Assembly: GCA_964621085.1 (NCBI GenBank) | Contig: CAZUKY010000005.1 | Span: 4,991 to 68,990, forward strand | DNA length: 64,000 nt | Origin: an uncultured Gammaproteobacteria bacterium | Lineage (GTDB): Bacteria; Patescibacteriota; Patescibacteriia; JACQRZ01 | Direction: 5' to 3' | In this document: in pieces, positions 1 through 64,000 of the stretch | How the letters are laid out: the number at the start of each line of letters is the position of its first letter | How positions within the stretch are numbered: the first letter of the stretch is position 1 | The notes under the pieces: generated by a model | What the model saw: the letters and a program-made list of their open reading frames with translations, nothing else | Told to the model about the DNA's origin: nothing | The model's database searches: none | Position numbers and translations under genes: made by a program

Positions 1-114
1 GCTCCGCGTATCGATCGTAAAAAGAAAGAAATTCGTCCTGCGTCACATGAGTTTCAGCACATAAGACAATCGCAAGGCAGTACTCTTACAGAAAATAGCG
101 ATTATGCCAATGGT

Positions 115-160
115 TCAAAAATAAATAAGTCCCCTTCATCGCCGATACGGCGGGGGACTT
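115..160 (-). terminator. Candidate intrinsic terminator for the 227-595 ORF
   Basis: Inverted repeat AAGTCCCC...GGGGGACTT at 127-160, followed on the minus strand by a T-rich tract. Confidence 0.4.
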
Positions 161-226
161 TCGGATCGACGCAGCGAGCTTCCGACCACTCTTCCTTTAA
201 TTCCTTTCTCCTCCTCGGCGACCGCG

Positions 227-595
227 TCACCGCTCTCCGGTATGCGCTTGTCGCACGACGCCCACCTGAGAGCGCGCAAACGCAACGATCATCTCGAGGT
301 TGCGCTTGTCGGCATCGGGATACTTCGCGATTGCCACATCCAGATCGCGGGCATCTTGCTCGCGCGCGTCCCACCATCTCGGATCCTTGGTCTCCCTATT
401 TACGAGAAGGTCGAGAATGAGATTCTGACGCGCCTCGGACAGTGCCGCCTTCTCTCCATATTCCTTGGACGCGCGTTCATGCGCCTTGATCCGAAGATGA
501 AGGCGTCCGATCCAGACCACGAGAATGATGAACGGTCCGAAAACTTCCAATCCGTACACGTCCCAAACCTCCTCCAAATAGCGGTTCCGACGCAT
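227..595 (-). CDS. Hypothetical membrane-anchored protein
   Basis: 122-aa ORF with a hydrophobic segment FGPFIILVVWIGRL and a downstream hairpin terminator; the + strand overlapping ORF looks less protein-like. Confidence 0.35.
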   Translation of the reverse strand: MRRNRYLEEVWDVYGLEVFGPFIILVVWIGRLHLRIKAHERASKEYGEKAALSEARQNLILDLLVNRETKDPRWWDAREQDARDLDVAIAKYPDADKRNLEMIVAFARSQVGVVRQAHTGER

Positions 596-685
596 CCGAT
601 TATGTCATAATCACCTCAAAAGGCAAGAGAAAAAGTGCGGACGCGAATTTACATCCCATCATGCCGATGATACGATAATCTGACT

Positions 686-1822
686 ATGAAAGCGAAAACT
701 CTTCTCTTCATCCTCGCGATCGCGGGCGTGCTGGCAGTCACATTTGTCTTCTCTCGCCAGCCTGATGAAGCACCACCTGCGCCGATTGAAAAGCCATCAG
801 AGAAAACACCTGCCGATGCGTCGATCCCTTATGAGACGATAGAAAAACCTAGCAGCGTACGCGAAAAATTGATCGATACGCGATCCGTACCGAACGCAAC
901 TTCCCATTTCAGATTCACAGCGCGCATCCCGACCGAGTGGGATATTGCAGCCATTTCTCAGATCGAAGCGCTCTCCGTATACCCTTTTGGCAAAGAAAAA
1001 ACATCTCCACTGGAAAATTCTCTGATCTTTATTCGCCATTTTACCGCAGATCACTTTCTCACGCTCCGCACGGTCGATATCCTTGAGCGGAGAGAAACAT
1101 CGATAAACGGCAGGCCCTCTGTCCGGTACCGCATCAAAAAGAAAGCGGGAGTTCCTGCGTTTGCTCACCAACCTGCTTGGCGCAATGACGAGCATGTTGT
1201 GACTGATATTAGGATCTCAGATCAGTCGCCCTCCGTTTTTTATGTCATCGCAAAATCGCCCGATCTTTCGGAACAGGCCTACCAAGCTTTTTTGACATCG
1301 CTTGATACTGGCGAGAGTGGTCGAACGCTTGCCGAGCCGATTACGGTGTTTCTCTCCCGAGTCACAAAAAAACCGTTCGGCATCTTTATCGAACCCAAGA
1401 CCTCACCCGTACAGCCCGAGCGGTTCCGCGGCTATCATACGGGAGTTGATGTCGAGTACGAAGACGCGTCCGGCGATGTGCCCGTGAACGCGATTGCAGA
1501 TGGTGTTGTGATCTTTGCGGACCGCACAACAGGTTATGGCGGCGTGGCAGCGCTCCGGCATTCCATCGGAAGCGAGAATGTGATCGCAATCTATGGGCAC
1601 CTGGACCCCGATCGCCTTCCTTCCCTCGAGACACGGCTGGAGCGCGGGATGCGCATAGGCTTTTTAGGAAAAGGTGGGACAGACGAAACGGATGGCGAGC
1701 GAACGCATCTGCATTTCGCGCTCTTCAAAGGAACACAGCTTGATCTGCGCGGATATGTGCAGAACGCTCAAGAGCTCGAGAAGTGGCACAACCCGATCGA
1801 ATTTTTTCAAGAGAAGCGCTAA
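686..1822 (+). CDS. Peptidase M23 family protein (LytM-like), secreted or membrane-anchored
   Basis: N-terminal signal/TM. C-terminal M23 motifs: HTGVDVEYEDASGDVPVNAIADGVV, AIYGHLD, HLHFALF. Confidence 0.8.
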   Translation: MKAKTLLFILAIAGVLAVTFVFSRQPDEAPPAPIEKPSEKTPADASIPYETIEKPSSVREKLIDTRSVPNATSHFRFTARIPTEWDIAAISQIEALSVYPFGKEKTSPLENSLIFIRHFTADHFLTLRTVDILERRETSINGRPSVRYRIKKKAGVPAFAHQPAWRNDEHVVTDIRISDQSPSVFYVIAKSPDLSEQAYQAFLTSLDTGESGRTLAEPITVFLSRVTKKPFGIFIEPKTSPVQPERFRGYHTGVDVEYEDASGDVPVNAIADGVVIFADRTTGYGGVAALRHSIGSENVIAIYGHLDPDRLPSLETRLERGMRIGFLGKGGTDETDGERTHLHFALFKGTQLDLRGYVQNAQELEKWHNPIEFFQEKR

Positions 1823-1834
1823 CGACTTCCCCTT

Positions 1835-3610
1835 ATGCACAATCCGAACGCCAACCTGCCCCGAACGACGTTTCGTTTCATTTGGGACGCGACGCGGCCG
1901 TATTCGCGATGGTTTTACGGTGCCATTTTTTTCTTGTTTCTCGCCGACCTGCTTGGAGGACTGCAATCCTATGCATTCCAGAAATTTGTTGACGCGGCGA
2001 CCAGTTATGGGGAAACAAACGGCTCGATCAGCGATGTTTTCTTCTGGGTTGCGGCCTATCCGCTCTTTCTTTTGCTTGCCGCAGGCAGCATCCGCGGGGT
2101 CGGATACATGCTCAACTACCTGACTGTCCATTCGCGGACACAGGCGGTCAAGTCGCTGTTCGAATACCTCTCACTCCACAGCATTGGCTTTTTTAACGAA
2201 CGGTTTGCAGGAGCATTGAGTAATCGCGTCACGCAGGTTGCCGGCAATGTGGCGCGTCTGCAGAACAACTTCATCTGGAGCATGCTCAGCCCCTTGTTTA
2301 CCTTTTTCGTCACGGCTACCCTCATCGCAACGGCAAGCACCGCGCTTGCGGTCGGATTTACGGTCGGATTTCTCCTCCTCATCCCGATCAACATCGCGTT
2401 GACGCGGCAACAAAAAGACCTGTCGGAAAAAATGGCGGCAACAGCCGCGCATCTGCGCGGTCAGGTGATCGACGTGGTCACCAATATCACGGCTGTTCAG
2501 CAGTTCGCGCTGCGCGGCCATGAACTGCAGCGCCTCGACACGTCCATAGCCGAGCATCGCGATGCCGATGTCGCGAGCGACAACTTCCGCGAACGCGTCC
2601 TTTTGTTCAATAACATTCTGATCTCGCTTTTTATCGGCGGGGTCATCCTCTGGGCGTTTTTTCTCTGGCAGCGTGAAGCAATGAGTCTGGGATCGCTGGT
2701 GATGATCGTGGCGCTTACCCGCGGCTTCATGCGCGATCTCTCCCACATCGGACAAAATATGAACTTTATCATGGAGGCGTATGGAGAGATGCGCGATGGA
2801 TTAAAGGATATCGCGCGACCGCACGCGATCACCGATGAGCCGAATGCCGTGCCGCTTGCCGTATCCCGCGGCGCGGTTGCCTTCGAGCGCGTGACGTTCG
2901 GATATGAAAACGATCCACGTAACGTTTTCAAAAACCTGGAGCTTCATACTGACGGCGGCGAAAAAATCGGCATTGTCGGACCCAGCGGAGCCGGCAAGAC
3001 GACGTTTGTGAAACTCCTGCTTCGCGAGCATGATGTCCGCTCAGGCACCATCACAATCGACGGGCAGGATATTCGCGAGGTGACACAAGAAAGCTTGCGC
3101 GAAAACATCGCGATCGTCCCGCAAGAGCCGCTCCTCTTCCACCGATCGATCCGGGAGAACATTCTCTACGGCAAACTCGATGCGAGCGAGGAAGAGATGA
3201 TTGCGGTCGCCAAAAAAGCCCAGGCGCATGACTTTATCACTGCCATTCCGGAGGGCTATGATGCGCTCGTCGGAGAACGCGGCGTCAAGCTCTCGGTCGG
3301 GCAGCGGCAACGCATCGCGATCGCGCGTGCGCTTTTGAAGAATGCGCCCATCCTGATTCTCGATGAGGCAACCAGCGCCCTGGACAGCGAGAGCGAGGTT
3401 GCGATCCAAAAAGCGCTGCACGCGCTCATGGAAGGAAAAACCGTCTTCGCTATCGCACATCGTCTCTCGACCTTGCGCGAAATGGATCGGATCATCGTAC
3501 TGAAAAACGGCTCAATCGTCCAAGATGGCACACATACCGCACTCATCGCATCAAAGGGAATCTACGCCTCCTTGTGGAGCCACCAAGCGAGCGGATTTCT
3601 TGCGGCATAG
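1835..3610 (+). CDS. ABC exporter, fused permease and ATPase (MsbA-like)
   Basis: Six-TM N-terminal half; Walker A GPSGAGKTT; ABC signature LSVGQRQRIAIARAL; Walker B ILILDEATSALD. Confidence 0.9.
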   Translation: MHNPNANLPRTTFRFIWDATRPYSRWFYGAIFFLFLADLLGGLQSYAFQKFVDAATSYGETNGSISDVFFWVAAYPLFLLLAAGSIRGVGYMLNYLTVHSRTQAVKSLFEYLSLHSIGFFNERFAGALSNRVTQVAGNVARLQNNFIWSMLSPLFTFFVTATLIATASTALAVGFTVGFLLLIPINIALTRQQKDLSEKMAATAAHLRGQVIDVVTNITAVQQFALRGHELQRLDTSIAEHRDADVASDNFRERVLLFNNILISLFIGGVILWAFFLWQREAMSLGSLVMIVALTRGFMRDLSHIGQNMNFIMEAYGEMRDGLKDIARPHAITDEPNAVPLAVSRGAVAFERVTFGYENDPRNVFKNLELHTDGGEKIGIVGPSGAGKTTFVKLLLREHDVRSGTITIDGQDIREVTQESLRENIAIVPQEPLLFHRSIRENILYGKLDASEEEMIAVAKKAQAHDFITAIPEGYDALVGERGVKLSVGQRQRIAIARALLKNAPILILDEATSALDSESEVAIQKALHALMEGKTVFAIAHRLSTLREMDRIIVLKNGSIVQDGTHTALIASKGIYASLWSHQASGFLAA

Positions 3611-3729
3611 TTTACAGCCTCCGGTCGGTCGCATGCGCACTTGACCGACAGAGACGTGCGCGCTATTCTATTCAGTGCTCATTTCGCTGAGCTGTACCGT
3701 CTCCGCAAAGCAATAAGGAGGTTGCCCCC

Positions 3730-4143
3730 GTGGAACCGCCGACATCCTACTACGCCCAGCAGGTGGATCACATCGTCTACCGGGAAATAGCACCGAACAT
3801 CTTCGAGATCGGATCACAGCCGGACGGAAGTCTTGGTAAACTTAAGGAAGCCGACTGCCGTATCATGGACATCATCTACCAAAACAACGGCAACGGCGGC
3901 GCGGCGAAGGACCGTGTCCTCGTCAACTTCGCGCGCTTCGCGCGAGGGGAACGGTCGGAATGGGTCATCGCGAGCGCCTACTTCATCCGTGCCGACGGGC
4001 CGGGCATGTACGGAAAGCGGCTCGCGCTCGAGGAGTGCTCGCCGGAAATCGAGGAGATGCTCTCGGCAGTCCTGCTCGAAAATGGCTCGCTCCGTCGGAA
4101 CTTCTTCATCCGCAACAATACGAAAATAGTCATTCGTCAATGA
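3730..4143 (+). CDS. Hypothetical protein (137 aa), GTG start
   Basis: SD AAGGAGG 7 nt upstream of GTG at 3730; protein-like composition; no family recognised. Confidence 0.5.
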   Translation: MEPPTSYYAQQVDHIVYREIAPNIFEIGSQPDGSLGKLKEADCRIMDIIYQNNGNGGAAKDRVLVNFARFARGERSEWVIASAYFIRADGPGMYGKRLALEECSPEIEEMLSAVLLENGSLRRNFFIRNNTKIVIRQ

Positions 4144-4412
4144 CGAGGGCGTCTGCACGAGGTGCGCCAATTCCGGCCGCGCCTCGTTTCTCTTTCTATT
4201 TAAAACATTTCAGAGAAAACACCCTTGACACATCCGGCCTCTCATGAGATACTGAACAGACTAATCCATAATGCGACAAGCCTATGACATTCGATGATGT
4301 CCAGGAGCAGGAAGTTGCTCAGCAGCCGGCTGATGACGGCTCAGAGGCTTCGGAAGGCCAGGAAGACGGCGCTTCTGAGGAGTAGGCCTACGGCCTCCCG
4401 ATAGCATTAGAA

Positions 4413-4446
4413 AAAACCCAAGGTTACTACCCTGGGTTTTTTCTTT
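4413..4446. terminator. Bidirectional intrinsic terminator
   Basis: AAAAAACCCAAGG-loop-CCTGGGTTTTTT, symmetric with A/T runs on both sides, between convergent genes. Confidence 0.6.
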
Positions 4447-4468
4447 TATGAAAGGTTGCCGTAATGCA

Positions 4469-6331
4469 TTAGGATCGCCCGTCGGACGATTCAACGAGAA
4501 GTTTCTGCCCTTCGCTCACGCCGGTAAGGACCTCTGTCTGCCCGTCGCGAGAACGGATCCCAAGCGCTACCGGCACGTCCCTTGTCTCGCCATTTTCATA
4601 GACCTTCACAAAAACTCCCTTCTCGCCGTCGAACACTGCGGCGTTTGGAATAAGCACCGCGTTATGTTTCGTCGATACGATGATCGCGACGGTTGCAGTC
4701 ATGCCGCTTGAAATCCGTTTCTCGGCCGTGTCGAGCGCGACATATGCAACGGCATTCAGTACTCGATCACCTTGCCGCTCGCCTTGTTCTATGCGGGTAA
4801 CGCGGCCGCCGAACCGTTCTCCTGAAATCTCATCAAAGGTCAGCTGCACCGGGTTGCCGACGGCAACCTTCCCCATGCCATCCTCCGGTACGACCGCGCG
4901 GACAAGAGGACTCGTCCCGGTGCCGATTGTGGCAAGCGACGTTCCGGGACCTACGACTGCCCCCTCTGTAACTGACACACTCAGAACGTTCCCGTCGATC
5001 GGCGATGCGACCGTGACCGTCCCGCCGTGCCGTGCAAAGGCAGCGTTTTGAAGCTCGAGTGCGTTGATGCGCGCCTTCTGTTGTATGATAAGTGACTGGG
5101 TATTTTGAATGCGTGCCTCAAGCTGGATGACTCTGGCTTGTTTCTCGCTGACCGTCTGCACTTTCGGCTCGAGAGCCGCCGCGGAGACCGTCTGTAATGC
5201 AGCCTGTTTGGCTGGTGGATTTTTCATAATAAAGTCAACGTACCACTGCGCATGTGCGATCCGCTCTGCGCTCGCCTTTTTCTCGCGTGCAATCGCATCC
5301 CGCCGTGCCGAGAGCTGTGCAAGCGCGTCTGCGATATTTGAGCGAGACCAGAGCACTTTATTTTTGTAATGGCTCGCGGTTGCAGATGGAATGTTTTCGG
5401 CGACGTCCAGTGCGGCTGCGAGGCGGGTCAGGTACGTCCGCACCGTCTCCCCGTTTTCCAGCGCAATGATGATGCCGGTATCAAGGCCATTATAATCGAA
5501 CGCGTTTGCGCCGAGTCGGACACTCTGCAGTGAGTGAGCCGCGGAGAGCGCATTCGCTCGCCGCTCCCGCAGCTCGGCGGCGGTAGGGCTCACGCCAGGA
5601 CGCATTGCAAGCCATGTGTCCGATCCGGAAAACAGTTCCTGAGAATACTGGCCGACGGCATCGAAAGCGCGCAGATGAAGCAAGGCAAAGACCTCCGGCA
5701 CGGGCGCGTAGACGCGCGCCAAATCTTCTCGTGCCTGCTTCTTTGCGTCCTCAAGCGCAGCAAGCGCCTCTTGCTTCTGCTTCTCATAGGCGGACGCGCT
5801 GGGCGCTGGCGATACGTGTTTTGGCGCAGGCGGCTGAGGCGAAAGCGATGTGGGTGCAGACGGGACTGGTGTCGACGGTTTTGGCGATGGTGTTAGTTTC
5901 CGAGGTTGCGGCGACTCGACGGCAACCGTCTGCGCTTTTTTGATTCGGGCCAACAGCGCTGTATCTTCTGAAAGAGTTTTCTCGAACGAGCGCAGGCGCG
6001 TCCGCTCTTCAGCAAGGCTGCGCGCAAGGGACTCGGACGTCGCGGCCGCATTATCCAGCCGGATCTCGATCAGCGCTTCTCCTCTTTTGATTGGCGCGCC
6101 ATCTTTTCGGTGGACCTTTGTCACACGACCTTTTGCCTCGCCCTTTAACTCTATGGACTGTGCGGCATCGACAACACCCGCAGCAAGCACCTCCTCGGAA
6201 ATATCGCCACGGACCACGCTGACGATATTCGGGGGTTCTTCGCGCTTTTGCGAAGAAACAACGGCAAAAACTCCCGCCCCGGCCGCGAGAAGCGCAAAAA
6301 ATGCGATTCCTTTTCTTATAATCATATGCAA
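4469..6331 (-). CDS. HlyD-family membrane fusion protein / periplasmic adaptor subunit
   Basis: N-terminal TM, long coiled-coil, Pro/Ser-rich linker, C-terminal beta-barrel/lipoyl-like region typical of MFP adaptors. Confidence 0.75.
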   Translation of the reverse strand: MHMIIRKGIAFFALLAAGAGVFAVVSSQKREEPPNIVSVVRGDISEEVLAAGVVDAAQSIELKGEAKGRVTKVHRKDGAPIKRGEALIEIRLDNAAATSESLARSLAEERTRLRSFEKTLSEDTALLARIKKAQTVAVESPQPRKLTPSPKPSTPVPSAPTSLSPQPPAPKHVSPAPSASAYEKQKQEALAALEDAKKQAREDLARVYAPVPEVFALLHLRAFDAVGQYSQELFSGSDTWLAMRPGVSPTAAELRERRANALSAAHSLQSVRLGANAFDYNGLDTGIIIALENGETVRTYLTRLAAALDVAENIPSATASHYKNKVLWSRSNIADALAQLSARRDAIAREKKASAERIAHAQWYVDFIMKNPPAKQAALQTVSAAALEPKVQTVSEKQARVIQLEARIQNTQSLIIQQKARINALELQNAAFARHGGTVTVASPIDGNVLSVSVTEGAVVGPGTSLATIGTGTSPLVRAVVPEDGMGKVAVGNPVQLTFDEISGERFGGRVTRIEQGERQGDRVLNAVAYVALDTAEKRISSGMTATVAIIVSTKHNAVLIPNAAVFDGEKGVFVKVYENGETRDVPVALGIRSRDGQTEVLTGVSEGQKLLVESSDGRS

Positions 6332-6426
6332 TCAGGCTCAAAACTTCAAAAAAGCCCTGTCACTGTAGCAGAGGTTTTTCCCAAACGCAAACGCTCGAAT
6401 ATCCTTCATTTCATAGGCTGTATGTA

Positions 6427-6455
6427 TTGACTTTCCCCCCTTATTCGTCTATACT
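6427..6455 (+). promoter_or_regulatory. Sigma70-like promoter for the zinc-ribbon gene
   Basis: TTGACT (6427-6432), 17-nt spacer, TATACT (6450-6455). Confidence 0.55.
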
Positions 6456-6546
6456 GGGTGTACGATCACTTGAGGCGAAAAATACGATGAATACGAAAAG
6501 GTCGGTTCACCTCACGACGATTCGATACTCTTAATCAGGTGAACCT

Positions 6547-6792
6547 ATGTACGACCAGAACAATCAGGGTCCTGCCCCGATGCGTCAGCTGTTTGACGTC
6601 ACGTCGCTCAACCTGACCTGCACCGAGTGCGGAGCGGCTATCGAAAAGCTGCCGTTCCAACCGACGGAAAAGGAAGACGGGACCTACGGCCGCATCTATT
6701 GCCGCGACTGTAACCGCAAGCGCCGCGAAAAGTTCGGCGGCCCGCGCAGCTTCGGTGGCCCGCGCCGCGACTACAATCAGGAAGCTGCATAA
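6547..6792 (+). CDS. Small zinc-ribbon protein (CxxC...CxxC)
   Basis: 81-aa ORF with CTEC...CRDC pairs and a Gly/Arg-rich tail; SD AGGTGA upstream. Confidence 0.6.
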   Translation: MYDQNNQGPAPMRQLFDVTSLNLTCTECGAAIEKLPFQPTEKEDGTYGRIYCRDCNRKRREKFGGPRSFGGPRRDYNQEAA

Positions 6793-7295
6793 ATTTCCTG
6801 AAACACGAAAAGACCCCGGTCATCCGGGGTCTTTGTCGTTAAAACGTTTTTCAGTTCTCTTCAGACCCTCAAGAACGCTATTTCCAAAAATAAAAACCCT
6901 CTTGCAGACGGCCATGGGGGGCCATAACCGTCTAAAAGAGGGTGGCATGCACAATCCCTATCCCACTCAGAACGCGCATCCGCATCGCTCTTCGCATGGC
7001 GAATGAAAATCCTGAGTGGGACGAGGAAAACCTCATCCCAGGGGTCTCTTCTTGAAAGAGCGGTGAGCGGGATCGTGCCAAGGACGAACAAAATGCCGAC
7101 TCTGACCACCGTTCCCCCCACTACGATGATGAGTTTAGCATTGGTTGATTGGTATGTCAATGGGTTTTTTGACAATTTACCAGAGAAATTGCTATTTTCT
7201 TTTTATTTATAACAAAAATATACTCTTTTTCGACGAAAAAATATCGTATTTTTGTCTTCCTGAGCCTATAAAAAATCCGGTTGTCCACAGAACTA

Positions 7296-7324
7296 TTGAC
7301 AAGCTCTAGCTATTTATCTATACT
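7296..7324 (+). promoter_or_regulatory. Near-consensus sigma70 promoter
   Basis: TTGACA (7296-7301), 17 nt, TATACT (7319-7324); no + strand protein gene downstream. Confidence 0.6.
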
Positions 7325-7331
7325 GCTATAT

Positions 7332-7790
7332 TATTCCCGAACTTCCGGAAGGTTGGGGTTTTTGCAGTAAGCTGCACTCAGCAATAAGGAACTGAAGGGA
7401 ATAAGGGGTGAGTGCGCGCCCCGGTGAGGCGTGCATAGCAAAAAAACGAAAGGAGGAACCCTATGAGCGGGAAGATCAGGCTTAGCGCCTACAAGCCCGG
7501 GCCAGATCGCCGATGCCACGAGAGTGGTGGCGGCGGAGGCCTGTAGCCCCTCCCGCGGGTGTCTGTCGTCGATAACGTCCCCGGTTGTCGATCATTTCCA
7601 AGCAGTTGGTACACGCCTTACAGCGTGCACCAGTAACTTCGGCTAAGACAGCCATACGTTACGAAACAGAAGGGCGCATCAAGCCCAACATGAGACCATC
7701 GCGACCCTAGGGCGACACCTGCGGCCCGAGGCTCATGCATCCCTTGGCCTCGGTGAGAGAGAACCTCTCCACCGGGGCCTATTTACATTC
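7332..7790 (+). ncRNA. Candidate structured noncoding transcript, unassigned class
   Basis: About 460 nt GC-rich with no ORF of 60 aa or more on the sense strand and multiple hairpins. Carries a consensus SD plus a 27-codon ORF (7463-7546). Convergent with the TrmB-like gene. Confidence 0.3.
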
Positions 7791-7798
7791 TAAAATAC

Positions 7799-8545
7799 TT
7801 AATCCGTAGGAAGATCCTTGCTGCCTTGCAGCGCAAGATCGAAAAGAAGGCGGAATGTATTTGCAAGCGTCTCACTTTCAATGAGAATCGTGTACATCTT
7901 TCCTTGGAACGTCGTAATGTCGATCTTCTTTCCGTAGACGCTAATACTGGACTTAAAGCCGCCCTTACTGTCCGGCAAAAAATAGCGGTTTGATTTTGCC
8001 GTCTTACCGGCTGGGGCGCCGGAATAAATGCCGTAAAATTCGGTACGGGCCTTCTTCAAGTGCTCCTGCAACGATTGCACGTCCTTTTTATCAAGAGTGG
8101 ACAAGAGCGCCTCTAAGTCGGTCAGTTCGTAGCAGGTCTTTTCCTGCAAAAATTCCATATCCGTAATATATGCGTGCACTCCTTCTTTCCCTTCGATCAC
8201 CTTTACGGTCGGGCGTTCCCCTCCCTGAAGAAGGTTAAGTTCCGGCATCGCGCGCTCGATATCTGACGCTTTATCCCGAAATTCGAGCTCTTTGCGCTTG
8301 ACGTATGAGTACAGTTTTTCCGGCGGCTCGGCGATATAATAACGTTTTTTGCCCTTGGTAACCGTAGACATGAGACCCTTTTCTACCAACGTCTCGATGG
8401 CATTGTAGATCGTCTGGCGCGAGAGTCGCGTCTTTTTTGTAATATCGATCACGGTGCTGGGGCCGGTCTCCAGCACATTTAGATATGTCTTCGTCTCGCC
8501 ATCGGAAAATCCCAGCGAGCGAAAGATTGGCGTCATGTCTGTCAT
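7799..8545 (-). CDS. TrmB-family transcriptional regulator (paralog 1)
   Basis: N-terminal winged-HTH ([41 protein letters not shown]); start overlaps the ruvB stop (ATGA). Confidence 0.8.
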
Positions 8546-9582
8546 AGGAATGCCTGTTGTGATGATTCTTGAGGTTTATGTTCCGATGAGTGATTGAGGT
8601 GCGCGTAGGCATGCTCGGTTGCGATGCGCCCGCGCGGAGTTCGCTGCAAAAAACCGATCTGCATAAGGTAGGGTTCGTGCACGTCCTCGATCGTCTCCAT
8701 TTCTTCAGAGAGCGATGCGGCAACCGTATTCAGCCCGACCGGCCCGCCGCCGAACTTACCGATAATCGTCTCGAGGATCCTGCGGTCCATCGCATCTAGG
8801 CCCTTCCTGTCGATGCCCATGGCGGTCAATGCTGCATCAGCACCCGCTTGCTCAATAATACCACTTCCCTTCACTTGCGCGTAGTCCCTTACGCGTTTGA
8901 GAAGCCGGTTCGCAATGCGCGGGGTACAGCGGGATCGTGAGGCGATCTCTGCCGCCCCATTGGCCTCGATGCCGATATTCAGAATGCGCGCCGAGCGCGC
9001 GAGAATATCTTTAATATCGTCATGGCTGTAAAAATCGAGGTGAAAAAGATTCCCGAAACGGTCGCGCAGCGGCCCGGACAACAGGCTGACGCGGGTTGTC
9101 GCACCGATAAGCGTGAAGCGCGGCAGATCGAGTCGGATCGTGCGCGCCGCCGGTCCTTTGCCCAGAACAATATCGAGCGCGTAATCCTCCATTGCCGGAT
9201 ACAGGCTCTCGGCGATGACTTTTGAGAGTCGGTGGATCTCGTCGATGAAAAGAATGTCGCCGTTTCCCAGATTTGTCAAAATGGCAGCTAAGTCACCGGC
9301 GCGCTCCAGCGCGGGCCCGGACGTAACGCGAATATTCGCACCCATCTCATTCGCGATCACGTGGGCCATTGTCGTCTTCCCGAGCCCGGGCGGCCCCGAG
9401 AGCAGAACATGCTCCAGATGCTCCTCCCGCTGTTTTGCCGCGTCGATAAAAATGCGCAAGTTGTCCTTGACGGCATGCTGCCCGATGTACTCGTTAAGCG
9501 TCTGCGGCCGCAGGCCGACATCAAAAAGACTGTCCTCGCCCTTGAGGTCTGGGATTGAAATATGTTCCTGAGAGGACTCCAT
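8542..9582 (-). CDS. ruvB: Holliday junction branch migration ATPase RuvB
   Basis: AAA+ Walker [10 protein letters not shown], sensor motifs and C-terminal winged helix; length typical. Confidence 0.95.
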
Positions 9583-9732
9583 AGCTTGATCCCCTCAATC
9601 CTATCAAGAAGCCGCGAGAAGCTCAAATAGCGGTTCTATTTTTGAAAAACAAAAACCCTTTTTGACGCGATCTCTGACGAGGTCAGGTCAAAAAGGGTGC
9701 GGAAAATTTTTCCGCGAAGCATAAAAGAACGA

Positions 9733-9996
9733 TCAGGGCCCCAGGAGCTCGAGGAGTTCGAGCGTGACGCGCGCGAAGAACTCGTCTTCGAACGCAGCGT
9801 CGTCCTCGATATCATCGAGTGGAATCTCATAGGAGACTTTGAGGACTGCCACCGCCATCATGACACGCACGAAGCAGGCTTCGCACGCCATGAAGTGATG
9901 GATCGCCTCATCCGAGACGTCCTGTGGCGGGGTCGGGGAGTTGACGAAGACCGCCTGAGCGATCTCGGTCACCTCGAAGCTGCTGAGAGTCGACAT
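9733..9996 (-). CDS. Hypothetical small acidic protein (87 aa)
   Basis: ATG with SD GGAGGG at 8-nt spacing; an overlapping + strand ORF (9697-10167, GTG start) is the alternative. Confidence 0.3.
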   Translation of the reverse strand: MSTLSSFEVTEIAQAVFVNSPTPPQDVSDEAIHHFMACEACFVRVMMAVAVLKVSYEIPLDDIEDDAAFEDEFFARVTLELLELLGP

Positions 9997-10208
9997 GAGA
10001 GAACCTCCCTTTCGCGGACCTTCGAGGCAAGATATCGCGCGACACCTTCAACCCCTTTCGGAAACTCGCAGATATTCGGATCTCCGAAAGAGGGGGAACA
10101 CGTTTCCATGTTCCCGGTCGCCGAGCGCAATCGCATTGCGATACTCGAGGCGACGCCCGTTTTTTAACGAGGTATATGCGGTCCTCGTGGCGATGCGATA
10201 TCGCCAAA

Positions 10209-10564
10209 TGGTGGAGATGGCGGGAGTCGAACCCGCGTGTCTCAGAGTTTTTCGTACCATCGTCTACGAACGTGTCTCCTTTCTTCAAAGGAGCAAAGCA
10301 GCGCTGCTATGGATCAGCGCATCCCCCTTCAGAAATTCGCTCTGGAGGGAACGGCTCAGCACGTTATCTTGAGATCTGACCGCCGTGCCAGCAATCAGAT
10401 CCGCATCCTCTCCTTAACGTCATTTTGGCGTACGAGGTGCTCCACCAATGACGGGGTGGCTTAGGCCGCCGCGGTTGTTTTTTTGAGCCTGATTTTACGG
10501 GATCGGACTCACTCCCGGCTCGCAGATGATACGCCTCGCTCAAGAGCGAAACCGTTACATCCCC
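10209..10564 (-). ncRNA. ssrA: tmRNA (SsrA), one-piece, CCA encoded
   Basis: 5' GGGGATGTAACGGTTTCG and 3' GCGGGTTCGACTCCCGCCATCTCCACCA; acceptor stem with the G3:U70 alanine identity pair; T-arm GGTTCGACTCC. Confidence 0.85.
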
Positions 10565-11109
10565 TCACGCACCAGTGCCGGCGCTGGGGCGAGAGGGAGT
10601 GTCCGATTCGTCGATGCGCATCAAAGACAACCCTTCTTCAGATGACAAACACGGAATCATCTGAAGAAGAGGCGCAACCTGATGGGAGTTGCGCGTAGTA
10701 CCTGCTCACTGGCCGACCGTTGGTCGGTTTCACACGCTGTGGGCGGGTAGTCGCCCCTGGTTTACCTGCACCAGAAGGACGTTGGCACGTCACCGTTTCC
10801 CGGCACACGTCGGGCGCCCCTTCGATCGTCATGAATGTGTGGACTCAGACGCAGCCGCAGTCACAGCCTCAGACGAGCTCCTCCCCGCAGACCCAGACAC
10901 AGGCTGGTATCCATGGGTGCGGGAGTCGCTCCGAGATGTGAGGCGGAGCCGTCTGGCTCAGCATCATTCATCAGGCGCAAGAAGCGCCCAATGCCATCTT
11001 GTGACATGACGACCGAAGGGTGGCGCTTCGAGCCCATCCGCGAGACGAACATCCTTCTCGGTGTTCGTCTCGTGTCAGGCTCTCCGCACCCAAGCCCGGG
11101 TGTGGCCGC

Positions 11110-12051
11110 CTACTCCGTGCGGACCTGCAGACCTGCAATCTCTTGCAGGGCCTGCTGGCGCAGCGTTTCGGCGGCCGACCGGAGGCGCTCCATCTCCAGC
11201 TCGTAGGCTTTCACCTCGAGCTGGTAGGCCCCGAATTCGGCTTGGTAGCGACGCTCATGCGCGAGGTTGTACTCGCGCACGGCGTCCTTGATCTGCTTCC
11301 GACAGCTGTTCAGCCGCTTCTGCAGATCGTCGTACCGCGCCTGGAGCTCGTCGCGCATGCGCGAGAGCCCCTCCAGGGCCCCGGAGTCGTACGCCCGCTC
11401 CCACGTGGTGATGATCACCCCGTTTTGGGTCGGCTGCTCGCTGCCTTTCGGCAAGGGAGCGGCCAACTTGCGGAAGAAGGCGCCGTTCTCCGAGAGGAGC
11501 TTTCCGATCGCCGCGGCCCGACTGTTCAGTCCGATCGCCTCTTGCCAGAAGGCGAAGTCGAACTGCGCGAGCACCTCGGGGCTCAGGTTCTCGATCATCT
11601 CATCGATGCTCGAGAGGTCCATGAACCTTCTGGTGTCACAGGTCGAGCCGCTCTTGGGCGCGGCTGGCTGCTGCGGACGCTGAGGCATGGCCTCGGCCAC
11701 GAAGGGCCGGAGGTCCATGGTCTCGAGCGCGTCGCGCAGCCGCTGATGCAGCTTGAGGCCGTGCATCAGCGTCGCCGTCTCGGCGTTGCGCTCGGCAACC
11801 GCGTCGACCCCCCGAAGCTCCTCGGGAGTGACGGTGGTGCCGCGCAGCGCGCGAGGCGAGCTGTCGCCGCCGCCCAGGAAGGAAACCGCCTTGACGAACA
11901 CCCCGGCGATCGCATCGTCGATCAAGCTCCAGAACCCGTCGTTCTTTTGCTTGTTCTCCGCCTGGATCCGTCCCACCTGGGACACCGAGGTGCCCGCGGG
12001 GGCGAGGAAGGTGGTGACGAGAGCGCCGAAGATCTTCGTGAGGCTTTCCAT
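11110..12051 (-). CDS. Hypothetical protein (313 aa) with a C-terminal coiled-coil, in a high-GC island
   Basis: SD AAGGAG 7 nt upstream; very high GC3 codon usage; the opposite-strand ORF is an R/L/G/H-rich shadow. Confidence 0.6.
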   Translation of the reverse strand: MESLTKIFGALVTTFLAPAGTSVSQVGRIQAENKQKNDGFWSLIDDAIAGVFVKAVSFLGGGDSSPRALRGTTVTPEELRGVDAVAERNAETATLMHGLKLHQRLRDALETMDLRPFVAEAMPQRPQQPAAPKSGSTCDTRRFMDLSSIDEMIENLSPEVLAQFDFAFWQEAIGLNSRAAAIGKLLSENGAFFRKLAAPLPKGSEQPTQNGVIITTWERAYDSGALEGLSRMRDELQARYDDLQKRLNSCRKQIKDAVREYNLAHERRYQAEFGAYQLEVKAYELEMERLRSAAETLRQQALQEIAGLQVRTE

Positions 12052-12302
12052 TTTCTTACTCCTTCTCTGAGGGTTGCTCGGACAGCACAGACCGTTTCTG
12101 CGCTATTTTCCCCTCTCCTAAAACCGCAAGTGCTGCGGACTTAAGAGAGGGGTGCCACCCCTCAGGAGATCGCTTGAAAGAAAAGAACAAAGGGTTTCCC
12201 CTTCTTCCGATGTCTTTTTTGAAGACAGCGAAAGAAGAGGGTGCAAGTGTGTCTTGCACCTTTTGCGCGATTCTCCTTTCTTTGCGTGCGACGTGGCGGC
12301 GA

Positions 12303-12506
12303 TCACCGGTGCTTCCCCGATCCTGATGGCGTCAGGATGAAGAAGCGCGGCATCTTCCGCTCTGCCTTGTTGGCAACGGCTACCCATCGCCGGTACTCCG
12401 CCTCGGTCATGCCCAGCTGGTTGAGGGCCTCTGAGAGCGTTTCCGGGGCGACGAGCTTCCCCGTCCACGACCGCCCGACGACGGCTTTGGCTTGGCTATT
12501 GGTCAT
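12303..12506 (-). CDS. Hypothetical small protein (67 aa), first gene of the island operon
   Basis: SD AAAGGAG 8 nt upstream of ATG; high-GC composition like the downstream 313-aa gene. Confidence 0.5.
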   Translation of the reverse strand: MTNSQAKAVVGRSWTGKLVAPETLSEALNQLGMTEAEYRRWVAVANKAERKMPRFFILTPSGSGKHR

Positions 12507-12757
12507 TGGGCATGCTCCTTTCGTATCTGCCCCCGATCGAATCTCCTCCTCAAGGACTCGATTCTGTCAACCAACATCCGGCAGTCTAGCATAGTTGAGA
12601 TATTATGTCAAGTATTTACTTTAAATAATTTATAGTAATCTTTAATTTAATTATAAATATAACGAAAAAAATATGACATATAGTCATATTATTTCTTTAT
12701 AATACAATTTCATACTGGGGAATATTCCTCAATATGTCATTTTCTTCTAACGGATAC

Positions 12758-12786
12758 TTGACAATATCGAACTGATCTGCTATGCT
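12758..12786 (+). promoter_or_regulatory. Near-consensus sigma70 promoter
   Basis: TTGACA (12758-12763), 17 nt, TATGCT (12781-12786), at the end of an AT-rich tract. Confidence 0.55.
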
Positions 12787-12792
12787 TATACG

Positions 12793-13116
12793 GTCACTGG
12801 ATAGCGGTATTCGCCAAATCACCGGCGACACCGCTGAATGCGAGCCCAGAAAGGAGGAACTTTATGGGCTCTTCCGAAGGGTAGGGGTAAATAACCCCTA
12901 GTCTCTCCGAACGCGCTCCTCTCGCGTTTCGGGTACAGAGATCCACGTACGACACATCGGTCGAGAAATGCCGGAGAACTTCGGCATGCCGAGCGTCATG
13001 CTCACTACTCGACCGCAAACTCGGTTTCCGTTCCACTGCAGAGAGGAGGAATGCAATGGGCTGTGGGAACTGATCCCCTTTGGGGGCGCCAAGCTGCCGC
13101 GTTAGTGCAGCTTTTT
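12793..13116 (+). ncRNA. Candidate structured noncoding transcript, unassigned class
   Basis: About 320 nt with nested hairpins, two SD-ATGGGCT micro-ORFs (6 and 5 codons) and a hairpin + T5 terminator; convergent with TrmB paralog 2. Confidence 0.3.
13091..13116. terminator. Intrinsic terminator, likely bidirectional
   Basis: AAGCTGC-loop-GCAGCTT followed by TTTTT on the + strand; lies just past the TrmB2 stop on the minus strand. Confidence 0.6.
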
Positions 13117-13137
13117 ACTTTGTGCAATAAGTGCGGA

Positions 13138-13890
13138 TTAGTCCGAGGGAAATTTCTTTGCGGTCTCTGTTGCAAGTTTAAAAAGAATGCGGAGGGTTTG
13201 CGCCAGGGCTTCATTCTCAATAATCACGGATTGGATCCCTCCCTTTACCGATACGAGAGAAATCTTATTTTTATAGATAAGCACGTCTGTCCCGAAGTTC
13301 CCGTATTCTTTTGGCAAGTAGTGGCGAATCGAGCGCGCACTTCTGCCCTTTGGCGCACCCGTAAGCAGGCCATGGAAAGAAATGGTCTTGTTTTCTAAAA
13401 GTTTTTTTCGGATCAGGGAAACATCTGTTTCGTCAAAAATGGCATAAATGGCATCGAGGTCGGCGATCTCGTAAATGATTTCATTGTCGGTGGTTGACGC
13501 CATGTCCATGAATACCTGCATAGCACCCTCCTTGCCGTCATACACGCGGACCGATGTTTGTTGGGTGGCCTTTTTAAGCTTCAACTCAGGAAGAAGCTCT
13601 TTCAAATCTGACTCGAACTGCGACAGCTCGTGCGCCTTGCGGCTGATATATTGCCCGATTTTTTCGGGATCGTCGACGACGTAGTATTTTTTCTTTCCTC
13701 GTGTAACACTGGACATCAGTCCTTTATTCGCCAAAGACTCTACGGCAACATATGTCGCTTGCCGAGAGAGTTGCGTGTATTTGGCAAGATCAATAATACT
13801 GGTAGTCCCTCTTTCAAGGGCAACAAGATACGTCTTAATCTCACTTTCGAGAAATCCGAGCGACTTGAGTAGAGAGTGAATGGTCTGCAT
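13138..13890 (-). CDS. TrmB-family transcriptional regulator (paralog 2)
   Basis: Aligns along its full length with the 7799-8545 product (same HTH, same C-terminal domain). Confidence 0.8.
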   Translation of the reverse strand: MQTIHSLLKSLGFLESEIKTYLVALERGTTSIIDLAKYTQLSRQATYVAVESLANKGLMSSVTRGKKKYYVVDDPEKIGQYISRKAHELSQFESDLKELLPELKLKKATQQTSVRVYDGKEGAMQVFMDMASTTDNEIIYEIADLDAIYAIFDETDVSLIRKKLLENKTISFHGLLTGAPKGRSARSIRHYLPKEYGNFGTDVLIYKNKISLVSVKGGIQSVIIENEALAQTLRILFKLATETAKKFPSD

Positions 13891-13922
13891 AGATCGATAC
13901 GTTCATTTTCGTATGAATCCTA

Positions 13923-14369
13923 TCAGGAAGCATAAAGAATCTCAAATGTGATATGGATCGCGTCGGTGGGCACGATATCGCGGACTCGCTCGGGCCACTC
14001 GATAAACGTTACGGTGTCCGGACTGCCCAGATAATCCACTGCGCCGATCGCGGCGAGTTCGGCTCCTGACGAGAGCCGGTACGCATCGATGTGGCACAGG
14101 GAAAGTCGCTCCCCACGGTAGGTTTTCATGAGAACAAATGTCGGGCTTGTGACGGTCTCGTGCACGCCCAGGGCATGAGCGCATGATTGGACAAAGGTCG
14201 TCTTGCCCGATCCTAGATTTCCGGAAAGCGCGACGATCTCTCCGCCCCGGAGCGTCGAAACGAAACTGCGCGCGAGCGCAACAGTATCCTGAAGCGACGC
14301 AGCCTCGTGCGCCTTCTCTTCGCCGGCGTGCTTGATCGTAATAAGCCGCTTATGCGGATGTTTTTCCAT
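13923..14369 (-). CDS. tsaE: tRNA t6A37 biosynthesis ATPase TsaE
   Basis: P-loop GNLGSGKTT; YjeE-like size; overlaps the tsaD stop. Confidence 0.85.
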   Translation of the reverse strand: MEKHPHKRLITIKHAGEEKAHEAASLQDTVALARSFVSTLRGGEIVALSGNLGSGKTTFVQSCAHALGVHETVTSPTFVLMKTYRGERLSLCHIDAYRLSSGAELAAIGAVDYLGSPDTVTFIEWPERVRDIVPTDAIHITFEILYAS

Positions 14370-15414
14370 ACAGCGTCCAGTTAGGGTCTGCAGAAAGTTT
14401 TTCCCACGGCGTAAAAAGTTTCTTCTCTGCGCGGAAATACCCGGCCAATGCGATCATTACCGCATTATCCGTACAGTAGCCAAGACTCGGATAATAATAC
14501 GAGACTCCGGGCAGAGTGCGAGTCACCGCTTCCCCAAGCGCAGCGCGCAGCTGCCGATTCGCAACCACGCCGCCCCCGAGCACGATCGAACGAACGCGCT
14601 CTCGTCCGGCCGCGCGGATCGTCTTTGCAACCAGAACATCGGTGACCGCACTCTCGAACTCGGCACAGATGTCGGCAATCGCTTTCTTGGTAAACTTTTT
14701 TTCTTTTTTCATACGTTCGACAAGATAGAGCACGGCGGTCTTGAGGCCGCTAAAGCTGAACGCGTCGTCGCCCGAGTCGATCATCGGCCGAGGCAAGTGA
14801 AAGACGCCCGGACGCCCCTTTTGCGCCCAGCGGGAAATCTCGGGACCGCCGGGGTAGCCGAGCCCCATGATCTTTGCCGCCTTGTCAAACGCCTCTCCTG
14901 CCGCGTCGTCGCGGGTCGCTCCCAGCAGCCGATACTTCCCATGAGATTTCATGTGGTTCAGCTCTGTATGGCCGCCTGAGACCACCAGCGCCAGCGCGGG
15001 AAAAGCGATGTCAGAGTGCTCCATCCAGTTTGCAATGATATGGCCCTCGATATGATTGACGGACACGAGCGGCTTTTTCCAAAGATAGGCAAGCGTCCGC
15101 GCCGTCTCGACGCCGACCAACAGCGACGTGACCAGTCCCGGACCGGCAGTTACCGCGATCACATCTGGTTTCACCCCACCAAGCGCCTTCTCGATGACCG
15201 GAACGATCTTGAGAATGTGATTGCGCGCGGCACCCTCAGGCACGACCCCGCCGGTTTTCGCATGAATCTTCACCTGCGATGCCACAACGTTTGACCGCAA
15301 GACAAAACGCCCACGCTTCACTTCCAACAGCGCGGCAGCTGTCTCGTCACACGAGCTTTCAATGCCAAGGATTTTCATACATATAAAGCAGTACGAGTGT
15401 ATCAGTGTTTGCAT
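14350..15414 (-). CDS. tsaD: tRNA N6-adenosine threonylcarbamoyltransferase TsaD
   Basis: Kae1/Gcp family; MKILGIESSCDETAAAL start motif (true start probably the internal Met at about 15378). Confidence 0.9.
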   Translation of the reverse strand: MQTLIHSYCFICMKILGIESSCDETAAALLEVKRGRFVLRSNVVASQVKIHAKTGGVVPEGAARNHILKIVPVIEKALGGVKPDVIAVTAGPGLVTSLLVGVETARTLAYLWKKPLVSVNHIEGHIIANWMEHSDIAFPALALVVSGGHTELNHMKSHGKYRLLGATRDDAAGEAFDKAAKIMGLGYPGGPEISRWAQKGRPGVFHLPRPMIDSGDDAFSFSGLKTAVLYLVERMKKEKKFTKKAIADICAEFESAVTDVLVAKTIRAAGRERVRSIVLGGGVVANRQLRAALGEAVTRTLPGVSYYYPSLGYCTDNAVMIALAGYFRAEKKLFTPWEKLSADPNWTLYGKTSA

Positions 15415-15498
15415 GGCCGGACAAGGTCCAAACCGCCAACTCTCTCTTGACGAACGAGGATTTTTGCCCTACAATCAGTATCATTGATTCATCACTCT

Positions 15499-15570
15499 GG
15501 CCTCATCGTCTAGTGGTTAGGACGACAGGTTTTCATCCTGTAAACCGGGGTTCGATTCCCCGTGGGGCTA
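15499..15570 (+). tRNA. tRNA-Glu (anticodon TTC)
   Basis: Cloverleaf with anticodon loop TTTTCAT, T-loop TTCGATT and acceptor GGCCTCA/TGGGGCT; CCA not encoded. Confidence 0.85.
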
Positions 15571-15630
15571 TGAAAGGAAACTTCTCAAACGCGAGAGGTT
15601 TCTTTTCGTTTATGGCGACTGATGCTACCT

Positions 15631-15661
15631 TTGAAAAAGGTAAAAAAGATAAAATTATATC
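15631..15661 (+). promoter_or_regulatory. Candidate promoter with an overlapping Fur-box-like palindrome
   Basis: TTGAAA, then about 18 nt, then TTATAT; GATAAAATTATATC at 15648-15661 resembles a GATAAT-type Fur box. Confidence 0.3.
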
Positions 15662-15709
15662 GAAGAACTTCTCGCCTGCTATGACATCCAACTCAACACA
15701 CTTCCTGCA

Positions 15710-16159
15710 TTGCCTTCGCGTATGAAAATCTCGCATAAAAATGAAGAATTAGCAGCACTTCTGAAAACCGCGGGGTTTCGGGTAACCCATGGCGCATTAG
15801 CCGTTTTGGAAGTTTTGTCAGGCAGCTCGCGGCCGCTGACCGTTCAGGATATCGAGAAAAAGCTTGGAAAAAACCTTAATACGGCAACGGTGTACCGCAT
15901 GCTTGAGAGATTAAAGAAAGCCGGGATCATTCGCCATGTCGACTTTCTCCATGGGCATGCCCATTATGAGATGAATGACAAGGATCACCATCACCTCGTC
16001 TGCTCGATCTGCACTACGGTTGAGGAACTTGAAGGATGCATGATCGAGGACTTGGAACGGAAAGTGGCAAAATCAAGCAAGACTTTTTTGTCGGTAACCG
16101 GACATTCGCTGGAATTTTTTGGCGTGTGCAAAAAATGCGCAACACGTAAAGCGCTATAA
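15710..16159 (+). CDS. Fur-family metal-responsive transcriptional regulator
   Basis: N-terminal HTH; HHHLVC...C and CxxC metal-site motifs. Confidence 0.8.
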   Translation: MPSRMKISHKNEELAALLKTAGFRVTHGALAVLEVLSGSSRPLTVQDIEKKLGKNLNTATVYRMLERLKKAGIIRHVDFLHGHAHYEMNDKDHHHLVCSICTTVEELEGCMIEDLERKVAKSSKTFLSVTGHSLEFFGVCKKCATRKAL

Positions 16160-16213
16160 AAAACAAACCCGGCCGCGCGTTGCGCGTGCCGGATTGGCGT
16201 AAAGAACAAATTT

Positions 16214-16684
16214 TCAGTAGACAAAGACTATCTGGTCGCTGCGCCACGGGCGCAGCCGGATGACGCTGTCACAAATAAGGCTATGAGGCGCATCTGGAAT
16301 GTGTAGCCGCATCCCTACAAACATCGCCCGCAACTCCGCATCCGGATCAAAGAAGTACACTGCCGGTTCCGGATGCAGCGGCACGTCCTGGCCACGGGCC
16401 AGAAGGTCGTCCACGCGCTGAGTATACTTATTGAGAAGCCACGTGCGAACGGCATGCGACGGGGGTACGCCGAGACGGCGGCACGTCTGGTCATATGCGC
16501 TCCGCGAGCCGGAAAGCTCAAGCATTCCTTGAATGTGCACCGTCGCCGTAAAGCGCAGCCCAGCAACCGAAAACTGCTCGTTGGGCCTTGAAAGAAGTAC
16601 CGGAATTGGCCTTCCCGATTGCGTCATACCGATAGCCGCGGCCGCCATGATCGCGATCCAGCCCGCCAACGCCATGTCTCTCAT
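16214..16684 (-). CDS. Hypothetical secreted protein
   Basis: N-terminal signal-like hydrophobic segment; hairpin terminator between it and the convergent fur-family gene. Confidence 0.45.
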   Translation of the reverse strand: MRDMALAGWIAIMAAAAIGMTQSGRPIPVLLSRPNEQFSVAGLRFTATVHIQGMLELSGSRSAYDQTCRRLGVPPSHAVRTWLLNKYTQRVDDLLARGQDVPLHPEPAVYFFDPDAELRAMFVGMRLHIPDAPHSLICDSVIRLRPWRSDQIVFVY

Positions 16685-16974
16685 CGTCTCCTTTCTGCAC
16701 TGCGCACTAGCGAGAGTATAGCGCCCGCAGAATAAAAAAAGAAGGGCTGATCTTTCCTATGCGCCTTTTCGTTTTTTCTCCTCATCCGTGCGGACCTTGG
16801 AACGCTTCCGTTTTGTTTTGCCGTACCAATACTTTTCCTTGCGCCCCTCAGCCCACCAGAGCCAACGCTTAAGGTACGAGGGTATGCGTTTCCGAGACAT
16901 ATGAAGGCATATGTAAGATATACGTGAATCGGGCACGTATATATGAAGGAGCGTACCGACGCACTTCATCTGCT

Positions 16975-18186
16975 ATGGGAAAATACAGCATCAAAGACAT
17001 CGTCCGGCCGTTTGGCGATCAGGCCGTCTGCACACCGGAAACGCCGCTCGGAACAGCCGCCGACCTGGTACGCACGAGCTTCGAACCGATCTTTGTTTTT
17101 CGTGAATTGCCGCTCAGAGGAGCGCCGCACGGCCTGGTCGGCATCATTTCCATGTACGACGCGCTGTATCTGAAAGAAATGGCGCGCACAACGCGCGCAG
17201 AACACGCCTGCTTTCCTCCTCCGCACCTGACGGCACGCTCAAGCGCATACGATGTTGCCGCCGAGATGGTTGCCCGCCGATTGAACGTGCTGCCCGTTTT
17301 TTCAGACAACGGAGAGATTGGCGGTATTGTTGCGGCTGCCGATCTTGTTCGCGCATTCCTGCCGACAGAACTCGGCGCGCGAACGCTCATGGCGCTTCAA
17401 CCGGAAGAAGCCGTCGCGATTCCATACGAGAGCTGCGTGAAGGATGCCTTTCATGCGCTTCGCGACCGCGGCATTTCGGAAGTCCTTGTGCTTGCGGAAA
17501 ACGGCGCCGTTGCTGGCATCGTCTCACGCGAAGACATCATCAAAGCGCGCGCGAAACCCACGGCTCGCCAGCGGCATACGTCTCGCGGCAACAAAGAAGA
17601 ATTCCCAAAGGAAGAATTCTACGGTACCGAGTTCGTGTCGCAGGACTACTATCCTCTGCGGCGCTACTACCAACCGGCCGTTTCCGTGGAACGGGATTCG
17701 GAGCCAACCTACGAGCACCTGGCTGACTATATTCATAAACTGACCGAGACACCCTATTCGAATCTCGTCCTCATCGACAGGGATGCACGCCCGCGCGAGC
17801 TGATAACCTACCAGGATATTCTTGAAGCGATCCTCCGAAGCCGGCCAACCGTCGAGATTCCCATACTCGTCCACGACCAGCGGGAACGGTTCAGTGCCAT
17901 CGAGCGCGACCGTATCCTTGAAGTCATGGAATCGTTTTACGAGTCGTATCACCGCCGTACGCCCATGGATCATATCGTCATCAGCTTTGAGGAGTCGCGC
18001 ACGCCCAGCAAGACGATCCGTGCGATCCAAGTGACGATAAAAGCCATCTTGAAGTCCGGACGCGTGATGGTCACGAGGTCCGAACGGCACGACGCCATGA
18101 CCGCCTTCCGCGACTCGTTCAAGGAGATCAAAGCGCAGCTCGACCGATTGCACGGCAAGATTCAAGAACATGCTATCGATAAGTGA
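16975..18186 (+). CDS. CBS-domain protein fused to a C-terminal HPF/RaiA-like ribosome-associated factor domain
   Basis: Four CBS-like repeats in the first 300 aa. The last 110 aa align with the hibernation-promoting factor fold (HIVISFEESR...DAMTAFRDSFKEIKAQLDRLHGKIQ). Confidence 0.7.
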   Translation: MGKYSIKDIVRPFGDQAVCTPETPLGTAADLVRTSFEPIFVFRELPLRGAPHGLVGIISMYDALYLKEMARTTRAEHACFPPPHLTARSSAYDVAAEMVARRLNVLPVFSDNGEIGGIVAAADLVRAFLPTELGARTLMALQPEEAVAIPYESCVKDAFHALRDRGISEVLVLAENGAVAGIVSREDIIKARAKPTARQRHTSRGNKEEFPKEEFYGTEFVSQDYYPLRRYYQPAVSVERDSEPTYEHLADYIHKLTETPYSNLVLIDRDARPRELITYQDILEAILRSRPTVEIPILVHDQRERFSAIERDRILEVMESFYESYHRRTPMDHIVISFEESRTPSKTIRAIQVTIKAILKSGRVMVTRSERHDAMTAFRDSFKEIKAQLDRLHGKIQEHAIDK

Positions 18187-18234
18187 CGGGCTGCCTCTTG
18201 ACTGTGCGTCGCTGCACAGATAGAGTTCCCTCAC

Positions 18235-18567
18235 ATGCGCAGCACTATGAAAAAAAACACAATAAAAAAAATCGAGGTGTGCCACGGACCGACCTGTGGG
18301 CCGAATGGTGCGAATGAGATTCAACGCAAAATCTCAGAAGCATTCAAGGGCAGCGGAACAGAAGTTATCGGGCGCGGCTGTTGCGGACGATGCCAGTTCA
18401 ACAATACCATCGTTGCGGACGGCCAGCCGATCAGCAAGCTTTCCCCTAAAACGGTTCAAGAAAAATTCGTCGACGACCCGGATACTGCCATCGCAGCCGC
18501 GCGAGAGACAGACGCGGAGATACTCAAGGAACTGGATGCGTTTCTCAGGAACGACTCGGTCTATTAA
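18235..18567 (+). CDS. Thioredoxin-like [2Fe-2S] ferredoxin family protein
   Basis: Cys ligand pattern VCHGPTCGPNGA ... CCGRC. Confidence 0.55.
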   Translation: MRSTMKKNTIKKIEVCHGPTCGPNGANEIQRKISEAFKGSGTEVIGRGCCGRCQFNNTIVADGQPISKLSPKTVQEKFVDDPDTAIAAARETDAEILKELDAFLRNDSVY

Positions 18568-18690
18568 AACTCCTCGCGGTTTTCCTCTCCATGGAGGTAC
18601 CGTTATCCACACCGCAGCAAAGTGTGGTATACTTTAGACAGTTATCGCGAATTTTTTCGCGCCTCTTTTCTCGCAGCGCACACGCCGCAT

Positions 18691-19128
18691 ATGCTCAAAC
18701 TTCTTTTTCAATCGCCACGAAACAGCGATCTCGGGTCCGAAGAAACGGACGATGACGCGCTCCATTGGCAATCGCTCAAAGACGGCGGGTTGCAGATCGA
18801 TATGTATGAGCGACCGGATGCGATTGTTGTCCGCGCGCACGCCGCCGGCGTTGAGCCTGATAATTTGCATATCTCGATTCATAACGATCTTCTCACGATC
18901 CGCGGCGAGCGGCGCGAAGATGAGATGGTCGCGGACGAAAACTACTACGCACGCGAGTGCGCATGGGGCGCATTTCAACGCACGGTTGTGATTCCAGCTG
19001 CTGTTCAGGCCGAGCAGATCCGCGCATTTTTCAAAAACGGTATCGTAACGATCGAGCTTCCCAAAGTACAGGAAGAAGACGACTCGTCGTCATATAGCGA
19101 TGAAGACGATTCTTCTGACGAGTTCTAG
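18691..19128 (+). CDS. Hsp20/alpha-crystallin small heat-shock protein
   Basis: Alpha-crystallin domain (LQIDMYERPDAIVVRAHAAGVEPDNLHISIHNDLLTIRGER); extended -10 TGGTATACT at about 18611-18619 places the start at the Met at 18691. Confidence 0.85.
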   Translation: MLKLLFQSPRNSDLGSEETDDDALHWQSLKDGGLQIDMYERPDAIVVRAHAAGVEPDNLHISIHNDLLTIRGERREDEMVADENYYARECAWGAFQRTVVIPAAVQAEQIRAFFKNGIVTIELPKVQEEDDSSSYSDEDDSSDEF

Positions 19129-19139
19129 ACCACTTCTGT

Positions 19140-21047
19140 ATGACATTCGGACAATCGATTGGAATGCCTCTGGCCCGCGCAATCTTGGCCGTACTGTTGT
19201 GTATTCTCATCGGAGCGATCGGCATCGCAGCATTTGATGCCGCATACGCGGAACGGGTTTTTCCTGGTGTCAAAATTGGCGGACATGCCCTTGACGGAAT
19301 GACGCGGCATGAGTTGGCGGCATTCCTTGAAAAACGTGCTGCCGATGTCCATGATGCCGGCCTTCGGGTTTCCTTGGACGGAAAGACGGAAAACATTACC
19401 CCGCTTGTGGTTGCTCTGAGCCCCGACGTCCCGATCGCATCCGACATGCTGTTTGGCATCGATACGGTACGCACAGCCGACACCGTGTGGTCCTACGGCC
19501 GCCGGGGGTCCTTCGCGCAGCAGCTCCGCGAGCGAACTGTCGCTCTCGTGAATGGAGCAGTTATTCCATTTTCTTTTTTTATCGAAGGTGACGAACTTGA
19601 AGAAACGATCACATCTGCATTTCGCGACCAACTGACCCCGCCGCGCGACGCTCAATTCGCGCTTGACCAGACATCTGGCGATGTCATTATCGAGCCCGAT
19701 ACCAATGGAATGGCAATCGATACTGCAAAAATGTTTAACGCCTTGTCTCGTTCCCTTGCATCCGGGACCGCGCCCAATATCTCACTTGAAAAAATAGTTT
19801 CTACTCCTCGCATTCGCACAAAAGACATCCAGCCACTTGTGCCGGTCGTAAGCAACGTGATTGGAAACGGCGCGTTTATCGTCGAGGTTGGCGATGAACG
19901 CATTTCCCTCTCGCAATCCGAACTCCTTGCAGCCGTCTCGATCGAATCAGGAGATGCGGGCGTCGGCCTCACGATCAACGAAGAGAGCGTCCGTGAACTT
20001 CTCGCCAAAAAACTGAAAGAGACCGCTATCTTGGAGCGACGGCAGCGCTACACGGTGGAGAGCAACCGTCTTGTTCCGCTGCCTCTCGCCTCTCGCAAGT
20101 ACATGAACACGAAGGAAAGTCTCGCGAATATCAAAGGAGCTCTTTTCTCGGGCAGCCAACGGCGCGTCGAGCTCGCGCTGGCCGATCATCCTGACGAGTA
20201 TTTCGAACCGCCGAAAAACGAAGAGGTGGAAATTGTTGCCGAGGCGGTGACTGATTTTAAGGGCAGTCCGTCGAATCGGAGAAAAAACATCGCGCGGGGC
20301 ATGGAGCTGCTCAACGGCCATCTTGTCCGAGTCGGAGATGAATTTTCTCTCATCTCCGTTCTCGGTAAAATCAACAGTGAAAACGGTTTTCTTCCCGAAC
20401 TGGTGATCAAGGGAAATAGAACCGTACCCGAGTCCGGCGGCGGCCTCTGCCAAGTCTCCACGACCTTGTTCCGGTCCGTTGCGCATGCGGGCCTTCCAGT
20501 CCTTGAACGGCGCAATCACTCTTACCGCGTAGGCTACTACGAACCGCCTGTCGGATTCGACGCGACCATTTACGATCCAAAACCGGACTTCCGCTTTAAA
20601 AACGACTATGCCCATGATGTCCTTATCCAGGCATGGGTCGACGGCACAAAGGCGCATGTTCGTCTCTGGGGGAAAAAAGACGGCCGCATCGTCGAGATTG
20701 ACGAGCCGACCGTATACAACATCAAAAAATCGGGTGGCACAAAGATTATCGAAACAGCCGACTTGGCTCCCGGCGAAAAGAAGTGCACGGAGACGGCACA
20801 CAACGGCGCAGACGCATACTTTGAGCGGCGTATCACGTATGCGTCAGGAGAAACCATGAAAGAAACGTATCGGAGCCACTATGTCGTCTGGCCTGCGGTC
20901 TGCCTCGTTGGCGCAAAACCGAAAGAGGCGGAGAAACCGAAAGAGGCGGAGAAACCTATGGAAGAACCTGTCACAGAAGAGCCTTCTGAATCCGAAGAAC
21001 CTCCATCTGCCGAAGAGCTGTTTAGCTCTCAGACAAATGGACAATAA
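19140..21047 (+). CDS. VanW-family protein (membrane-anchored)
   Basis: N-terminal TM, VanW-like core, C-terminal low-complexity tail with a 21-nt tandem repeat encoding KPKEAEKP twice. Confidence 0.7.
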   Translation: MTFGQSIGMPLARAILAVLLCILIGAIGIAAFDAAYAERVFPGVKIGGHALDGMTRHELAAFLEKRAADVHDAGLRVSLDGKTENITPLVVALSPDVPIASDMLFGIDTVRTADTVWSYGRRGSFAQQLRERTVALVNGAVIPFSFFIEGDELEETITSAFRDQLTPPRDAQFALDQTSGDVIIEPDTNGMAIDTAKMFNALSRSLASGTAPNISLEKIVSTPRIRTKDIQPLVPVVSNVIGNGAFIVEVGDERISLSQSELLAAVSIESGDAGVGLTINEESVRELLAKKLKETAILERRQRYTVESNRLVPLPLASRKYMNTKESLANIKGALFSGSQRRVELALADHPDEYFEPPKNEEVEIVAEAVTDFKGSPSNRRKNIARGMELLNGHLVRVGDEFSLISVLGKINSENGFLPELVIKGNRTVPESGGGLCQVSTTLFRSVAHAGLPVLERRNHSYRVGYYEPPVGFDATIYDPKPDFRFKNDYAHDVLIQAWVDGTKAHVRLWGKKDGRIVEIDEPTVYNIKKSGGTKIIETADLAPGEKKCTETAHNGADAYFERRITYASGETMKETYRSHYVVWPAVCLVGAKPKEAEKPKEAEKPMEEPVTEEPSESEEPPSAEELFSSQTNGQ

Positions 21048-21330
21048 TAAAGCCCGCGTAATGCGGGCTTTATAACCTCTCATTGTCAAGGATCTGCAGA
21101 CAAGAAAATGCACCGTTCGGATCATCGAGCCATGCCGAATGACTTGCCGAAATCAGCCAGCAAGGCCAGATGACCGAGACAGTACATCCCCATGCTTGTC
21201 GTGCCTGCAGATCCCTGATAAATAGAGGCTTTTCAATGCGTTCGGATACTGTAGGGCCACTATACCATGCAAAAAGAGTCCTGTCAAGCCCCGCCGGTAG
21301 GCTATTGTATACATTTTTGAATCAATTTCC

Positions 21331-22332
21331 TCAAAATGCGCTATTTTGAGGCTTTTTTCCGCTCAAAACCGCTAAAATATTCTCGGCAGCGATACGACTC
21401 ATCGCATCGCGCGCATCCGTCGTTGCCGAGCCGATATGCGGTGTGAAAATAACATTTGGAAGTCGGGCACATTCCCGCGCGACCGATGCGGAGCAGGCAA
21501 TGGCAGGTTCGCACTCGAACACGTCGAGGGCGGCGCCTCCGATGCGCTTCTTTTGCAGCGCAGTAAAAAGCGCCTGGGTGTCGACAACCGGACCGCGCGC
21601 GGTATTGATGAGTAATGAACCCTTCCTCATCATTCGCAGCTCGCGCGCGCCGATCAGATGACGCGTTGTAGGCAGGAGCGGGACGTGGAGACTCACGACA
21701 TCCGATCGGGAAAGGAGGGAGGCAAGAGGCAGGTATCGTGCGCCGCATTCTTTTTCAAATCCGCGATCGCGATTCACATCATGATACGCGACCGTCATAC
21801 CAAACCCCCCGATCATGCGCCGTGCGACTTCTTTTCCGATCCGCCCCAAACCGACAAGGCCGAGCATGCGGCCGGACAGCGAGGTTCCAATGAAGATATT
21901 CGGATCCCATATCCGATACGCACCCTTTCGAACGAACGTATCCGCCTCCACGATCCGGCGCGACAGAGAGGCGATAAGCGCAACCGTATGATCGGCGACA
22001 GCAAGCGATACCTCGTGCGCAGGCGTATTCGTGACGGCAATGCCGCGCTTCTTTGCCGCATCCAAATCGATATTGTCGTATCCGACAGCGTAGTTTGCGA
22101 TGACACTCAGCTGTGGTCCTGCAGCATCCATGACCGGGCCGTCGATGCGCGTCGTCAAGAGTGAAAGGATGGCGTGCGCCCCCTTTACGCGGCGACGGAG
22201 TTCGGTGCGGGAGAGTTCCACGTTATTCGTATTTCGCGCGACCGAATGTCCCGCTTTTTTCAAAAGCGCAATCGCAAGCGGCGGAACGGGACGGGTGATA
22301 AAAATTTTCATAGCCATGTGAGAGAGTCGCAC
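21331..22332 (-). CDS. D-isomer-specific 2-hydroxyacid dehydrogenase (glycerate dehydrogenase/hydroxypyruvate reductase-like)
   Basis: NAD-binding GLVGLGRIG; catalytic R, E, H context; start probably the Met at 22317. Confidence 0.85.
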   Translation of the reverse strand: MRLSHMAMKIFITRPVPPLAIALLKKAGHSVARNTNNVELSRTELRRRVKGAHAILSLLTTRIDGPVMDAAGPQLSVIANYAVGYDNIDLDAAKKRGIAVTNTPAHEVSLAVADHTVALIASLSRRIVEADTFVRKGAYRIWDPNIFIGTSLSGRMLGLVGLGRIGKEVARRMIGGFGMTVAYHDVNRDRGFEKECGARYLPLASLLSRSDVVSLHVPLLPTTRHLIGARELRMMRKGSLLINTARGPVVDTQALFTALQKKRIGGAALDVFECEPAIACSASVARECARLPNVIFTPHIGSATTDARDAMSRIAAENILAVLSGKKPQNSAF

Positions 22333-22335
22333 GTA

Positions 22336-23274
22336 TTACTTCGCTTTCCCCGCACTCCCGAAAAGACGCATCTTCTGCCGGACGACCGTCCGGACCTCCT
22401 GGCGTGCAAGCGTAAGAAATACGCGCGGGTCATACTCCTGGGGCAGCGCCAATATGCCGCTGCGAAAGCCCTCCAAAAATGCAATGCGCAAATCCGAGTC
22501 GATATTAATTTTTGAAATGCCTGCGCGAATCGCTTTCCGAATTGCTGCATCGGAGACGCCGTGTGCGCTCGCCACGCGCGAGCAGTCCCCAAGATCGCTG
22601 CAATGGGTATGCAGGGCGTCCAGGATCTTTTCCGGAATGCCACTCGCGCCGTGCAGCACCAGCGGCACGCGGACGAGCTGGCGGATCTTTTTCAAACGCG
22701 GATAGTCCAGCTTCGTCTCTCCGGGAAATTTGAACGGACCGTGCGCCGTGCCGATGGAGATCGCCAGAATGTCTGCGCCCGTCCGTTCCACGAAATCTTT
22801 CGCCTGAACCGGATCGGTGAAAAAAGCCTCTCGCGCCGAGACGTTGACCGCATCTTCTTTGCCCTGGATCGCTCCCAATTCCGCCTCGAGCGAGACGCCG
22901 TGCGCAGCGCTGAGCGAGGCGAGCTTTTTGGTCACCTCGAGATTTTTTTTGTACGGCAGCTGCGAACCGTCGAACATCACCGACGTATAGCCGATCTTGA
23001 TGCACTCGCGTACGGTGGCCGGATCCTTTCCATGATCGAGATGAAGTGCGACGGGGATAGGAGCCTTGGCAGCGATGACACCAAGCGAGTACAGATTCTC
23101 GAGGCCCGCATACTGGATGGCGCTTTCGGTCGTCGCAATAATTACGGGCGAGCGCGCCTCGACGGCGGCAGTAATGATCGCCTGGAGCATCTCGAGGTTG
23201 CTGAAATTGAACGCTCCTACCGCATATCCTTCTTTTCGCGCCTTCTCAAGGATCTTTTTCGATGTGACAAGCAT
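22336..23274 (-). CDS. fba: Class II fructose-bisphosphate aldolase
   Basis: FBP aldolase class II motifs (LHLDHG, FNF.N.E). Confidence 0.9.
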   Translation of the reverse strand: MLVTSKKILEKARKEGYAVGAFNFSNLEMLQAIITAAVEARSPVIIATTESAIQYAGLENLYSLGVIAAKAPIPVALHLDHGKDPATVRECIKIGYTSVMFDGSQLPYKKNLEVTKKLASLSAAHGVSLEAELGAIQGKEDAVNVSAREAFFTDPVQAKDFVERTGADILAISIGTAHGPFKFPGETKLDYPRLKKIRQLVRVPLVLHGASGIPEKILDALHTHCSDLGDCSRVASAHGVSDAAIRKAIRAGISKINIDSDLRIAFLEGFRSGILALPQEYDPRVFLTLARQEVRTVVRQKMRLFGSAGKAK

Positions 23275-23286
23275 ACGAAAAATCGC

Positions 23287-24267
23287 TTAGGCTCTTTTTC
23301 GTCTCTTCAACCGCTTCGCCAACTGCACGCGCGTCAGCAATCCGTCCTGCGGGCCGATCGCCTCGATCACCGATGCCGCATTCGCCGCGCCCCACAAGAG
23401 CGCTTCATTCAGCGGTTTGTCGTACACGAGCGCCGCCACGAGCGCTGTTGAGAAACTGTCTCCCGCGCCCGTTTTTTCGATCGGATGCGCAGGTAAGGGC
23501 CGCGTGCGATAGAGTCGGCGGCCATCATAGGCATATGCGCCCTTGTCCCCGTCGGTAATAACAACGATCTGAGGACCTAGTGATCGCAGCTCGCGCATCG
23601 CTTCTTTCAAGTCTCCCTTGATTTCTTTGTCAAGCAACATTTCAGCCTCCTCCTTGTTCACGATCAGAAGCGAGCATACCTCCAAAATAGGCATGAGCGC
23701 TTTCACGCCCGCGCGCAACTGCACATCGCCGGGATTAAACGCAAGCTTAAAGCCATTCGCCTTGATCTGCGAAAGTAGCTGGACATGCAGCTTCTGAAAG
23801 CCGTTTCCCAGCGAGGTCAGGTAGATCCAGGTGGACTTCTTCAGCTTTGGCAAGCGATAGGTGTGGGGCTGCCGATGAACGAGAATCGTCCGCTCTGCCT
23901 TATAGTTCAAAACAATGGAGTGGTTGCTTGCTTTTTTTCGCGTGACGGCAACATACTCGTCGCACACGCCCTCTTTTGCCAGTTTTGCGAGCACCTTTTT
24001 CCCGACCTCGTCATCCCCAATATTTGCATACAGGGCAACGCGCAGTCCGAGCCGTGCCGTGCCGACGGCAAAGTTGCAACCGTTATGCGCCAGGGTTTCT
24101 TGCAGGCTCTCGATCGTGATCTTGTCGCCATACCGCAGGCACATCAGGCAGTTGTCGCGATCGATATTGCACAAGAGGGACGCTTCGTCGATTTTTACAA
24201 ACGTATCCAATCCCGCCTCCCCGATACTGATTACGTCGTAGGTCGCGAATTTTTTTTGCGCACGCAT
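23287..24267 (-). CDS. PfkB-family carbohydrate kinase
   Basis: Ribokinase-like fold with C-terminal TGAGDSF motif; adjacent to fba. Confidence 0.85.
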   Translation of the reverse strand: MRAQKKFATYDVISIGEAGLDTFVKIDEASLLCNIDRDNCLMCLRYGDKITIESLQETLAHNGCNFAVGTARLGLRVALYANIGDDEVGKKVLAKLAKEGVCDEYVAVTRKKASNHSIVLNYKAERTILVHRQPHTYRLPKLKKSTWIYLTSLGNGFQKLHVQLLSQIKANGFKLAFNPGDVQLRAGVKALMPILEVCSLLIVNKEEAEMLLDKEIKGDLKEAMRELRSLGPQIVVITDGDKGAYAYDGRRLYRTRPLPAHPIEKTGAGDSFSTALVAALVYDKPLNEALLWGAANAASVIEAIGPQDGLLTRVQLAKRLKRRKRA

Positions 24268-24287
24268 GGGGTTGTTCCGTTACTCAA

Positions 24288-24659
24288 TCACTCAGTCGCA
24301 GCGATCCGACTTTTAGCAGCGGCCGCGGACTCCTTGTGTTCTCTCTCCAGTATAGCAAGTTCGCGCGTCAGTGTCGTGATTTCGGTGTCCAGATGTTCGA
24401 AGCGGACGAAAAGCCGAAACAAGAGATAGAAGATCAGTATGAGAGAGAGGTAAAAAACCGCATCCGCGCCGCGGCCGACGCGCAACAATCCGGCAATGGA
24501 GTCGGTCAGCGATGGCTGCCAGACGAGCGCGATCATGCCGAGCCAGAGCAGCGTCCAGACAAAGGTCATGGAAAGGCTGATATTTTTGCGCCGGTAATTC
24601 TGCATTGCCTTCACGACGATATATGCGCTGAGTGCAGTGACAAGAATTTGTATTCCCAT
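24288..24659 (-). CDS. DUF2304-family small membrane protein
   Basis: Three-TM 123-aa protein immediately downstream of a GT2; this is the usual GT2/DUF2304 pairing. Confidence 0.55.
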   Translation of the reverse strand: MGIQILVTALSAYIVVKAMQNYRRKNISLSMTFVWTLLWLGMIALVWQPSLTDSIAGLLRVGRGADAVFYLSLILIFYLLFRLFVRFEHLDTEITTLTRELAILEREHKESAAAAKSRIAATE

Positions 24660-24671
24660 AGATAAAAACTT

Positions 24672-25418
24672 TTAGAAGAAAAATTGCTTCCAAAACAAGC
24701 GGCGCATGACACTGAATGAACGCATAAGCGAGGAGTCGACGCGCTTGAGCGAGGAGGCGTCCTTGCCAAGCGCATAGTCGGTGTAGCGAATCGTCACCGG
24801 CACCTCGGCAACCCGTAGTTTGTGCCGCCCGATCTCATGAATGATTTCCGAGGCATGGCCCTTGCGCCGCTCGCGAATCCGGATCGTCTGCGCCGCAGCG
24901 CGAGAAAGCGCGCGAAACCCGTTATGCGCATCCGAAAGTTTGACACCGGAAAAGAGCCAGGTGAAGAGAATCGCCATGCGTAAGAAAACGCGCCGCTCGA
25001 AGCGAATATTTTCCGCAGATCCCAAGAAGCGCGAGCCCAACACAACATCCGCTCTTCGCCTCACGATCGGCTCGATGAGCGCAGGGATATCCTCAAGGCG
25101 ATGCTGTCCGTCGGCATCGAAATGAATGATGATCTCAGCACCCCGCCTCAGCGCATATCGCATGCCGGTCTCCAGCGCCGCGCCCTGGTCGCGATTGATC
25201 GCGTGACGCACCACATGCGCGCCGGCAGCATGCGCAGCCTCTCTGGTCGCATCCTTCGAACAGTCGTCAACAACCACAATAGAAGGGAAAAGTGCGCGGA
25301 CAGATGTGACAACCTCCCCTATCGCCTTCGCCTCATTATATGCAGGAATGACAATCCAGATCTTGTCCCGCTCCATAGAGTCACAAACACACATGAAATC
25401 GCTTCTGCAGTCTAGCAT
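24672..25418 (-). CDS. Family 2 glycosyltransferase (polyprenyl-phosphate sugar synthase-like)
   Basis: IVIPAYNEA, VVDDCSKD and DADGQH motifs; start probably the Met at about 25376. Confidence 0.85.
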   Translation of the reverse strand: MLDCRSDFMCVCDSMERDKIWIVIPAYNEAKAIGEVVTSVRALFPSIVVVDDCSKDATREAAHAAGAHVVRHAINRDQGAALETGMRYALRRGAEIIIHFDADGQHRLEDIPALIEPIVRRRADVVLGSRFLGSAENIRFERRVFLRMAILFTWLFSGVKLSDAHNGFRALSRAAAQTIRIRERRKGHASEIIHEIGRHKLRVAEVPVTIRYTDYALGKDASSLKRVDSSLMRSFSVMRRLFWKQFFF

Positions 25419-25542
25419 GGCGACTCAGGACGGCAAGATCGCACCGGAATACTTTGACTCAAAACCCATGGACTGATACGATAGGCTCGCACGGAGCATA
25501 CAGTCTAGTCCTGTTTCAGCGCCGGAAGGGAGGAAACACAGA

Positions 25543-25758
25543 ATGTCGCAAAAAAAGGGAAGGGGGTGCTGGTGCGAGTGCCATGTCAGCGGGGCAGCGC
25601 GATGCGGCAAGTCTGGCACCGCGAAAACCTGCTGCAAGAAAGCGGGCAGGATCTGGGATGTCCGAAAAAAACGGCACCTCAGTATCGCTGAAGAAGCGAT
25701 GATCGCGGTTCAGAAAAGACGCGAAGAAAAAGGAAAGACGGATGAACAGATTTGGTAG
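25543..25758 (+). CDS. Cys-rich basic small protein (71 aa), hypothetical
   Basis: SD GGGAGGAAA upstream of ATG; promoter TTGACT-17-TACGAT at about 25455-25483; six Cys including CWCECH and CC. Confidence 0.4.
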   Translation: MSQKKGRGCWCECHVSGAARCGKSGTAKTCCKKAGRIWDVRKKRHLSIAEEAMIAVQKRREEKGKTDEQIW

Positions 25759-25853
25759 GCGCCAGCGCAGGCATCCGGCTGCGGATCACGCGGCCGGATT
25801 TTTTTACTTCTTCTTCGGTAATGAAAGAAGATGCTTGAAAGCTCGTCAGTATA

Positions 25854-26252
25854 GTGTATATGCTGATTGATGCCATTCTCTCTGCCCTGGCAATCGCCGG
25901 TACTTCCGCGCTCTGGCGCAATCTTCAAGAAGACATACCGGCCATCACGCAGACGCTTGAAAAATACGTTCCCTGGCCCCTTCGCCAGTCGCTCACCTGC
26001 GGCTTCTGCTTCACGTATTGGCTCAGTCTTTTCTTTCTCGTCTTTAGTAACCCGTTTCATGCTTGGACCGTGCCGCTCAGGATTTCTTTTGGCCCGCTAT
26101 CCTCGCTCATTACCCTAGGAATTGAGTGGATGGCGCTTGCCATAAGCGCGGCGTTTGTTCGCTTTGCATACGTCAATCTGCAGGAACTGACGCATTATCT
26201 GGTAAAGCAAAATGAGCTACTCGAACCTCTTAAAATAAAACGTCGCCAGTGA
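25854..26252 (+). CDS. Hypothetical integral membrane protein
   Basis: 132-aa ORF with three or four hydrophobic helices. Confidence 0.45.
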   Translation: MYMLIDAILSALAIAGTSALWRNLQEDIPAITQTLEKYVPWPLRQSLTCGFCFTYWLSLFFLVFSNPFHAWTVPLRISFGPLSSLITLGIEWMALAISAAFVRFAYVNLQELTHYLVKQNELLEPLKIKRRQ

Positions 26253-26264
26253 GCCCTTTCATTT

Positions 26265-27038
26265 TTAGAGATAATCAAGGAGCTTGTCGTAATTAATATC
26301 GCCAAAAAGCTGATAGAAAAATCCCACCCAGACGCCCATGAGGTTGAAGACCATGAGGAGGCCCAGAATGATCAGGAATATGCCGCCGATTACCGAAACC
26401 CCCTCGAGAGAGCGCGAGAGTTTGTTGAGTATGTGCGAGGCAGATCCGATACCTAATGCAATGAGAATAAATGGCAGCGAGTGCCCGAGCGAGAATACCG
26501 CAAGGAGACCTGCGCCCGTTGCGACGGTCGCAGAAGACGCGGCAAGTGTGAGGATCGAGCCCAAGATCGGGCCGATGCACGGACTCCATCCAAATGCGAA
26601 TGCCGACCCGAACAAAAGCGAGTTGATCGGCTTTCCCGGCTTGAGTATGCGAGCCAACGGGAAACGGCGCTCGCTATTCAGAAATGACAGGCCCGGCAAG
26701 CGAATGACTTTGAGTATGTACAGCCCAAACACAATGACAAGAACGCCACCCACCTGCTGAAGGATGTGGCGGTATTTGACAAACGCCCCTCCCCCAAGCC
26801 CGAACAGTGTTCCGAAAAAAATAAAAACAATGGAGAATCCAAGCGCATACAAGACACCGTTCAAGAGGATTTTGCGCCGCGCCTCCCGCGCTTTTGCCGG
26901 ATCCTGCAAATCGTTCAAACTTACACCGCTGATGAATCCCAGATACGCAGGAATCATCGGCAAGGTGCATGGCGCAAGAAATGTGAGAACTCCCGCAATG
27001 AATGCGGATACGATAAATCCGATTTCCATAGGTTTCAA
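26265..27038 (-). CDS. ccdA: Cytochrome c-type biogenesis / thiol-disulfide transporter CcdA (DsbD family)
   Basis: Six-TM protein with conserved Cys in APCTLPMIPAY and a second Cys-containing helix. Confidence 0.8.
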   Translation of the reverse strand: MKPMEIGFIVSAFIAGVLTFLAPCTLPMIPAYLGFISGVSLNDLQDPAKAREARRKILLNGVLYALGFSIVFIFFGTLFGLGGGAFVKYRHILQQVGGVLVIVFGLYILKVIRLPGLSFLNSERRFPLARILKPGKPINSLLFGSAFAFGWSPCIGPILGSILTLAASSATVATGAGLLAVFSLGHSLPFILIALGIGSASHILNKLSRSLEGVSVIGGIFLIILGLLMVFNLMGVWVGFFYQLFGDINYDKLLDYL

Positions 27039-27053
27039 TGGTACATTATCACA

Positions 27054-27332
27054 TTACCGATCCGGTCGGCCATATAAGCTGCGAAGTTCTTTTTTTGCTT
27101 GCTCAAGAACCCCTTTCCGGTCGGATGGAAGATTTTTTCCCGCCCGATTGATATAAAAATTCAGCATTGACGTCGCGGATTGATACGGCGATGCCTTGCG
27201 ACGAGTGCTTCGCTCGGCAGACCCCTTCAGCGACTCTGCAATCGCCTTCGGATCATCCCACGTGAAAACGCCCGCTTCCAGATCAAGCGCCCTGCTCTCC
27301 TTCATCACTTTTTGCGACCACTTCTTCGGCAT
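27054..27332 (-). CDS. DUF3175-like small protein
   Basis: MPKKWSQKV N-terminus and size match DUF3175 proteins. Confidence 0.5.
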   Translation of the reverse strand: MPKKWSQKVMKESRALDLEAGVFTWDDPKAIAESLKGSAERSTRRKASPYQSATSMLNFYINRAGKNLPSDRKGVLEQAKKELRSLYGRPDR

Positions 27333-27343
27333 GATGAAAAATG

Positions 27344-27973
27344 CTATGGGTTGAATTCCTTGAGCGTTTCGATCACATCCTCATCGCTCACTTGCGGAAA
27401 GTCGTCGTAAAATGCGCCGACTGCGACGAAGTACTCCGGCTGATGCAGCGCAATGACGTGGTCGGCAAGGGTTCTTAATTCGGCGACTGTCTGGGGCGGA
27501 GCAACCGGCACTGCAACAATGACGCGAGACGGCTTTCTCTTTCGGAGACTCATGATAGCGGCTTTCATGGTCAGTCCAGTCGCAAGTCCGTCATCGACGA
27601 CGATTGCCGTTTTGCCGGCAATATCCCGGTACGGTGCTTTACCTAAATACAACCGCCTCCGTTCCTGCGCTTCCGCCTGCTTGCGAAACGACTCGTGCCT
27701 GAACCACTCGGGTGATATGGCGGCCACCTCAGAAACATTCTGCGCGAGCTCGCCATTTTCAGAAACTGCTGCGATCGCATACTCGGCATTTTCCGGGTGT
27801 CCGATTTTTTTTGTCATGACAAGGTCAAGCGGAACTCCGAACGCATGAGCGATACATGCACCAATCTGAACGCCCCCGCGCGGAATAGCAAACACGACGG
27901 CATCTTTTCCTTCAAATCCATGGAGCGCCGCAGCTAACTGCCGACCGGCGTCATCCCTGTTTCTGAATCTCAT
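27344..27973 (-). CDS. Phosphoribosyltransferase-family protein
   Basis: PRPP-binding motif AIVVDDGLATGLT. Confidence 0.8.
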   Translation of the reverse strand: MRFRNRDDAGRQLAAALHGFEGKDAVVFAIPRGGVQIGACIAHAFGVPLDLVMTKKIGHPENAEYAIAAVSENGELAQNVSEVAAISPEWFRHESFRKQAEAQERRRLYLGKAPYRDIAGKTAIVVDDGLATGLTMKAAIMSLRKRKPSRVIVAVPVAPPQTVAELRTLADHVIALHQPEYFVAVGAFYDDFPQVSDEDVIETLKEFNP

Positions 27974-28103
27974 AGTACGTATTTCATATCACGGTCCTAT
28001 GAGATATACGACTCGATTCGCATTACGTATAAACGAAAGGAGTTCGCGCAAAAAACCGTCCTATACAGTGGAGTAAACCCATATATGAAGCCCACTAAGC
28101 CCT

Positions 28104-28757
28104 ATGTCAAACAACGAAACGAAAAATGAGGAGGTGGATATTGCTCTTGAGAGAAATGTCGTTTTACATGGAATTCTTCATTTCTCTTCTCAAAGCGTAG
28201 GGCTCGTCATCTTTTCTCACGGAAGCGGAAGCGGTCGACTCAGTCCGCGCAACACCTTTGTCGCACGCATCTTGCAAGATGCGAATATCGGCACGCTGCT
28301 TTTTGATCTTCTCACCGAAGAAGAGGATCTGAGCTATGAAAATCGATTCGACATCTCACTGCTCACCGAGCGATTGATCGACGTCACGCTGTGGATTGCA
28401 GAGCGCATGGAGCCCTCGCGACCGATTGGGTATTTTGGCGCAAGCACAGGATCGGCGTCAGCGCTTCGCGCATGCGTGATCGGTAAGCAAAATATTGCCG
28501 CAGTGGTTTCGCGGGGAGGACGACCGGATCTTGTTGAGGAAGATATCTTAAGAAGAGTCTCTGCGTCGACACTCCTCTTGGTCGGCGAGCGAGACACGGA
28601 GGTCATAAAGATGAATCAATATGCTTTTTCACTCCTTCCTGAACCGAAAGAGCTGACCATCATTCCAGGAGCGAGTCATCTATTCGAAGAACCGGGGACG
28701 CTTGAACAGGCAAGCGTCCATGCGCGTGATTGGTTTTTGCGACATTTTGTAGAATGA
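28104..28757 (+). CDS. Dienelactone hydrolase-like alpha/beta hydrolase
   Basis: Nucleophile elbow GASTGS and His-containing C-terminus; alpha/beta hydrolase spacing. Confidence 0.75.
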   Translation: MSNNETKNEEVDIALERNVVLHGILHFSSQSVGLVIFSHGSGSGRLSPRNTFVARILQDANIGTLLFDLLTEEEDLSYENRFDISLLTERLIDVTLWIAERMEPSRPIGYFGASTGSASALRACVIGKQNIAAVVSRGGRPDLVEEDILRRVSASTLLLVGERDTEVIKMNQYAFSLLPEPKELTIIPGASHLFEEPGTLEQASVHARDWFLRHFVE

Positions 28758-28875
28758 TCCAATTGTTCAAAATATTTTGTCCGATACGGTGGATCCTCGA
28801 CGAAAATTTTATATGCCCCCGCGCAAACGAAAACTCGGCTCCTTTAGAGAACCGAGTTTCCGCTTACTATCTTTC

Positions 28876-28950
28876 TGGAGCGGGTAGGGGGAGTTGAACC
28901 CCCATCTCGTCCTTGGCAAGGACGCATAATAGCCGCTATACGATACCCGC
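28876..28950 (-). tRNA. tRNA-Gly (anticodon GCC), CCA encoded
   Basis: Acceptor GCGGGTA/TACCCGC, anticodon loop TTGCCAA, T-arm GGGGGTTCAACTCCCCC, 3' CCA. Confidence 0.85.
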
Positions 28951-29036
28951 AGGGAAGTGAGCGAAATGAGCATAAATGCTCATTTCCGAACAAGCAAGGG
29001 TATACCTTAGTATACCCACAGAGAGTGAGTTGACAC

Positions 29037-29507
29037 TCAGTAATGGTATCGCTTTCCGCTGAGAATTGCTGCGGCGCGATACACCTGTTCAAGCAAGAGA
29101 ATTCTAGCAATCTGGTGCGTGAACGTCAAGGGGGACAGTGAGATGCGATCGGCACACGCAGCGAGTACAGACGGGTCGAGACCGAGCGGGCCGCCGATGA
29201 TAAAGCACAGATGCGCGCCTCCGCCGCCGCGCTGCGAGATATATGCGGCGAACTCGTCTGTCGAAACGTTTTTCCCGTCGATTGCCAGAGCAACAGCGAT
29301 CGCATTTTTTGGAATACGACGCAGGATTTTTTCCGCTTCCGCAGCGAGCACCCGTCGCCGGTCATCCGCCGATCGAAACGGCGTCTGGGACACCTCGGCA
29401 ATTGTGAGACGCGCAAACGGACGCAAGCGTTTTTCGTACTCTGCGACAGCGGAACGCCAATAGTCTTCTTTCAAGGCGCCAACTGAGATAATTGTAATAT
29501 CAAACAT
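29037..29507 (-). CDS. rlmH: 23S rRNA (pseudouridine1915-N3)-methyltransferase RlmH
   Basis: SPOUT-family 156-aa protein with typical RlmH N- and C-termini. Confidence 0.9.
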   Translation of the reverse strand: MFDITIISVGALKEDYWRSAVAEYEKRLRPFARLTIAEVSQTPFRSADDRRRVLAAEAEKILRRIPKNAIAVALAIDGKNVSTDEFAAYISQRGGGGAHLCFIIGGPLGLDPSVLAACADRISLSPLTFTHQIARILLLEQVYRAAAILSGKRYHY

Positions 29508-29596
29508 ATGCGCACAGCGACATAATCAATCCGATCCATCATAGCATATTTGTTTTCCCTTTTACGGCCGCGCTGATACAATGAGTCTGTTCAAAC

Positions 29597-30991
29597 ATGA
29601 CTCACAGTATGGCTTCAAAACTTTCATTTCACGGGGGAGCGGGCGGCGTAACCGGCGCCAATTACCTCCTTGAGGCGGATGGAAAAAAAATCCTTGTCGA
29701 TTGCGGATTGTTTCAAGGCGGAAGATTTGCCGAAGAGCAAAACCGCCAGGACTTCCCCTATGATCCGCGCACGATAGACGCATGCCTGATCACGCACGCC
29801 CACGCCGATCATATCGGTCGCCTGCCCAAACTGTACCACGACGGATTCCGCGGACCCGTTTATGCAACAGCGGTCACCCGAGATCTTGCCGCCGTCATGC
29901 TGGAGGACGCGCTGCATATCATACGATACGAGTGCGAACAAGAGTGCCGCGAACCGCTCTATGAAGCCGCTGATGTGGAAGGGGTGCTTGCCCTCTTTCA
30001 GGCGGCGGATTACGGCATGCCGTTTTCTATCGGAACACTGCGCATCACAACGCACGACACAGCGCATATCCTGGGATCGTGCATGTTCGAAGTGGAAACC
30101 ACGGACGGGAAAATAACGTTCACCGGAGATCTCGGCAACTGTCCGACACCCTTGCTTAAATCGATCCACCCGATCCGCGAGACGGACTACCTTCTCATGG
30201 AGTCGGTGTACGGTGATCACGTCCGCGAGTCGCGGGAAGAGCGGATCGTAAAACTCGAACGCATTCTCGAGCAGACGATCGCCGCAGGGGGAACGACGAT
30301 CATTCCGGTCTTTGCGCTCGAGCGCACACAAGAGGTGCTTGCAGAATTGAACCATCTGATCGAAAACGGCAAGATTCCGCGCGTGCCGACATTTTTGGAC
30401 AGTCCGCTTGCGATCAAGGCAACGGCGGTCTTTCGCAAATACTGGCACCTCTTCAACGATGAGGCGCAAAAGGTCATCAGAGACGAAGAAGACGGCATTC
30501 TCTCCTTTCCCGGTCTGACGCTCTGCCCGACACGGGATGACTCAAAAAAGATAAATGACGTTCAGGGGCCCAAGATCATTCTCGCCGGTAATCCGCACGG
30601 CTACGGCAGCCGCATTGCGCATCATTTTCGTCGCGTCCTCCCCGATCCGAACAGCGCAGTCATTTTTGTAGGATATGCGCGCATAAGTAGTATGGGACGC
30701 GCGCTCGTCGACGGCAAAAAAACCGTGCGCATGTACGAAGGCACGATCCCCGTTCGCGCAAAAATCGAGAATATCGCCGGCTACTCGGCGCATGCGGATC
30801 AGGCTCAACTTCTCGACTTTGTCCGCGGCATTGAGAAGGGGCCTCGACATGTCTTTGTGACCATGGGCGAGGCGGATGTGTCGCAAACCTTTGCCGCACT
30901 GATCCGTTCAGAACTCGGCATTTCTGCATCTGCTCCGATGATTGGCGATGAGGTCGAGCTGGCGGAAACGGTCGCAGCGACGGATGCATAA
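29597..30991 (+). CDS. MBL-fold beta-CASP family hydrolase (RNA-metabolising type)
   Basis: HAHADH metal motif, beta-CASP region and C-terminal RMMBL-like region. Confidence 0.8.
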   Translation: MTHSMASKLSFHGGAGGVTGANYLLEADGKKILVDCGLFQGGRFAEEQNRQDFPYDPRTIDACLITHAHADHIGRLPKLYHDGFRGPVYATAVTRDLAAVMLEDALHIIRYECEQECREPLYEAADVEGVLALFQAADYGMPFSIGTLRITTHDTAHILGSCMFEVETTDGKITFTGDLGNCPTPLLKSIHPIRETDYLLMESVYGDHVRESREERIVKLERILEQTIAAGGTTIIPVFALERTQEVLAELNHLIENGKIPRVPTFLDSPLAIKATAVFRKYWHLFNDEAQKVIRDEEDGILSFPGLTLCPTRDDSKKINDVQGPKIILAGNPHGYGSRIAHHFRRVLPDPNSAVIFVGYARISSMGRALVDGKKTVRMYEGTIPVRAKIENIAGYSAHADQAQLLDFVRGIEKGPRHVFVTMGEADVSQTFAALIRSELGISASAPMIGDEVELAETVAATDA

Positions 30992-31001
30992 TTTTTTGCC
31001 T

Positions 31002-31439
31002 ATGCTCTATCTTGGCGCAGACCATGCGGGATTTCGCATGAAGGAAAAGTTGAAAAAATTTCTTTCTGAAAAAAAGATCGCATTTCACGACTGCGGCGCA
31101 CATGAGATCAACAGAAATGACGACTACCCCGAATTCGCTCAAGCGGTTGCGCGCGCGGTGTCGGCAAAAAAAACGCATCGCGGCATCCTTCTCTGCGGCA
31201 GCGGACAGGGCATGTGCATCGCGGCAAACAAACTGAATGGCGCGCGTGCGGCTCTTGCGTGGAATACGAAAAGCGCGCGTCTCTCGCGCACGGACGATGA
31301 CGCGAATATCCTCTGCCTCCCCGCACGACTCATTTCCGAAAGAGATATGCGCGCAATTGTGACGACGTGGCTCACAACAGAATTCTCGAAAGAACAGCGC
31401 CATCGGCGACGGATCAGAAAGATTGAAAAGATCGCATAA
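31002..31439 (+). CDS. rpiB: Ribose-5-phosphate isomerase B
   Basis: LGADHAG and LLCGSGQGM motifs of RpiB/LacAB. Confidence 0.9.
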   Translation: MLYLGADHAGFRMKEKLKKFLSEKKIAFHDCGAHEINRNDDYPEFAQAVARAVSAKKTHRGILLCGSGQGMCIAANKLNGARAALAWNTKSARLSRTDDDANILCLPARLISERDMRAIVTTWLTTEFSKEQRHRRRIRKIEKIA

Positions 31440-31456
31440 TCCTCAAAAAAGAAAAA

Positions 31457-31478
31457 CAGCCTCCGAGCTGTTTTTTTT
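31457..31478 (+). terminator. Intrinsic terminator after rpiB
   Basis: CAGCCTCCGAGCTG hairpin followed by T8. Confidence 0.7.
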
Positions 31479-31606
31479 GATTCTCTCATGTTGTCTACTG
31501 TGAGCTGCCGAGTGATCAGCAGTATTTTATCAAGCAAAATCGCTTGGCAAAATACTTCTGATCAAAGAGGGTTGGCGGCCACGCTGGTAGCGCAGCCGCC
31601 AGAGAA

Positions 31607-32110
31607 CTAGAGAGCCCAGAAGCCACTGATCGCCGACGGCTCGAACGAGCGCATCGGCGCAGAGCCGAACGTGGAGCTCTTGACAAATCCACCGCCATCG
31701 ATCCTCGGGTACTCGACCAAGGTATTGAAGCACCCTGGCCGGGTCTCCGGCGACGCGATGACGAGCGCAGTGCGGTTGGTCAGCCAGATGGTCCGTGACG
31801 GGACGTCCTCATCCTCAAGATGCGAAAAGATGCGCAGGTTCGGCCGCTCTGCCATCCAGGGATACGAGTTGAGGATCGAGTCCTTGAGCCGCACGTAGAC
31901 GAGATCGCTGACCTTCACTTGCTGACCATCGACTTCGAGGATATAGCGCTGGTTCTCGTACGTGTCGACCCGCTCCGCCGCGACATCCTTGTAGGAAACG
32001 GCGCCGACAGAAACGATCTCGAGCGTGACAGGAACTTCGATGACATCCCTCTGCGACTGCTGGCTGCAGCCGATCAGGGGCATGGCCACGAGCAGAGACA
32101 ACCACTTCAT
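31607..32110 (-). CDS. Hypothetical lipoprotein
   Basis: Signal peptide with lipobox LIGC. Confidence 0.55.
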   Translation of the reverse strand: MKWLSLLVAMPLIGCSQQSQRDVIEVPVTLEIVSVGAVSYKDVAAERVDTYENQRYILEVDGQQVKVSDLVYVRLKDSILNSYPWMAERPNLRIFSHLEDEDVPSRTIWLTNRTALVIASPETRPGCFNTLVEYPRIDGGGFVKSSTFGSAPMRSFEPSAISGFWAL

Positions 32111-32545
32111 TTGGAATCCTCCAACAAACTACTTGCGAACACTGTGCGCGCATTCCATTATGCAACGAGCGCAGTCGTATTCGCAAGCCTATATGACAAG
32201 CGGCAGCATAGATGTCAGGGCACGCGACCCTGCCACCTATACTGCCGCCAGCCACTGTGCGAGGTGTGGTACAATGTGGGATAAGGAATATGCAGAGGGG
32301 TTGTGCGAGCCCGAAGGACTCACGGTGCTTGAAAACGATGTGGGCATACTATTTGCATACGCAATGTGAATGATGGCCCGCGTTTTCATGCTGTAGACTG
32401 TCAGCCCTTTTGTAACGGCCCGTAAGCCAGTCACCAAGGGAGAGACGGTTCCTCCTCTACATATTTCTTACCCCGCTTTTCAATGCTACGTGCCAATAGT
32501 ATATCATAAGCTCAGCAGATTGTCAAGAGTCAGGTTTACTTTTTT

Positions 32546-33205
32546 ATGATACCACGGGGACTCAAGAAACATATCTATCCGTCCCTCCTCGTCCATTCCG
32601 AGGAGGAAATGATAAAAAAGCTTATAATTATAAAAAAAGAATTTAAAAATCCCTTTCTCCATATCGACGTCATGGATGGCACTTTTACCAAAGAAAAATG
32701 CTGGGCAGCGAGTGTTAGTGTCAAGAAGCTTGTTGGCGAAATTCCGTATGAGGTTCATTTGATGGTCAAAAAACCGCTCAATTATATTGAAAAATGGCGC
32801 GCGGCAGGGGCCTCGCGAGTCCATATTCATGCAGAAATCGGTAGAAATTACCTATCAATTCTTGAAAATATAAAGAATAGCGGTTTGCAGGCAGGCCTCG
32901 CTGTCAATCCGGATACTCCCATTTCGTCACTGCAATTGCCCCAGGGGCTTGCCGATGCTATCCTTATTATGGGTGTGCAGCCGGGCAAAAGCGGTAAAAA
33001 GCTTTTGAAGAAAACGTATAGAAAGATTGCGGAGACAGCAGCACTCGCACGCAGCGCGCAGATTATCGTTGACGGAGGGGTGACACTGGAAAATGGACCA
33101 GAGCTCCTGAAGTGCGGCGCCGATGCCCTCGTTTCGGCTCATGCGCTTTTCACCTCCGTGTGCGCCCGTCCCGATACTGCGCCGTTGTGCGCTGATATCT
33201 CGTGA
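32546..33205 (+). CDS. rpe: Ribulose-phosphate 3-epimerase
   Basis: TIM-barrel Rpe motifs HIDVMDG and HLMV; sits in the pentose-phosphate cluster. Confidence 0.8.
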   Translation: MIPRGLKKHIYPSLLVHSEEEMIKKLIIIKKEFKNPFLHIDVMDGTFTKEKCWAASVSVKKLVGEIPYEVHLMVKKPLNYIEKWRAAGASRVHIHAEIGRNYLSILENIKNSGLQAGLAVNPDTPISSLQLPQGLADAILIMGVQPGKSGKKLLKKTYRKIAETAALARSAQIIVDGGVTLENGPELLKCGADALVSAHALFTSVCARPDTAPLCADIS

Positions 33206-33930
33206 GATTTGATAGTATGACGAAAAAGATCTCCGTTATCATTCCTGCCCATAACGAGGAAGCGCATCTGCCGCATGCATTGCGTGCGCTACAGAATCAG
33301 TCGTTTCCGCGGGCGGACTTCGAGATTATCGTCGCAAACAATAACAGTACTGATGCTACCGCTCATGTAGCGCGCGAATGGGGCGCTGACAAAGTTATCC
33401 TTGAAGAGCGCAAGGGCACCAATCAGGCGCGCCAAGCCGGGCTCAACGCGGCGCGAGGCCGGATCGTCGCATTCCTGGATGCCGACTGCATTCCGCCGCC
33501 GGACTGGCTTGAAAAGATCGACCGCGCACTCCACTCGCGCAAGCGGCGGTGCGTTGCGGTTGCAGGAGCATACGTCTTCCATGAGAAGATGGATGATGTT
33601 GTTTATGTCATGCAGGAGGTGTATCGCTGGATCGTGATGCCCGTGCTCGGTTCGGTCATGGGCAGGGTTTTCAAGCGCGGAGGGGTCGTTATCGGCGGAA
33701 ACTTCGCGACCTATCGGAAGTACTTTAAAAAACTCGGCGGCATCGACACGTCTTATACGTTTTTTGGAGACGATACCTCAATTGCACGTCGCTTCGGCGA
33801 GCTCGGATACGTCCACTACGAGCCGACACTCTATGTCTTTTCCTCGTATCGCCGCTTTGCCCGCGAGGGACTGCTGAAGACCAACTGGGAGTATGCGAAG
33901 AATTACTTCAAGGTGATGACGCAATCCTGA
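33202..33930 (+). CDS. Family 2 glycosyltransferase
   Basis: ISVIIPAHNE and FLDADC motifs. Confidence 0.8.
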   Translation: MRFDSMTKKISVIIPAHNEEAHLPHALRALQNQSFPRADFEIIVANNNSTDATAHVAREWGADKVILEERKGTNQARQAGLNAARGRIVAFLDADCIPPPDWLEKIDRALHSRKRRCVAVAGAYVFHEKMDDVVYVMQEVYRWIVMPVLGSVMGRVFKRGGVVIGGNFATYRKYFKKLGGIDTSYTFFGDDTSIARRFGELGYVHYEPTLYVFSSYRRFAREGLLKTNWEYAKNYFKVMTQS

Positions 33931-34024
33931 TCAGTAGAACTGCATCGAGCAGTAAGACATGCCAAGCAACAAATCACCCTTCGGGTGCTTTTTTGTTTTT
34001 GGTATACTGAAGGGGAGATATTTT

Positions 34025-34882
34025 ATGATGATTTCAGATCGTAAAGTCAGGCGGTTGGAAAAAGTGGCGAACACCCTCCGGCAAGACATCGTCAAGATGC
34101 TTGTAAAGGCCGGGTCGGGGCACTCGGCAGGACCTTTGGGAATGGCCGATGTTTTTACGGCGCTGTATTTCCACGTGCTGCACCATCGGCCAAAGCAGCC
34201 CGCATGGGCGCAGCGCGACCGTCTCTTTCTCTCCTGCGGACACATCTGCCCAGTGCGCTACGCTGCAATGGCGCGTGCGGGATACGTTCCATTAAAGACT
34301 CTCGGCACGCTGCGCAAACTTGGATCGGTTCTGCAGGGACACCCGGAATTCCGACGACTCCCCGCTTTGGAGCACACGAGCGGACCGCTTGGGCAGGGCA
34401 GTTCGGTTGCGGTCGGCGCGGCTCTGGCCGCACAAATGGATGGGGCGCGGCATCGCGCATACTGCGTACTCTCGGACGGCGAACACCAGGAGGGCCAGGT
34501 GTGGGAGGCGATCATGTTTGCCGGCAAAAACCGCCTTTCCAATCTTACGTTCATCGTCGACCGCAACAATATCCAGATCGACGGAAACACAGAGGACATC
34601 ATGCCGCTCGAGCCGCTGGCAGACAAATACCGTGCCTTCAACTGGCACGTGCTTGAGATCGATGGACACAATATCCGCGAGATCGTTGAGGCGTGCGAGA
34701 CGGCGAAACGAATCACAGAAAAGCCGACGGTCATCATTGCGCGCACGATTCCCGGCCGCGGCGTTGACTTCATGGAAAACAAGTACCAGTGGCACGGCAT
34801 TCCCCCGAAAGCAGACCAGGCGAACGAGGCCCTGCGCGAACTGCGGACACTCCGCGGCAAGATTATGAGCGAGTGCGATTAG
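34025..34882 (+). CDS. Transketolase, N-terminal (TPP-binding) subunit
   Basis: GSGHSAGPLGMADV, GPLGQG and SDGEHQEG motifs; SD GAAGGGGAG upstream of the ATG at 34025. Confidence 0.9.
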   Translation: MMISDRKVRRLEKVANTLRQDIVKMLVKAGSGHSAGPLGMADVFTALYFHVLHHRPKQPAWAQRDRLFLSCGHICPVRYAAMARAGYVPLKTLGTLRKLGSVLQGHPEFRRLPALEHTSGPLGQGSSVAVGAALAAQMDGARHRAYCVLSDGEHQEGQVWEAIMFAGKNRLSNLTFIVDRNNIQIDGNTEDIMPLEPLADKYRAFNWHVLEIDGHNIREIVEACETAKRITEKPTVIIARTIPGRGVDFMENKYQWHGIPPKADQANEALRELRTLRGKIMSECD

Positions 34883-34901
34883 TCGCTTCTTGTTGTTTTT
34901 T

Positions 34902-35903
34902 ATGCCAATCAAACATGCAAAGAATTACCACCCGACCTTGCATTCGAAGCTTTTTTCCAAAGAAGTCGAGCAAATTCCTACGCGCAACGGGTATGGCGAT
35001 GGGCTCCTCGCCTGCGCAGAAAAAGATCAGCGGGTTGTTGTTCTCACGGGCGACCTGGCGGAGTCCACGCGCGTTCTGCCGTTTGCGGAAAAATTTCCGG
35101 AGCGCTTTGTCGAGTGCGGCGTTGCCGAACAGAACATGGTGGGCATTGCCGCCGGCCTTGCGCTCTCCGGAAAAATTCCGTTCGTCTCAAGCTATGCGGT
35201 TTTCTCTCCTGGACGAAGCTGGGACCAAGCCCGCGTGAGCGTCTGCCTTAATCGGGCGAATGTGAAGATCGCGGGCGCCCATGCGGGAATCTCTGTCGGT
35301 CCGGATGGGGCAACACATCAAGCGCTTGAGGACATCGCCATCATGCGTGTCTTGCCAAATATGACCGTGGTCGTGCCGTGCGATTATGAGGAGACAAAAA
35401 AACTTGTCGCAGCGGCCTGCGCATTCGACGGCCCGCTCTACTTCCGCTTCAGTCGAGAAAAGACTCCGGTTATCACGACGCACGAGACACCCTTTGAAAT
35501 CGGTAAAGCTCTTGTTCTGCGCGAAGGACGCGATGCGACGATTGTTGCCTGCGGGCCGCTCGTCCATAGCGCACTGGTGGCCGCCGAACGCCTCAACAAA
35601 AAAGGTATTGAGTGTGAAGTAATCAATAATCACACAGTAAAGCCCCTCGACGGAAAGACAATCCTGGCATCCGTCCGCAAGACGCGCGCAGTTGTGACGG
35701 TTGAAGAGCATCAGATCATGGGTGGCATGGGAAGCGCGGTCTGCGAACTGCTTGCGCGACAGTTTCCCGTACCCGTCGAGATGATTGGAATGCCTGACAG
35801 CTTCGGCGAATCGGGAGAGCCGGCCGAGCTTTTGGAGAAGTACGGCATGAGCGAAAAAGCGATCGTCCGCGCGGTGAAACGAGTATTGAAAAGATATTTA
35901 TAG
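34902..35903 (+). CDS. Transketolase, C-terminal (pyrimidine-binding) subunit
   Basis: Transketolase Pyr and C-terminal domains; paired with the upstream N-terminal subunit. Confidence 0.9.
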   Translation: MPIKHAKNYHPTLHSKLFSKEVEQIPTRNGYGDGLLACAEKDQRVVVLTGDLAESTRVLPFAEKFPERFVECGVAEQNMVGIAAGLALSGKIPFVSSYAVFSPGRSWDQARVSVCLNRANVKIAGAHAGISVGPDGATHQALEDIAIMRVLPNMTVVVPCDYEETKKLVAAACAFDGPLYFRFSREKTPVITTHETPFEIGKALVLREGRDATIVACGPLVHSALVAAERLNKKGIECEVINNHTVKPLDGKTILASVRKTRAVVTVEEHQIMGGMGSAVCELLARQFPVPVEMIGMPDSFGESGEPAELLEKYGMSEKAIVRAVKRVLKRYL

Positions 35904-35938
35904 AGAGATATAATGGTAGACATACATCAATTGAGTCT

Positions 35939-36448
35939 ATGTCTACCATTAAGCAATATACCCGTAAGCGAAAATGGACGGAAAATCAATTTAAGGAAGC
36001 GGTTATCACAAGTAGAAGCAAACGACAGGTATTAAAAAAGTTGGGGTTACGAGAAGCCGGCGGCAACTACTCCCAAGTTGAAAAATATATAAAAGAATAT
36101 CGTTTAAACACATCTCATTTTACTGGATATGCTTGGAGTCGTGGGTTGACGGGTATTGGTAAGCCATTCCTTTCTCTCGCAGAAATTCTAACGATAAATA
36201 GTTCCTATCAAAGCTATAAGTTAAAGTTACGATTATTCGCAGCCGGTTTAAAGAACCAAAAATGTGAAGAATGTGGTTGGGCAAAAAAATCTAATGATGG
36301 ACGAATACCCCTCGAACTTGATCATGTAAATGGTTGTCGAACTGATAATAGAATAGAAAACCTACGCATTTTATGTCCAAACTGTCACAGCCTTAAGCCA
36401 ACTCATAGAAGAAGAAAGGATTGCAAAGCATTTGTAGGAATACATTAA
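35939..36448 (+). CDS. HNH endonuclease
   Basis: HNH motif LELDHVNGCRTDNRIENLRILCPNCHS; AT-rich relative to its neighbours. Confidence 0.8.
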   Translation: MSTIKQYTRKRKWTENQFKEAVITSRSKRQVLKKLGLREAGGNYSQVEKYIKEYRLNTSHFTGYAWSRGLTGIGKPFLSLAEILTINSSYQSYKLKLRLFAAGLKNQKCEECGWAKKSNDGRIPLELDHVNGCRTDNRIENLRILCPNCHSLKPTHRRRKDCKAFVGIH

Positions 36449-36452
36449 TCCT

Positions 36453-36536
36453 GTCCGGGTGGTGGAACGGTATACACGCGTCACTTAAAATGACGTTCCG
36501 TAAGGATTGAGGGTTCGAATCCCTCCCCGGACACCA
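36453..36536 (+). tRNA. tRNA-Leu (anticodon TAA), type II, CCA encoded
   Basis: Anticodon loop CTTAAAA, long variable arm, T-arm GAGGGTTCGAATCCCTC, acceptor GTCCGGG/CCCGGAC. Confidence 0.9.
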
Positions 36537-36551
36537 GAATCAAACGAAAAG

Positions 36552-36577
36552 AAGCCGCTACCAAGCGGTTTTTTTGT
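36552..36577 (+). terminator. Intrinsic terminator after tRNA-Leu
   Basis: AAGCCGCT-loop-AGCGGTT followed by T7. Confidence 0.7.
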
Positions 36578-36620
36578 TCCCCTTGACGTAGAGTAAGGAA
36601 TACGCTATACATATTGCCAA

Positions 36621-37295
36621 ATGATTGAGTCATGGTTACTCAGTCAAAGTAGTACATTTTCAACTCAAAAAGGCAGGTGCAACTTGGGCACAGAAACGAT
36701 TGGCATGGTTTCTGGGCTGTTGGTAATCGCAAGCGTGATTCCCTACAGCGTCAGGACTTACCAGGGCAAAGTGCAGCCGAACTTGACGAGCTGGTCGCTC
36801 TGGACGCTGATCGGCCTCGTGCTCTTGCTTACGTACAAAAGTTCGGGGGCCGAAGCGAACGTCTGGCCGACAGTGTTCGGATTCACCAACCCGCTCCTCA
36901 TCACCTTGCTAGTTCTCAAACGACATGGTGGATGGACAAAACCGAACCGAGTCGAGGTCGCCTGTCTCGTGTTTGGTCTCATGTCTCTCGGTTTGTGGAT
37001 GGTGGTTCGCGAAAATAAGGAGATGGCCCAGTGGGCACTCTATATCGCAATCATTGCGGACTTGTTCGCGGCGATCCCCACGATTGTGTTCGTATGGACG
37101 CAACCGAATGGCGACCGACCGTTTGCTTGGGCTTTCTTCGCTGTCGGCTATGGCCTCGCAATCTTCGCCATTACCGAACACACCTTCGCGAACTACATTC
37201 TTCCGCTCTACATGTTCTTCGGAGCGTTAAGTGTAACACTCCCGCTCACTCTGTATCGGTTGCGGCAGAAAGTCCCGTTATCGGAGTGGGTATAA
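36621..37295 (+). CDS. Hypothetical integral membrane protein
   Basis: About six predicted TM helices; start uncertain (alternative Met at 36705). Confidence 0.5.
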   Translation: MIESWLLSQSSTFSTQKGRCNLGTETIGMVSGLLVIASVIPYSVRTYQGKVQPNLTSWSLWTLIGLVLLLTYKSSGAEANVWPTVFGFTNPLLITLLVLKRHGGWTKPNRVEVACLVFGLMSLGLWMVVRENKEMAQWALYIAIIADLFAAIPTIVFVWTQPNGDRPFAWAFFAVGYGLAIFAITEHTFANYILPLYMFFGALSVTLPLTLYRLRQKVPLSEWV

Positions 37296-37318
37296 GCCAG
37301 GGACGAAAAACCGATCCG

Positions 37319-37366
37319 AGGCCCCCGCGGTAGCGATGCTACCGCGCGGGGCCTTTCTTTTTTTTG
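37319..37366 (+). terminator. Strong intrinsic terminator
   Basis: 15-bp GC-rich stem GGCCCCGCGGTAGC/GCTACCGCGCGGGGCC followed by a T-run. Confidence 0.75.
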
Positions 37367-37544
37367 ATTTGTTTGATTATTTTTCATACACTACACTTGG
37401 TATTTGCCCCCTCGCAAACTTAAATTTACTCGCCATAAAAGAAGAAATTGAAATTGTCAGCTGTGCAGCTTCGCCTCCTCCATTTTTAGTGGGGCTTCGC
37501 ACTAATCAGGTATCCTACACAAATCAAATCAACTCAATACTTTT

Positions 37545-38921
37545 ATGCAACAAAACTATACAAAGGCGATTCGCGTGACCGCAGGCATCCTTGATGCCTG
37601 GCTGCCGCGTAAGATTGCATATGATCGGACCACCGGTCTTGCCGTCGGCATTGTGTATCGTGGAAAACTTGTCTATCAAAACGGGTTCGGGTACGCCGAC
37701 AGCGCGGCGGGAATACCCATGACCGCAAAGCATGCGTTTCGTATCGCCTCGATCTCCAAGTTTTTCACGGCGGTCGCGATCCTGCAGCTTGCTGAAAAAG
37801 GCGCCCTGCGTCTCGACGATCGGGTCAGCGTACACGTACCTTGGTTTCGCGGCAAGGTAAAGAATATCGACGCCTCATCAGTAACAATCCGGCAGCTCCT
37901 GTCCCACACGGCCGGCGTCTTTCGTGACGGCACGACGCATCACTGGGAAGACGACTCCTTTCCCGATGAGGCTGCTCTGAGAAAATCCGTCTGCGCCAAG
38001 ACGCTTGTCTTTGAAAACCTGACGCGGTTCAAGTACTCCAACTTCGGCTACGCGATTCTGGGACAGGTCATTGCCGCAACAAGCGGCATGCCGTACGAAA
38101 CATACATGGCGAACCACATCATTGCACCGCTCGGCATGACGCGCACTGTGCCGGACTTTTCCGTCGCGTGTGAAAAGTGGCTTGCGCGTGGACACGCCCG
38201 CAGTATTCCCTACGAAAAAGAACAGCCAGATACATTCCGCAACATACCGACGAAGAGCTACGCTCCAGCGACCGGCTTTCTTTCCAATGTCCCTGATCTC
38301 GCAAAATTTCTCGATGGCCTCTCGCTCTGCCGCACAAGTGCCCTACTGACAAAGGAATCAAAAAAAGAAATGATACGTCCACACTGGGAAACAGGTGACG
38401 AGGGCCACTCGTACTGTCTCGGCTGCGAACTGTACTCTGTCAGCAATCGCCGGATCGTCAGTCACGGCGGCGGCTTTCCTGGATTCATCACGCACATCGC
38501 GCTCGACGCGGAAAACGACATCGGCGTCATCACGCTGACCAATGCGATGGACAGTGCGTGCGGCGCGATCAACACGGGCATCTTTGAGACGATCTACGCA
38601 CTCTGCGACGAGCTGGAGACGAATGAAAAGAAGAATGTAATTGTCCGTCCGGAGCGCTATGAAGGCGCCTATCGCTCGCGGTGGGGCGACTCGATCGTCG
38701 TGCATCTTGGCGCGAGCCTTCTTCTCTGTGACGCGCAGTCTCGCAGTCCCTTCAAATGGGGAACGCTCCTTCGACCCCTTGGTATTAAAAATAGGTTTCG
38801 CATGGAAACATCATCGAACTTCTCATCGTGCGGCGAGGAAGCGATCTTTCTTTTTCGCAGAAATACAACAAAGGCGTCAACGTTAGTCTGCGGCGCGCAC
38901 CCGTCGGAGCGCATCTCGTAA
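37545..38921 (+). CDS. Serine hydrolase of the beta-lactamase/PBP (class C-like) family
   Basis: S-x-x-K motif in FRIASISKFF; family-typical length. Confidence 0.8.
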   Translation: MQQNYTKAIRVTAGILDAWLPRKIAYDRTTGLAVGIVYRGKLVYQNGFGYADSAAGIPMTAKHAFRIASISKFFTAVAILQLAEKGALRLDDRVSVHVPWFRGKVKNIDASSVTIRQLLSHTAGVFRDGTTHHWEDDSFPDEAALRKSVCAKTLVFENLTRFKYSNFGYAILGQVIAATSGMPYETYMANHIIAPLGMTRTVPDFSVACEKWLARGHARSIPYEKEQPDTFRNIPTKSYAPATGFLSNVPDLAKFLDGLSLCRTSALLTKESKKEMIRPHWETGDEGHSYCLGCELYSVSNRRIVSHGGGFPGFITHIALDAENDIGVITLTNAMDSACGAINTGIFETIYALCDELETNEKKNVIVRPERYEGAYRSRWGDSIVVHLGASLLLCDAQSRSPFKWGTLLRPLGIKNRFRMETSSNFSSCGEEAIFLFRRNTTKASTLVCGAHPSERIS

Positions 38922-39021
38922 TACTCCTTCTTTCGAGCCCTATGCCGAGTTTCGGTCCGGGGGCTCGACTTTTTTTTCAGCTCATGCTAGGGTTTTTCGC
39001 GGAGAGGAGGAGAGGACAGAA

Positions 39022-40167
39022 ATGCCCGAGGAAATCCCGCGCGAGGACTATCCGATGCGCTTCTATTTGACCGATGGCGCATACGGATATGATGGGCGGG
39101 GATACTGGTGGCATCGCCACATCCTCGCCTTCTTTGATCTTTTCGACACTGCGCCGTTCATGACGATAACAAAGACCATCACCTTCTTCCCCAAAAAGGG
39201 GAATGAGCGGTGGTACAACCCATTCCGTTGCCATCGTCTCATCCGAACATGGCCGTGGGGCGAGGATGCGTTTCAAAGTCCGAAAGTCGTCGGCATCGTT
39301 TCGGCTGACGGACTGGCGAACTGCGGATTCGAGGCGTTTGTCAGGCGATACGGCCTGCGCATCAACGAGGGATCGCGCGATACGCCACTTGTGGGACGCT
39401 ATCGGCAGCTCCAACCAGGCAAACGCCGTCGCGTCATCGTCTCCATTCACGCCCGCCGACTCGAGTTCATCGGCCTGATGGCCCGCGAGCTTGCCAAGCT
39501 GGACATCGCCGGCATCGAACTGAACATCGCACAAAACGAGACAGGGTATCGGCTCAGCAAAGTGAAGAGCAAGCACAAATTCAAGCTCTTCGAAAAGAAC
39601 ATCGACTTCGCCGTCGCCGCCTGCGAGATGCTCAAAAGCGTCACACAGCTTCCGATATACCTGAAGGTTTCCATCGAGCAGTTCCAAGCGATGCCGACCC
39701 TCTTGGAGCGTTTGGAGCAGTGCGAATACGGAGTTCGGATCCGTCATGCCGACTTCATCAGGATCAGCCCGATGGCATGGGGAACCGTATACCGCGGCGT
39801 CACGGACCGCAGTCCACTCGAACACCTTGGCGACGGTTCACTCGCAGGCATTCCCGCCCAGGAGCTGAGCTGGAAATACGCGCAGTATCTGCAGCGCCAT
39901 ACCGACATCCCGATCATTGCCGGAAGCATCTGGTCGGCTGCGGATGTGGATCAGATGCATGAGCGTTGCGGCATCACAGCATTCGCGCTGGATGGGTTGC
40001 ATCGCGTCACCCCGTGGCGCCCGCTCCAGCTTATCGCAGAGCATCAGGAGAAGTGGTTTGAGGCGCGTTTGCCCGCACCCAATCCCAATCTCCTGTACGC
40101 GCTCGCGCTCGCCCCGACACGGACACAAACTCCGTATCGGGAGCCGAGAAAAAAAATCGCACGATAA
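39022..40167 (+). CDS. Dihydroorotate dehydrogenase-fold TIM-barrel protein, divergent
   Basis: IAGIELNIAQNETG region (compare DHOD INISSPNTPG) and C-terminal PIIAGSIWSAADV (compare PIIGVGGI); novel 100-aa N-terminal extension. Confidence 0.45.
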   Translation: MPEEIPREDYPMRFYLTDGAYGYDGRGYWWHRHILAFFDLFDTAPFMTITKTITFFPKKGNERWYNPFRCHRLIRTWPWGEDAFQSPKVVGIVSADGLANCGFEAFVRRYGLRINEGSRDTPLVGRYRQLQPGKRRRVIVSIHARRLEFIGLMARELAKLDIAGIELNIAQNETGYRLSKVKSKHKFKLFEKNIDFAVAACEMLKSVTQLPIYLKVSIEQFQAMPTLLERLEQCEYGVRIRHADFIRISPMAWGTVYRGVTDRSPLEHLGDGSLAGIPAQELSWKYAQYLQRHTDIPIIAGSIWSAADVDQMHERCGITAFALDGLHRVTPWRPLQLIAEHQEKWFEARLPAPNPNLLYALALAPTRTQTPYREPRKKIAR

Positions 40168-40229
40168 TTTTGCCCCGTCGCGCCTGCCGCGAACGGGGCC
40201 TTTCTTTTTTTAAGAATAGTGATTGGTCT

Positions 40230-41909
40230 TTACTCGGCAACACTAAACACCTCTTCAACCGATGTTGTGCCTTCGAGCGCGCGCAGCAGGCCGTCTTGCA
40301 CCATCGTGATCATGCCGTTTGCGACCGCACGGTCTTGAATCGCGTACTCCGAGACATTTTCAGAAAGGATAATCTCCTCAATTTGAGGACTCATCGGCAT
40401 AATCTCATAAATACCGATTCTTCCCTTGTAGCCAAGGCCATTGCACGCCTCGCATCCGACCGGACCGTAAAATTTCATTGAGCTCTGTTGAATCGCAATT
40501 CCGGCATTGGGCGTTATGGAACCAAGGAGTGCAGTGACGCGTTCGCGGATTTCGGGTTGGAGCGCTGTTTCCTTTTTGCACTCGGAACACAATCGCCGCA
40601 CAAGCCGCTGCCCCATAATGCAGTTCATTGCAGGAGCGAGCAAAAACGGCTTGACCCCCATTGCCAAAAATCGCGGAATTGCGCCGGCGGCGCTGTTCGT
40701 ATGAATGGTTGAAATGACAAGGTGGCCAGTCAGCGCGGCATTGATGGCGATGTCTGCCGTCTCGAGGTCCCGGATCTCGCCCACCATAACGATATCGGGG
40801 TCCTGCCGAAGAATCGAACGCAAACCGGCCGCAAACGTGTAGTTCTTGGAGACATCGATCTGGCTCTGGTTGATGCCGGCCAGCTTGTACTCGACCGGAT
40901 CTTCGAGCGTAATGATCTTGATGTCTTCCGCGTTTAGGTGATTAAGAATCGCGTAGAGCGTCGTCGTCTTTCCGGAACCGGTCGGGCCCGTTGTTATGAT
41001 CATGCCGTTGGGCTTTTCGATCTCACGTTTTAATAGCCCATAGTTGTACGGCGAGAGTCCGAGCTGGTCAAATCCCAAGCCTGCTGCTGAAGAACGGAGC
41101 AGGCGCATAACAATGCTTTCGCCGTAACTGGTGGGCAGCGTCGAGACGCGTACGTCAACCTTGTCGTCGTTCAAAAAAATAGTAAATCGGCCGTCTTGCG
41201 GACGATCCGCGACATTGATCTTGAGGCCTGCCAATAACTTTACGCGTGAAACGATTCGCGGCCAGGCTGCAGGCTCGAGGACAGCTACGTCGTGCAGCAT
41301 GCCGTCGATGCGAAAACGGACCTTTACGTCCTTCTCCTCAGCCTCGATATGAATATCCGAGGAGCGCGTCGCCAATGATGACGCGATTAAAATAGTGATG
41401 ATCTCCGTCATCGAGACGTCGCGCAACTGGTCTTTGATCGTGCGGATATCAGAAAAAGAGCCGGCGTATCTGTCGAGATCTTCTTGCGCGATGGAAACAC
41501 CGTCGGGTTCATCGACAACGCGGGGAATCTGCGCGTAGAGCTTCATCGCACTCGCAAAGCTTGCGTCCGAACAGACGTAGAGCGAAATGGTGCTGTGTGT
41601 CGTTTTGGAAAACTCGTCTAAGAATTCTTTTAACCCGTCCGCATGCGGATCGACGGCGGCGACTTTGCGGTCGCCGGGACTTTCCGCAAAACAGACGATC
41701 CGATACCGGCGCGCATCCGCCTCCGAAATACTCTCCAACGCGCCAACGGGGATAGGGATGCCCACCAATGAAATATAGGAAAGCCCAGCGGCAAAGGCTG
41801 CCATCTGGGCTTCCTGTTCTTTTTCCTTCAGCTGCAGCTCGCGCATCTTGTCGTCAAACTTTTCGGCTGCCGCGGAAGGTGTGATGTTTTTGATATGAGA
41901 GTCTGACAT
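40230..41909 (-). CDS. pilB: Type IV pilus / type II secretion assembly ATPase PilB/GspE
   Basis: Walker A GPTGSGKTT, Asp and His boxes, tetracysteine motif CSEC...CEAC. Confidence 0.9.
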   Translation of the reverse strand: MSDSHIKNITPSAAAEKFDDKMRELQLKEKEQEAQMAAFAAGLSYISLVGIPIPVGALESISEADARRYRIVCFAESPGDRKVAAVDPHADGLKEFLDEFSKTTHSTISLYVCSDASFASAMKLYAQIPRVVDEPDGVSIAQEDLDRYAGSFSDIRTIKDQLRDVSMTEIITILIASSLATRSSDIHIEAEEKDVKVRFRIDGMLHDVAVLEPAAWPRIVSRVKLLAGLKINVADRPQDGRFTIFLNDDKVDVRVSTLPTSYGESIVMRLLRSSAAGLGFDQLGLSPYNYGLLKREIEKPNGMIITTGPTGSGKTTTLYAILNHLNAEDIKIITLEDPVEYKLAGINQSQIDVSKNYTFAAGLRSILRQDPDIVMVGEIRDLETADIAINAALTGHLVISTIHTNSAAGAIPRFLAMGVKPFLLAPAMNCIMGQRLVRRLCSECKKETALQPEIRERVTALLGSITPNAGIAIQQSSMKFYGPVGCEACNGLGYKGRIGIYEIMPMSPQIEEIILSENVSEYAIQDRAVANGMITMVQDGLLRALEGTTSVEEVFSVAE

Positions 41910-41941
41910 AGGGCGTTCAAGCGGGCCGCCCCATGTGCGCT

Positions 41942-43795
41942 TTAAGCGGATGCGGGCGGGATCTCGGGAGCGTGGGCAAAAATACCTTCAAACGCCTCTC
42001 GCTCGATCGTTTCTTTTTCCATGAGTAATTGTACTATAGTTTCCAATTTTTCTCGAGAGTCCCGTATGACCCGCTGAGCGGTTTCATATGCCTCTTTGAT
42101 GAACTGGCCGATCTCCTGATCGATCAGCTCAGCCGTCTTCTCGCTGTAATCCCGCTGCTCAGAAATTTCACGGCCCAAAAAGACCATCTCCTCCCGCGTG
42201 CCGAAAACGCGCTGACCGAGCTGATCGCTCATGCCGAACTGGGTGACGAGACGCTTAGCAAGCTTGCTCGCTTTTTCCAAGTCGTTGCTGGCACCGGTCG
42301 TTACCTCTGAAAACACGGCCTGCTCCGCCGCGTAGCCTCCCAGCAGCACGGCAAGTTCTGCCTTGAATTCTGACTTGGTATGATAGTGCTTGTCCTCTGT
42401 CGGCAAGTTGAGCGTGTAGCCGCCGGCTGCACCCCGAGAGATAATCGAGATCTTATGCACGGGCGGCGCCTCGGGCAGGATGTGCGCGACAAGAGCATGT
42501 CCTGCCTCGTGATAGGCCGTAATCTTTTTTTCCTTATCCGACATGATCCGCGACCTGCGCTCCGGACCCAGCAGGACCTTCTCGATACTGGAAAGAATGG
42601 CGTCTTCCGTGATCTCCTTCAGGTCGTTGCGCGCCGTCAAGATCGCGGCCTCGTTCATGAGGTTAGCAAGATCGGCTCCGGAAAATCCCGGCGTACGCTC
42701 CGCAACCTTCCGCAAGGAGACGGTTTTTTCGAGCGGCTTGTTCTTCGCGTGGACCGCCAAGATCGCCTCGCGGTCGTCAATGCTGGGAAGATCGATCATG
42801 ACGCGGCGATCAAAGCGTCCGGGGCGGAGCAACGCCGGATCGAGTACGTCAGGGCGGTTGGTTGCCGCCAAGACGATAACGTTTGTCGTCGGATCGAAGC
42901 CGTCGAGCTCGACAAGAATCTGGTTGAGCGTCTGCTCGCGTTCGTCATGAGAACCCCCGAGGCCTGCGCCGCGCTGGCGCCCGACCGCATCGATTTCATC
43001 GACGAAAACGATACAGGGAGATTCTTTTTTCGCACGCGCAAAAAGGTCGCGCACGCGACTTGCGCCGACGCCGACAAACATCTCGATGAATTCCGAGCCG
43101 GACACATGGAAAAACGGAACATCCGCCTCTCCGGCGACTGCCTTGGCAAGGAGAGTTTTTCCCGTGCCTGGAGCGCCGACCAAGAGGACCCCTTTCGGAA
43201 TCTTTGCGCCGAGACTGATGAATTTTTTCGGATCCTTGAGAAACTCGATGATCTCGACAAGCTCTTGCTTTGCCTCAGTCGCGCCGGCGACATCGACAAA
43301 GGTTACCTTGTTTTTCGTGTTTTGCGGATCGAACTGCTGCGCGCGCGAGAGGCCGAAGGTCAGAGCGCGATTGCTCGCACCTTGGACGTGACGCAGCATA
43401 AGAAAAATGAAGAGTCCGAGTATCAGAAACGGTAAGAGGATGGAAAGGATGGTTCCCAGCCACACCATTCCGCCTTGCCCTTTCACCTCGACGGCGACTT
43501 TTTTCATCTTTTCGACATCAACCTCGTAGTTCTTCAATAGTTCGCTCAGGCTTTCTACCGGCTCTTTTTTTACGACCTCCTTCGTATCGTCGGTAAGCGT
43601 CACATTCAGCGTATCGCCTTTGACCTCGATAGACTTCACCTTCTCTTCGTTGATCTGCGACACAAGCGTCTCGATGCCGGCACTCTCTGCCTTTTGGAAG
43701 GATGGCCGCGAATAGAGACTGAAAAAGCTCGCGATGCCGATCACGACCACGACGAAGACGAGGATGTTTTTTGCAATTGGATTCATGGGTATCAC
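41942..43795 (-). CDS. ftsH: ATP-dependent zinc metalloprotease FtsH
   Basis: Two N-terminal TMs, AAA Walker [14 protein letters not shown] zinc motif. Confidence 0.95.
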
Positions 43796-43816
43796 GGTTG
43801 GATGGATTACGTGCGC

Positions 43817-45007
43817 TTATTCGGCGCTTTGCGATTGCTGATCCGCGCCCGCGGCGGGATCGGCCGAGCCGTCTGCCCCTGCCGAGCTGACTGAAGTGTC
43901 ATCTTTTTTCTTTTGCGACAAGGCCTTGATACTCAAGCCGAGACGATGCTCCTTGGGTTCGATAGATACGATGACGAAATCAAGCACGTCGCCTTCGTGC
44001 GCAATTTGGGACGGGTCGGAAACGGGCTTTGCCGAAAGTTCGGATACGTGGGCAAGACCGTGAATCTCGGGATCCAGCTCGACAAAGAGACCGAACGGAT
44101 TGATCTTAAGAACCTTGCCGCTCACTTTTTTGCCGACACTGTAGCGCTCTTCCACGTTTTTCCATGGGTCATCGATGAGTTTTTTCATCGAAAGGAAGAT
44201 TTTTGATCCGTCGATCTTTATGATCTCGGCCTTGATCTGCTGACCCGAGCTGACAATATCATGCGGATTTTCAATGCGCTGCCATGCGAGTTCGGAAATA
44301 TGGACGAGACCCTCAAGCCCCTCCCCGAACTGGACAAAGACGCCAAAGTCGGTGATGACTGTCACCGTACCCTCGACGACGTCGCCAACCTTGTATTTGC
44401 CGATGACATCGCGCTGTTTTTCTTCCCATGCCGCCTTTTCCGAGACGATCAGCTTTTCCTCCGCCTCCTGCGCATCAATAACTTTCGCCTCGAACATCTC
44501 ACCGACATAGAGCTTCAATCGCTCAAGAATGCGGTTCTTATCTCCGCCCTGAATGCGCGGGTAGTGTTCGGGACACAGTTGCGAGACGGGCATGAATCCG
44601 GATACGTTGCCGACTTGCACCATCAGGCCTCCTTTGTTCGCCTCGACAATTTTGACCGGCGTGATCTCCCCGCTCGAAAGAAGCTCGCGCAGACGATCCC
44701 AGGCGCGCTTGTGACCGGCAGACCGGAAGGAGATCTCCATGAGCCCCATCTCGTTCTCGATATCAATGACGGTTGCGGAAACCTCATCGCCAACCTTCAG
44801 ATTCGAGTATTCGCCGGACTCATCAATCAGTTCGTGTCCTCGCGCAATGCCGGTTGCAATGCCACCAATATCGACATAGACCTCATTTTTCGAGACAGAC
44901 AGGACAGTTCCAGATACGATATCGCCGGGCTTTGCCAGCTGCACTGACGTTTCCTCCAGAAGATCCTTATAGTTCTTTTCTGCCGTCTCAGTCGTTTTTA
45001 CGCTCAT
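43817..45007 (-). CDS. rpsA: 30S ribosomal protein S1
   Basis: Four S1 domains (GxV...F.V) and an acidic C-terminal tail. Confidence 0.9.
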   Translation of the reverse strand: MSVKTTETAEKNYKDLLEETSVQLAKPGDIVSGTVLSVSKNEVYVDIGGIATGIARGHELIDESGEYSNLKVGDEVSATVIDIENEMGLMEISFRSAGHKRAWDRLRELLSSGEITPVKIVEANKGGLMVQVGNVSGFMPVSQLCPEHYPRIQGGDKNRILERLKLYVGEMFEAKVIDAQEAEEKLIVSEKAAWEEKQRDVIGKYKVGDVVEGTVTVITDFGVFVQFGEGLEGLVHISELAWQRIENPHDIVSSGQQIKAEIIKIDGSKIFLSMKKLIDDPWKNVEERYSVGKKVSGKVLKINPFGLFVELDPEIHGLAHVSELSAKPVSDPSQIAHEGDVLDFVIVSIEPKEHRLGLSIKALSQKKKDDTSVSSAGADGSADPAAGADQQSQSAE

Positions 45008-45132
45008 ATATTATGAATAAAATTATGAATAATTATGAGTATTTTCTCGCTGTTTCTTGAACTGCTTGGTTGAAATGGAAGTATAATGGATTTTTCTTCA
45101 GCGATCAAGAGTAGTCAGTGTCACGCGAGCCC

Positions 45133-47130
45133 TTATACGCTTAACATGACGATAAGCAACGCGACAATGTTGAGAATCTTAATCATCGGGTTGACCGCTG
45201 GGCCCGCCGTATCCTTGTACGGGTCGCCGACGGTGTCGCCGGTTACGGCTGCCTGATGCGCAAGCGATCCCTTGCCGCCGAAGTTGCCTTCTTCGATGTA
45301 TTTCTTTGCGTTATCCCACGCGCCGCCGCCGGATGTCATGGATATAGCGACAAAAATACCGGTGACGATAGAGCCGACAAGGAGACCGCCAACGGCCTCT
45401 GCGCCCAGAAGATACCACACGGCAATAGGCGCGACGACCGGCAAGAGCGCCGGTGCGATCATCGAACGGATCGCGGCCTTTGTGACGATATCAACAGTAC
45501 GTCTGTAATCCGGCTTTGCCGTTCCCTCCATAATACCGGGAATCTCCTTGAACTGACGGCGCACCTCGTCGACAACTTTCCCGCCGGTCGTTCCGACCGC
45601 CTCCATGGAAAGCGCTGCGAAGAAATACGGCAGCAGGCCGCCCACAAACAGGCCGATGAGCACGTTCGGATCATCAATAAGGAAGATAGCGGCGTTCGGA
45701 CCGCGGAGCTCGCCGAGCGCATGCGTATAATCGGCAAAGAGGACGAGTGCGGCTAACCCTGCCGATCCGATGGCATACCCCTTCGTGATTGCCTTTGTCG
45801 TATTGCCGACCGCATCCAGCGGATCGGTGATTGCGCGCACTTCCGCAGGCAGATCCGCCATCTCCGCGATGCCGCCGGCGTTATCCGTGATCGGTCCGTA
45901 CGCATCGATGGCAACGATGATGCCGGCCATCGAGAGCATTGACATCGCAGCAATCGCGATGCCGTACAAGCCGGCGAAGTTGTAGGCGACAAAGATACCC
46001 GCCGCGATGACGAGAACCGGCAGAACGGTTGCTTTCAGGGAGACCGCGAGACCGGTAATAATATTTGTCGCATGGCCAGTCTGCGAGCTTGCCGCAATGG
46101 AGCGGACCGGTGCGAACTTGGTTGATGTGTAATACTCGGTGAGAAGGACAAGCAATGCCGTGACTACCAATCCGACGAGCGTCGCACCGTAAATCATCGA
46201 CGGCTGGTATACGCCATTATCGCCCATCATTGTCATGATGATGGGATAGAGCAGCACTGCCGAGAGAATGCCGCTCACGGCCAGTCCCCGATACAGCGCG
46301 CCCATAATGCGCTTTTTGGCGTCAAGCTTGATGAAAAACCCTCCGATCACCGATGTGATGATAGATACAGCCCCGATAACGAGCGGCAAAAGCACGGCAT
46401 TTCCCATGCCGAAAAGATAGGAGCCCAGAAGCATGGTTGCAACCGCGGTAACAGCGTACGTCTCAAAGAGGTCTGCCGCCATGCCGGCGCAGTCGCCGAC
46501 GTTGTCGCCGACGTTGTCGGCAATGACCGCCGGATTGCGCGGATCGTCCTCGGGGATACCCGCTTCCACCTTGCCCACCAGGTCAGCCCCGACATCGGCC
46601 GCCTTGGTAAAGATACCGCCTCCCAATCGGGCAAAGACGGAGATAAGGCTGCCGCCAAAACCCAAACCGACAAGCGAGGCAACGTTCCCGGTCACCGCAT
46701 AAAATCCCGCAACGCCCAAGAGTCCCAAACCGACAACCAGAAGCCCCGTAACCAACCCGCCGCGCACCGCAACATTCAAGGCATGCTGCATGCCCGACTT
46801 TGCCGCTTCGGCCGTGCGGACATTTGCGCGCACGGAAATGTTCATGCCGATATATCCGGCCGCGCCCGAAAAGATTGCGCCGATCAGGAACGCTACGGCC
46901 GTTTCGATGTTGAGAAAGTAGGCGATGAAAAGCGCTACCGCAACCGCAACAACGGCGATCGTGCGGTACTGGCGATTGAGATACGCGCTCGCCCCCTCCT
47001 GTATCGCACGGGCGATCTCCTGCATTTTTTCGTTACCTGCCGGCAATCTCAGGATAAGGCGGATAAGAATTGCTCCGTAGATGATCGCGCCGATAGAAGT
47101 CGCGATCGCAAATAGGAGACTTTGTGACAT
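45133..47130 (-). CDS. hppA: Membrane-bound proton/sodium-translocating pyrophosphatase
   Basis: H+-PPase motifs [19 protein letters not shown] and [13 protein letters not shown]; about 16 TM helices. Confidence 0.95.
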
Positions 47131-47170
47131 ACGTTTTATGCGTGAGCGTTACGTCTCTTATGAATAATAG

Positions 47171-48463
47171 TTATTCCTCGTCTGAATCTTTTTTCCCTGT
47201 ATCCTGTGCGGGTGTTGCCTCCTCGTCTCCATCATCACCCGACTCGATGATCTCTGGGCCCTCGGTGTGCTCCTCATCACCCTCGTCGTGCGCATGCTCG
47301 TCAGGGAGTACCCCGTCGCCTTCTACCTCGATATTCCAACCCGTCAGCATGGAGGCAAGGCGAACGTTCTGGCCCATCTTGCCGATCGCAAGCGACAGCT
47401 GGTCCTGCGGAACCCCCACATGAGCGAGTGCTTTTCCTTCGTCCAGGGAAATCGAGTTGATTTTCGCGGGAGAGAGCGCGTTAGCAATATACTGCTCCGG
47501 ATCCTCGTCGTACTGGATGACATCGATCTTTTCTCCGCCGAGCTCGGCGATGATCGTCTGGATGCGGCTGCCTCGCTGCCCAATACATGAGCCGATCGGA
47601 TCGATATTTTCCTGGTGGGATACAACCGCGACCTTGGAACGGAAACCCGGTTCGCGGCTCACGCCTTTCACCTCGATGCTTCCTGCTGCGATCTCAGGAA
47701 TTTCGCTCTCGAAAATTTTACGCACCATGTTCGGATGCGCGCGCGAGACAATGATCTCGGGACCCCGCGTATTGGATCCGACTGAAACAACATAGACCTT
47801 GATACGATCCCCTTGATTGTACCTTTCGCGCTGAATCTGCTCCGAAATGGGCATAACGGCGGTCACGCGACCGAAGTCGACGAGCACGCGCGACTCTTCG
47901 CGCCGCTGGACAGTGCCGATCATGATGGTATCTTCTTTATCCTTAAAGCTGTCAAACAGCATCGTCCGCTCCGCCTCGCGGATTTTTTGGATAAGCACTT
48001 GTTTTGCCGTCTGGGCGGCCATGCGCCCGAACTCGTCGGTATGAGGCGGCAGGGCGGTCCGAATTTCATCGCCAATCTCTGCGTCCGCTTTTATGAGCCG
48101 GGCATCAGAAATCATGATATCGGTTTTGGGATTAAAACGCTTCTTTCCCTCTTCACCTTCTTCTCCTCCCGCCGTCTCGACAGCCTGCGCAACACTCGGG
48201 CCGTGCGCAGATGGCGACGACTCTTCGTCGGTGACTTCCTCAAGCTCGCTTTCGTCGATATCCTCCACAACCTGTTTCACGTCAAAAACATCAAAGTCGC
48301 CGGTCTTGATATCAAACTCGACCTTGATGTTCTGATTCTTCTCGCCGAAGTCCTTGCGGTAGGCTGCTGCCAACGCCGCCTCGACCGCCTCAATGACGTC
48401 TTCAAGGGCAATGCCTTTTTCGTCACACAAGTTCTTTATTTCAGAGGCTTTTGGATTGTTCAT
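47171..48463 (-). CDS. nusA: Transcription termination/antitermination factor NusA
   Basis: NusA N-terminal domain plus S1 and KH domains; acidic insert and acidic C-terminal tail; start taken at [10 protein letters not shown]. Confidence 0.9.
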
Positions 48464-48559
48464 ATATTCTCGCAATGATCGCGTAAATTTTCTAAAAGAA
48501 AGAGGGTAGCGTGATGCTACCCTCGATAATGACAAGTATACACCGTCTGCCCCCTGTCG

Positions 48560-51500
48560 TCAAGCGGATTGCTGAGCCTCTTGAGTGGCGGGCGAATCAG
48601 GCTGCTGAGTCGTCATTCGGTTGTCTGAGTCAGGGAGGCCCGGTGGCGGGGCCAAGCTGGCCGCATCGGAATAATTCTGAGACAGCGATGCCGGCTCAAC
48701 GGATTGCACTATTGGTGACGACGCGTCAGACGGCTCTCCGGAAAGCGGCTGAAGGGGGACATTGATCTTTAACATCGTGTTCTTCTTTTTCAGCGTTACG
48801 ACCTCGCCCATGTATGCGTTCTTCTTCTTTGGTCGCTCGGCAGGCGGAAACGCGTATCGGTCTTTGGCGGCGCGCAAAATGTAGGATCCGGGCGGCGTGA
48901 GAAAGCTGAAACGGCCATGGTAATCCGACAGGCGCGTTCGCAAGAGCTTATTGTCTGGGGACTGAAAGATCGAGATTGCAGCGAGCGGAATCGGTTCGAG
49001 CGTTAACGCATCGAAGACGACGCCCCAAGGCTTTTCGATGCGAGAGGAAAGAATGTACTGGCCCACAAAGAGCGCAGCGCCAAGAATGAGAAGGGTTGTA
49101 TTCAGGGCGCTTGGCGTATAGACGGTCAGAACTCCGCTGATGACAAGACTTCCCATAATCAGGAACCGCGTCGAGCGCTGCAGCGAGGCAAAGGCGCGGC
49201 GCAGCGGCGAGTGAAACGCACCCGGATTCGGCGGGTCGAGCGGAATGCTCATGTTCAAGATCTGGTCCGGGTGCGTAATCTCGAATGAATCGCCCCGGTA
49301 CACGTCCGCATACGCGTCATCGCGCGAACCTGTCACGATCTCAGAAGGGAAATGAAACGGCGCCTTGCTGACACTAAGCTCATACGTTCCCGGTTGGGCA
49401 TAAAAGCTGAAACGCCCCGCCTTGTCGGTGACCTGCGTCTCGACAAGCTTCTTGCTCTGAGTAGAAATAAGGCGGACGATGGCAAGATCCACGGGATTTT
49501 TCGAGATAGCGTCGTACACGACTCCCCACGGCCGTCGGCGCTTCCGAATGCCAAGAACCGTCAAAAAGATTGAAAAGAAGTGGTTTGCGTAGTGATACCA
49601 TTGCAGAGTATTCGCGATGATCGCAGGATGCGTGAACGCGGCAACCGGTACCGCGACGGCGACGGTCGACTGCAAGACAGGCTCAGATGTCACGACTGCG
49701 GCGGCGACAGCAGTGTTGATCGCCGCACCGGTTGCCTTTGCCTGCTCGAGGGCTGGGCCGACCGTGCTCAGTATGTCCGCTTGCAGCGCCCCGCCGGTTA
49801 CGGAAGCAAAGAACCGAACTTGAGCCACCTGATCATCCGCATAGACGATTCGCAGAGTCAGCGGAGTCTTGCCTTTCTCGTCAGGCATTGACACTTTGCC
49901 CCGATAACAGGACCTTCGCTCATCCCATTCAAGCGCGGAGCGGTCACTTCCGAGCAGTACGGCAACCGCTTTCACGGTTTTCGGGAAAACCGTCTTTGAG
50001 ATGCAGACCTCATACGGGGTACGGGCGGGGGCGTAAAACTCGTTATTGCTATTGAGTCCGATGCGCTTGCCCGTGACATCGCTTGTCAACTGCACATCGC
50101 TTGGCATGATCGCTGTCTGCACGCCCTGCAAGGATGCCGCGGGCGTGACGGCGACCGATCGTGACTGCCGGTCAGCGGGTTGGGCACCCTCGATGCGCGG
50201 ATCGCCGAGCACTAAGAGATAGGTTAGGTGCGAGAGATTGCCGCTCACGGCATTTTTGCTCAAGGTGCTTTTTTCCGCTGCAAGCGTTCCACTGACAGGA
50301 TCCCACGAGAAGGCGCGAAGCGTCGCCGCATCAATATCTTCCAACTCGTCGGCGCGGAAAGTGATCGTATAAAAAAGAGGGTTTTCAAAACGTGTGATGG
50401 CATTGCCTGCCTGATCGTATGCCGTAATCAAATACACATGCGCTTTTACGGCCCGTTTCTCGGACGGTATGCGGACACCGGACCAGCTCCGCGCCTGCTG
50501 AATGGAGACGTTCTTGATATCGAACGTATACATGCTCGCCTTTGCCTCAAATGCGGACGGCGGCGTTTTTTGCGCAAGATCAATATCTATTCCCGCAAGG
50601 GTTGCTGTCGCGAGCTTTGCGCCACTCGGCGCTTCGCCGCGCAGGAATTCACTACTCTGACGCGGCACGACAATATCGAGTCCCATGCCGTCTTCGCGCG
50701 TAACCGTAATGCGACGACTCTCATTTGTCGGAATAACGACCCGCTGGGGCGCAGCAAGCCGGATCGACAGCGGTGCGGTACGATCGTCTTTTTCAGGAGT
50801 CTCGACTTCTTCTTTGACTGACGGCTCATCAGCAATAAGTGCGAGCGCTGGCAGTGGCTGCACAGGCGGCGGCGGAACGAAGCGAGAGACGACTCTTTCT
50901 ATTACACTGCCGGATGCAGCCGGCTGAGGGGCTTGCGGCGCGCTTCTTGTTTCTTGGGCTGCCGGCTTTTCTTCTTTCGGTTCTGTGACTGGATCAGGCT
51001 CTTTTGGCGGTGATTCCTGTTTCGCGACCGGAGGAACTGCTGGCGGCGGCTCAGGAACGCTACCGGTTGCTCCAACGAGCATGACATTTGTAAGACTGAC
51101 GTCGTTGCCGGCCGCCAGCCAGACAGGCTTGCCGCACCACTTTGTGTTGTCATTTTGACAAACGAAAGTCGACGCAGTGACAAGCTGCCGCGTACCAGTG
51201 CTTTGAAATGTCGCATGGGTACCGATTTCGATCGTTACGGTCGCTCCTGCGGCAACCGCCGTACCGGATGACGGAAAAGAAAATGTTACCGTTTTCAAAC
51301 TTGAATCAACCGCAACTCCCCACACACTCACGCCAGCAGCGCTTGCAAGCGTTGCGTCAGTGCCACTGTAACTCAAGTCGATGTCAGTGTAATCTACCGA
51401 ACCGGTACTTGATATCAGGTTCGCAAGGTCCAACTTGATCCGCTGTCCGCTCGAGACGCCGGACGTTGCGACAAAAGAAATCGTATGATTCGCGGCAGCA

Positions 51501-51631
51501 CTCGCTGTCGCGGACGACACCACATAGGTGATATTCGAAAGAGAATTTGCATGCGCGGAAAATGGCGCAACGAGAATAGAAACGATCCCAAAGACGCACG
51601 CGGTACGCAACACAATTTTTTTCATACTCAT
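48560..51631 (-). CDS. Large secreted/envelope multidomain protein (surface-cluster protein 1)
   Basis: Signal peptide; N-terminal domain paralogous to the next two genes; Pro-rich linker; C-terminal region with TM helices and two carboxypeptidase-regulatory-like repeats (RxxPWGVV[YF]DA...GRFSF). Confidence 0.7.
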   Translation of the reverse strand: MSMKKIVLRTACVFGIVSILVAPFSAHANSLSNITYVVSSATASAAANHTISFVATSGVSSGQRIKLDLANLISSTGSVDYTDIDLSYSGTDATLASAAGVSVWGVAVDSSLKTVTFSFPSSGTAVAAGATVTIEIGTHATFQSTGTRQLVTASTFVCQNDNTKWCGKPVWLAAGNDVSLTNVMLVGATGSVPEPPPAVPPVAKQESPPKEPDPVTEPKEEKPAAQETRSAPQAPQPAASGSVIERVVSRFVPPPPVQPLPALALIADEPSVKEEVETPEKDDRTAPLSIRLAAPQRVVIPTNESRRITVTREDGMGLDIVVPRQSSEFLRGEAPSGAKLATATLAGIDIDLAQKTPPSAFEAKASMYTFDIKNVSIQQARSWSGVRIPSEKRAVKAHVYLITAYDQAGNAITRFENPLFYTITFRADELEDIDAATLRAFSWDPVSGTLAAEKSTLSKNAVSGNLSHLTYLLVLGDPRIEGAQPADRQSRSVAVTPAASLQGVQTAIMPSDVQLTSDVTGKRIGLNSNNEFYAPARTPYEVCISKTVFPKTVKAVAVLLGSDRSALEWDERRSCYRGKVSMPDEKGKTPLTLRIVYADDQVAQVRFFASVTGGALQADILSTVGPALEQAKATGAAINTAVAAAVVTSEPVLQSTVAVAVPVAAFTHPAIIANTLQWYHYANHFFSIFLTVLGIRKRRRPWGVVYDAISKNPVDLAIVRLISTQSKKLVETQVTDKAGRFSFYAQPGTYELSVSKAPFHFPSEIVTGSRDDAYADVYRGDSFEITHPDQILNMSIPLDPPNPGAFHSPLRRAFASLQRSTRFLIMGSLVISGVLTVYTPSALNTTLLILGAALFVGQYILSSRIEKPWGVVFDALTLEPIPLAAISIFQSPDNKLLRTRLSDYHGRFSFLTPPGSYILRAAKDRYAFPPAERPKKKNAYMGEVVTLKKKNTMLKINVPLQPLSGEPSDASSPIVQSVEPASLSQNYSDAASLAPPPGLPDSDNRMTTQQPDSPATQEAQQSA

Positions 51632-51686
51632 GTATTCTACGACGACCGCTTGGGAAACTCAAGCAGTCAGCACCACTCCTTCTCGC

Positions 51687-53486
51687 TTACCTGCGCACCA
51701 GAACGCCAACGCGCCTGCGCACGCGCACGAAGATACCGATCCCGCTCAAGACGATGCCGAGTACGGCTGCCGTGCCGAGAAGCACCGCTGACTCCTTTTT
51801 TTGGGGAGCTGCCGGCTGTACTTCTTCTTGCGCTCCTGCGCCATCTTCTTTTGCGCCCCTTTGCCTGTCGAGAGCATCGCCGATAAGCGCAAAAATACTG
51901 AAGTGATCGACAGTTGCTGTTACGGCATTGCGATTCACATCAACAGATGAATCGAGCGCTTCCCAGAGACGCGTAACAGGATTCCAGTAGTGTATGCGCA
52001 GCGTACGCTCGTCAATGGCTTCGACGGCGGAGTCGTCATACCGAATGGTGATGCGCGCCACCTTTGACAACGCATGGACGCCGGCGTCGTTCACGAAAAG
52101 AGAAATGTCGTACAGTGTATTCCCGGGAATATTTTTCCCGTCCGGAACGAATAATCCGGTCTCTGTTTCCCGCGCCTTTTCGAGCGCAAGCGGCACAATC
52201 GCTAAGCGATAGGCAGAAGGCACCGCCCCAGCTGGCAACGATACATCAGCACCCGATGATGCATCGGCCCCAAGCGAGAATGCGCCGGCAGCGTTCGCGG
52301 CAAAAAATTCAGATTCTCGTCCTGATGTCGAAGAAGAACCGCCGCTTGCTGGTGGCGGAGAGGCGGGGGATGGCTCGCGTACACCCGAAAACACAGATGA
52401 ATTTGTTGGAGTGCCGGTTGTCACCTGAGGAGTGGAAGATGGCGCGGCAATCGAACGGGAATCCGACGGTGAAGTCGAAACTCTGTCCGTCTCAGTCGTA
52501 TCCGAGTCAGCAGACGTCTGATCGTCCAGTAAGGAGGGCTCATCTTTTTTCAGCGCGTCCGTCGGCGTACTCGACTGCTGACCCGATGCCTCAGACGGCA
52601 CAACAACCGCGCCCCCGCTCAATGCCGTCGTTGTTACTGTCACAGCTGGCGCATACGCGCTCTCCAACGCCCCGCGGACAGCTCGAATACGATAGCGGTA
52701 CGTCGTCTTCTGCTCTGCCGAGCTATCCGTATACTGCCCACCATTCGCATTGACGGTCGCGAGAAGCGAATAGATATTATCCGTTCCTGCGCGTTCGATA
52801 CGATACTGCTCAGTGCCGCCGCCGTTTGTCGAATCGACCCATGTAAGACGAGCAGACCCATCGACAAGCGCCTGCACACCGAACTGTGTCGGCGCAAGCA
52901 ATGCCACACTCACGCCAATACTGACTGAATCTTCCGAAACAATAGCAACGGCGATATTTCCGGAGTCGGGACCTGCCGTAATACTGATTTTGCGGCTTCC
53001 GATTTCCGCAGTATTGAGAAATTGACGATCTCCGGTTGCCTGTACAGATGCGTTGGTGCCGATCATAATGATGACTCGATCTCCCGCAATGATCGGAGTG
53101 CCGCTACTTACGGGATAGGAAAACGTCACCTGTCTCGTATTGGCATCAAGGGCAATGCCCCAAACTCCGCTTCCTGGCGCTGATGCGAGCTGATAGGAAA
53201 CCTCCTGTCCTGCCGCGCCGTACGCCAGATCAATATCTGTCTCGTCTAGACCATTGAATGATGAAACCGCGGCACTCATATCAAGCGTGATGGTGCCGCT
53301 ACTCATACCGCTTGCTGAGATGAAAGAAATCGTATGATTACTTGCAGTCCCCGCCTTCAAGCGACTCATCGTATCGCTCGCACGTGTAAGTCCTGCTGAA
53401 GAAACTGGGCCTGCTGTGACAAGTACGGCAAAAAACCCGGCGATCGCACCGATTACGAACAACGGTTTCACGTCAAAACCAGTCAT
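51687..53486 (-). CDS. Secreted cell-surface protein with C-terminal TM anchor (surface-cluster protein 2)
   Basis: Signal peptide; N-terminal domain SDTMSRLKAGTASNHTISF...; Ser/Pro-rich linker; a second beta-domain shared with protein 1; TM plus basic tail. Confidence 0.7.
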   Translation of the reverse strand: MTGFDVKPLFVIGAIAGFFAVLVTAGPVSSAGLTRASDTMSRLKAGTASNHTISFISASGMSSGTITLDMSAAVSSFNGLDETDIDLAYGAAGQEVSYQLASAPGSGVWGIALDANTRQVTFSYPVSSGTPIIAGDRVIIMIGTNASVQATGDRQFLNTAEIGSRKISITAGPDSGNIAVAIVSEDSVSIGVSVALLAPTQFGVQALVDGSARLTWVDSTNGGGTEQYRIERAGTDNIYSLLATVNANGGQYTDSSAEQKTTYRYRIRAVRGALESAYAPAVTVTTTALSGGAVVVPSEASGQQSSTPTDALKKDEPSLLDDQTSADSDTTETDRVSTSPSDSRSIAAPSSTPQVTTGTPTNSSVFSGVREPSPASPPPASGGSSSTSGRESEFFAANAAGAFSLGADASSGADVSLPAGAVPSAYRLAIVPLALEKARETETGLFVPDGKNIPGNTLYDISLFVNDAGVHALSKVARITIRYDDSAVEAIDERTLRIHYWNPVTRLWEALDSSVDVNRNAVTATVDHFSIFALIGDALDRQRGAKEDGAGAQEEVQPAAPQKKESAVLLGTAAVLGIVLSGIGIFVRVRRRVGVLVRR

Positions 53487-53583
53487 GATTAATCATGATT
53501 ACTTTCACTTGTAATCATATCAAAGCGGAAACGAAAAAGCGATCCCGGAAACGGGATCGCTTTTGGTGATTCTGAGGGCTGAA

Positions 53584-54498
53584 CTACTTCTTCATCGACA
53601 TCATCATGTTGCGAATGAGCATGATGAGAATCGCAATAATGACTACGGCGATGATCAGCCACAAGGCCATCAGACCTGTCGGCAAGACCCAGAAGGTGGC
53701 TTGTGCCATTTGAGCACTGGAACCGATCGCAACTTCGGCAACGGCGGTGTATTTGCCGAGTGCGAAACCGTCTTTCCACTGCACCTCAAACTTGCGCGTG
53801 CTGTTGGGTGCAACGTATCCCGTATCTCCGCGCGATTCATTGAGACTTAATGTCTCAACCGTGCGTCCGAAAGCGTCACGGATCGAAACGGTACCCTGCG
53901 GTTTGAAGGCGGTATTTCCAGTGTTGGTCACGCGAAGCGCAAACCCGACCGGAAGTCTGCTATATCGATCGGAGCTGCCAAGGGTTGAAAAACTTGTGAG
54001 TGTTCCTGAAAGCGACCGCCCTGGACCGTCGACATCGAGAAGCATAAGACTTGTCACACCGCTTTGAACGGCGACACCCTCTCCCCCCGCTTCGCCAAGA
54101 GATGACCAGACAACCGCCAGGTTATACGTACCGCCAGCTGCATCGGCAGGAACACTGATCAAAACCGGAACTTCAAGTGACTGTCCTGGTGCAACAGTCA
54201 CGGACTGTTCTTTGAAGACAACCCAGTCGGCTGCGGTGCCGGAGGCGTCACCCAGAAGCTGCGGCGTGCCGGACTCGTCACCTGCCGCCGGCGTAAACAG
54301 TGTTGCCGCCGGGCGAAGCGTAACCGGAGCGTTCTCATTATTGGTAAGCTTAACGGCTGTCGCGGCGGTCTGGCCGGGTTTCGCATTTACCGTCGTACTT
54401 GCGGGTGCGAGCGTCAGAGCAGATGCCGGGACACCGAACGCAAGGGCAATCGCCAGTGCCGCAAACGCACTTAATACGTATTTCTTCATAACAAGCAT
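53584..54498 (-). CDS. DUF916/DUF3324-like cell-surface protein with C-terminal TM anchor
   Basis: Signal peptide, two beta-rich domains, C-terminal TM (LMALWLIIAVVIIAILIML) and a short basic tail. Confidence 0.55.
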   Translation of the reverse strand: MLVMKKYVLSAFAALAIALAFGVPASALTLAPASTTVNAKPGQTAATAVKLTNNENAPVTLRPAATLFTPAAGDESGTPQLLGDASGTAADWVVFKEQSVTVAPGQSLEVPVLISVPADAAGGTYNLAVVWSSLGEAGGEGVAVQSGVTSLMLLDVDGPGRSLSGTLTSFSTLGSSDRYSRLPVGFALRVTNTGNTAFKPQGTVSIRDAFGRTVETLSLNESRGDTGYVAPNSTRKFEVQWKDGFALGKYTAVAEVAIGSSAQMAQATFWVLPTGLMALWLIIAVVIIAILIMLIRNMMMSMKK

Positions 54499-54527
54499 GG
54501 GAGTTATGGCATTAAAGATCGAGGACT

Positions 54528-55754
54528 TTAGTAGGTTGCAGTTGCGATAAACGTGAGTGTCTCTGCGTAATCCGCAGCAGCTGCCGTCGTCGTGCTTGCC
54601 TTAGCAAAAATGCGAACTGTTGCTGTCGTAGAGGCGAGCGCCGCTCCTCCGGTCGTCACAATCTGGCTATTGCTACTATGCGAGGTAAAAATCTGACCAA
54701 TGCTTTGATTTTCTGTCGTAGTTGACGAACAAGTCGCTGAGCCGAGTGATGCGTCATAATGAGTACCACGTGTCAATGAGGTGCCATCTGCGACACAAAG
54801 ACCAACCGCCGCTGACGTCGTGGAGCTATAGGTGATTTCTTCCTCGTTCGTCACAGTTGCCACGGTACCTCCCGTTGATGAAGAGAGCAAATTGCCATTC
54901 GTGCCGATAACCGAGATGACGGCCCCTTGATCTGCATTCGTTCCGAGGGTAAGGGTGAGGGAATCGGTCGAAAACTGGCTCGTCGAGAGTTGTCCTAATG
55001 CTAGTGCCGTGTCATCAATAGCAAACGATAGTGTCGGGTCGATCGACGCCGTCACGCTCACCTGGTCGTCGCTTACAACCGGAACAGTAACTGTTTTTAC
55101 ATTGTCGTTTGTGTTGTCAGCGCTCGCGGCTGTCGTAATAGCATCTCCCCCAACCTCAGATACGTAATGCCGGATACTCACCTGATATGTGTTTGCTGAC
55201 GAGGGGTTGAGAAGCTTTGTCGTAGCCGTCGCTGCGTCGTTCAGTGTAATTCTAATCGTTCCACCAGCATCACCTGCAGCAGCGGTACTGCATTTACGAA
55301 TAGAGAACGAGGGATCGGAGCCGTCTGCAGCTGTTGTTACTGCGGCCTTATATCCTGCAGTGTTAGCGCAGGTTGATGAGAATGTCAGAGTGCCAGCAGC
55401 TGTCGTATTAATATCAGCATCAGCTGTCGATAATTCGACCATAGCAGTGCTAACCTCGTGCTCAACTTTGATATCTGCATCAACCCAGGTACCTCCTGAT
55501 GTGGCGCTCACCGTAAAGGCAGCCGGAAAATCAATGACAATATCTTCGAGTGCATTCCATGTCACGCCGCCTGGAAGATCGAACTGAATGATGTGCTCTG
55601 CGCCAGTACTGGTCTTTTGCCGCGACATCGTATCAGAAACAGTTAGCAAATCATTTGTCGCATTCGTGACCGGCACAAAACCAGCAAACGCCAATGCCCA
55701 AATTGTTGAAAAAATCGTAAGCTTGCTTACGAAGCGTGAAACGCGTTGCTTCAT
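54528..55754 (-). CDS. Secreted surface protein (surface-cluster protein 3), Thr/Ala/Ser-rich
   Basis: Signal peptide; N-terminal SDTMSRQKTSTGAEHIIQF motif paralogous to proteins 1 and 2. Confidence 0.65.
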   Translation of the reverse strand: MKQRVSRFVSKLTIFSTIWALAFAGFVPVTNATNDLLTVSDTMSRQKTSTGAEHIIQFDLPGGVTWNALEDIVIDFPAAFTVSATSGGTWVDADIKVEHEVSTAMVELSTADADINTTAAGTLTFSSTCANTAGYKAAVTTAADGSDPSFSIRKCSTAAAGDAGGTIRITLNDAATATTKLLNPSSANTYQVSIRHYVSEVGGDAITTAASADNTNDNVKTVTVPVVSDDQVSVTASIDPTLSFAIDDTALALGQLSTSQFSTDSLTLTLGTNADQGAVISVIGTNGNLLSSSTGGTVATVTNEEEITYSSTTSAAVGLCVADGTSLTRGTHYDASLGSATCSSTTTENQSIGQIFTSHSSNSQIVTTGGAALASTTATVRIFAKASTTTAAAADYAETLTFIATATY

Positions 55755-55977
55755 ATATGGTTGTTCAAGATTCTAGCTCTCGGTTCTTGCGAGAACCGCC
55801 ATTATTTAAAGATTTGTCCATCGGCACAGCTATTATTTTCGGGACGTTGTCGACCGCACCCCAAAAAAAGCTGCGAATGAAATTCACATCACTGCTTTAT
55901 TATAGCAGCTTTTTGCTGGCCTGTAGAGCTCTCGGTTGTGGACAAGTTTGCAAATCAGATTTTTTTAATACGCCGAA

Positions 55978-56352
55978 TTAAACTTCAACAGAGAACTCAA
56001 TATCTCTGATATGGCGAACGTTCGCGCGGCGCGAATCCAAATCAAGTGTAACCGAGACAATATCGATCCTGAACGAGGGCTCCGACGATAAGCCCGCACA
56101 ATAGTGCCGGATCGCTCGTGCCATCTTTCGCGACTTGCGCCAGTCCACTGCCTCCTCAGGATAGCCGAAGCGGTCCGAGAGACGGGTTTTCACCTCGACA
56201 AATACAAGAATTCCATCCTTCTGCGCAATAATTTCGATCTCGCCGCCGGCGATACGGTAGTTCCGCTCAGCGATCGCATATCCCTTACGTACCAGAAACG
56301 AGCAGGCCAGCTCCTCGCCAAGGCGCCCGTGTTCATGCGCAACTGGAGACAT
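55978..56352 (-). CDS. yraN: YraN-family (UPF0102) endonuclease-like protein
   Basis: Conserved GE.ELA..F....GY, EIDII and VFVEVK motifs. Confidence 0.8.
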   Translation of the reverse strand: MSPVAHEHGRLGEELACSFLVRKGYAIAERNYRIAGGEIEIIAQKDGILVFVEVKTRLSDRFGYPEEAVDWRKSRKMARAIRHYCAGLSSEPSFRIDIVSVTLDLDSRRANVRHIRDIEFSVEV

Positions 56353-56383
56353 GCATCACCACTTAAACCCTCTGATCTTCGCC

Positions 56384-56791
56384 CTACTTCAGGTACTTAT
56401 TCCGTTGCTCGCGAAGGCGGATCTCCTCCAACTCCTGTTTTGTTTTCGTAAAATAGTGCGCAAGGATATGATATTTCCAGATCGCTGCACCAAGAAGCCA
56501 GAAGAGAAACCAAAAACGCGCAGAAAGCACCGGAAGTGTCTCATAGGCGAAATAGAGCCAGAGAAGTCCCAAAAAAGCCATCGTATAGATAGCGCTGCGT
56601 ATCTTCCCGAAGAGGCGACGGATCGGCTTTTGGAGTCTCGCCTTGTTTTTCCGCTCATAGACGGATAAACCAACCGCAACAGCCAAGTGAAGCAGGAAAA
56701 AGACCAAAAAACCAATCAAAAAGGACGTACTCATCGGCCCTGGATATGTTGTTATCCAGTAGTTCAGATCGAAAAGTTGGGCGAGATTCAT
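56384..56791 (-). CDS. Hypothetical integral membrane protein
   Basis: 135 aa with about four TM helices. Confidence 0.45.
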   Translation of the reverse strand: MNLAQLFDLNYWITTYPGPMSTSFLIGFLVFFLLHLAVAVGLSVYERKNKARLQKPIRRLFGKIRSAIYTMAFLGLLWLYFAYETLPVLSARFWFLFWLLGAAIWKYHILAHYFTKTKQELEEIRLREQRNKYLK

Positions 56792-56959
56792 AAATTCTAG
56801 AACTTATTATTATGAGCGGAAGTATTCCTTCCAGCGCCGCACGAAGTCGGCAAGCATGGTTTTTCGAGCGAAGCGAGAAAATTGCCGACTGAGTCAGAGG
56901 TGGCCGCTCGTTGGGCGGCCACTGTGCGATGGAAGGAATGCTTTCGCGACGAAGTCGCT

Positions 56960-57523
56960 CTACCCCTTCAAAAACACTTCTGCGTGATGGTACTTCCCTG
57001 CATCAAACTCGTCGTAGAGACGCAGACCCTTGTCCTGAGCAAGACCCTTTATCTGTGTCGGAGAAAGGCGCAGTTCAGTCGGCGGGCCGAATGGGGAGGC
57101 GGTTGGCTTCCACTCGATAACCACAACCCGTCCCCCGGGGCGCACGATTCGCGCAGCCTCGCCGATAATAGCATCATGTTTCGTATTCTGGAAGAGCACG
57201 TTGATAACTAACGCGATATCACAGCTTGCGTCCTTTATCTTCATGGCACCTGGTACTTCCAAGTCAGACCATATGGTCGAGACGTTCGGAATAACAAGGG
57301 TCCTCATCTTCGCCTCGACCGCATGAAGGACCTTTTTCTGTATATCAACCGCATACACAAGCCCTGCAGGGCCGACCAAGTGGGCCAGAGGGGCAACAAA
57401 ATGCCCGTTTCCGCCACAGCCAAGATCGGCGACGACAAAGCCAGCCCGAATGTCGCACCGCCCAAGAACCGCAACGGCATCGATCAGACCAGTGCCGCCG
57501 CGAAGTAAGGGTACTGAAAGCAT
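56960..57523 (-). CDS. Class I SAM-dependent methyltransferase
   Basis: SAM-binding motif VADLGCGGNG. Confidence 0.75.
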   Translation of the reverse strand: MLSVPLLRGGTGLIDAVAVLGRCDIRAGFVVADLGCGGNGHFVAPLAHLVGPAGLVYAVDIQKKVLHAVEAKMRTLVIPNVSTIWSDLEVPGAMKIKDASCDIALVINVLFQNTKHDAIIGEAARIVRPGGRVVVIEWKPTASPFGPPTELRLSPTQIKGLAQDKGLRLYDEFDAGKYHHAEVFLKG

Positions 57524-57595
57524 AGAAAAAAATCACCAATACATTTCGCCGATGAGGTGGCGAATATATATTGGAAGTATAGCTCTTTATGGAAC

Positions 57596-58258
57596 CTATT
57601 TCAAAACAGGTACAATGTCTGTGCTCAAAGTCCTAGATGATCGTTCAGATGATTCAAGTATTTCTCTGACGGGTGCGTACGTTGCACGGTGAACGACGGA
57701 TGCCCCGCGTTTCACAAGCAACGACCGGTGCTCATGCGTGCCGTACCCCTTGTGGCGCTCGAAAGCATAGCCCTGTATCCGGCCTGCTATACGCCGCATA
57801 ATATGATCCCGAGCAATTTTGGCGATGATAGATGCAGCAGCAATCGACGGCATGTGGGCGTCGCCATCGACGATAAATGATGGAAGGATGGTAAAACTCG
57901 CGCGATTCGGTCTGCCGTCAATGCAAAGACGGATTCGCGACGAATCGAATCTATCGATCTGCTGAAGCTGTTGAGAGAGCTTTTCGAATGCCTTTTCAAA
58001 AATGCGGCTGTTTGCCGCCTGAATGCCGATTCTGTCGATCTCACAGCTTGATACCGATCCTATTGCCCAGTATGCGTTTTTCGTTATAAATCGCGCTGCA
58101 TCCTCGCGCTGATGGCGCGAAAGCGTCTTTGAGTCACGAATGATCTCTGGAATGCGAATTTTTCTCTTAAAAATGACTGCCGCACCAACAATCGGCCCTG
58201 CCCACGCACCTCTTCCAGCCTCATCAATGCCGATCGATAAAGGATCCGCGTATGGCAT
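57596..58258 (-). CDS. rnhB: Ribonuclease HII
   Basis: GIDEAGRGAWAGPIVGAAV and DSK catalytic motifs; start set after the upstream tRNA. Confidence 0.9.
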   Translation of the reverse strand: MPYADPLSIGIDEAGRGAWAGPIVGAAVIFKRKIRIPEIIRDSKTLSRHQREDAARFITKNAYWAIGSVSSCEIDRIGIQAANSRIFEKAFEKLSQQLQQIDRFDSSRIRLCIDGRPNRASFTILPSFIVDGDAHMPSIAAASIIAKIARDHIMRRIAGRIQGYAFERHKGYGTHEHRSLLVKRGASVVHRATYAPVREILESSERSSRTLSTDIVPVLK

Positions 58259-58276
58259 ATCTTCTTTAAAATAGGG

Positions 58277-58353
58277 GATTTTCCTCTGGTGGGCCAGGAA
58301 GGACTCGAACCTTCGACCGATCGGATATAAGCCGACTGCTCTAACCGACTGAG
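58277..58353 (-). tRNA. tRNA-Ile with anticodon TAT (UAU), CCA encoded
   Basis: Acceptor GGGCCAG/CTGGCCC, D-arm TAGCTCAGTCGGTTAGAGC, anticodon loop CTTATAT, T-arm GAAGGTTCGAGTCCTTC, CCA. Confidence 0.8.
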
Positions 58354-58559
58354 CTACTGGCCCGCGCAATCGTGCGGAAATATACACAGACCCTCCAAGA
58401 TCAATATATCGCAATAAGATGCTCTGGTCAAAAAACCATAAAAAGATTTATTTTGTAATTTTTTCGGCTGTGATACAATAAAGCACGAAGGCAATCCTGG
58501 TATTGTCTGTTTTGGTTTATCTGTGCTTGTTGAGCAATGATTTGTTTCTAAAATCCACT

Positions 58560-61283
58560 ATGAACAACCGGTCGCTCGAGAAAACATACGACTCGACATC
58601 TGTAGAGGATGCAATATATGCGGAATGGGAGTCGTCCGGCTATTTTAATCCGGACAACCTCCCACACGCGAAAGAGCCCTACAGCATCGCAATGCCGCCG
58701 CCGAACGCGACGGGCATGCTGCACCTCGGCCATGCCTCGATGTTGGTGATCCAGGATGTTCTGATCAGATTTCACCGGATGCTCGGAAGAAAGACGCTCT
58801 GGCTTCCCGGCACCGACCATGCCTCTATTGCAACGCAAAATAAGGTTGAAAAACTTCTGGCAAAGGAGGGAAAGACTCGGCAGGAGCTTGGGCGAGAAGC
58901 ATTTTTGGAACAGGTGGCAGCGTATGTCGCAGAGTCGCGCGGGACGATTCGGAACCAGATCAAGAAGATGGGAGCAAGCTGCGACTGGTCGCGGGAGCGC
59001 TATACGCTTGACGAAGGCCTGTCACGGTCCGTCAGTACCGCATTCGTCCGCATGTACGAGGAAGGCCTTATTTATCGGGATTATCGTATGGTCAACTGGT
59101 GCCCGCGCTGCACCTCAACGCTCGCAGACGACGAGGTTGAGCATGAGCCGCAGGCCGGTACGCTCTATACCATCAACTATCCGGTCCGCAACTCGTCCGA
59201 CTCGATCCCAGTGGCAACCACGCGACCGGAAACACTTCTCGGCGACACGGCGATCGCCGTCAATCCTGATGACCCGCGATACGCGTGGGCCATTGGGTCG
59301 ACCGCGGTTCTCCCGCTTGTCGGGCGCGAAATTCCGATTATTGCAGATGAGTACGTGGAAAAGGAGTTCGGCACCGGCGCTCTCAAGGTCACGCCAGCCC
59401 ATGATCCCAACGACTTCGCGCTCGGAAAAAAGTATCATCTGCCAACGGTCAAGGTTCTCGATGAGATTGGACGCATCAGTCTCGATGAGTTGCGCGCAGG
59501 GGGATTTGATCTTTCCATATTGAAAGGTCTGGAGGGAATGGACCGATTTGAGGCACGATCCGCGATCACCGACCTCCTTTCTGATCACGGGTATCTTAAA
59601 AAAACCGAGGATATTCATCATGCCGTCGGCACGTGCTACCGCTGCGATACCGTTATCGAGCCATCGATTTCGCTGCAATGGTTTATCGATGTGAATCGTC
59701 CGGTTCCCTCACTGGATAACAAGACGCTGAAGGATGTTTCCATCGACACGGTTGCCACGGGCGCAACGCGCATCATACCGAAGCGTTTTGAAAAGCTGTA
59801 CTACCACTGGGTCAACAACCTGCGTGACTGGTGCATCTCGCGCCAGATATGGTTCGGCCATCAGTTGCCGGTGTACTACTGCCGTTCTGAAGAAGGGGGT
59901 TGCGGTGAGACGATCGTTTCGGTTGAAATGCCGCGGATCTGCCCAGCGTGCAAAAACGCTGATCTGGTGCGCGATACCGATACGCTGGATACGTGGTTTT
60001 CCTCGGGACTGTGGACATTTTCCACCCTTGGCTGGCCCGACACCGTCGAAACCAAGCATGGAAAAGTAGTGAAAAAGGGTGAGCTTCAAACCTACCATCC
60101 GACCTCCGTTCTCGAGACCGGTTACGATATTCTCACGTTCTGGGTCGCACGCATGATCCTTATGTCCAGGTATTTCATGCACGAGGAACCATTCACGGAC
60201 GTGTACCTGCATGGCCTCGTCCTCGACAAAAATGGGAAGAAGATGAGCAAGTCAAAGGAGGAAACCGCCATCGACCCGCTTGCGATGATCGAAAAATACG
60301 GCGCAGACGCGCTGCGACTTTCCATGCTGGTCGGCGTGACGCCGGGAAGCGACGTACGCCTCTACGAGGAGAAGATCGCAAGCTACCGGAACTTCATCAA
60401 CAAGCTATGGAACATCAGCCGCTTTATTCTCGAGTTCGGCATATCAGACGAAAGTGCGCACGCAAAGCATCTCACGCTGTCAGACCGGTGGATCATCTCG
60501 CGCATGAACCGCGCGATCGCTGATGTCACGCGCATGATCACACACTACCAATTGTCTCAGGCAGCGGAGACGCTTCGCGTCTTCACGTGGGACGAGCTTG
60601 CCGACTGGTATCTTGAGATTGCAAAAATCGAAAAAGGAAAGCAAGAAACACTTGCTCGCATTCTGGAAACGCTGCTTGCGCTCTGGCACCCGTTTACGCC
60701 GTTTGTCACCGAATATCTCTTCAAAAACATCGCTGCATCGGACAAAAAGCACGCCGCCAACCTTCTCATGATCCACTCGTGGCCCCAGACGCATGCAAAG
60801 GAAGTGTCGCAGGCCGACGAGGAACGTTTTGCGGCACTCCAAGGCGCGATCCAGGCGATCCGCAACGCGCGCGCAGAGCACGGCATCCCTCCCAGTCAAA
60901 AAATCCAGGCGTACTACATCCCGTCCGCGCACGCGAAGAGTCTGATCTCAGAAAACGCCTCGGTGATAAAGGGACTTGCGCGGCTTGATATATTCGAGGC
61001 GGTGCACAACGGGGAACGTCCGGAACACGCCCTCTATATCAAGACCGAGTGCATGGAGATCTACCTTCCGCTCGGCATGATGAAAATCGAGGAAGAGCGT
61101 GCGCGACTCGCGAAAGAGGCGGAAAACTTCACGCGACACATCGCCGCTATCAAGGGCCGGCTCGAAAACCAAGAGTTTGCGCAACGCGCGCCCAAGCATA
61201 TCATTGAAAAAGAGCGGGAAAAGTTGGCCGATTACGAGACAGGACTCCTCAAGACAAACGAGCAATTGGAGAAACTGTCGTAG
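58560..61283 (+). CDS. valS: Valine--tRNA ligase
   Basis: Class I HIGH (HLGHA) and KMSKS motifs, editing domain, C-terminal coiled-coil. Confidence 0.95.
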   Translation: MNNRSLEKTYDSTSVEDAIYAEWESSGYFNPDNLPHAKEPYSIAMPPPNATGMLHLGHASMLVIQDVLIRFHRMLGRKTLWLPGTDHASIATQNKVEKLLAKEGKTRQELGREAFLEQVAAYVAESRGTIRNQIKKMGASCDWSRERYTLDEGLSRSVSTAFVRMYEEGLIYRDYRMVNWCPRCTSTLADDEVEHEPQAGTLYTINYPVRNSSDSIPVATTRPETLLGDTAIAVNPDDPRYAWAIGSTAVLPLVGREIPIIADEYVEKEFGTGALKVTPAHDPNDFALGKKYHLPTVKVLDEIGRISLDELRAGGFDLSILKGLEGMDRFEARSAITDLLSDHGYLKKTEDIHHAVGTCYRCDTVIEPSISLQWFIDVNRPVPSLDNKTLKDVSIDTVATGATRIIPKRFEKLYYHWVNNLRDWCISRQIWFGHQLPVYYCRSEEGGCGETIVSVEMPRICPACKNADLVRDTDTLDTWFSSGLWTFSTLGWPDTVETKHGKVVKKGELQTYHPTSVLETGYDILTFWVARMILMSRYFMHEEPFTDVYLHGLVLDKNGKKMSKSKEETAIDPLAMIEKYGADALRLSMLVGVTPGSDVRLYEEKIASYRNFINKLWNISRFILEFGISDESAHAKHLTLSDRWIISRMNRAIADVTRMITHYQLSQAAETLRVFTWDELADWYLEIAKIEKGKQETLARILETLLALWHPFTPFVTEYLFKNIAASDKKHAANLLMIHSWPQTHAKEVSQADEERFAALQGAIQAIRNARAEHGIPPSQKIQAYYIPSAHAKSLISENASVIKGLARLDIFEAVHNGERPEHALYIKTECMEIYLPLGMMKIEEERARLAKEAENFTRHIAAIKGRLENQEFAQRAPKHIIEKEREKLADYETGLLKTNEQLEKLS

Positions 61284-61314
61284 CGTGTTTCATACATGAA
61301 CAAATGGCATCACC

Positions 61315-63111
61315 ATGGGACAAAAAAAAGCACAAAAGATATCTGACCCTTTTGCGCACCTTACCGCACTCGCTGCCGCGCATATTAGGAATGCCGCGAA
61401 AACCGTCTGGGACGCAAAAATTTCCGTTTCGCCGGAGTTGATCGAGATTCCGCCGCAGCCCGAGTTGGGCGATTGCGCGTTTCCCTGCTTTTCTCTGGCA
61501 AAAGAACTAAAAACTGCTCCTGCCGTCATCGCGCAAAAAATCGCCGAGGTGTCGCCCAAGGCATCAGAAATCCCCTTGACTGTCGCTGCTGCGGGGCCGT
61601 ATGTTAATTTCTTTTTCGACCCGCGCGCACTTGCTTCCATTCTCTTGAAAAGCGATACGGAAAGTCTCTGTGGACTAGGCGACGGAAAGAAAGAGCGCGT
61701 CTGCATCGAGTACGTCTCGCCGAATACCAACAAGCCGCTTCATCTCGGGCATGTGAGGAACGCCGTACTCGGCGACGCGGTCGCCCGAATCCTCGAGTGC
61801 GCCGGGAACGACGTCGTCCGTACCAGCCTAGTCAACGACCGCGGAATCCATATCTGCAAGTCGATGGTTGCGTATGCGCGCATCAGAGGCTTGAACGGAA
61901 AGGTGGCGCCAGGATACGAAGATCCTGGCGCAGATCCGAAAACTGCAGGCAAGAAGGGCGATCATCTTGTCGGCGACTACTACGTCTTATACGAAAAAAT
62001 TTTGAAGGATGACTCATCCATCGAGGAGTGCGCTCAAGAATGTCTGCGACAGTGGGAAGCAGGCGAGAAAAAAACGCGCGCGGTATGGAAAAAAATGAAT
62101 CACTGGGTTCTTGCAGGCATGGCGAGTACGTATGCGCGCCTTGGCGTCTCTTTCGACAAGACCTACTTTGAAAGCGAGATCTATCTCGAAGGTAAAAGCA
62201 TCATTCTCTCCGCGCTCAAGAAGGGACGCGTGCGTCGCGATGATACCGGCGCCGTAATCGCAGACCTCGCCGAGTTCGGCTTACCCGAAAAAGTGCTCTT
62301 GCGACGAGACGGCACGACACTGTATATCACGCAAGACATCTACTTGGCCGTGCAAAAGAAAAAAGATTTCTCTTTCGACAGCTCGCTGTATGTTGTCGGG
62401 TCGGAGCAAAATCTCTACCTCAAGCAGCTGTTTGCCGTCCTAAAAAAAATCGGCTATGGCTGGGCAGAACGGCTGACCCACCTCAGCTACGGCATGGTCA
62501 ACCTTCCCGAGGGAAAGATGAAGTCCCGCGAGGGCACGGTCGTGGATGCCGATGACATTTTGGACGAGCTTGAGCGTTTAGCCGCGGAAGAGATTACGCA
62601 GCGCGATCCCGATCTGGGGAAGCGCGAGGTTGAAAAACGAAAGCGCGCAATCGCACTGGCTGCGCTGAAATTTTACATGCTCGATGTGAGCCCATCATCG
62701 GACATGACGTTCAACCCAAAGGAGTCGATCGCCTTTCAGGGTCGCACCGGCCCCTACCTACTCTACACCTACGCGCGCATCGCGAGCATTTTGCGAAAGG
62801 CTCCGCACAGATCTGCCGCGCCCTCAGCCACTCCTTCCGATTACGACTGGGCTCCGGAAAAACAGCTGCTGTTACTGCTTTCTCGCTTCCCATCAGCAGC
62901 GAAGCGCGCGGCAGCCGAATATGCGCCATCACATGTCGCGGCGCACATGTACGCGCTTGCGAAAGCGCTGAATGACTACTATCATTCAACACAGGTACTG
63001 AGCGGCGCACCCGATGTACGGGATGATCGCCTGCGTCTGTTACGCACGGTCGCGGATACACTAAAAACAGGACTAGGCCTTCTCGGCATTCAAACAATCG
63101 AGAAGATGTGA
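61315..63111 (+). CDS. argS: Arginine--tRNA ligase
   Basis: ArgRS N-terminal domain, HLGH motif (PLHLGHVRNAVLGD) and DALR anticodon-binding domain. Confidence 0.95.
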   Translation: MGQKKAQKISDPFAHLTALAAAHIRNAAKTVWDAKISVSPELIEIPPQPELGDCAFPCFSLAKELKTAPAVIAQKIAEVSPKASEIPLTVAAAGPYVNFFFDPRALASILLKSDTESLCGLGDGKKERVCIEYVSPNTNKPLHLGHVRNAVLGDAVARILECAGNDVVRTSLVNDRGIHICKSMVAYARIRGLNGKVAPGYEDPGADPKTAGKKGDHLVGDYYVLYEKILKDDSSIEECAQECLRQWEAGEKKTRAVWKKMNHWVLAGMASTYARLGVSFDKTYFESEIYLEGKSIILSALKKGRVRRDDTGAVIADLAEFGLPEKVLLRRDGTTLYITQDIYLAVQKKKDFSFDSSLYVVGSEQNLYLKQLFAVLKKIGYGWAERLTHLSYGMVNLPEGKMKSREGTVVDADDILDELERLAAEEITQRDPDLGKREVEKRKRAIALAALKFYMLDVSPSSDMTFNPKESIAFQGRTGPYLLYTYARIASILRKAPHRSAAPSATPSDYDWAPEKQLLLLLSRFPSAAKRAAAEYAPSHVAAHMYALAKALNDYYHSTQVLSGAPDVRDDRLRLLRTVADTLKTGLGLLGIQTIEKM

Positions 63112-63144
63112 TCATATAATACCTCTAAGGAGAGCGCAGAAACT

Positions 63145-63366
63145 ATGGACTTCATTGCCGGAATCACTGCACTTGCACTCCTTGGAGTATGGGCGATCTT
63201 CTCTCTCATCATCGCCATCATGCTTCTTGCGTACAAAGTGCGCTCGTCATTCGCCTGGACATCGATCGGCATGTACGCTGTTATCGCAACGCCCCTTGTC
63301 CTCTTTGCCATCGATCGCGCCTTTGATGCGCTGGAGGCATCTTCATGCGACTTTTTGATTTGCTAA
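63145..63366 (+). CDS. Hypothetical small membrane protein
   Basis: 73 aa with two hydrophobic helices. Confidence 0.4.
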   Translation: MDFIAGITALALLGVWAIFSLIIAIMLLAYKVRSSFAWTSIGMYAVIATPLVLFAIDRAFDALEASSCDFLIC

Positions 63367-63391
63367 CGCGACGTGAAAACTTCTCTCTCGT

Positions 63392-63976
63392 ATGCGCTCG
63401 CCCTTTGACGGAACAGCCATTGCCCGCATCCATCGCCATCCCGTCGTCCTTCTCATCGACCTCATTCCGATTGCGCTTCTTTTTATCGCTCCGCTCTTTC
63501 TTGCAGCCGTCGCCGGATCGATCAATGGCAGCTTTTCCCTGATCGATGAGATCACATCGCTCCTGCCGCTTGTCGGTGCGATCTATTATCTGTATACTCT
63601 CCTCTTCGCTTTTTATATCTTTTTCGATTACTTCTGCGATGAGTGGATCATTACCAATGACTACATCTACGACATCGAACAGAAAGCGCTCTTCAACCGC
63701 AGCGTCTCAAAGCAGGAAATCCACCGCATTCAGGATATGAAGGTCGAGCGGCAAGGCATTCTGGCGACCCTGTTCGGATACGGCGACATTACGATCCAGT
63801 CCGCGGGCGAACAACAGCAGATTTTTTTCAAGCAGGTGCCGATGCCCAGCAGGATCATCGGTCAGATTACCGAACTTTTGGAACGTGAACGAAAACGTCA
63901 CCATCAGGCGACACATTCGGAGACGCCGCACAACCAAACTGCCGCGCATGAATCCAATCAAAAAATGGCCGCATAA
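63392..63976 (+). CDS. Bacterial PH-domain (YdbS/YdbT-like, DUF304) membrane protein
   Basis: Two TM helices followed by a bPH-like region (DITIQSAGEQQQIFFKQV). Confidence 0.6.
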   Translation: MRSPFDGTAIARIHRHPVVLLIDLIPIALLFIAPLFLAAVAGSINGSFSLIDEITSLLPLVGAIYYLYTLLFAFYIFFDYFCDEWIITNDYIYDIEQKALFNRSVSKQEIHRIQDMKVERQGILATLFGYGDITIQSAGEQQQIFFKQVPMPSRIIGQITELLERERKRHHQATHSETPHNQTAAHESNQKMAA

Positions 63977-64000
63977 CCGGCCATTTTTTTGCTGATGATC

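Follow-up and report, generated by a model that had tools for sequence, protein, structure and literature searches.

The locus and its surroundings

Near the middle of the 64-kb window, i.e. the whole stretch of DNA analysed here, lies a complete gene whose product (the query) combines a tetrad of CBS repeats at the N-terminus with a domain of the HPF/RaiA fold at the C-terminus (Table 1). A CBS tetrad followed by an HPF domain is also found in HibA (P. abyssi PAB0961 and T. kodakarensis TK1186; PDB 9SR9-9SRF and 9T7H), which has been studied on the ribosome by cryo-EM (Madru et al., Nat Commun 2026, PMC13324472), and a CBS tetrad plus an HPF domain in AHA of Haloferax volcanii (HVO_2384), likewise studied by ribosome cryo-EM (Souza et al., bioRxiv 2026, PMC12934967). 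The open reading frame is intact from its ATG to its stop codon. An alternative in-frame GTG at 16924 would give a product of 420 aa; the start at 16975 is favoured because the identical protein in public data, P0001, has 403 aa, and because the relatives P0002 and P0003 share the start methionine of the query in the alignment. A scan for promoters and terminators returned no more sites than in shuffled sequence, and no second HPF-like gene was found in the 64-kb window.

Table 1. Features of the CBS-tetrad/HPF-domain gene and its neighbours in the window
Feature	Position	Strand	Remarks
CBS-tetrad/HPF-domain protein gene, complete	16975..18186	+	403 aa; stop codon 18184-18186; from the ORF list
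N-terminal CBS module, residues ~1-290	16975..17844	+	four CBS repeats, i.e. two Bateman pairs
Extended CBS3-CBS4 loop, residues 194-235	17554..17679	+	aligned to the HibA 'PTC loop' / AHA 'loop 3'
C-terminal HPF/RaiA-fold domain, residues 296-403	17860..18183	+	
Cys-rich gene, '2Fe-2S ferredoxin-like'	18235-18567		sub-threshold matches only: PF01257 E=0.023; NuoE/HoxE E~0.01
Hsp20 gene	18622-19128		confirmed, E=6e-17
tmRNA	~6.4 kb upstream of the gene		

The window is bacterial, as it carries a tmRNA and TsaE, and the closest matches of its ValRS are Ca. Uhrbacteria MAGs (55-56% identity). A sequence-only reading of this DNA had seen a stress-response neighbourhood in the Hsp20 and 2Fe-2S ferredoxin-like genes downstream. 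The Hsp20 gene was confirmed, whereas the ferredoxin-like assignment did not rise above sub-threshold matches, and the arrangement is not conserved in any relative examined. A conserved 'stress' operon was thus rejected: the gene downstream of P0003 is unrelated to the Cys-rich gene of the window, and the other loci differ. A relative with 60% identity has the gene between those for an ABC-F ribosome-associated ATPase and for a small HD protein of the RelA/SpoT type. Other members lie next to a sortase and a Mur ligase, or next to a RelA/SpoT HD protein and a pseudouridine synthase of the RluB type. RaiA and EttA have been reported to be essential in one cultivated patescibacterium (PMC11665869).

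The N-terminal CBS tetrad and its long loop

The four CBS repeats recognised in the sequence-only reading were borne out. The Pfam CBS model matches four stretches of the query (E=1e-19, 71 bits), the AlphaFold model contains four beta-alpha-beta-beta-alpha units within residues ~1-290, and motifs of the CBS type, G-x-[IVL]-[STA]-x2-3-D, occur at residues 56, 117 and 181; D187 is conserved in 96% of the family. In a Foldseek comparison of the whole chain with the PDB, two ribosome-bound proteins, SriA (9znf_4, E=7e-14) and Dri (9e6q_3, E=6e-13), ranked first, followed by AMPK-gamma (E~1e-12). By prediction, the interface of CBS3 and CBS4 probably binds AMP, ADP or ATP. The isoelectric points of the CBS module and the C-terminus are 5.6 and 9.45 in the query, and 5.16 and 9.69 in P. 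abyssi HibA; the acidic CBS module of the query (pI 5.6 vs a family median of 9.6) was therefore dropped as an anomaly, the same pattern being present in HibA.

Between CBS3 and CBS4 the query has a loop of 42 aa, as compared with a family median of 39 and ~30 in HibA, of which residues 197-221 are modelled by AlphaFold as disordered (pLDDT<50). The loop carries a basic motif conserved in the family, K-P-T-x-[RK]-Q-R-F (P195 in 82%, R200 in 75%). It aligns to HibA 187-215, a span that contains the PTC loop (190-207); judged by this alignment, it would be the counterpart of the HibA PTC loop and of AHA loop 3, and may have a similar reach towards the peptidyl-transferase centre.

The C-terminal domain has the HPF/RaiA fold

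A Foldseek search with the whole chain returned CBS tetrads only, and the C-terminal domain was therefore modelled alone. The resulting AlphaFold model (pLDDT 89.7) has the exact HPF topology, with secondary structure elements beta297-301, alpha308-326, beta331-342, beta348-359, beta364-371 and alpha374-402. All of its top 15 PDB matches are HPF, RaiA or pY structures (probability 1.0, TM up to 0.86), in a Foldseek copy of the PDB that runs to 2026-04-08 and returned no HibA entry.

The query alone scores below the curated gathering threshold of PF02482 (Ribosomal_S30AE), which is 23.7 bits, both as a whole protein (13.4 bits, E=0.13) and as an isolated domain (16.4 bits, E=0.015). At the family level, on the other hand, 40 of 55 C-terminal domains match PF02482, with a best E of 3.2e-9, and no other family is matched by more than one of the 55. 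The homology of the query to HPF is thus transitive, because other members of the family score far better against this model. Pairwise tests were null: BLASTP of the query C-terminus returned nothing at E<=100 against E. coli HPF and nothing against the HibA C-terminus, and a phmmer search of the PDB with the domain alone returned no HPF or HibA chain, giving chance matches only (such as RapA and endonuclease III). For this reason the C-terminal part of the single-sequence alignment was set aside as evidence, being a possible over-extension of the CBS match. The sequence-only reading had aligned the final ~110 aa by hand with E. coli HPF. That alignment likewise lacks BLASTP support, yet its register equals that of the HMM-derived one. 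Taken at the level of the family and of structure, the evidence settles the point: the C-terminal domain has the HPF/RaiA fold, and the fusion proposed from the sequence is confirmed.

Compared by hhalign, the domain aligns with HibA 280-372 (E=1.8e-5, probability 78%). Its beta2-beta3 hairpin (beta14-beta15 in HibA) is 29 aa long in both the query and the family and is offset by at most one residue against HibA, whereas E. coli HPF requires a 4-residue gap there; of the bacterial sequences used in this comparison, residues 56-88 of RaiA agree with the PDB alignment. The beta1-alpha1 region (beta13-alpha11) aligns to HibA without gaps, while the HPF/RaiA alignments stop short of it. The protein ends ~10 residues past the last helix of the HPF fold and has no long-HPF dimerisation domain.

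Relatives and collinearity with HibA

In an exhaustive profile search, 191 cluster representatives (50% identity) reached E<=1e-30; among the 150 that were listed, the majority share the two-module layout. A word-indexed homology search gave 4 full-length relatives only; the same type of search with a 110-sequence profile was dominated by generic CBS words, and a scan of GTDB representatives with the family alignment found no relative. The named relatives are Patescibacteria or Minisyncoccales, apart from one member on a 4.4-kb contig that bears the name of an archaeon, Ca. Nitrosocosmicus. One member of a related cluster is already named 'CBS domain-containing protein/ribosome-associated translation inhibitor RaiA' by JGI/IMG.

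The 110-sequence family profile aligns to HibA (chain 9sr9_H) in one stretch, 14-380 to 11-370 (hmmsearch, E=2.2e-49), and hhalign of the family profile against P. abyssi HibA gives 99.9% over 356 columns (E=1.4e-35). The query as a single sequence also finds 9sr9_H (E=2.4e-11), and its subclade counts among those least similar to HibA (pairwise scores of 43, 25 and 16 bits); the closest that any member comes to Thermococcales HibA is at most 97 bits. In addition, the family profile matches end to end the 406-aa chain 9l96_a, which the PDB names only 'CBS domain-containing protein'; a literature search found no paper for entry 9L96.

The sequence-only reading could not place the fusion in a described family. 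This view is outdated, because the same architecture of CBS tetrad and HPF domain was described in 2025-2026 as HibA/AHA, and the RaiA fusion was already named in JGI/IMG; nor is the architecture an uncommon one, as HibA has been found in 47% of archaeal genomes (PMC13324472). For the same reason, we count the query as an uncharacterised bacterial member of the known HibA/AHA family and not as a new kind of protein.

It might be argued that the resemblance is convergent, i.e. that an HPF/RaiA domain was joined in bacteria to an unrelated bacterial CBS tetrad, giving a protein that acts like HibA/AHA from outside the family. A CBS-free profile of 55 C-terminal sequences does score RaiA and HPF, its top PDB matches (E=0.0015-0.01), slightly above HibA (E=0.061); however, with an HMM of 136 sequences the order is reversed, the HibA C-terminus reaching 29.0 bits against 22.9 for RaiA and 20.4 for HPF, and the hairpin length is common to HibA. 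That the mainly bacterial Pfam S30AE model recognises 40 of the 55 members would fit a bacterial origin of this domain, but a single alignment spans the whole protein against HibA, including the domain order, the linker and the position of the long loop, and the CBS part, too, finds its best PDB sequence match in HibA. Bacterial HPF variants fused to CBS domains have been reported in a preprint (10.1101/2025.11.04.686544); these we read as having the opposite domain order, which its text leaves unstated. Moreover, in the work of Souza et al. the AHA-like sequences from bacteria fall within the AHA cluster of archaea (PMC12934967). Altogether, we consider a convergent fusion unlikely.

A proposed mode of action

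The most probable interpretation, in our judgement, is that the gene encodes a Patescibacteria member of the HibA/AHA two-module ribosome hibernation factors, for which homology suggests a subunit-bridging mode. In such a mode, the basic C-terminal domain would occupy the 30S mRNA/tRNA channel, obstructing the A and P sites. The CBS tetrad at the N-terminus would have its docking surface on the 50S subunit, and its long CBS3 loop could extend as far as the peptidyl-transferase centre. By spanning both subunits, a single chain could keep an idle 70S ribosome from falling apart and protect its active sites in starving cells. The archaeal structures show contacts with the archaea-specific uS19 tail and eS28, and for this reason the factor may bind in another way to the ribosome of a CPR bacterium, which is bacterial and also unusual.

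The sequence-only reading further proposed that energy-charge sensing is coupled directly to ribosome silencing. HibA binds AMP, ADP and ATP, yet its ribosome binding was not clearly altered by AMP or by ATP (PMC13324472); such a coupling is therefore unproven even in archaea, and an energy-dependent switch in the query is a conjecture.

A non-ribosomal role has also to be weighed, in which the protein would be a CBS-tetrad regulator, for instance an HhpR-like transcription factor or a protein that binds its partner under the control of nucleotides; the targets of its C-terminal alpha/beta domain would then be other nucleic acids, or proteins. One relative bears the JGI name 'predicted transcriptional regulator', and the NCBIfam model HhpR gives a weak match in the CBS region of the query (E=4e-6, 26 bits vs a cut-off of 520), but HhpR is described as one CBS tetrad, with an HPF domain unmentioned (Souza et al., PMC12934967). 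The weak dsRBD-like structural matches of the domain model (E~0.07-0.17) stand well apart from its 15 top matches, all of them hibernation factors. HibA has also been pulled down with replication and recombination proteins; even so, the closest characterised homologues are ribosome-bound in cryo-EM, and the C-terminal domain is basic in 82% of family members. We regard this role as quite improbable.

Finally, that an ordinary archaeal HibA gene was misjoined to a bacterial contig by chimerism or mis-binning, as the Ca. Nitrosocosmicus label of one member might hint, is hardly credible, given the mid-window position of the gene, the uniform GC around it (0.54-0.56), the presence of TsaE, TsaD, Fur and VanW within a few kb and of the tmRNA upstream, the sortase, Mur ligase, RluB-type and RelA/SpoT HD neighbours of other members, the Patescibacteria names that NCBI gives to several of them, and the distance of every member from Thermococcales HibA.

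Implications

For the window itself, the result is mainly a correction of annotation: 'HibA/AHA-type ribosome hibernation factor' in place of 'CBS domain-containing protein'. As a wider and decidedly tentative idea, Patescibacteria might hold a large and so far unsurveyed clade of HibA/AHA type that came from archaea and was adapted to bacterial ribosomes, with a longer PTC-type loop that has a P-T-x-R/K-Q-R-F motif of its own. In these ultrasmall, host-dependent bacteria it would possibly replace canonical HPF/RaiA as the main, and possibly adenylate-responsive, hibernation factor. If true, this would be the first archaeal-type two-subunit hibernation factor acting on a bacterial ribosome. 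The literature mentions a small number of bacterial homologues, in one sentence of Souza et al., who found few of them and mainly in Patescibacteria (PMC12934967), to be set against the 191 cluster representatives found here. As HibA/AHA has been presented as the archaeal counterpart of bacterial HPF (PMC13324472, PMC12934967), a sizeable set of collinear homologues in Patescibacteria would show that the two-subunit clamp operates, or persists under selection, on bacterial ribosomes. The question bears on whether hibernation of the HPF type goes back to LUCA or was passed on by transfer, on the extent to which the factor needs ribosomal contacts that are specific to archaea, and on how CPR bacteria with reduced genomes and unusual ribosomes park their ribosomes between hosts. 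A bacterial HibA-like protein would also be a practical reagent: with ribosomes of E. coli or Thermus, a dependence on AMP/ATP should be easier to study than in hyperthermophilic or halophilic archaea.

Comparison with known systems

The gamma subunit of AMPK, a eukaryotic energy sensor, shares the four-CBS fold of the query, but it regulates a kinase rather than the ribosome and has no HPF domain. Structurally closest to the tetrad of the query are the ribosome-bound CBS tetrads of Dri (Pyrobaculum calidifontis, 9E6Q/9E7F) and SriA-D (Methanosarcina acetivorans, 9ZNF/9ZNG/9ZNI), whose sequences the family profile matches at E=1e-41 to 1e-30. By description, Dri carries a pair of CBS tetrads, and each Sri protein is a tetrad on its own; unlike in the query, no HPF-domain match was found in Dri or Sri.

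The bacterial factors HPF, RaiA (YfiA, protein Y) and long HPF, all of PF02482, have the fold of the query C-terminus (TM 0.6-0.86, rmsd 1.6-4 A) and the x-Q-L motif conserved in the last helix, and the query domain presumably uses their binding site on the 30S subunit. However, their identity to it is marginal (7-17%), their beta2-beta3 hairpin is shorter, and they lack the 290-aa CBS tetrad that precedes the HPF domain of the query, which in turn lacks the dimerisation domain of long HPF. The CBS-fused variants of the preprint are long-HPF derivatives in which the C-terminal dimerisation domain is replaced; compared by description, they would run from HPF to CBS, and the query runs from CBS to HPF.

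The closest systems are HibA and AHA, for which cryo-EM structures, deletion phenotypes and AMP binding are on record (PMC13324472, PMC12934967). By its published description, AHA resembles the query in its CBS tetrad, HPF domain and extended CBS3 loop; it has two AMP sites, which correspond to the regulatory sites of AMPK-gamma (Souza et al., PMC12934967). HibA differs from the query in its archaeal host and in its loop, that of the query being ~12 residues longer with a conserved motif of its own, P-T-x-R/K-Q-R-F; at the profile level, identity is ~19% overall and ~18% in the HPF domain, and the contacts of HibA with the uS19 tail and eS28 cannot all exist on a bacterial ribosome. The Patescibacteria host lies outside the range in which HibA/AHA has been named and surveyed, i.e. 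the archaea, a range that is descriptive and sets no structural criterion. What the query and HibA share is the collinear profile alignment, the pairing of an acidic CBS module with a basic C-terminus, and the long beta2-beta3 hairpin.

Gene structure and genomic neighbourhood

The query gene is an intact open reading frame (ORF) of 403 aa opening with ATG and ending in a stop codon at 18184-18186, and a public protein (P0001) of the same length is 100% identical to its product. An in-frame GTG upstream would extend the product to 420 aa. In the alignment, its two closest relatives start at the equivalent methionine, and therefore the coordinates of the sequence-only reading are right. On the opposite strand, a 266-aa ORF spans the 3' half of the gene plus the adjoining intergenic region; its openness is its sole support, and most likely it is a shadow ORF cast by the GC-rich coding strand.

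Positions of the gene, its neighbours and other features in the window and in loci of relatives (L001, L085, L086)
Feature	Position	Strand	Remark
TrmB-family HTH regulator	7799-8545	-
High-GC block	10001-12150		beside tmRNA
tmRNA	10209-10564	-
374-aa ORF	11020-12144		in high-GC block
TrmB-family HTH regulator	13138-13890	-
Fur	15710-16159		upstream of query gene
tRNA-Glu			upstream of query gene
Unannotated ORF		-	upstream of query gene
Alternative GTG start	16924	+
Query gene	16975-18186	+
Antisense ORF	17524-18324	-
110-aa Cys-rich protein	18235-18567	+	C-x4-C ... CC-x2-C
Hsp20			downstream of Cys-rich gene
VanW protein			after Hsp20
1022-aa protein	48560-51631	-
598-aa protein	51687-53486	-
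tRNA-Ile	58287-58363	-	anticodon TAT (UAU)
TrmB-family HTH regulator	L001 2355-3125		near P0002
Small RelA/SpoT-family HD protein	L001 3813-4334	-	flanks P0002; E=1e-10
P0002	L001 4855-6084		closest relative
ABC-F ATPase	L001 6150-7652	+	NF000355, E=1.5e-93, below NCBIfam cut-off
P0160/P0161 subfamily loci	L085 5089-9940; L086 1211-6154

The sequence-only reading had placed the gene in a stress-response neighbourhood with a 2Fe-2S ferredoxin-like gene and Hsp20. The Hsp20 gene stands, while the Cys-rich protein matches thioredoxin-like [2Fe-2S] ferredoxin, NuoE and HoxE at sub-threshold levels only (E=0.01-0.02). None of the gene's neighbours is conserved at any of the relatives' loci examined, so the neighbourhood is no evidence of function; the gene downstream in the locus of P0003, another close relative, is unrelated to the Cys-rich gene. 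Several of the relatives' loci have bacterial neighbours, namely a sortase and a Mur ligase, or an RluB-type pseudouridine synthase and a RelA/SpoT HD protein. At L001, the RelA/SpoT-family protein and an ABC-F 'ribosomal protection-like' ribosome-associated ATPase give P0002 (60% identity to the query) a suggestive translation/stringent-response context, at this single locus and absent from the window. The 64-kb window contains no second HPF-like ORF.

Other features of these loci were also noted. A 447-aa HI0933-like oxidoreductase near P0002 is similar to the FAD-dependent oxidoreductase that, together with two small ORFs and a conserved 926-942-aa protein without a Pfam domain, divergently precedes the gene in the P0160/P0161 subfamily. 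The 10 kb upstream of the query gene contain two TrmB-family regulators, and a third is found near P0002, which is probably a coincidence.

The C-terminal HPF/RaiA domain

The four CBS repeats described from the sequence were recovered by Pfam (E=1e-19, 71 bits; cut-off 24). As a lone sequence, the query points only weakly to an HPF/RaiA domain: the second half of PF02482 (Ribosomal_S30AE) matches residues 337-396 below threshold (E=0.13, 13.4 bits; cut-off 23.7), BLASTP of the C-terminus gave no match to E. coli HPF or to the C-terminus of the archaeal factor HibA, and a phmmer search of all PDB sequences with residues 290-403 returned chance matches only. Therefore, the C-terminal stretch of the long single-sequence alignment to the HibA chain 9sr9_H (E=2.4e-11) could be an over-extension from the CBS match.

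We then considered alignment A2, which is built from the last ~105 residues of 55 diverse family members and is free of any CBS sequence. Scanned singly, 40 of the 55 domains match PF02482 (E<=0.1, the best at 3.2e-9), and any other Pfam family is matched by one of them at most; the query's isolated domain is sub-threshold at E=0.015. The best PDB matches of the A2 profile are protein Y/RaiA (E=0.0015-0.002) and HPF (0.005-0.01), with HibA also found (E=0.061); the chains 7m4z_v and 9t0z_9 align across most of the domain. In a Foldseek search of the PDB with the domain modelled on its own, the 15 best matches are all HPF/RaiA/pY hibernation factors (probability 1.0), including Borrelia HPF 8fmw_W, chloroplast pY, A. 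baumannii HPF, M. smegmatis MPY, T. thermophilus protein Y and S. aureus HPF-NTD, and unrelated folds appear only at E>0.01; V. cholerae HPF 4hei superimposes with TM 0.86 and rmsd 1.6 A. Residues 297-402 of the full-length model (pLDDT 78) have the topology of the HPF fold, and the domain is basic (pI 9.45; family median 9.8, above 9 in 82% of members). Taken together, these results confirm the HPF/RaiA assignment, and the register of the earlier hand alignment to E. coli HPF is that of the HMM alignment.

Relation to HibA, and the host

By sequence, the query's best match in the PDB is 9SR9 chain H (titled 'Dehydrogenase', 392 aa), which is HibA of Pyrococcus abyssi; the reconstructed HibA fragment is 100% identical to P. 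abyssi protein P0174. A 110-sequence full-length family profile matches HibA in a single stretch (14-380 to HibA 11-370, E=2.2e-49), comparison by hhalign with a Thermococcales HibA alignment yields 356 collinear columns (99.9% probability, E=1.4e-35), and the CBS-free A2 profile aligns to HibA 280-372 with one single-residue gap (E=1.8e-5, 78%). Another chain, 9l96_a (406 aa), matches the 110-sequence profile end to end; the literature yielded no paper for its PDB entry. The 42-residue loop of the query (194-235), modelled with low confidence, lies where the alignment places HibA's PTC (peptidyl-transferase centre) loop and carries a K-P-T-x-[RK]-Q-R-F motif conserved across the family. The beta2-beta3 hairpin of the query's HPF domain is as long as that of HibA, whereas aligning E. 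coli HPF there takes a 4-residue gap. An independent bacterial fusion of a CBS tetrad with an HPF domain is disfavoured by this collinearity, which extends to loop position and hairpin length; a non-ribosomal regulator is likewise disfavoured, since the fold matches HPF cleanly. The flanking genes, together with the uniform composition, exclude archaeal contamination.

The window is bacterial DNA: it encodes a tmRNA (Rfam, 103 bits), TsaE, TsaD, FtsH, a type II/IV secretion ATPase, VanW and Fur, and its ValRS is nearest to Candidatus Uhrbacteria groundwater MAGs (55-56%), followed by other Patescibacteria; we infer that the host genome belongs to a Patescibacteria/CPR species absent from the GTDB representatives.

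The tmRNA, full-length by Rfam, is unreported by ARAGORN. GC content reaches 0.62 at 10-12 kb, compared with ~0.54 elsewhere in the window, and the 374-aa ORF there has no Pfam match. As tmRNA genes often serve as integration sites, this block could be a foreign insert. In most bacteria AUA is read by a lysidine-modified CAU tRNA and a UAU tRNA-Ile is unusual, so the one found here may be informative on AUA decoding in this CPR lineage. Two adjacent large proteins, one without a Pfam domain (598 aa) and one with a CarboxypepD_reg-like domain alone (1022 aa), may be surface proteins.

Size and membership of the family

A word-indexed protein search found three further full-length relatives only (60, 43 and 26% identity), while an exhaustive hmmsearch of 1.84 billion cluster representatives, run with a 4-sequence alignment, returned 191 proteins (E<=1e-30), a count taken over all hosts; among the 150 listed, most have 360-410 aa and cover profile positions ~5-390, i.e. 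both modules. All 173 collected proteins are distant from P. abyssi HibA (16-97 bits, median 50), the query's subclade being among the most divergent. By source name, members include 'Patescibacteria group bacterium' (MBU2577276.1, MBU4481482.1, MBU4299505.1), 'Minisyncoccales bacterium' (MGB2762692.1) and others named just 'bacterium'. One member, P0013 (HLL60528.1), which scores high at 267 bits and comes from a 4.4-kb contig, bears the label Candidatus Nitrosocosmicus sp., an archaeon, the other named members being Patescibacteria; this reflects either mis-binning or a clade mixing archaeal and CPR sequences. Among the papers searched, only Souza et al. (PMC12934967) tie Patescibacteria to the HibA/AHA family, and the query's clade appears larger than the 'small number' of the literature.

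Comparison with known hibernation factors

HibA (Madru et al., Nat Commun 2026, PMC13324472; PDB 9SR9-9SRF, 9T7H) and AHA of Haloferax volcanii (Souza et al., bioRxiv 2026, PMC12934967) represent a single kind of protein, with a four-CBS N-terminal module, a long CBS3 loop and a C-terminal HPF/RaiA domain. Cryo-EM has located their HPF domain to the mRNA/tRNA channel of the 30S and the CBS module to the 50S, with the loop inside the PTC in one conformation, and their deletion slows stationary-phase recovery and leaves fewer 70S ribosomes or ribosomal proteins (PMC13324472, PMC12934967). The query is thus an uncharacterised bacterial (CPR) member of a described family, and the earlier view of an undescribed architecture does not hold; a member of the cluster of P0132, a relative, already bears the automated JGI name 'CBS domain-containing protein/ribosome-associated translation inhibitor RaiA'.

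By analogy with the archaeal structures, the C-terminal domain of the query would occupy the 30S A/P-site and mRNA channel, and its CBS tetrad would dock on the 50S with a loop able to enter the PTC, so that a single chain would clamp the idle 70S and shield its active sites. HibA binds AMP (Kd 12 uM), ADP and ATP (PMC13324472), and AHA was observed with two AMP molecules (PMC12934967). Since ribosome binding by HibA showed no clear change with either AMP or ATP (PMC13324472), the energy-charge coupling proposed earlier is a speculative idea for the whole HibA/AHA family, and so is adenylate regulation of the query.

Among structures, ribosome-bound SriA and Dri lie nearest to the CBS tetrad, followed by AMPK-gamma, and an acidic CBS module with a basic C-terminus is common to the query and P. 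abyssi HibA. The remaining novelty is modest: a CPR member, a seemingly larger clade, and a PTC-type loop that is longer and differently conserved than that of HibA.

What the first reader, a model, noticed from the sequence alone, without database searches (positions are those of the whole stretch)
48560..55754. Cluster of four secreted/anchored proteins; three share a paralogous N-terminal domain with TasA/camelysin-like motifs
Four consecutive minus-strand genes (1023, 599, 304 and 408 aa) all begin with signal peptides. Proteins 1, 2 and 3 share a domain of about 130 aa right after the signal. Compare ANHTISFVATSGVSSGQRIKLDLANL..DYTDIDLSY with SNHTISFISASGMSSGTITLDMSAAV..DETDIDLAY; proteins 2 and 3 both carry SDTMSR[LQ]K. 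Proteins 1 and 2 also share a second beta-domain ending in a hydrophobic strand (LSHLTYLLVLGD versus VDHFSIFALIGD). The N-terminal pattern (S-D-x after the signal, then N-x-F, then SG-x-[IL]-x-LD[LM]) resembles the mature N-terminus of Bacillus TasA/camelysin (FSDKE..N.F.AGTLDL). That N-terminus is the donor strand of SipW-processed biofilm fibres. The 304-aa member has the DUF916/DUF3324-like layout with a C-terminal TM anchor, as in Firmicute csc/WxL surface-complex loci. Protein 1 adds a C-terminal membrane region with two repeats of TM-R/KxxPWGVV[YF]DA followed by a carboxypeptidase-regulatory-like domain. Together this looks like an operon for a surface fibre or surface complex; I know of no description of such a system in a reduced-genome lineage of this kind.
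Basis: partly seen in the sequence, partly recalled or inferred. Interest (0 to 1): 0.65.

Follow-up and report, generated by a model that had tools for sequence, protein, structure and literature searches.

The report
Pam-type pilus operon, CPR bacterium
These four genes are a divergent copy of the Pam pilus system, described in 2026 in ultra-small CPR bacteria: one fibre subunit, one membrane-anchored chaperone and two likely membrane anchors. It is not related to Bacillus TasA biofilm fibres.

Summary
The four minus-strand genes (408, 304, 599 and 1023 aa) exist as described, and all the quoted motifs are present. The 408-aa protein is a two-domain pilin. It belongs to a large CPR family (2,266 cluster representatives) whose Saccharibacteria members pass NCBIfam's Pam-pilin model; the window protein itself scores below the cut-off. 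The 304-aa protein folds confidently into two beta-sandwiches plus a C-terminal membrane helix. Its best structural matches are Enterococcus WxLIP and chaperone-usher chaperones, which fits the PamC/PamD layout. The 599- and 1023-aa proteins start with the pilin N-domain; the 599-aa one also keeps the conserved linker strand. Neither has the acceptor C-domain, and both end in membrane anchors. I infer that they end the fibre and tether it to the membrane. Gene order (pilin, then chaperone) is conserved in 51 of 53 related CPR loci. Synteny places the window near Candidatus Uhrbacteria. The TasA/camelysin/SipW idea finds no support in sequence, profile or fold searches. Such a system has now been published (Troman et al. 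2026). This is a new variant of a known kind, of moderate interest.

The parts
55899..55927 (-). Promoter-like site (TCTACA-17-TATAAT with TG), about 145 nt upstream of the pilin start codon
   Evidence: Consensus scan, 10 of 12 matches. A pattern match only.
54528..55754 (-). Pam-type pilin gene (408 aa): signal peptide, N-terminal beta-sandwich domain, linker strand, C-terminal acceptor domain
   Evidence: NF058581 CPR_Pam_pilin_C matches residues 247-408 over the full model, at 26.7 bits against a cut-off of 55. The family has 2,266 representatives; 22 of 59 members hit NF058581, best E=2e-44. AF2 gives an all-beta two-domain model, pLDDT 65.
55614..55637 (-). Conserved SDTMSRQK motif (residues 40-47) just after the signal peptide; function unexplained
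   Evidence: Among the most conserved stretches of alignments A1, A2 and A4. Also present in Saccharibacteria pilins.
55035..55073 (-). Inter-domain linker DDQVSVTASIDP (residues 228-240), the inferred donor strand
   Evidence: The most conserved block of the family ('DQVxVTAxVDP'). It alternates hydrophobic residues and is coil in the monomer AF2 model, between the last N-domain strand and the first C-domain strand. In PamA and PamB the linker is the donated strand (paper).
54531..55034 (-). Pilin C-terminal domain (residues 241-408), ending at the protein's C-terminus in the conserved strand TLTFIATATY
   Evidence: pilCTD HMM E=2e-32; NF058581; lower pLDDT, as expected for an incomplete fold.
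53584..54498 (-). Membrane-anchored two-domain chaperone-like protein (304 aa), PamC/PamD-like and WxLIP-like
   Evidence: AF2 pLDDT 86, pTM 0.72: two beta-sandwiches plus a TM helix at 274-303. Foldseek matches WxLIP 9i25_C at 5e-11, and also CsuC, CfaA, DraB and FimC. Profile A3 matches EfmWxLIP1 at E=7e-10. A gene of this family follows the last pilin gene in 51 of 53 loci.
51687..53486 (-). Anchor candidate 1 (599 aa): signal peptide, pilin N-domain plus linker, Fn3, S/T/P-rich spacer, beta domain 'dom2', one TM helix, basic tail
   Evidence: hhalign to the pilin family covers residues 7-193 including the linker. Fn3 at 198-282, TM at 568-586, no pilCTD hit.
52902..53396 (-). Pilin-type N-domain plus linker of the 599-aa protein (residues 31-195; linker IAVAIVSEDSVSIGVSV)
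51729..51785 (-). C-terminal TM helix of the 599-aa protein (residues 568-586), followed by RVRRRVGVLVRR
   Evidence: Hydropathy scan.
48560..51631 (-). Anchor candidate 2 (1023 aa): signal peptide, pilin N-domain, degenerate linker, Pro-rich spacer, dom2, then two TM + PWGVV + CarboxypepD_reg modules
   Evidence: hhalign residues 3-154; Pfam CarboxypepD_reg x2; the same N-domain ... 2x(TM-CPD) layout occurs in proteins of 1,100-2,000 aa in 12 related loci.
51068..51547 (-). Pilin-type N-domain of the 1023-aa protein (residues 29-188)
50117..50671 (-). dom2 of the 1023-aa protein (residues 321-505), paralogous to residues 386-565 of the 599-aa protein (51792-52331); fold unknown
   Evidence: blastp E=2.6e-9. 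Not found in the other loci.
49202..49636 (-). TM + RKRRR-PWGVVYDA + CarboxypepD_reg, repeat 1 (residues 666-810)
48701..49123 (-). TM hairpin + PWGVVFDA + CarboxypepD_reg, repeat 2 (residues 837-977)
48502..48524 (-). Terminator-like hairpin plus T-run, just after the 1023-aa gene's stop codon
   Evidence: 9-bp stem with 6 G-C pairs, then TTTCTTTT. A pattern match only.

Best explanation
The cluster is a four-gene operon for a Pam-type pilus in a Uhrbacteria-like CPR bacterium. Pam pili are the donor-strand-exchange fibres solved in 2026 from Ca. Mycosynbacter amalyticus.

Proposed mechanism:
1. All four products are exported by Sec.
2. The 408-aa pilin has an N-terminal beta-sandwich, a conserved linker strand (DDQVSVTASIDP) and a C-terminal Ig-like domain that ends at its last strand, so it lacks one strand.
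3. The 304-aa protein is a PapD/WxLIP-like two-domain chaperone held in the membrane by a C-terminal helix. It caps the open C-domain until the linker of the next pilin replaces it. The fibre therefore grows from its base without an usher or ATP.
4. The 599- and 1023-aa proteins carry the pilin N-domain, and the 599-aa one also carries the linker. Neither has an acceptor domain. Their C-termini sit in the membrane: one helix in the 599-aa protein, about three helices in the 1023-aa protein. By the positive-inside rule the two CarboxypepD_reg domains of the 1023-aa protein lie in the cytoplasm.
5. These two proteins would plug the last pilin, stop growth and tether the fibre through Pro- or Ser/Thr-rich spacers. 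That is the role proposed for PamR.

Shown here: the homologies, the domain layouts and the conserved gene order. Inferred: polymerisation, chaperone action, the anchor role and membrane topology.
For: Pilin:
- NF058581 'Pam pilus system pilin subunit' aligns end to end with residues 247-408.
- The family is large (2,266 representatives at E<=1e-3).
- It includes Saccharibacteria pilins that pass the NF058581 cut-off (83-89 bits against 55) and that match the window pilin (tblastn E of 8e-17, 3e-15 and 2e-12).
- 22 of 59 family members hit NF058581 and 8 hit the PamT model.
- The most conserved blocks are the linker and the C-terminal strand, as reported for PamA and PamB.
- There is one Cys pair per domain; the paper reports paired cysteines.

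Chaperone:
- Confident AF2 model.
- Foldseek hits to WxLIP and to CsuC, CfaA, DraB and FimC, with target-normalised TM-scores (TMt) of 0.43-0.56; RbmA matches less well (0.32-0.35).
- It has a C-terminal TM helix, as described for PamC and PamD.

Gene order and context:
- A chaperone gene follows the last pilin gene in 51 of 53 loci, and a C-domain-only PamT-like gene lies upstream in 39 of 52.
- One related locus sits next to the ATP synthase operon, a neighbourhood the paper also notes.

Anchors:
- hhalign 99.1% and 98.7% to the pilin N-domain.
- The linker is conserved in the 599-aa protein and in the giant anchors of other loci.
- No C-domain is detectable in either protein.

Lineage: synteny with Ca. 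Uhrbacteria contig JAHFHK010000032, where ValRS is 61% identical and the methyltransferase, YraN, pilin, chaperone and 599-like genes follow in the same order.
Against: - The window pilin scores only 26.7 bits against NF058581 (cut-off 55), so membership rests on transitive homology.
- The pilin model is of moderate quality (pLDDT 65, pTM 0.51). Its PDB matches are generic Ig-like two-domain proteins with TM-scores near 0.2.
- The PamA and PamB coordinates were not in the PDB copy, so no direct fold comparison was possible.
- No subunit-subunit or chaperone-subunit complex could be predicted.
- The window has no PamT-like tip gene and no separate RbmA-like PamR.
- The linker of the 1023-aa protein is degenerate.
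- The chaperone family has no conserved basic pair like Arg8/Lys112 of PapD.
- No fibre has been seen on any Uhrbacteria cell.
Confidence: 0.78

Rival explanations
1. A WxL/csc-type cell-surface complex rather than a polymer. The 304-aa WxLIP homologue would hold the secreted 408-aa protein (and the N-domains of the other two) non-covalently at the cell surface as an adhesion platform, as proposed for Firmicute WxL clusters.
For: WxLIP is the best structural and sequence match of the 304-aa protein. The Uhrbacteria ortholog passes the Pfam WxLIP_PGBD cut-off. In WxL clusters a beta-hairpin of DUF916 is predicted to insert into the WxL domain (PMC10599100).
Against: None of the four proteins, and none of 59 pilin-family members, has a WxL domain (Pfam). 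There is no dual W-x-L motif and no LPXTG partner. The pilin-family profile does not hit any PDB sequence at E<=10, although entry 9i25 contains a WxL protein chain (title). Relatives of the 408-aa protein form filaments in cryo-EM.
Confidence: 0.1
2. A TasA/camelysin-like fibre. Here the mature N-terminus (SDTMSR...) would be the donor strand and a SipW-class signal peptidase would process the subunits.
Against: No Peptidase_M73 hit. No PDB sequence hit. No TasA in the top 50 Foldseek matches. hhalign probability 0.1% against a recalled TasA sequence. The 'LD[LM]' word is not conserved in the family. No S26 peptidase in the 34 ORFs scanned. The signal peptides have ordinary A-x-A sites.
Confidence: 0.03
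3. Unrelated secreted or anchored envelope proteins (adhesins or S-layer-associated proteins) that share an Ig-like module and lie together without forming one machine.
For: Ig-like, Fn3 and CarboxypepD_reg domains are common in surface proteins. The PDB matches of the pilin model are generic.
Against: The order pilin, chaperone, N-domain-bearing anchor recurs across many CPR lineages. The N-domain and linker are shared specifically between the pilin and the anchors. Intergenic gaps are short, with one promoter-like and one terminator-like site flanking the four genes.
Confidence: 0.07

Closest known systems
Pam pilus of Candidatus Mycosynbacter amalyticus (PamA/PamB pilins, PamC/PamD chaperones, PamT tip, PamR terminator); Troman et al. 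2026, bioRxiv 10.64898/2026.03.03.709456
   Same: CPR host. Sec signal peptides on every component. [quoted passage not shown] The chaperone is a two-domain PapD-like protein with a C-terminal TM helix, encoded right after the pilin. There is no usher. The pilin C-domain matches NCBIfam NF058581 along its whole length.
   Different: The window protein is below the NF058581 cut-off (26.7 against 55 bits). [quoted passage not shown] The operon has only one pilin and one chaperone. There is no PamT-like tip and no RbmA-like PamR in 64 kb. Instead there are two proteins that fuse a full pilin N-domain to membrane anchors. One of them has a polytopic 2x(TM-CarboxypepD_reg) module that the paper does not describe; it may be the paper's unassigned 'tail fibre-like protein', given a weak phage_tail_N hit in a homologue.
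Chaperone-usher pili of Gram-negative bacteria (Pap, Fim, Csu, CFA/I)
   Same: The subunit has an incomplete Ig fold ending at its C-terminal strand and is completed by a strand from the next subunit. The chaperone is a boomerang of two beta-sandwich domains (Foldseek hits to CsuC, CfaA, DraB and FimC). Growth is from the base, and termination is by a subunit that cannot accept a strand.
   Different: There is no outer membrane and no usher. The chaperone is membrane-anchored rather than periplasmic. The donor strand is an internal linker between two domains, not an N-terminal extension. No sequence similarity is detectable.
WxL / csc surface-protein clusters of Lactobacillales and Bacillales, with WxLIP (DUF916-DUF3324-TM); Hassan et al. 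2023, PMC10599100; PDB 9i1y, 9i25
   Same: The 304-aa family is homologous to WxLIP at sequence-profile level (E=7e-10) and has the same layout of three parts. Both are encoded next to secreted surface proteins in monoderm-type envelopes. In both, a chaperone-side beta element is predicted to insert into the partner.
   Different: There is no WxL domain, no dual W-x-L motif and no LPXTG CscD-like protein. The partner here is a polymerising two-domain pilin. WxL complexes are not known to form fibres.
TasA / camelysin (Peptidase_M73) fibres with the SipW signal peptidase (Bacillus)
   Same: A Sec-exported, all-beta subunit is thought to polymerise by donating a strand to its neighbour in a monoderm envelope.
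   Different: No sequence, profile or fold match was found. The donor element differs: linker here, N-terminus in TasA (from my knowledge of the TasA fibre work). No SipW-like gene was found in the window. TasA systems have no dedicated two-domain chaperone.

Membership tests
Pam pilus system (CPR) | Pilin C-terminal domain recognised by NCBIfam NF058581 (CPR_Pam_pilin_C) | tested here: inconclusive
   The window pilin gives E=4.9e-6 and 26.7 bits against a cut-off of 55, aligned over model positions 2-148 of 148. Family members pass: L022, L027 and L037 at 83-89 bits, and 22 of 59 members hit with best E=2e-44.
Pam pilus system (CPR) | [quoted passage not shown] | tested here: met
   The AF2 model is all-beta with two domains, and the linker 229-240 is unpaired between them. 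The N-domain and C-domain HMMs both match. The protein ends at the last conserved strand. Whether the C-domain is really 'truncated' could not be checked on coordinates.
Pam pilus system (CPR) | Polymerisation by insertion of the linker strand into the neighbour's C-domain | not testable with these tools
   No multimer prediction was available, and the PamA/PamB coordinates are not in the PDB copy.
Pam pilus system (CPR) | Adjacent PapD/FimC-like two-domain chaperone with a C-terminal TM helix (PamC/PamD) | tested here: met
   AF2 pLDDT 86. Foldseek matches WxLIP, CsuC, CfaA, DraB and FimC. TM helix at 277-295. Same gene position in 51 of 53 loci.
Pam pilus system (CPR) | Single-domain tip pilin PamT and RbmA-like terminator PamR in the operon | tested here: not met
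   No second C-domain-bearing ORF and no further chaperone-like or RbmA-like ORF in the 64-kb window. The rest of the genome was not available.
Pam pilus system (CPR) | Host belongs to the Candidate Phyla Radiation | tested here: met
   Synteny with a Ca. Uhrbacteria contig. Most named records among the homologous loci are CPR MAGs; many others carry non-CPR labels, which I take to be mislabels.
Chaperone-usher pili | Outer-membrane usher and soluble periplasmic chaperone | tested here: not met
   No usher-like ORF in the cluster or its neighbours. The chaperone-like protein carries a TM anchor.
WxL / csc surface complex | WxLIP protein (DUF916 + DUF3324 + TM helix) | tested here: met
   Sub-threshold PF06030 and PF11797 hits in the 304-aa protein. 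Profile A3 matches EfmWxLIP1 at E=7e-10. Top Foldseek hit is 9i25_C. The L010 ortholog scores 33.0 bits against a cut-off of 27.3 for PF06030.
WxL / csc surface complex | Small and large proteins carrying a C-terminal WxL domain | tested here: not met
   No WxL domain hit in the four proteins or in 59 pilin-family members. No dual W-x-L motif.
TasA / camelysin fibres | Peptidase_M73 (TasA/camelysin) domain in the subunit | tested here: not met
   No Pfam hit at E<=1. No PDB sequence hit at E<=10. No TasA among the top 50 Foldseek hits. hhalign 0.1% against a recalled TasA sequence.
TasA / camelysin fibres | Dedicated SipW-class signal peptidase in or near the operon | tested here: not met
   No Peptidase_S26 among the 34 window ORFs scanned. 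The whole genome was not available.

The most novel reading that the evidence does not exclude
Two linked claims.

(1) Outside Saccharibacteria, Pam-type pili would be tethered not by an RbmA-like PamR but by an undescribed class of 'donor-only' subunits. These have a pilin N-domain plus linker, fused through Fn3 or spacer regions to a conserved polytopic module of two TM + PWGVV + CarboxypepD_reg repeats whose beta-sandwich domains face the cytoplasm. That would give the fibre a transmembrane base able to couple it to the cell interior.

(2) The Pam chaperones and the Firmicute WxLIP proteins share ancestry. Pam pili and WxL surface complexes would then be two branches of one monoderm system in which a membrane-anchored chaperone assists surface assembly by strand complementation.
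Probability: 0.4. Interest if true: 0.6.

Novelty: new variant of a known kind. Interest (0 to 1): 0.45.

Why it matters
CPR bacteria make up a large share of bacterial diversity and mostly live attached to host cells. How they reach and hold their hosts is largely unknown. The Pam pilus is the first CPR-specific fibre with a structure, and so far it has been studied in one Saccharibacterium.

This locus adds three points:
- The same pilin-chaperone core exists in an Uhrbacteria-like lineage in a minimal form of one pilin and one chaperone.
- It suggests how such fibres are fixed to the membrane, through subunit-like proteins that can donate a strand but cannot accept one. Homologous giant versions occur in many CPR groups.
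- It links the Pam chaperones by sequence to the WxLIP proteins of lactic acid bacteria and enterococci, which suggests a common origin for two surface-assembly systems.

None of this overturns current knowledge. It gives concrete, testable parts for the base of the pilus.

Tried and rejected
- The PamA/PamB coordinates were not in the PDB copy, so no direct comparison was possible.
The 4-sequence alignment A1 worked.
- Looking up source names for window proteins gave no names. The pilin itself is not indexed by position. The lineage was inferred from synteny instead.
- tblastn of a chaperone homologue against plasmids, meant to reach WxL clusters, gave only one weak Deinococcus hit. The pilin C-domain could therefore not be compared with WxL domains by profile.
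- NCBIfam has no model that matches the chaperone family or the anchors.
- A search for further Pam components in all six frames of the window found none.
- The first literature searches, for 'Pam pilus' and 'PamA', found nothing. 'Pam pili' found the paper.

Full report
**1. Observation.**
The region 48560-55754 holds four consecutive minus-strand ORFs of 408, 304, 599 and 1023 aa in transcription order. They are separated by 29, 97 and 55 bp. A sigma-70-like site (55927-55899) lies upstream of the first gene. A hairpin plus T-run (48524-48502) follows the last. All four proteins begin with a basic n-region, a hydrophobic core and an A-x-A-type site.

The 599- and 1023-aa proteins share an N-terminal domain (43% identity over 146 aa, E=4e-25). 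They also share a second domain (28% over 184 aa, E=2.6e-9). The 1023-aa protein has two internal repeats of TM, PWGVV[YF]DA and a CarboxypepD_reg domain (Pfam E=5e-14; repeats 32% identical, E=3e-21).

One correction is needed. The third protein with the N-domain and the SDTMSR motif is the 408-aa protein, not the 304-aa one. By BLAST it shares only about 40 residues with the 599-aa protein (E=6e-4). The full-domain relationship appears only with profiles.

**2. What the 408-aa protein is.**
Pfam finds nothing. NCBIfam model NF058581, 'Pam pilus system pilin subunit', aligns over its whole length with residues 247-408, at 26.7 bits against a cut-off of 55. That name led to Troman et al. 2026 (bioRxiv 10.64898/2026.03.03.709456).

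In that work, cryo-EM of filaments from the Saccharibacterium Ca. Mycosynbacter amalyticus identified two pilins, PamA and PamB. [quoted passage not shown] The C-domain accepts the linker of the neighbouring subunit. The operon also encodes:
- PamC and PamD, PapD/FimC-like chaperones with a C-terminal TM helix;
- PamT, a single-domain tip subunit;
- PamR, an RbmA-like terminator with a TM helix.

Homologues of the window pilin are few by word-indexed search. A profile search of 1.84 billion representatives found 2,266 at E<=1e-3 and 329 at E<=1e-30. Of 59 sampled members, 22 hit NF058581 (best E=2e-44) and 8 hit the PamT model NF058579. Saccharibacteria members pass the curated cut-off at 83-89 bits. 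Those same members match the window protein by tblastn, with E from 8e-17 to 2e-12.

The conserved blocks of the family are:
- SDTMSRLK just after the signal peptide;
- HTIxF;
- IGTNA...QIxNPSSA;
- the linker AVPIVxDDQVSVTATVDP;
- the C-terminal strand DYxxTLTFIATATF, which ends the protein.

The paper reports that the linker and its binding site are the most conserved parts of PamA and PamB. The AF2 model (pLDDT 65) is all-beta with two domains. The linker 229-240 is left unpaired between them. There is one Cys pair per domain. Foldseek against the PDB gives only generic two-domain Ig-like matches: integrin calf domains, MSCRAMMs, the cohesin dyad, FimH/FocH and RbmA. TM-scores are near 0.2. 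No Pam entry had been released.

**3. The 304-aa protein.**
AF2 is confident (pLDDT 86, pTM 0.72). The model has a signal peptide, two beta-sandwich domains and a TM helix at 274-303. The best PDB matches are E. faecium WxLIP (9i25_C at 5e-11; 9i1y) and the chaperone-usher chaperones CsuC, CfaA, DraB and FimC, with target-normalised TM-scores (TMt) of 0.43-0.56. RbmA matches with a worse superposition (0.32-0.35).

The family profile hits EfmWxLIP1 by sequence at E=7e-10. The syntenic Uhrbacteria ortholog passes the Pfam WxLIP_PGBD cut-off. The same protein also fits the description of PamC and PamD. The Pam paper does not mention WxL. For WxLIP, a beta-hairpin of DUF916 is predicted to insert into the WxL domain (PMC10599100).

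**4. The 599- and 1023-aa proteins.**
hhalign of the pilin family against the 599-aa protein gives 99.1% probability (E=1e-18) over residues 7-193. This includes the linker: IAVAIVSEDSVSIGVS aligns with VPVVSDDQVSVTAS. Against the 1023-aa protein it gives 98.7% (E=4e-16) over residues 3-154, which is the N-domain only. Neither protein has any detectable C-domain.

The 599-aa protein continues with Fn3 (198-282), an S/T/P-rich spacer, dom2, one TM helix (568-586) and a basic tail.

The 1023-aa protein continues with a Pro-rich spacer, dom2 and the two TM-CarboxypepD_reg modules. There appears to be one helix before the first module and a hairpin before the second. Each is followed by basic residues, so the positive-inside rule places both beta-sandwich domains in the cytoplasm. 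This is inference.

**5. Related loci.**
A scan of GTDB species representatives gave 59 loci. Named records come from Uhrbacteria, Woykebacteria, Doudnabacteria, Berkelbacteria, Falkowbacteria, Kerfeldbacteria, Peribacteria, Paceibacterota, Minisyncoccota and Saccharibacteria. Many TPA records are labelled 'uncultured Gammaproteobacteria', which I take to be mislabels.

An HMM survey of their ORFs shows a recurring gene order:
- a C-domain-only PamT-like gene, sometimes at the end of a giant protein, just upstream of the pilin in 39 of 52 loci;
- the pilin gene or genes;
- one to three chaperone-family genes, with one directly following the last pilin in 51 of 53 loci;
- in 12 loci, a protein (most of 1,100-2,000 aa) carrying the same 2x(TM-PWGVV-CarboxypepD_reg) module as the window's 1023-aa protein; most of these also have a detectable N-terminal pilin N-domain, and those aligned have the linker followed by Fn3 repeats.

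One of these anchors has a weak phage_tail_N hit. It may therefore be the unassigned 'tail fibre-like protein' that the paper lists as a conserved neighbour. None of the Saccharibacteria loci showed this protein within 8 kb.

The window is syntenic with Ca. Uhrbacteria contig JAHFHK010000032 (L010): ValRS is 61% identical, and the methyltransferase, YraN, pilin, chaperone and 599-like genes follow in the same order. That locus, like the window, lacks an upstream PamT-like gene.

**6. Mechanism (inferred).**
Sec exports all four products. The membrane-anchored chaperone would cap the open C-domain of newly exported pilin. The linker of the next pilin would displace it, so the fibre grows from the base without an usher.

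The 599- and 1023-aa proteins can donate a strand but cannot accept one, and they are fixed in the membrane. They would therefore end polymerisation and tether the fibre. This is the role the paper assigns to PamR. The degenerate linker of the 1023-aa protein, the function of dom2 and the strongly conserved SDTMSRLK motif remain unexplained.

**7.
The general idea holds: a donor-strand surface fibre with a WxLIP-like partner. The TasA/camelysin/SipW link does not hold:
- no Peptidase_M73 hit;
- no PDB sequence hit;
- no TasA among the Foldseek hits;
- hhalign 0.1% against a recalled TasA sequence;
- the LD[LM] word is not conserved in the family;
- no S26 peptidase or sortase among 34 scanned ORFs;
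- no LPXTG motif.

**8. Novelty and score.**
The kind of system is known since 2026, from the preprint and the NCBIfam models. This locus is a divergent variant. It is Uhrbacteria-like and minimal, with one pilin and one chaperone. It has no PamT or PamR. It carries two anchor proteins that bear the pilin N-domain, one of a conserved polytopic class not described in the paper. The sequence-level link between Pam chaperones and Firmicute WxLIP is also not in the paper.

Interest is moderate at 0.45. Confidence that this is a Pam-type pilus operon is about 0.78. Confidence in the anchor role is lower, about 0.55.

Noticed in passing
window 55614-55637; 599-aa protein residues 37-44; family alignments A1, A2 and A4: The motif SDTMSR[LQ]K, a few residues after the predicted signal-peptide cleavage site, is among the most conserved parts of the whole pilin family, Saccharibacteria included. 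It is also kept in the 599-aa anchor. The Pam paper names the linker and the C-domain site as the conserved parts and does not single out this motif. Its role is unexplained.
   Followed up: partly
L042 3506-7921, L044 3237-7892, L045, L051, L037 5151-7871, L002 17-2740; also P0088 (2924 aa) and P0111 (1790 aa): In many loci the gene upstream of the pilin is a giant protein (700-2,900 aa) whose last ~160 residues are a Pam pilin C-domain (NF058581 68 bits in L042). L042 has a large internal duplication. These look like tip adhesins with an acceptor domain, similar in layout to 'large WxL' proteins.
   Followed up: partly
window 47171-48535 (-): The listed nusA ORF starts at TTG 48535, but a terminator-like hairpin (48524-48502) lies inside its first codons. 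The real start is probably the ATG at about 48463 ([10 protein letters not shown]...). That leaves an intergenic region of about 100 bp after the 1023-aa gene.
   Followed up: partly
window 40230-41909 (-): A T2SSE/PilB-type secretion ATPase (Pfam E=3e-125, with an MshEN domain) lies 7 kb downstream of the cluster. The genome may therefore also encode type IV pilus or competence machinery. The adjacent 381-aa ORF (39022-40167) has no Pfam hit.
   Followed up: no
window 45133-47130 (-): A membrane H+-pyrophosphatase lies two genes downstream of the cluster. The Pam paper notes ATP-synthase and PMF-related neighbours of pam operons, and locus L003 has the ATP synthase operon next to its pilin-chaperone pair. 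This may be coincidence.
   Followed up: no
window 35939-36448 (+) and tRNA 36453-36533 (+): An HNH endonuclease ORF ends 5 bp before a tRNA gene. This may be a homing-endonuclease or intron-related arrangement, of the kind reported for CPR tRNA genes.
   Followed up: no
window 7799-8545 (-) and 13138-13890 (-): Two TrmB-family regulator paralogues, both most similar to the same gene of the Uhrbacteria locus L010 (46% and 40% identity). A tmRNA gene (10209-10564) lies between them.
   Followed up: no
loci L006, L007, L013, L014, L020, L021 and others; L025 and L050: Many GTDB species-representative MAG records that carry CPR-type pam loci are titled 'uncultured Gammaproteobacteria bacterium', and two are titled 'Candidatus Nanoarchaeia archaeon'. 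These are probably mislabelled submissions rather than non-CPR occurrences. This matters for any claim that Pam pili are restricted to CPR.
   Followed up: no
window 16924-18186 (+): A 420-aa CBS-domain protein. The Pam paper mentions a CorB-like CBS protein near the M. amalyticus operon. Here it lies 30 kb away, and its type was not checked.
   Followed up: no
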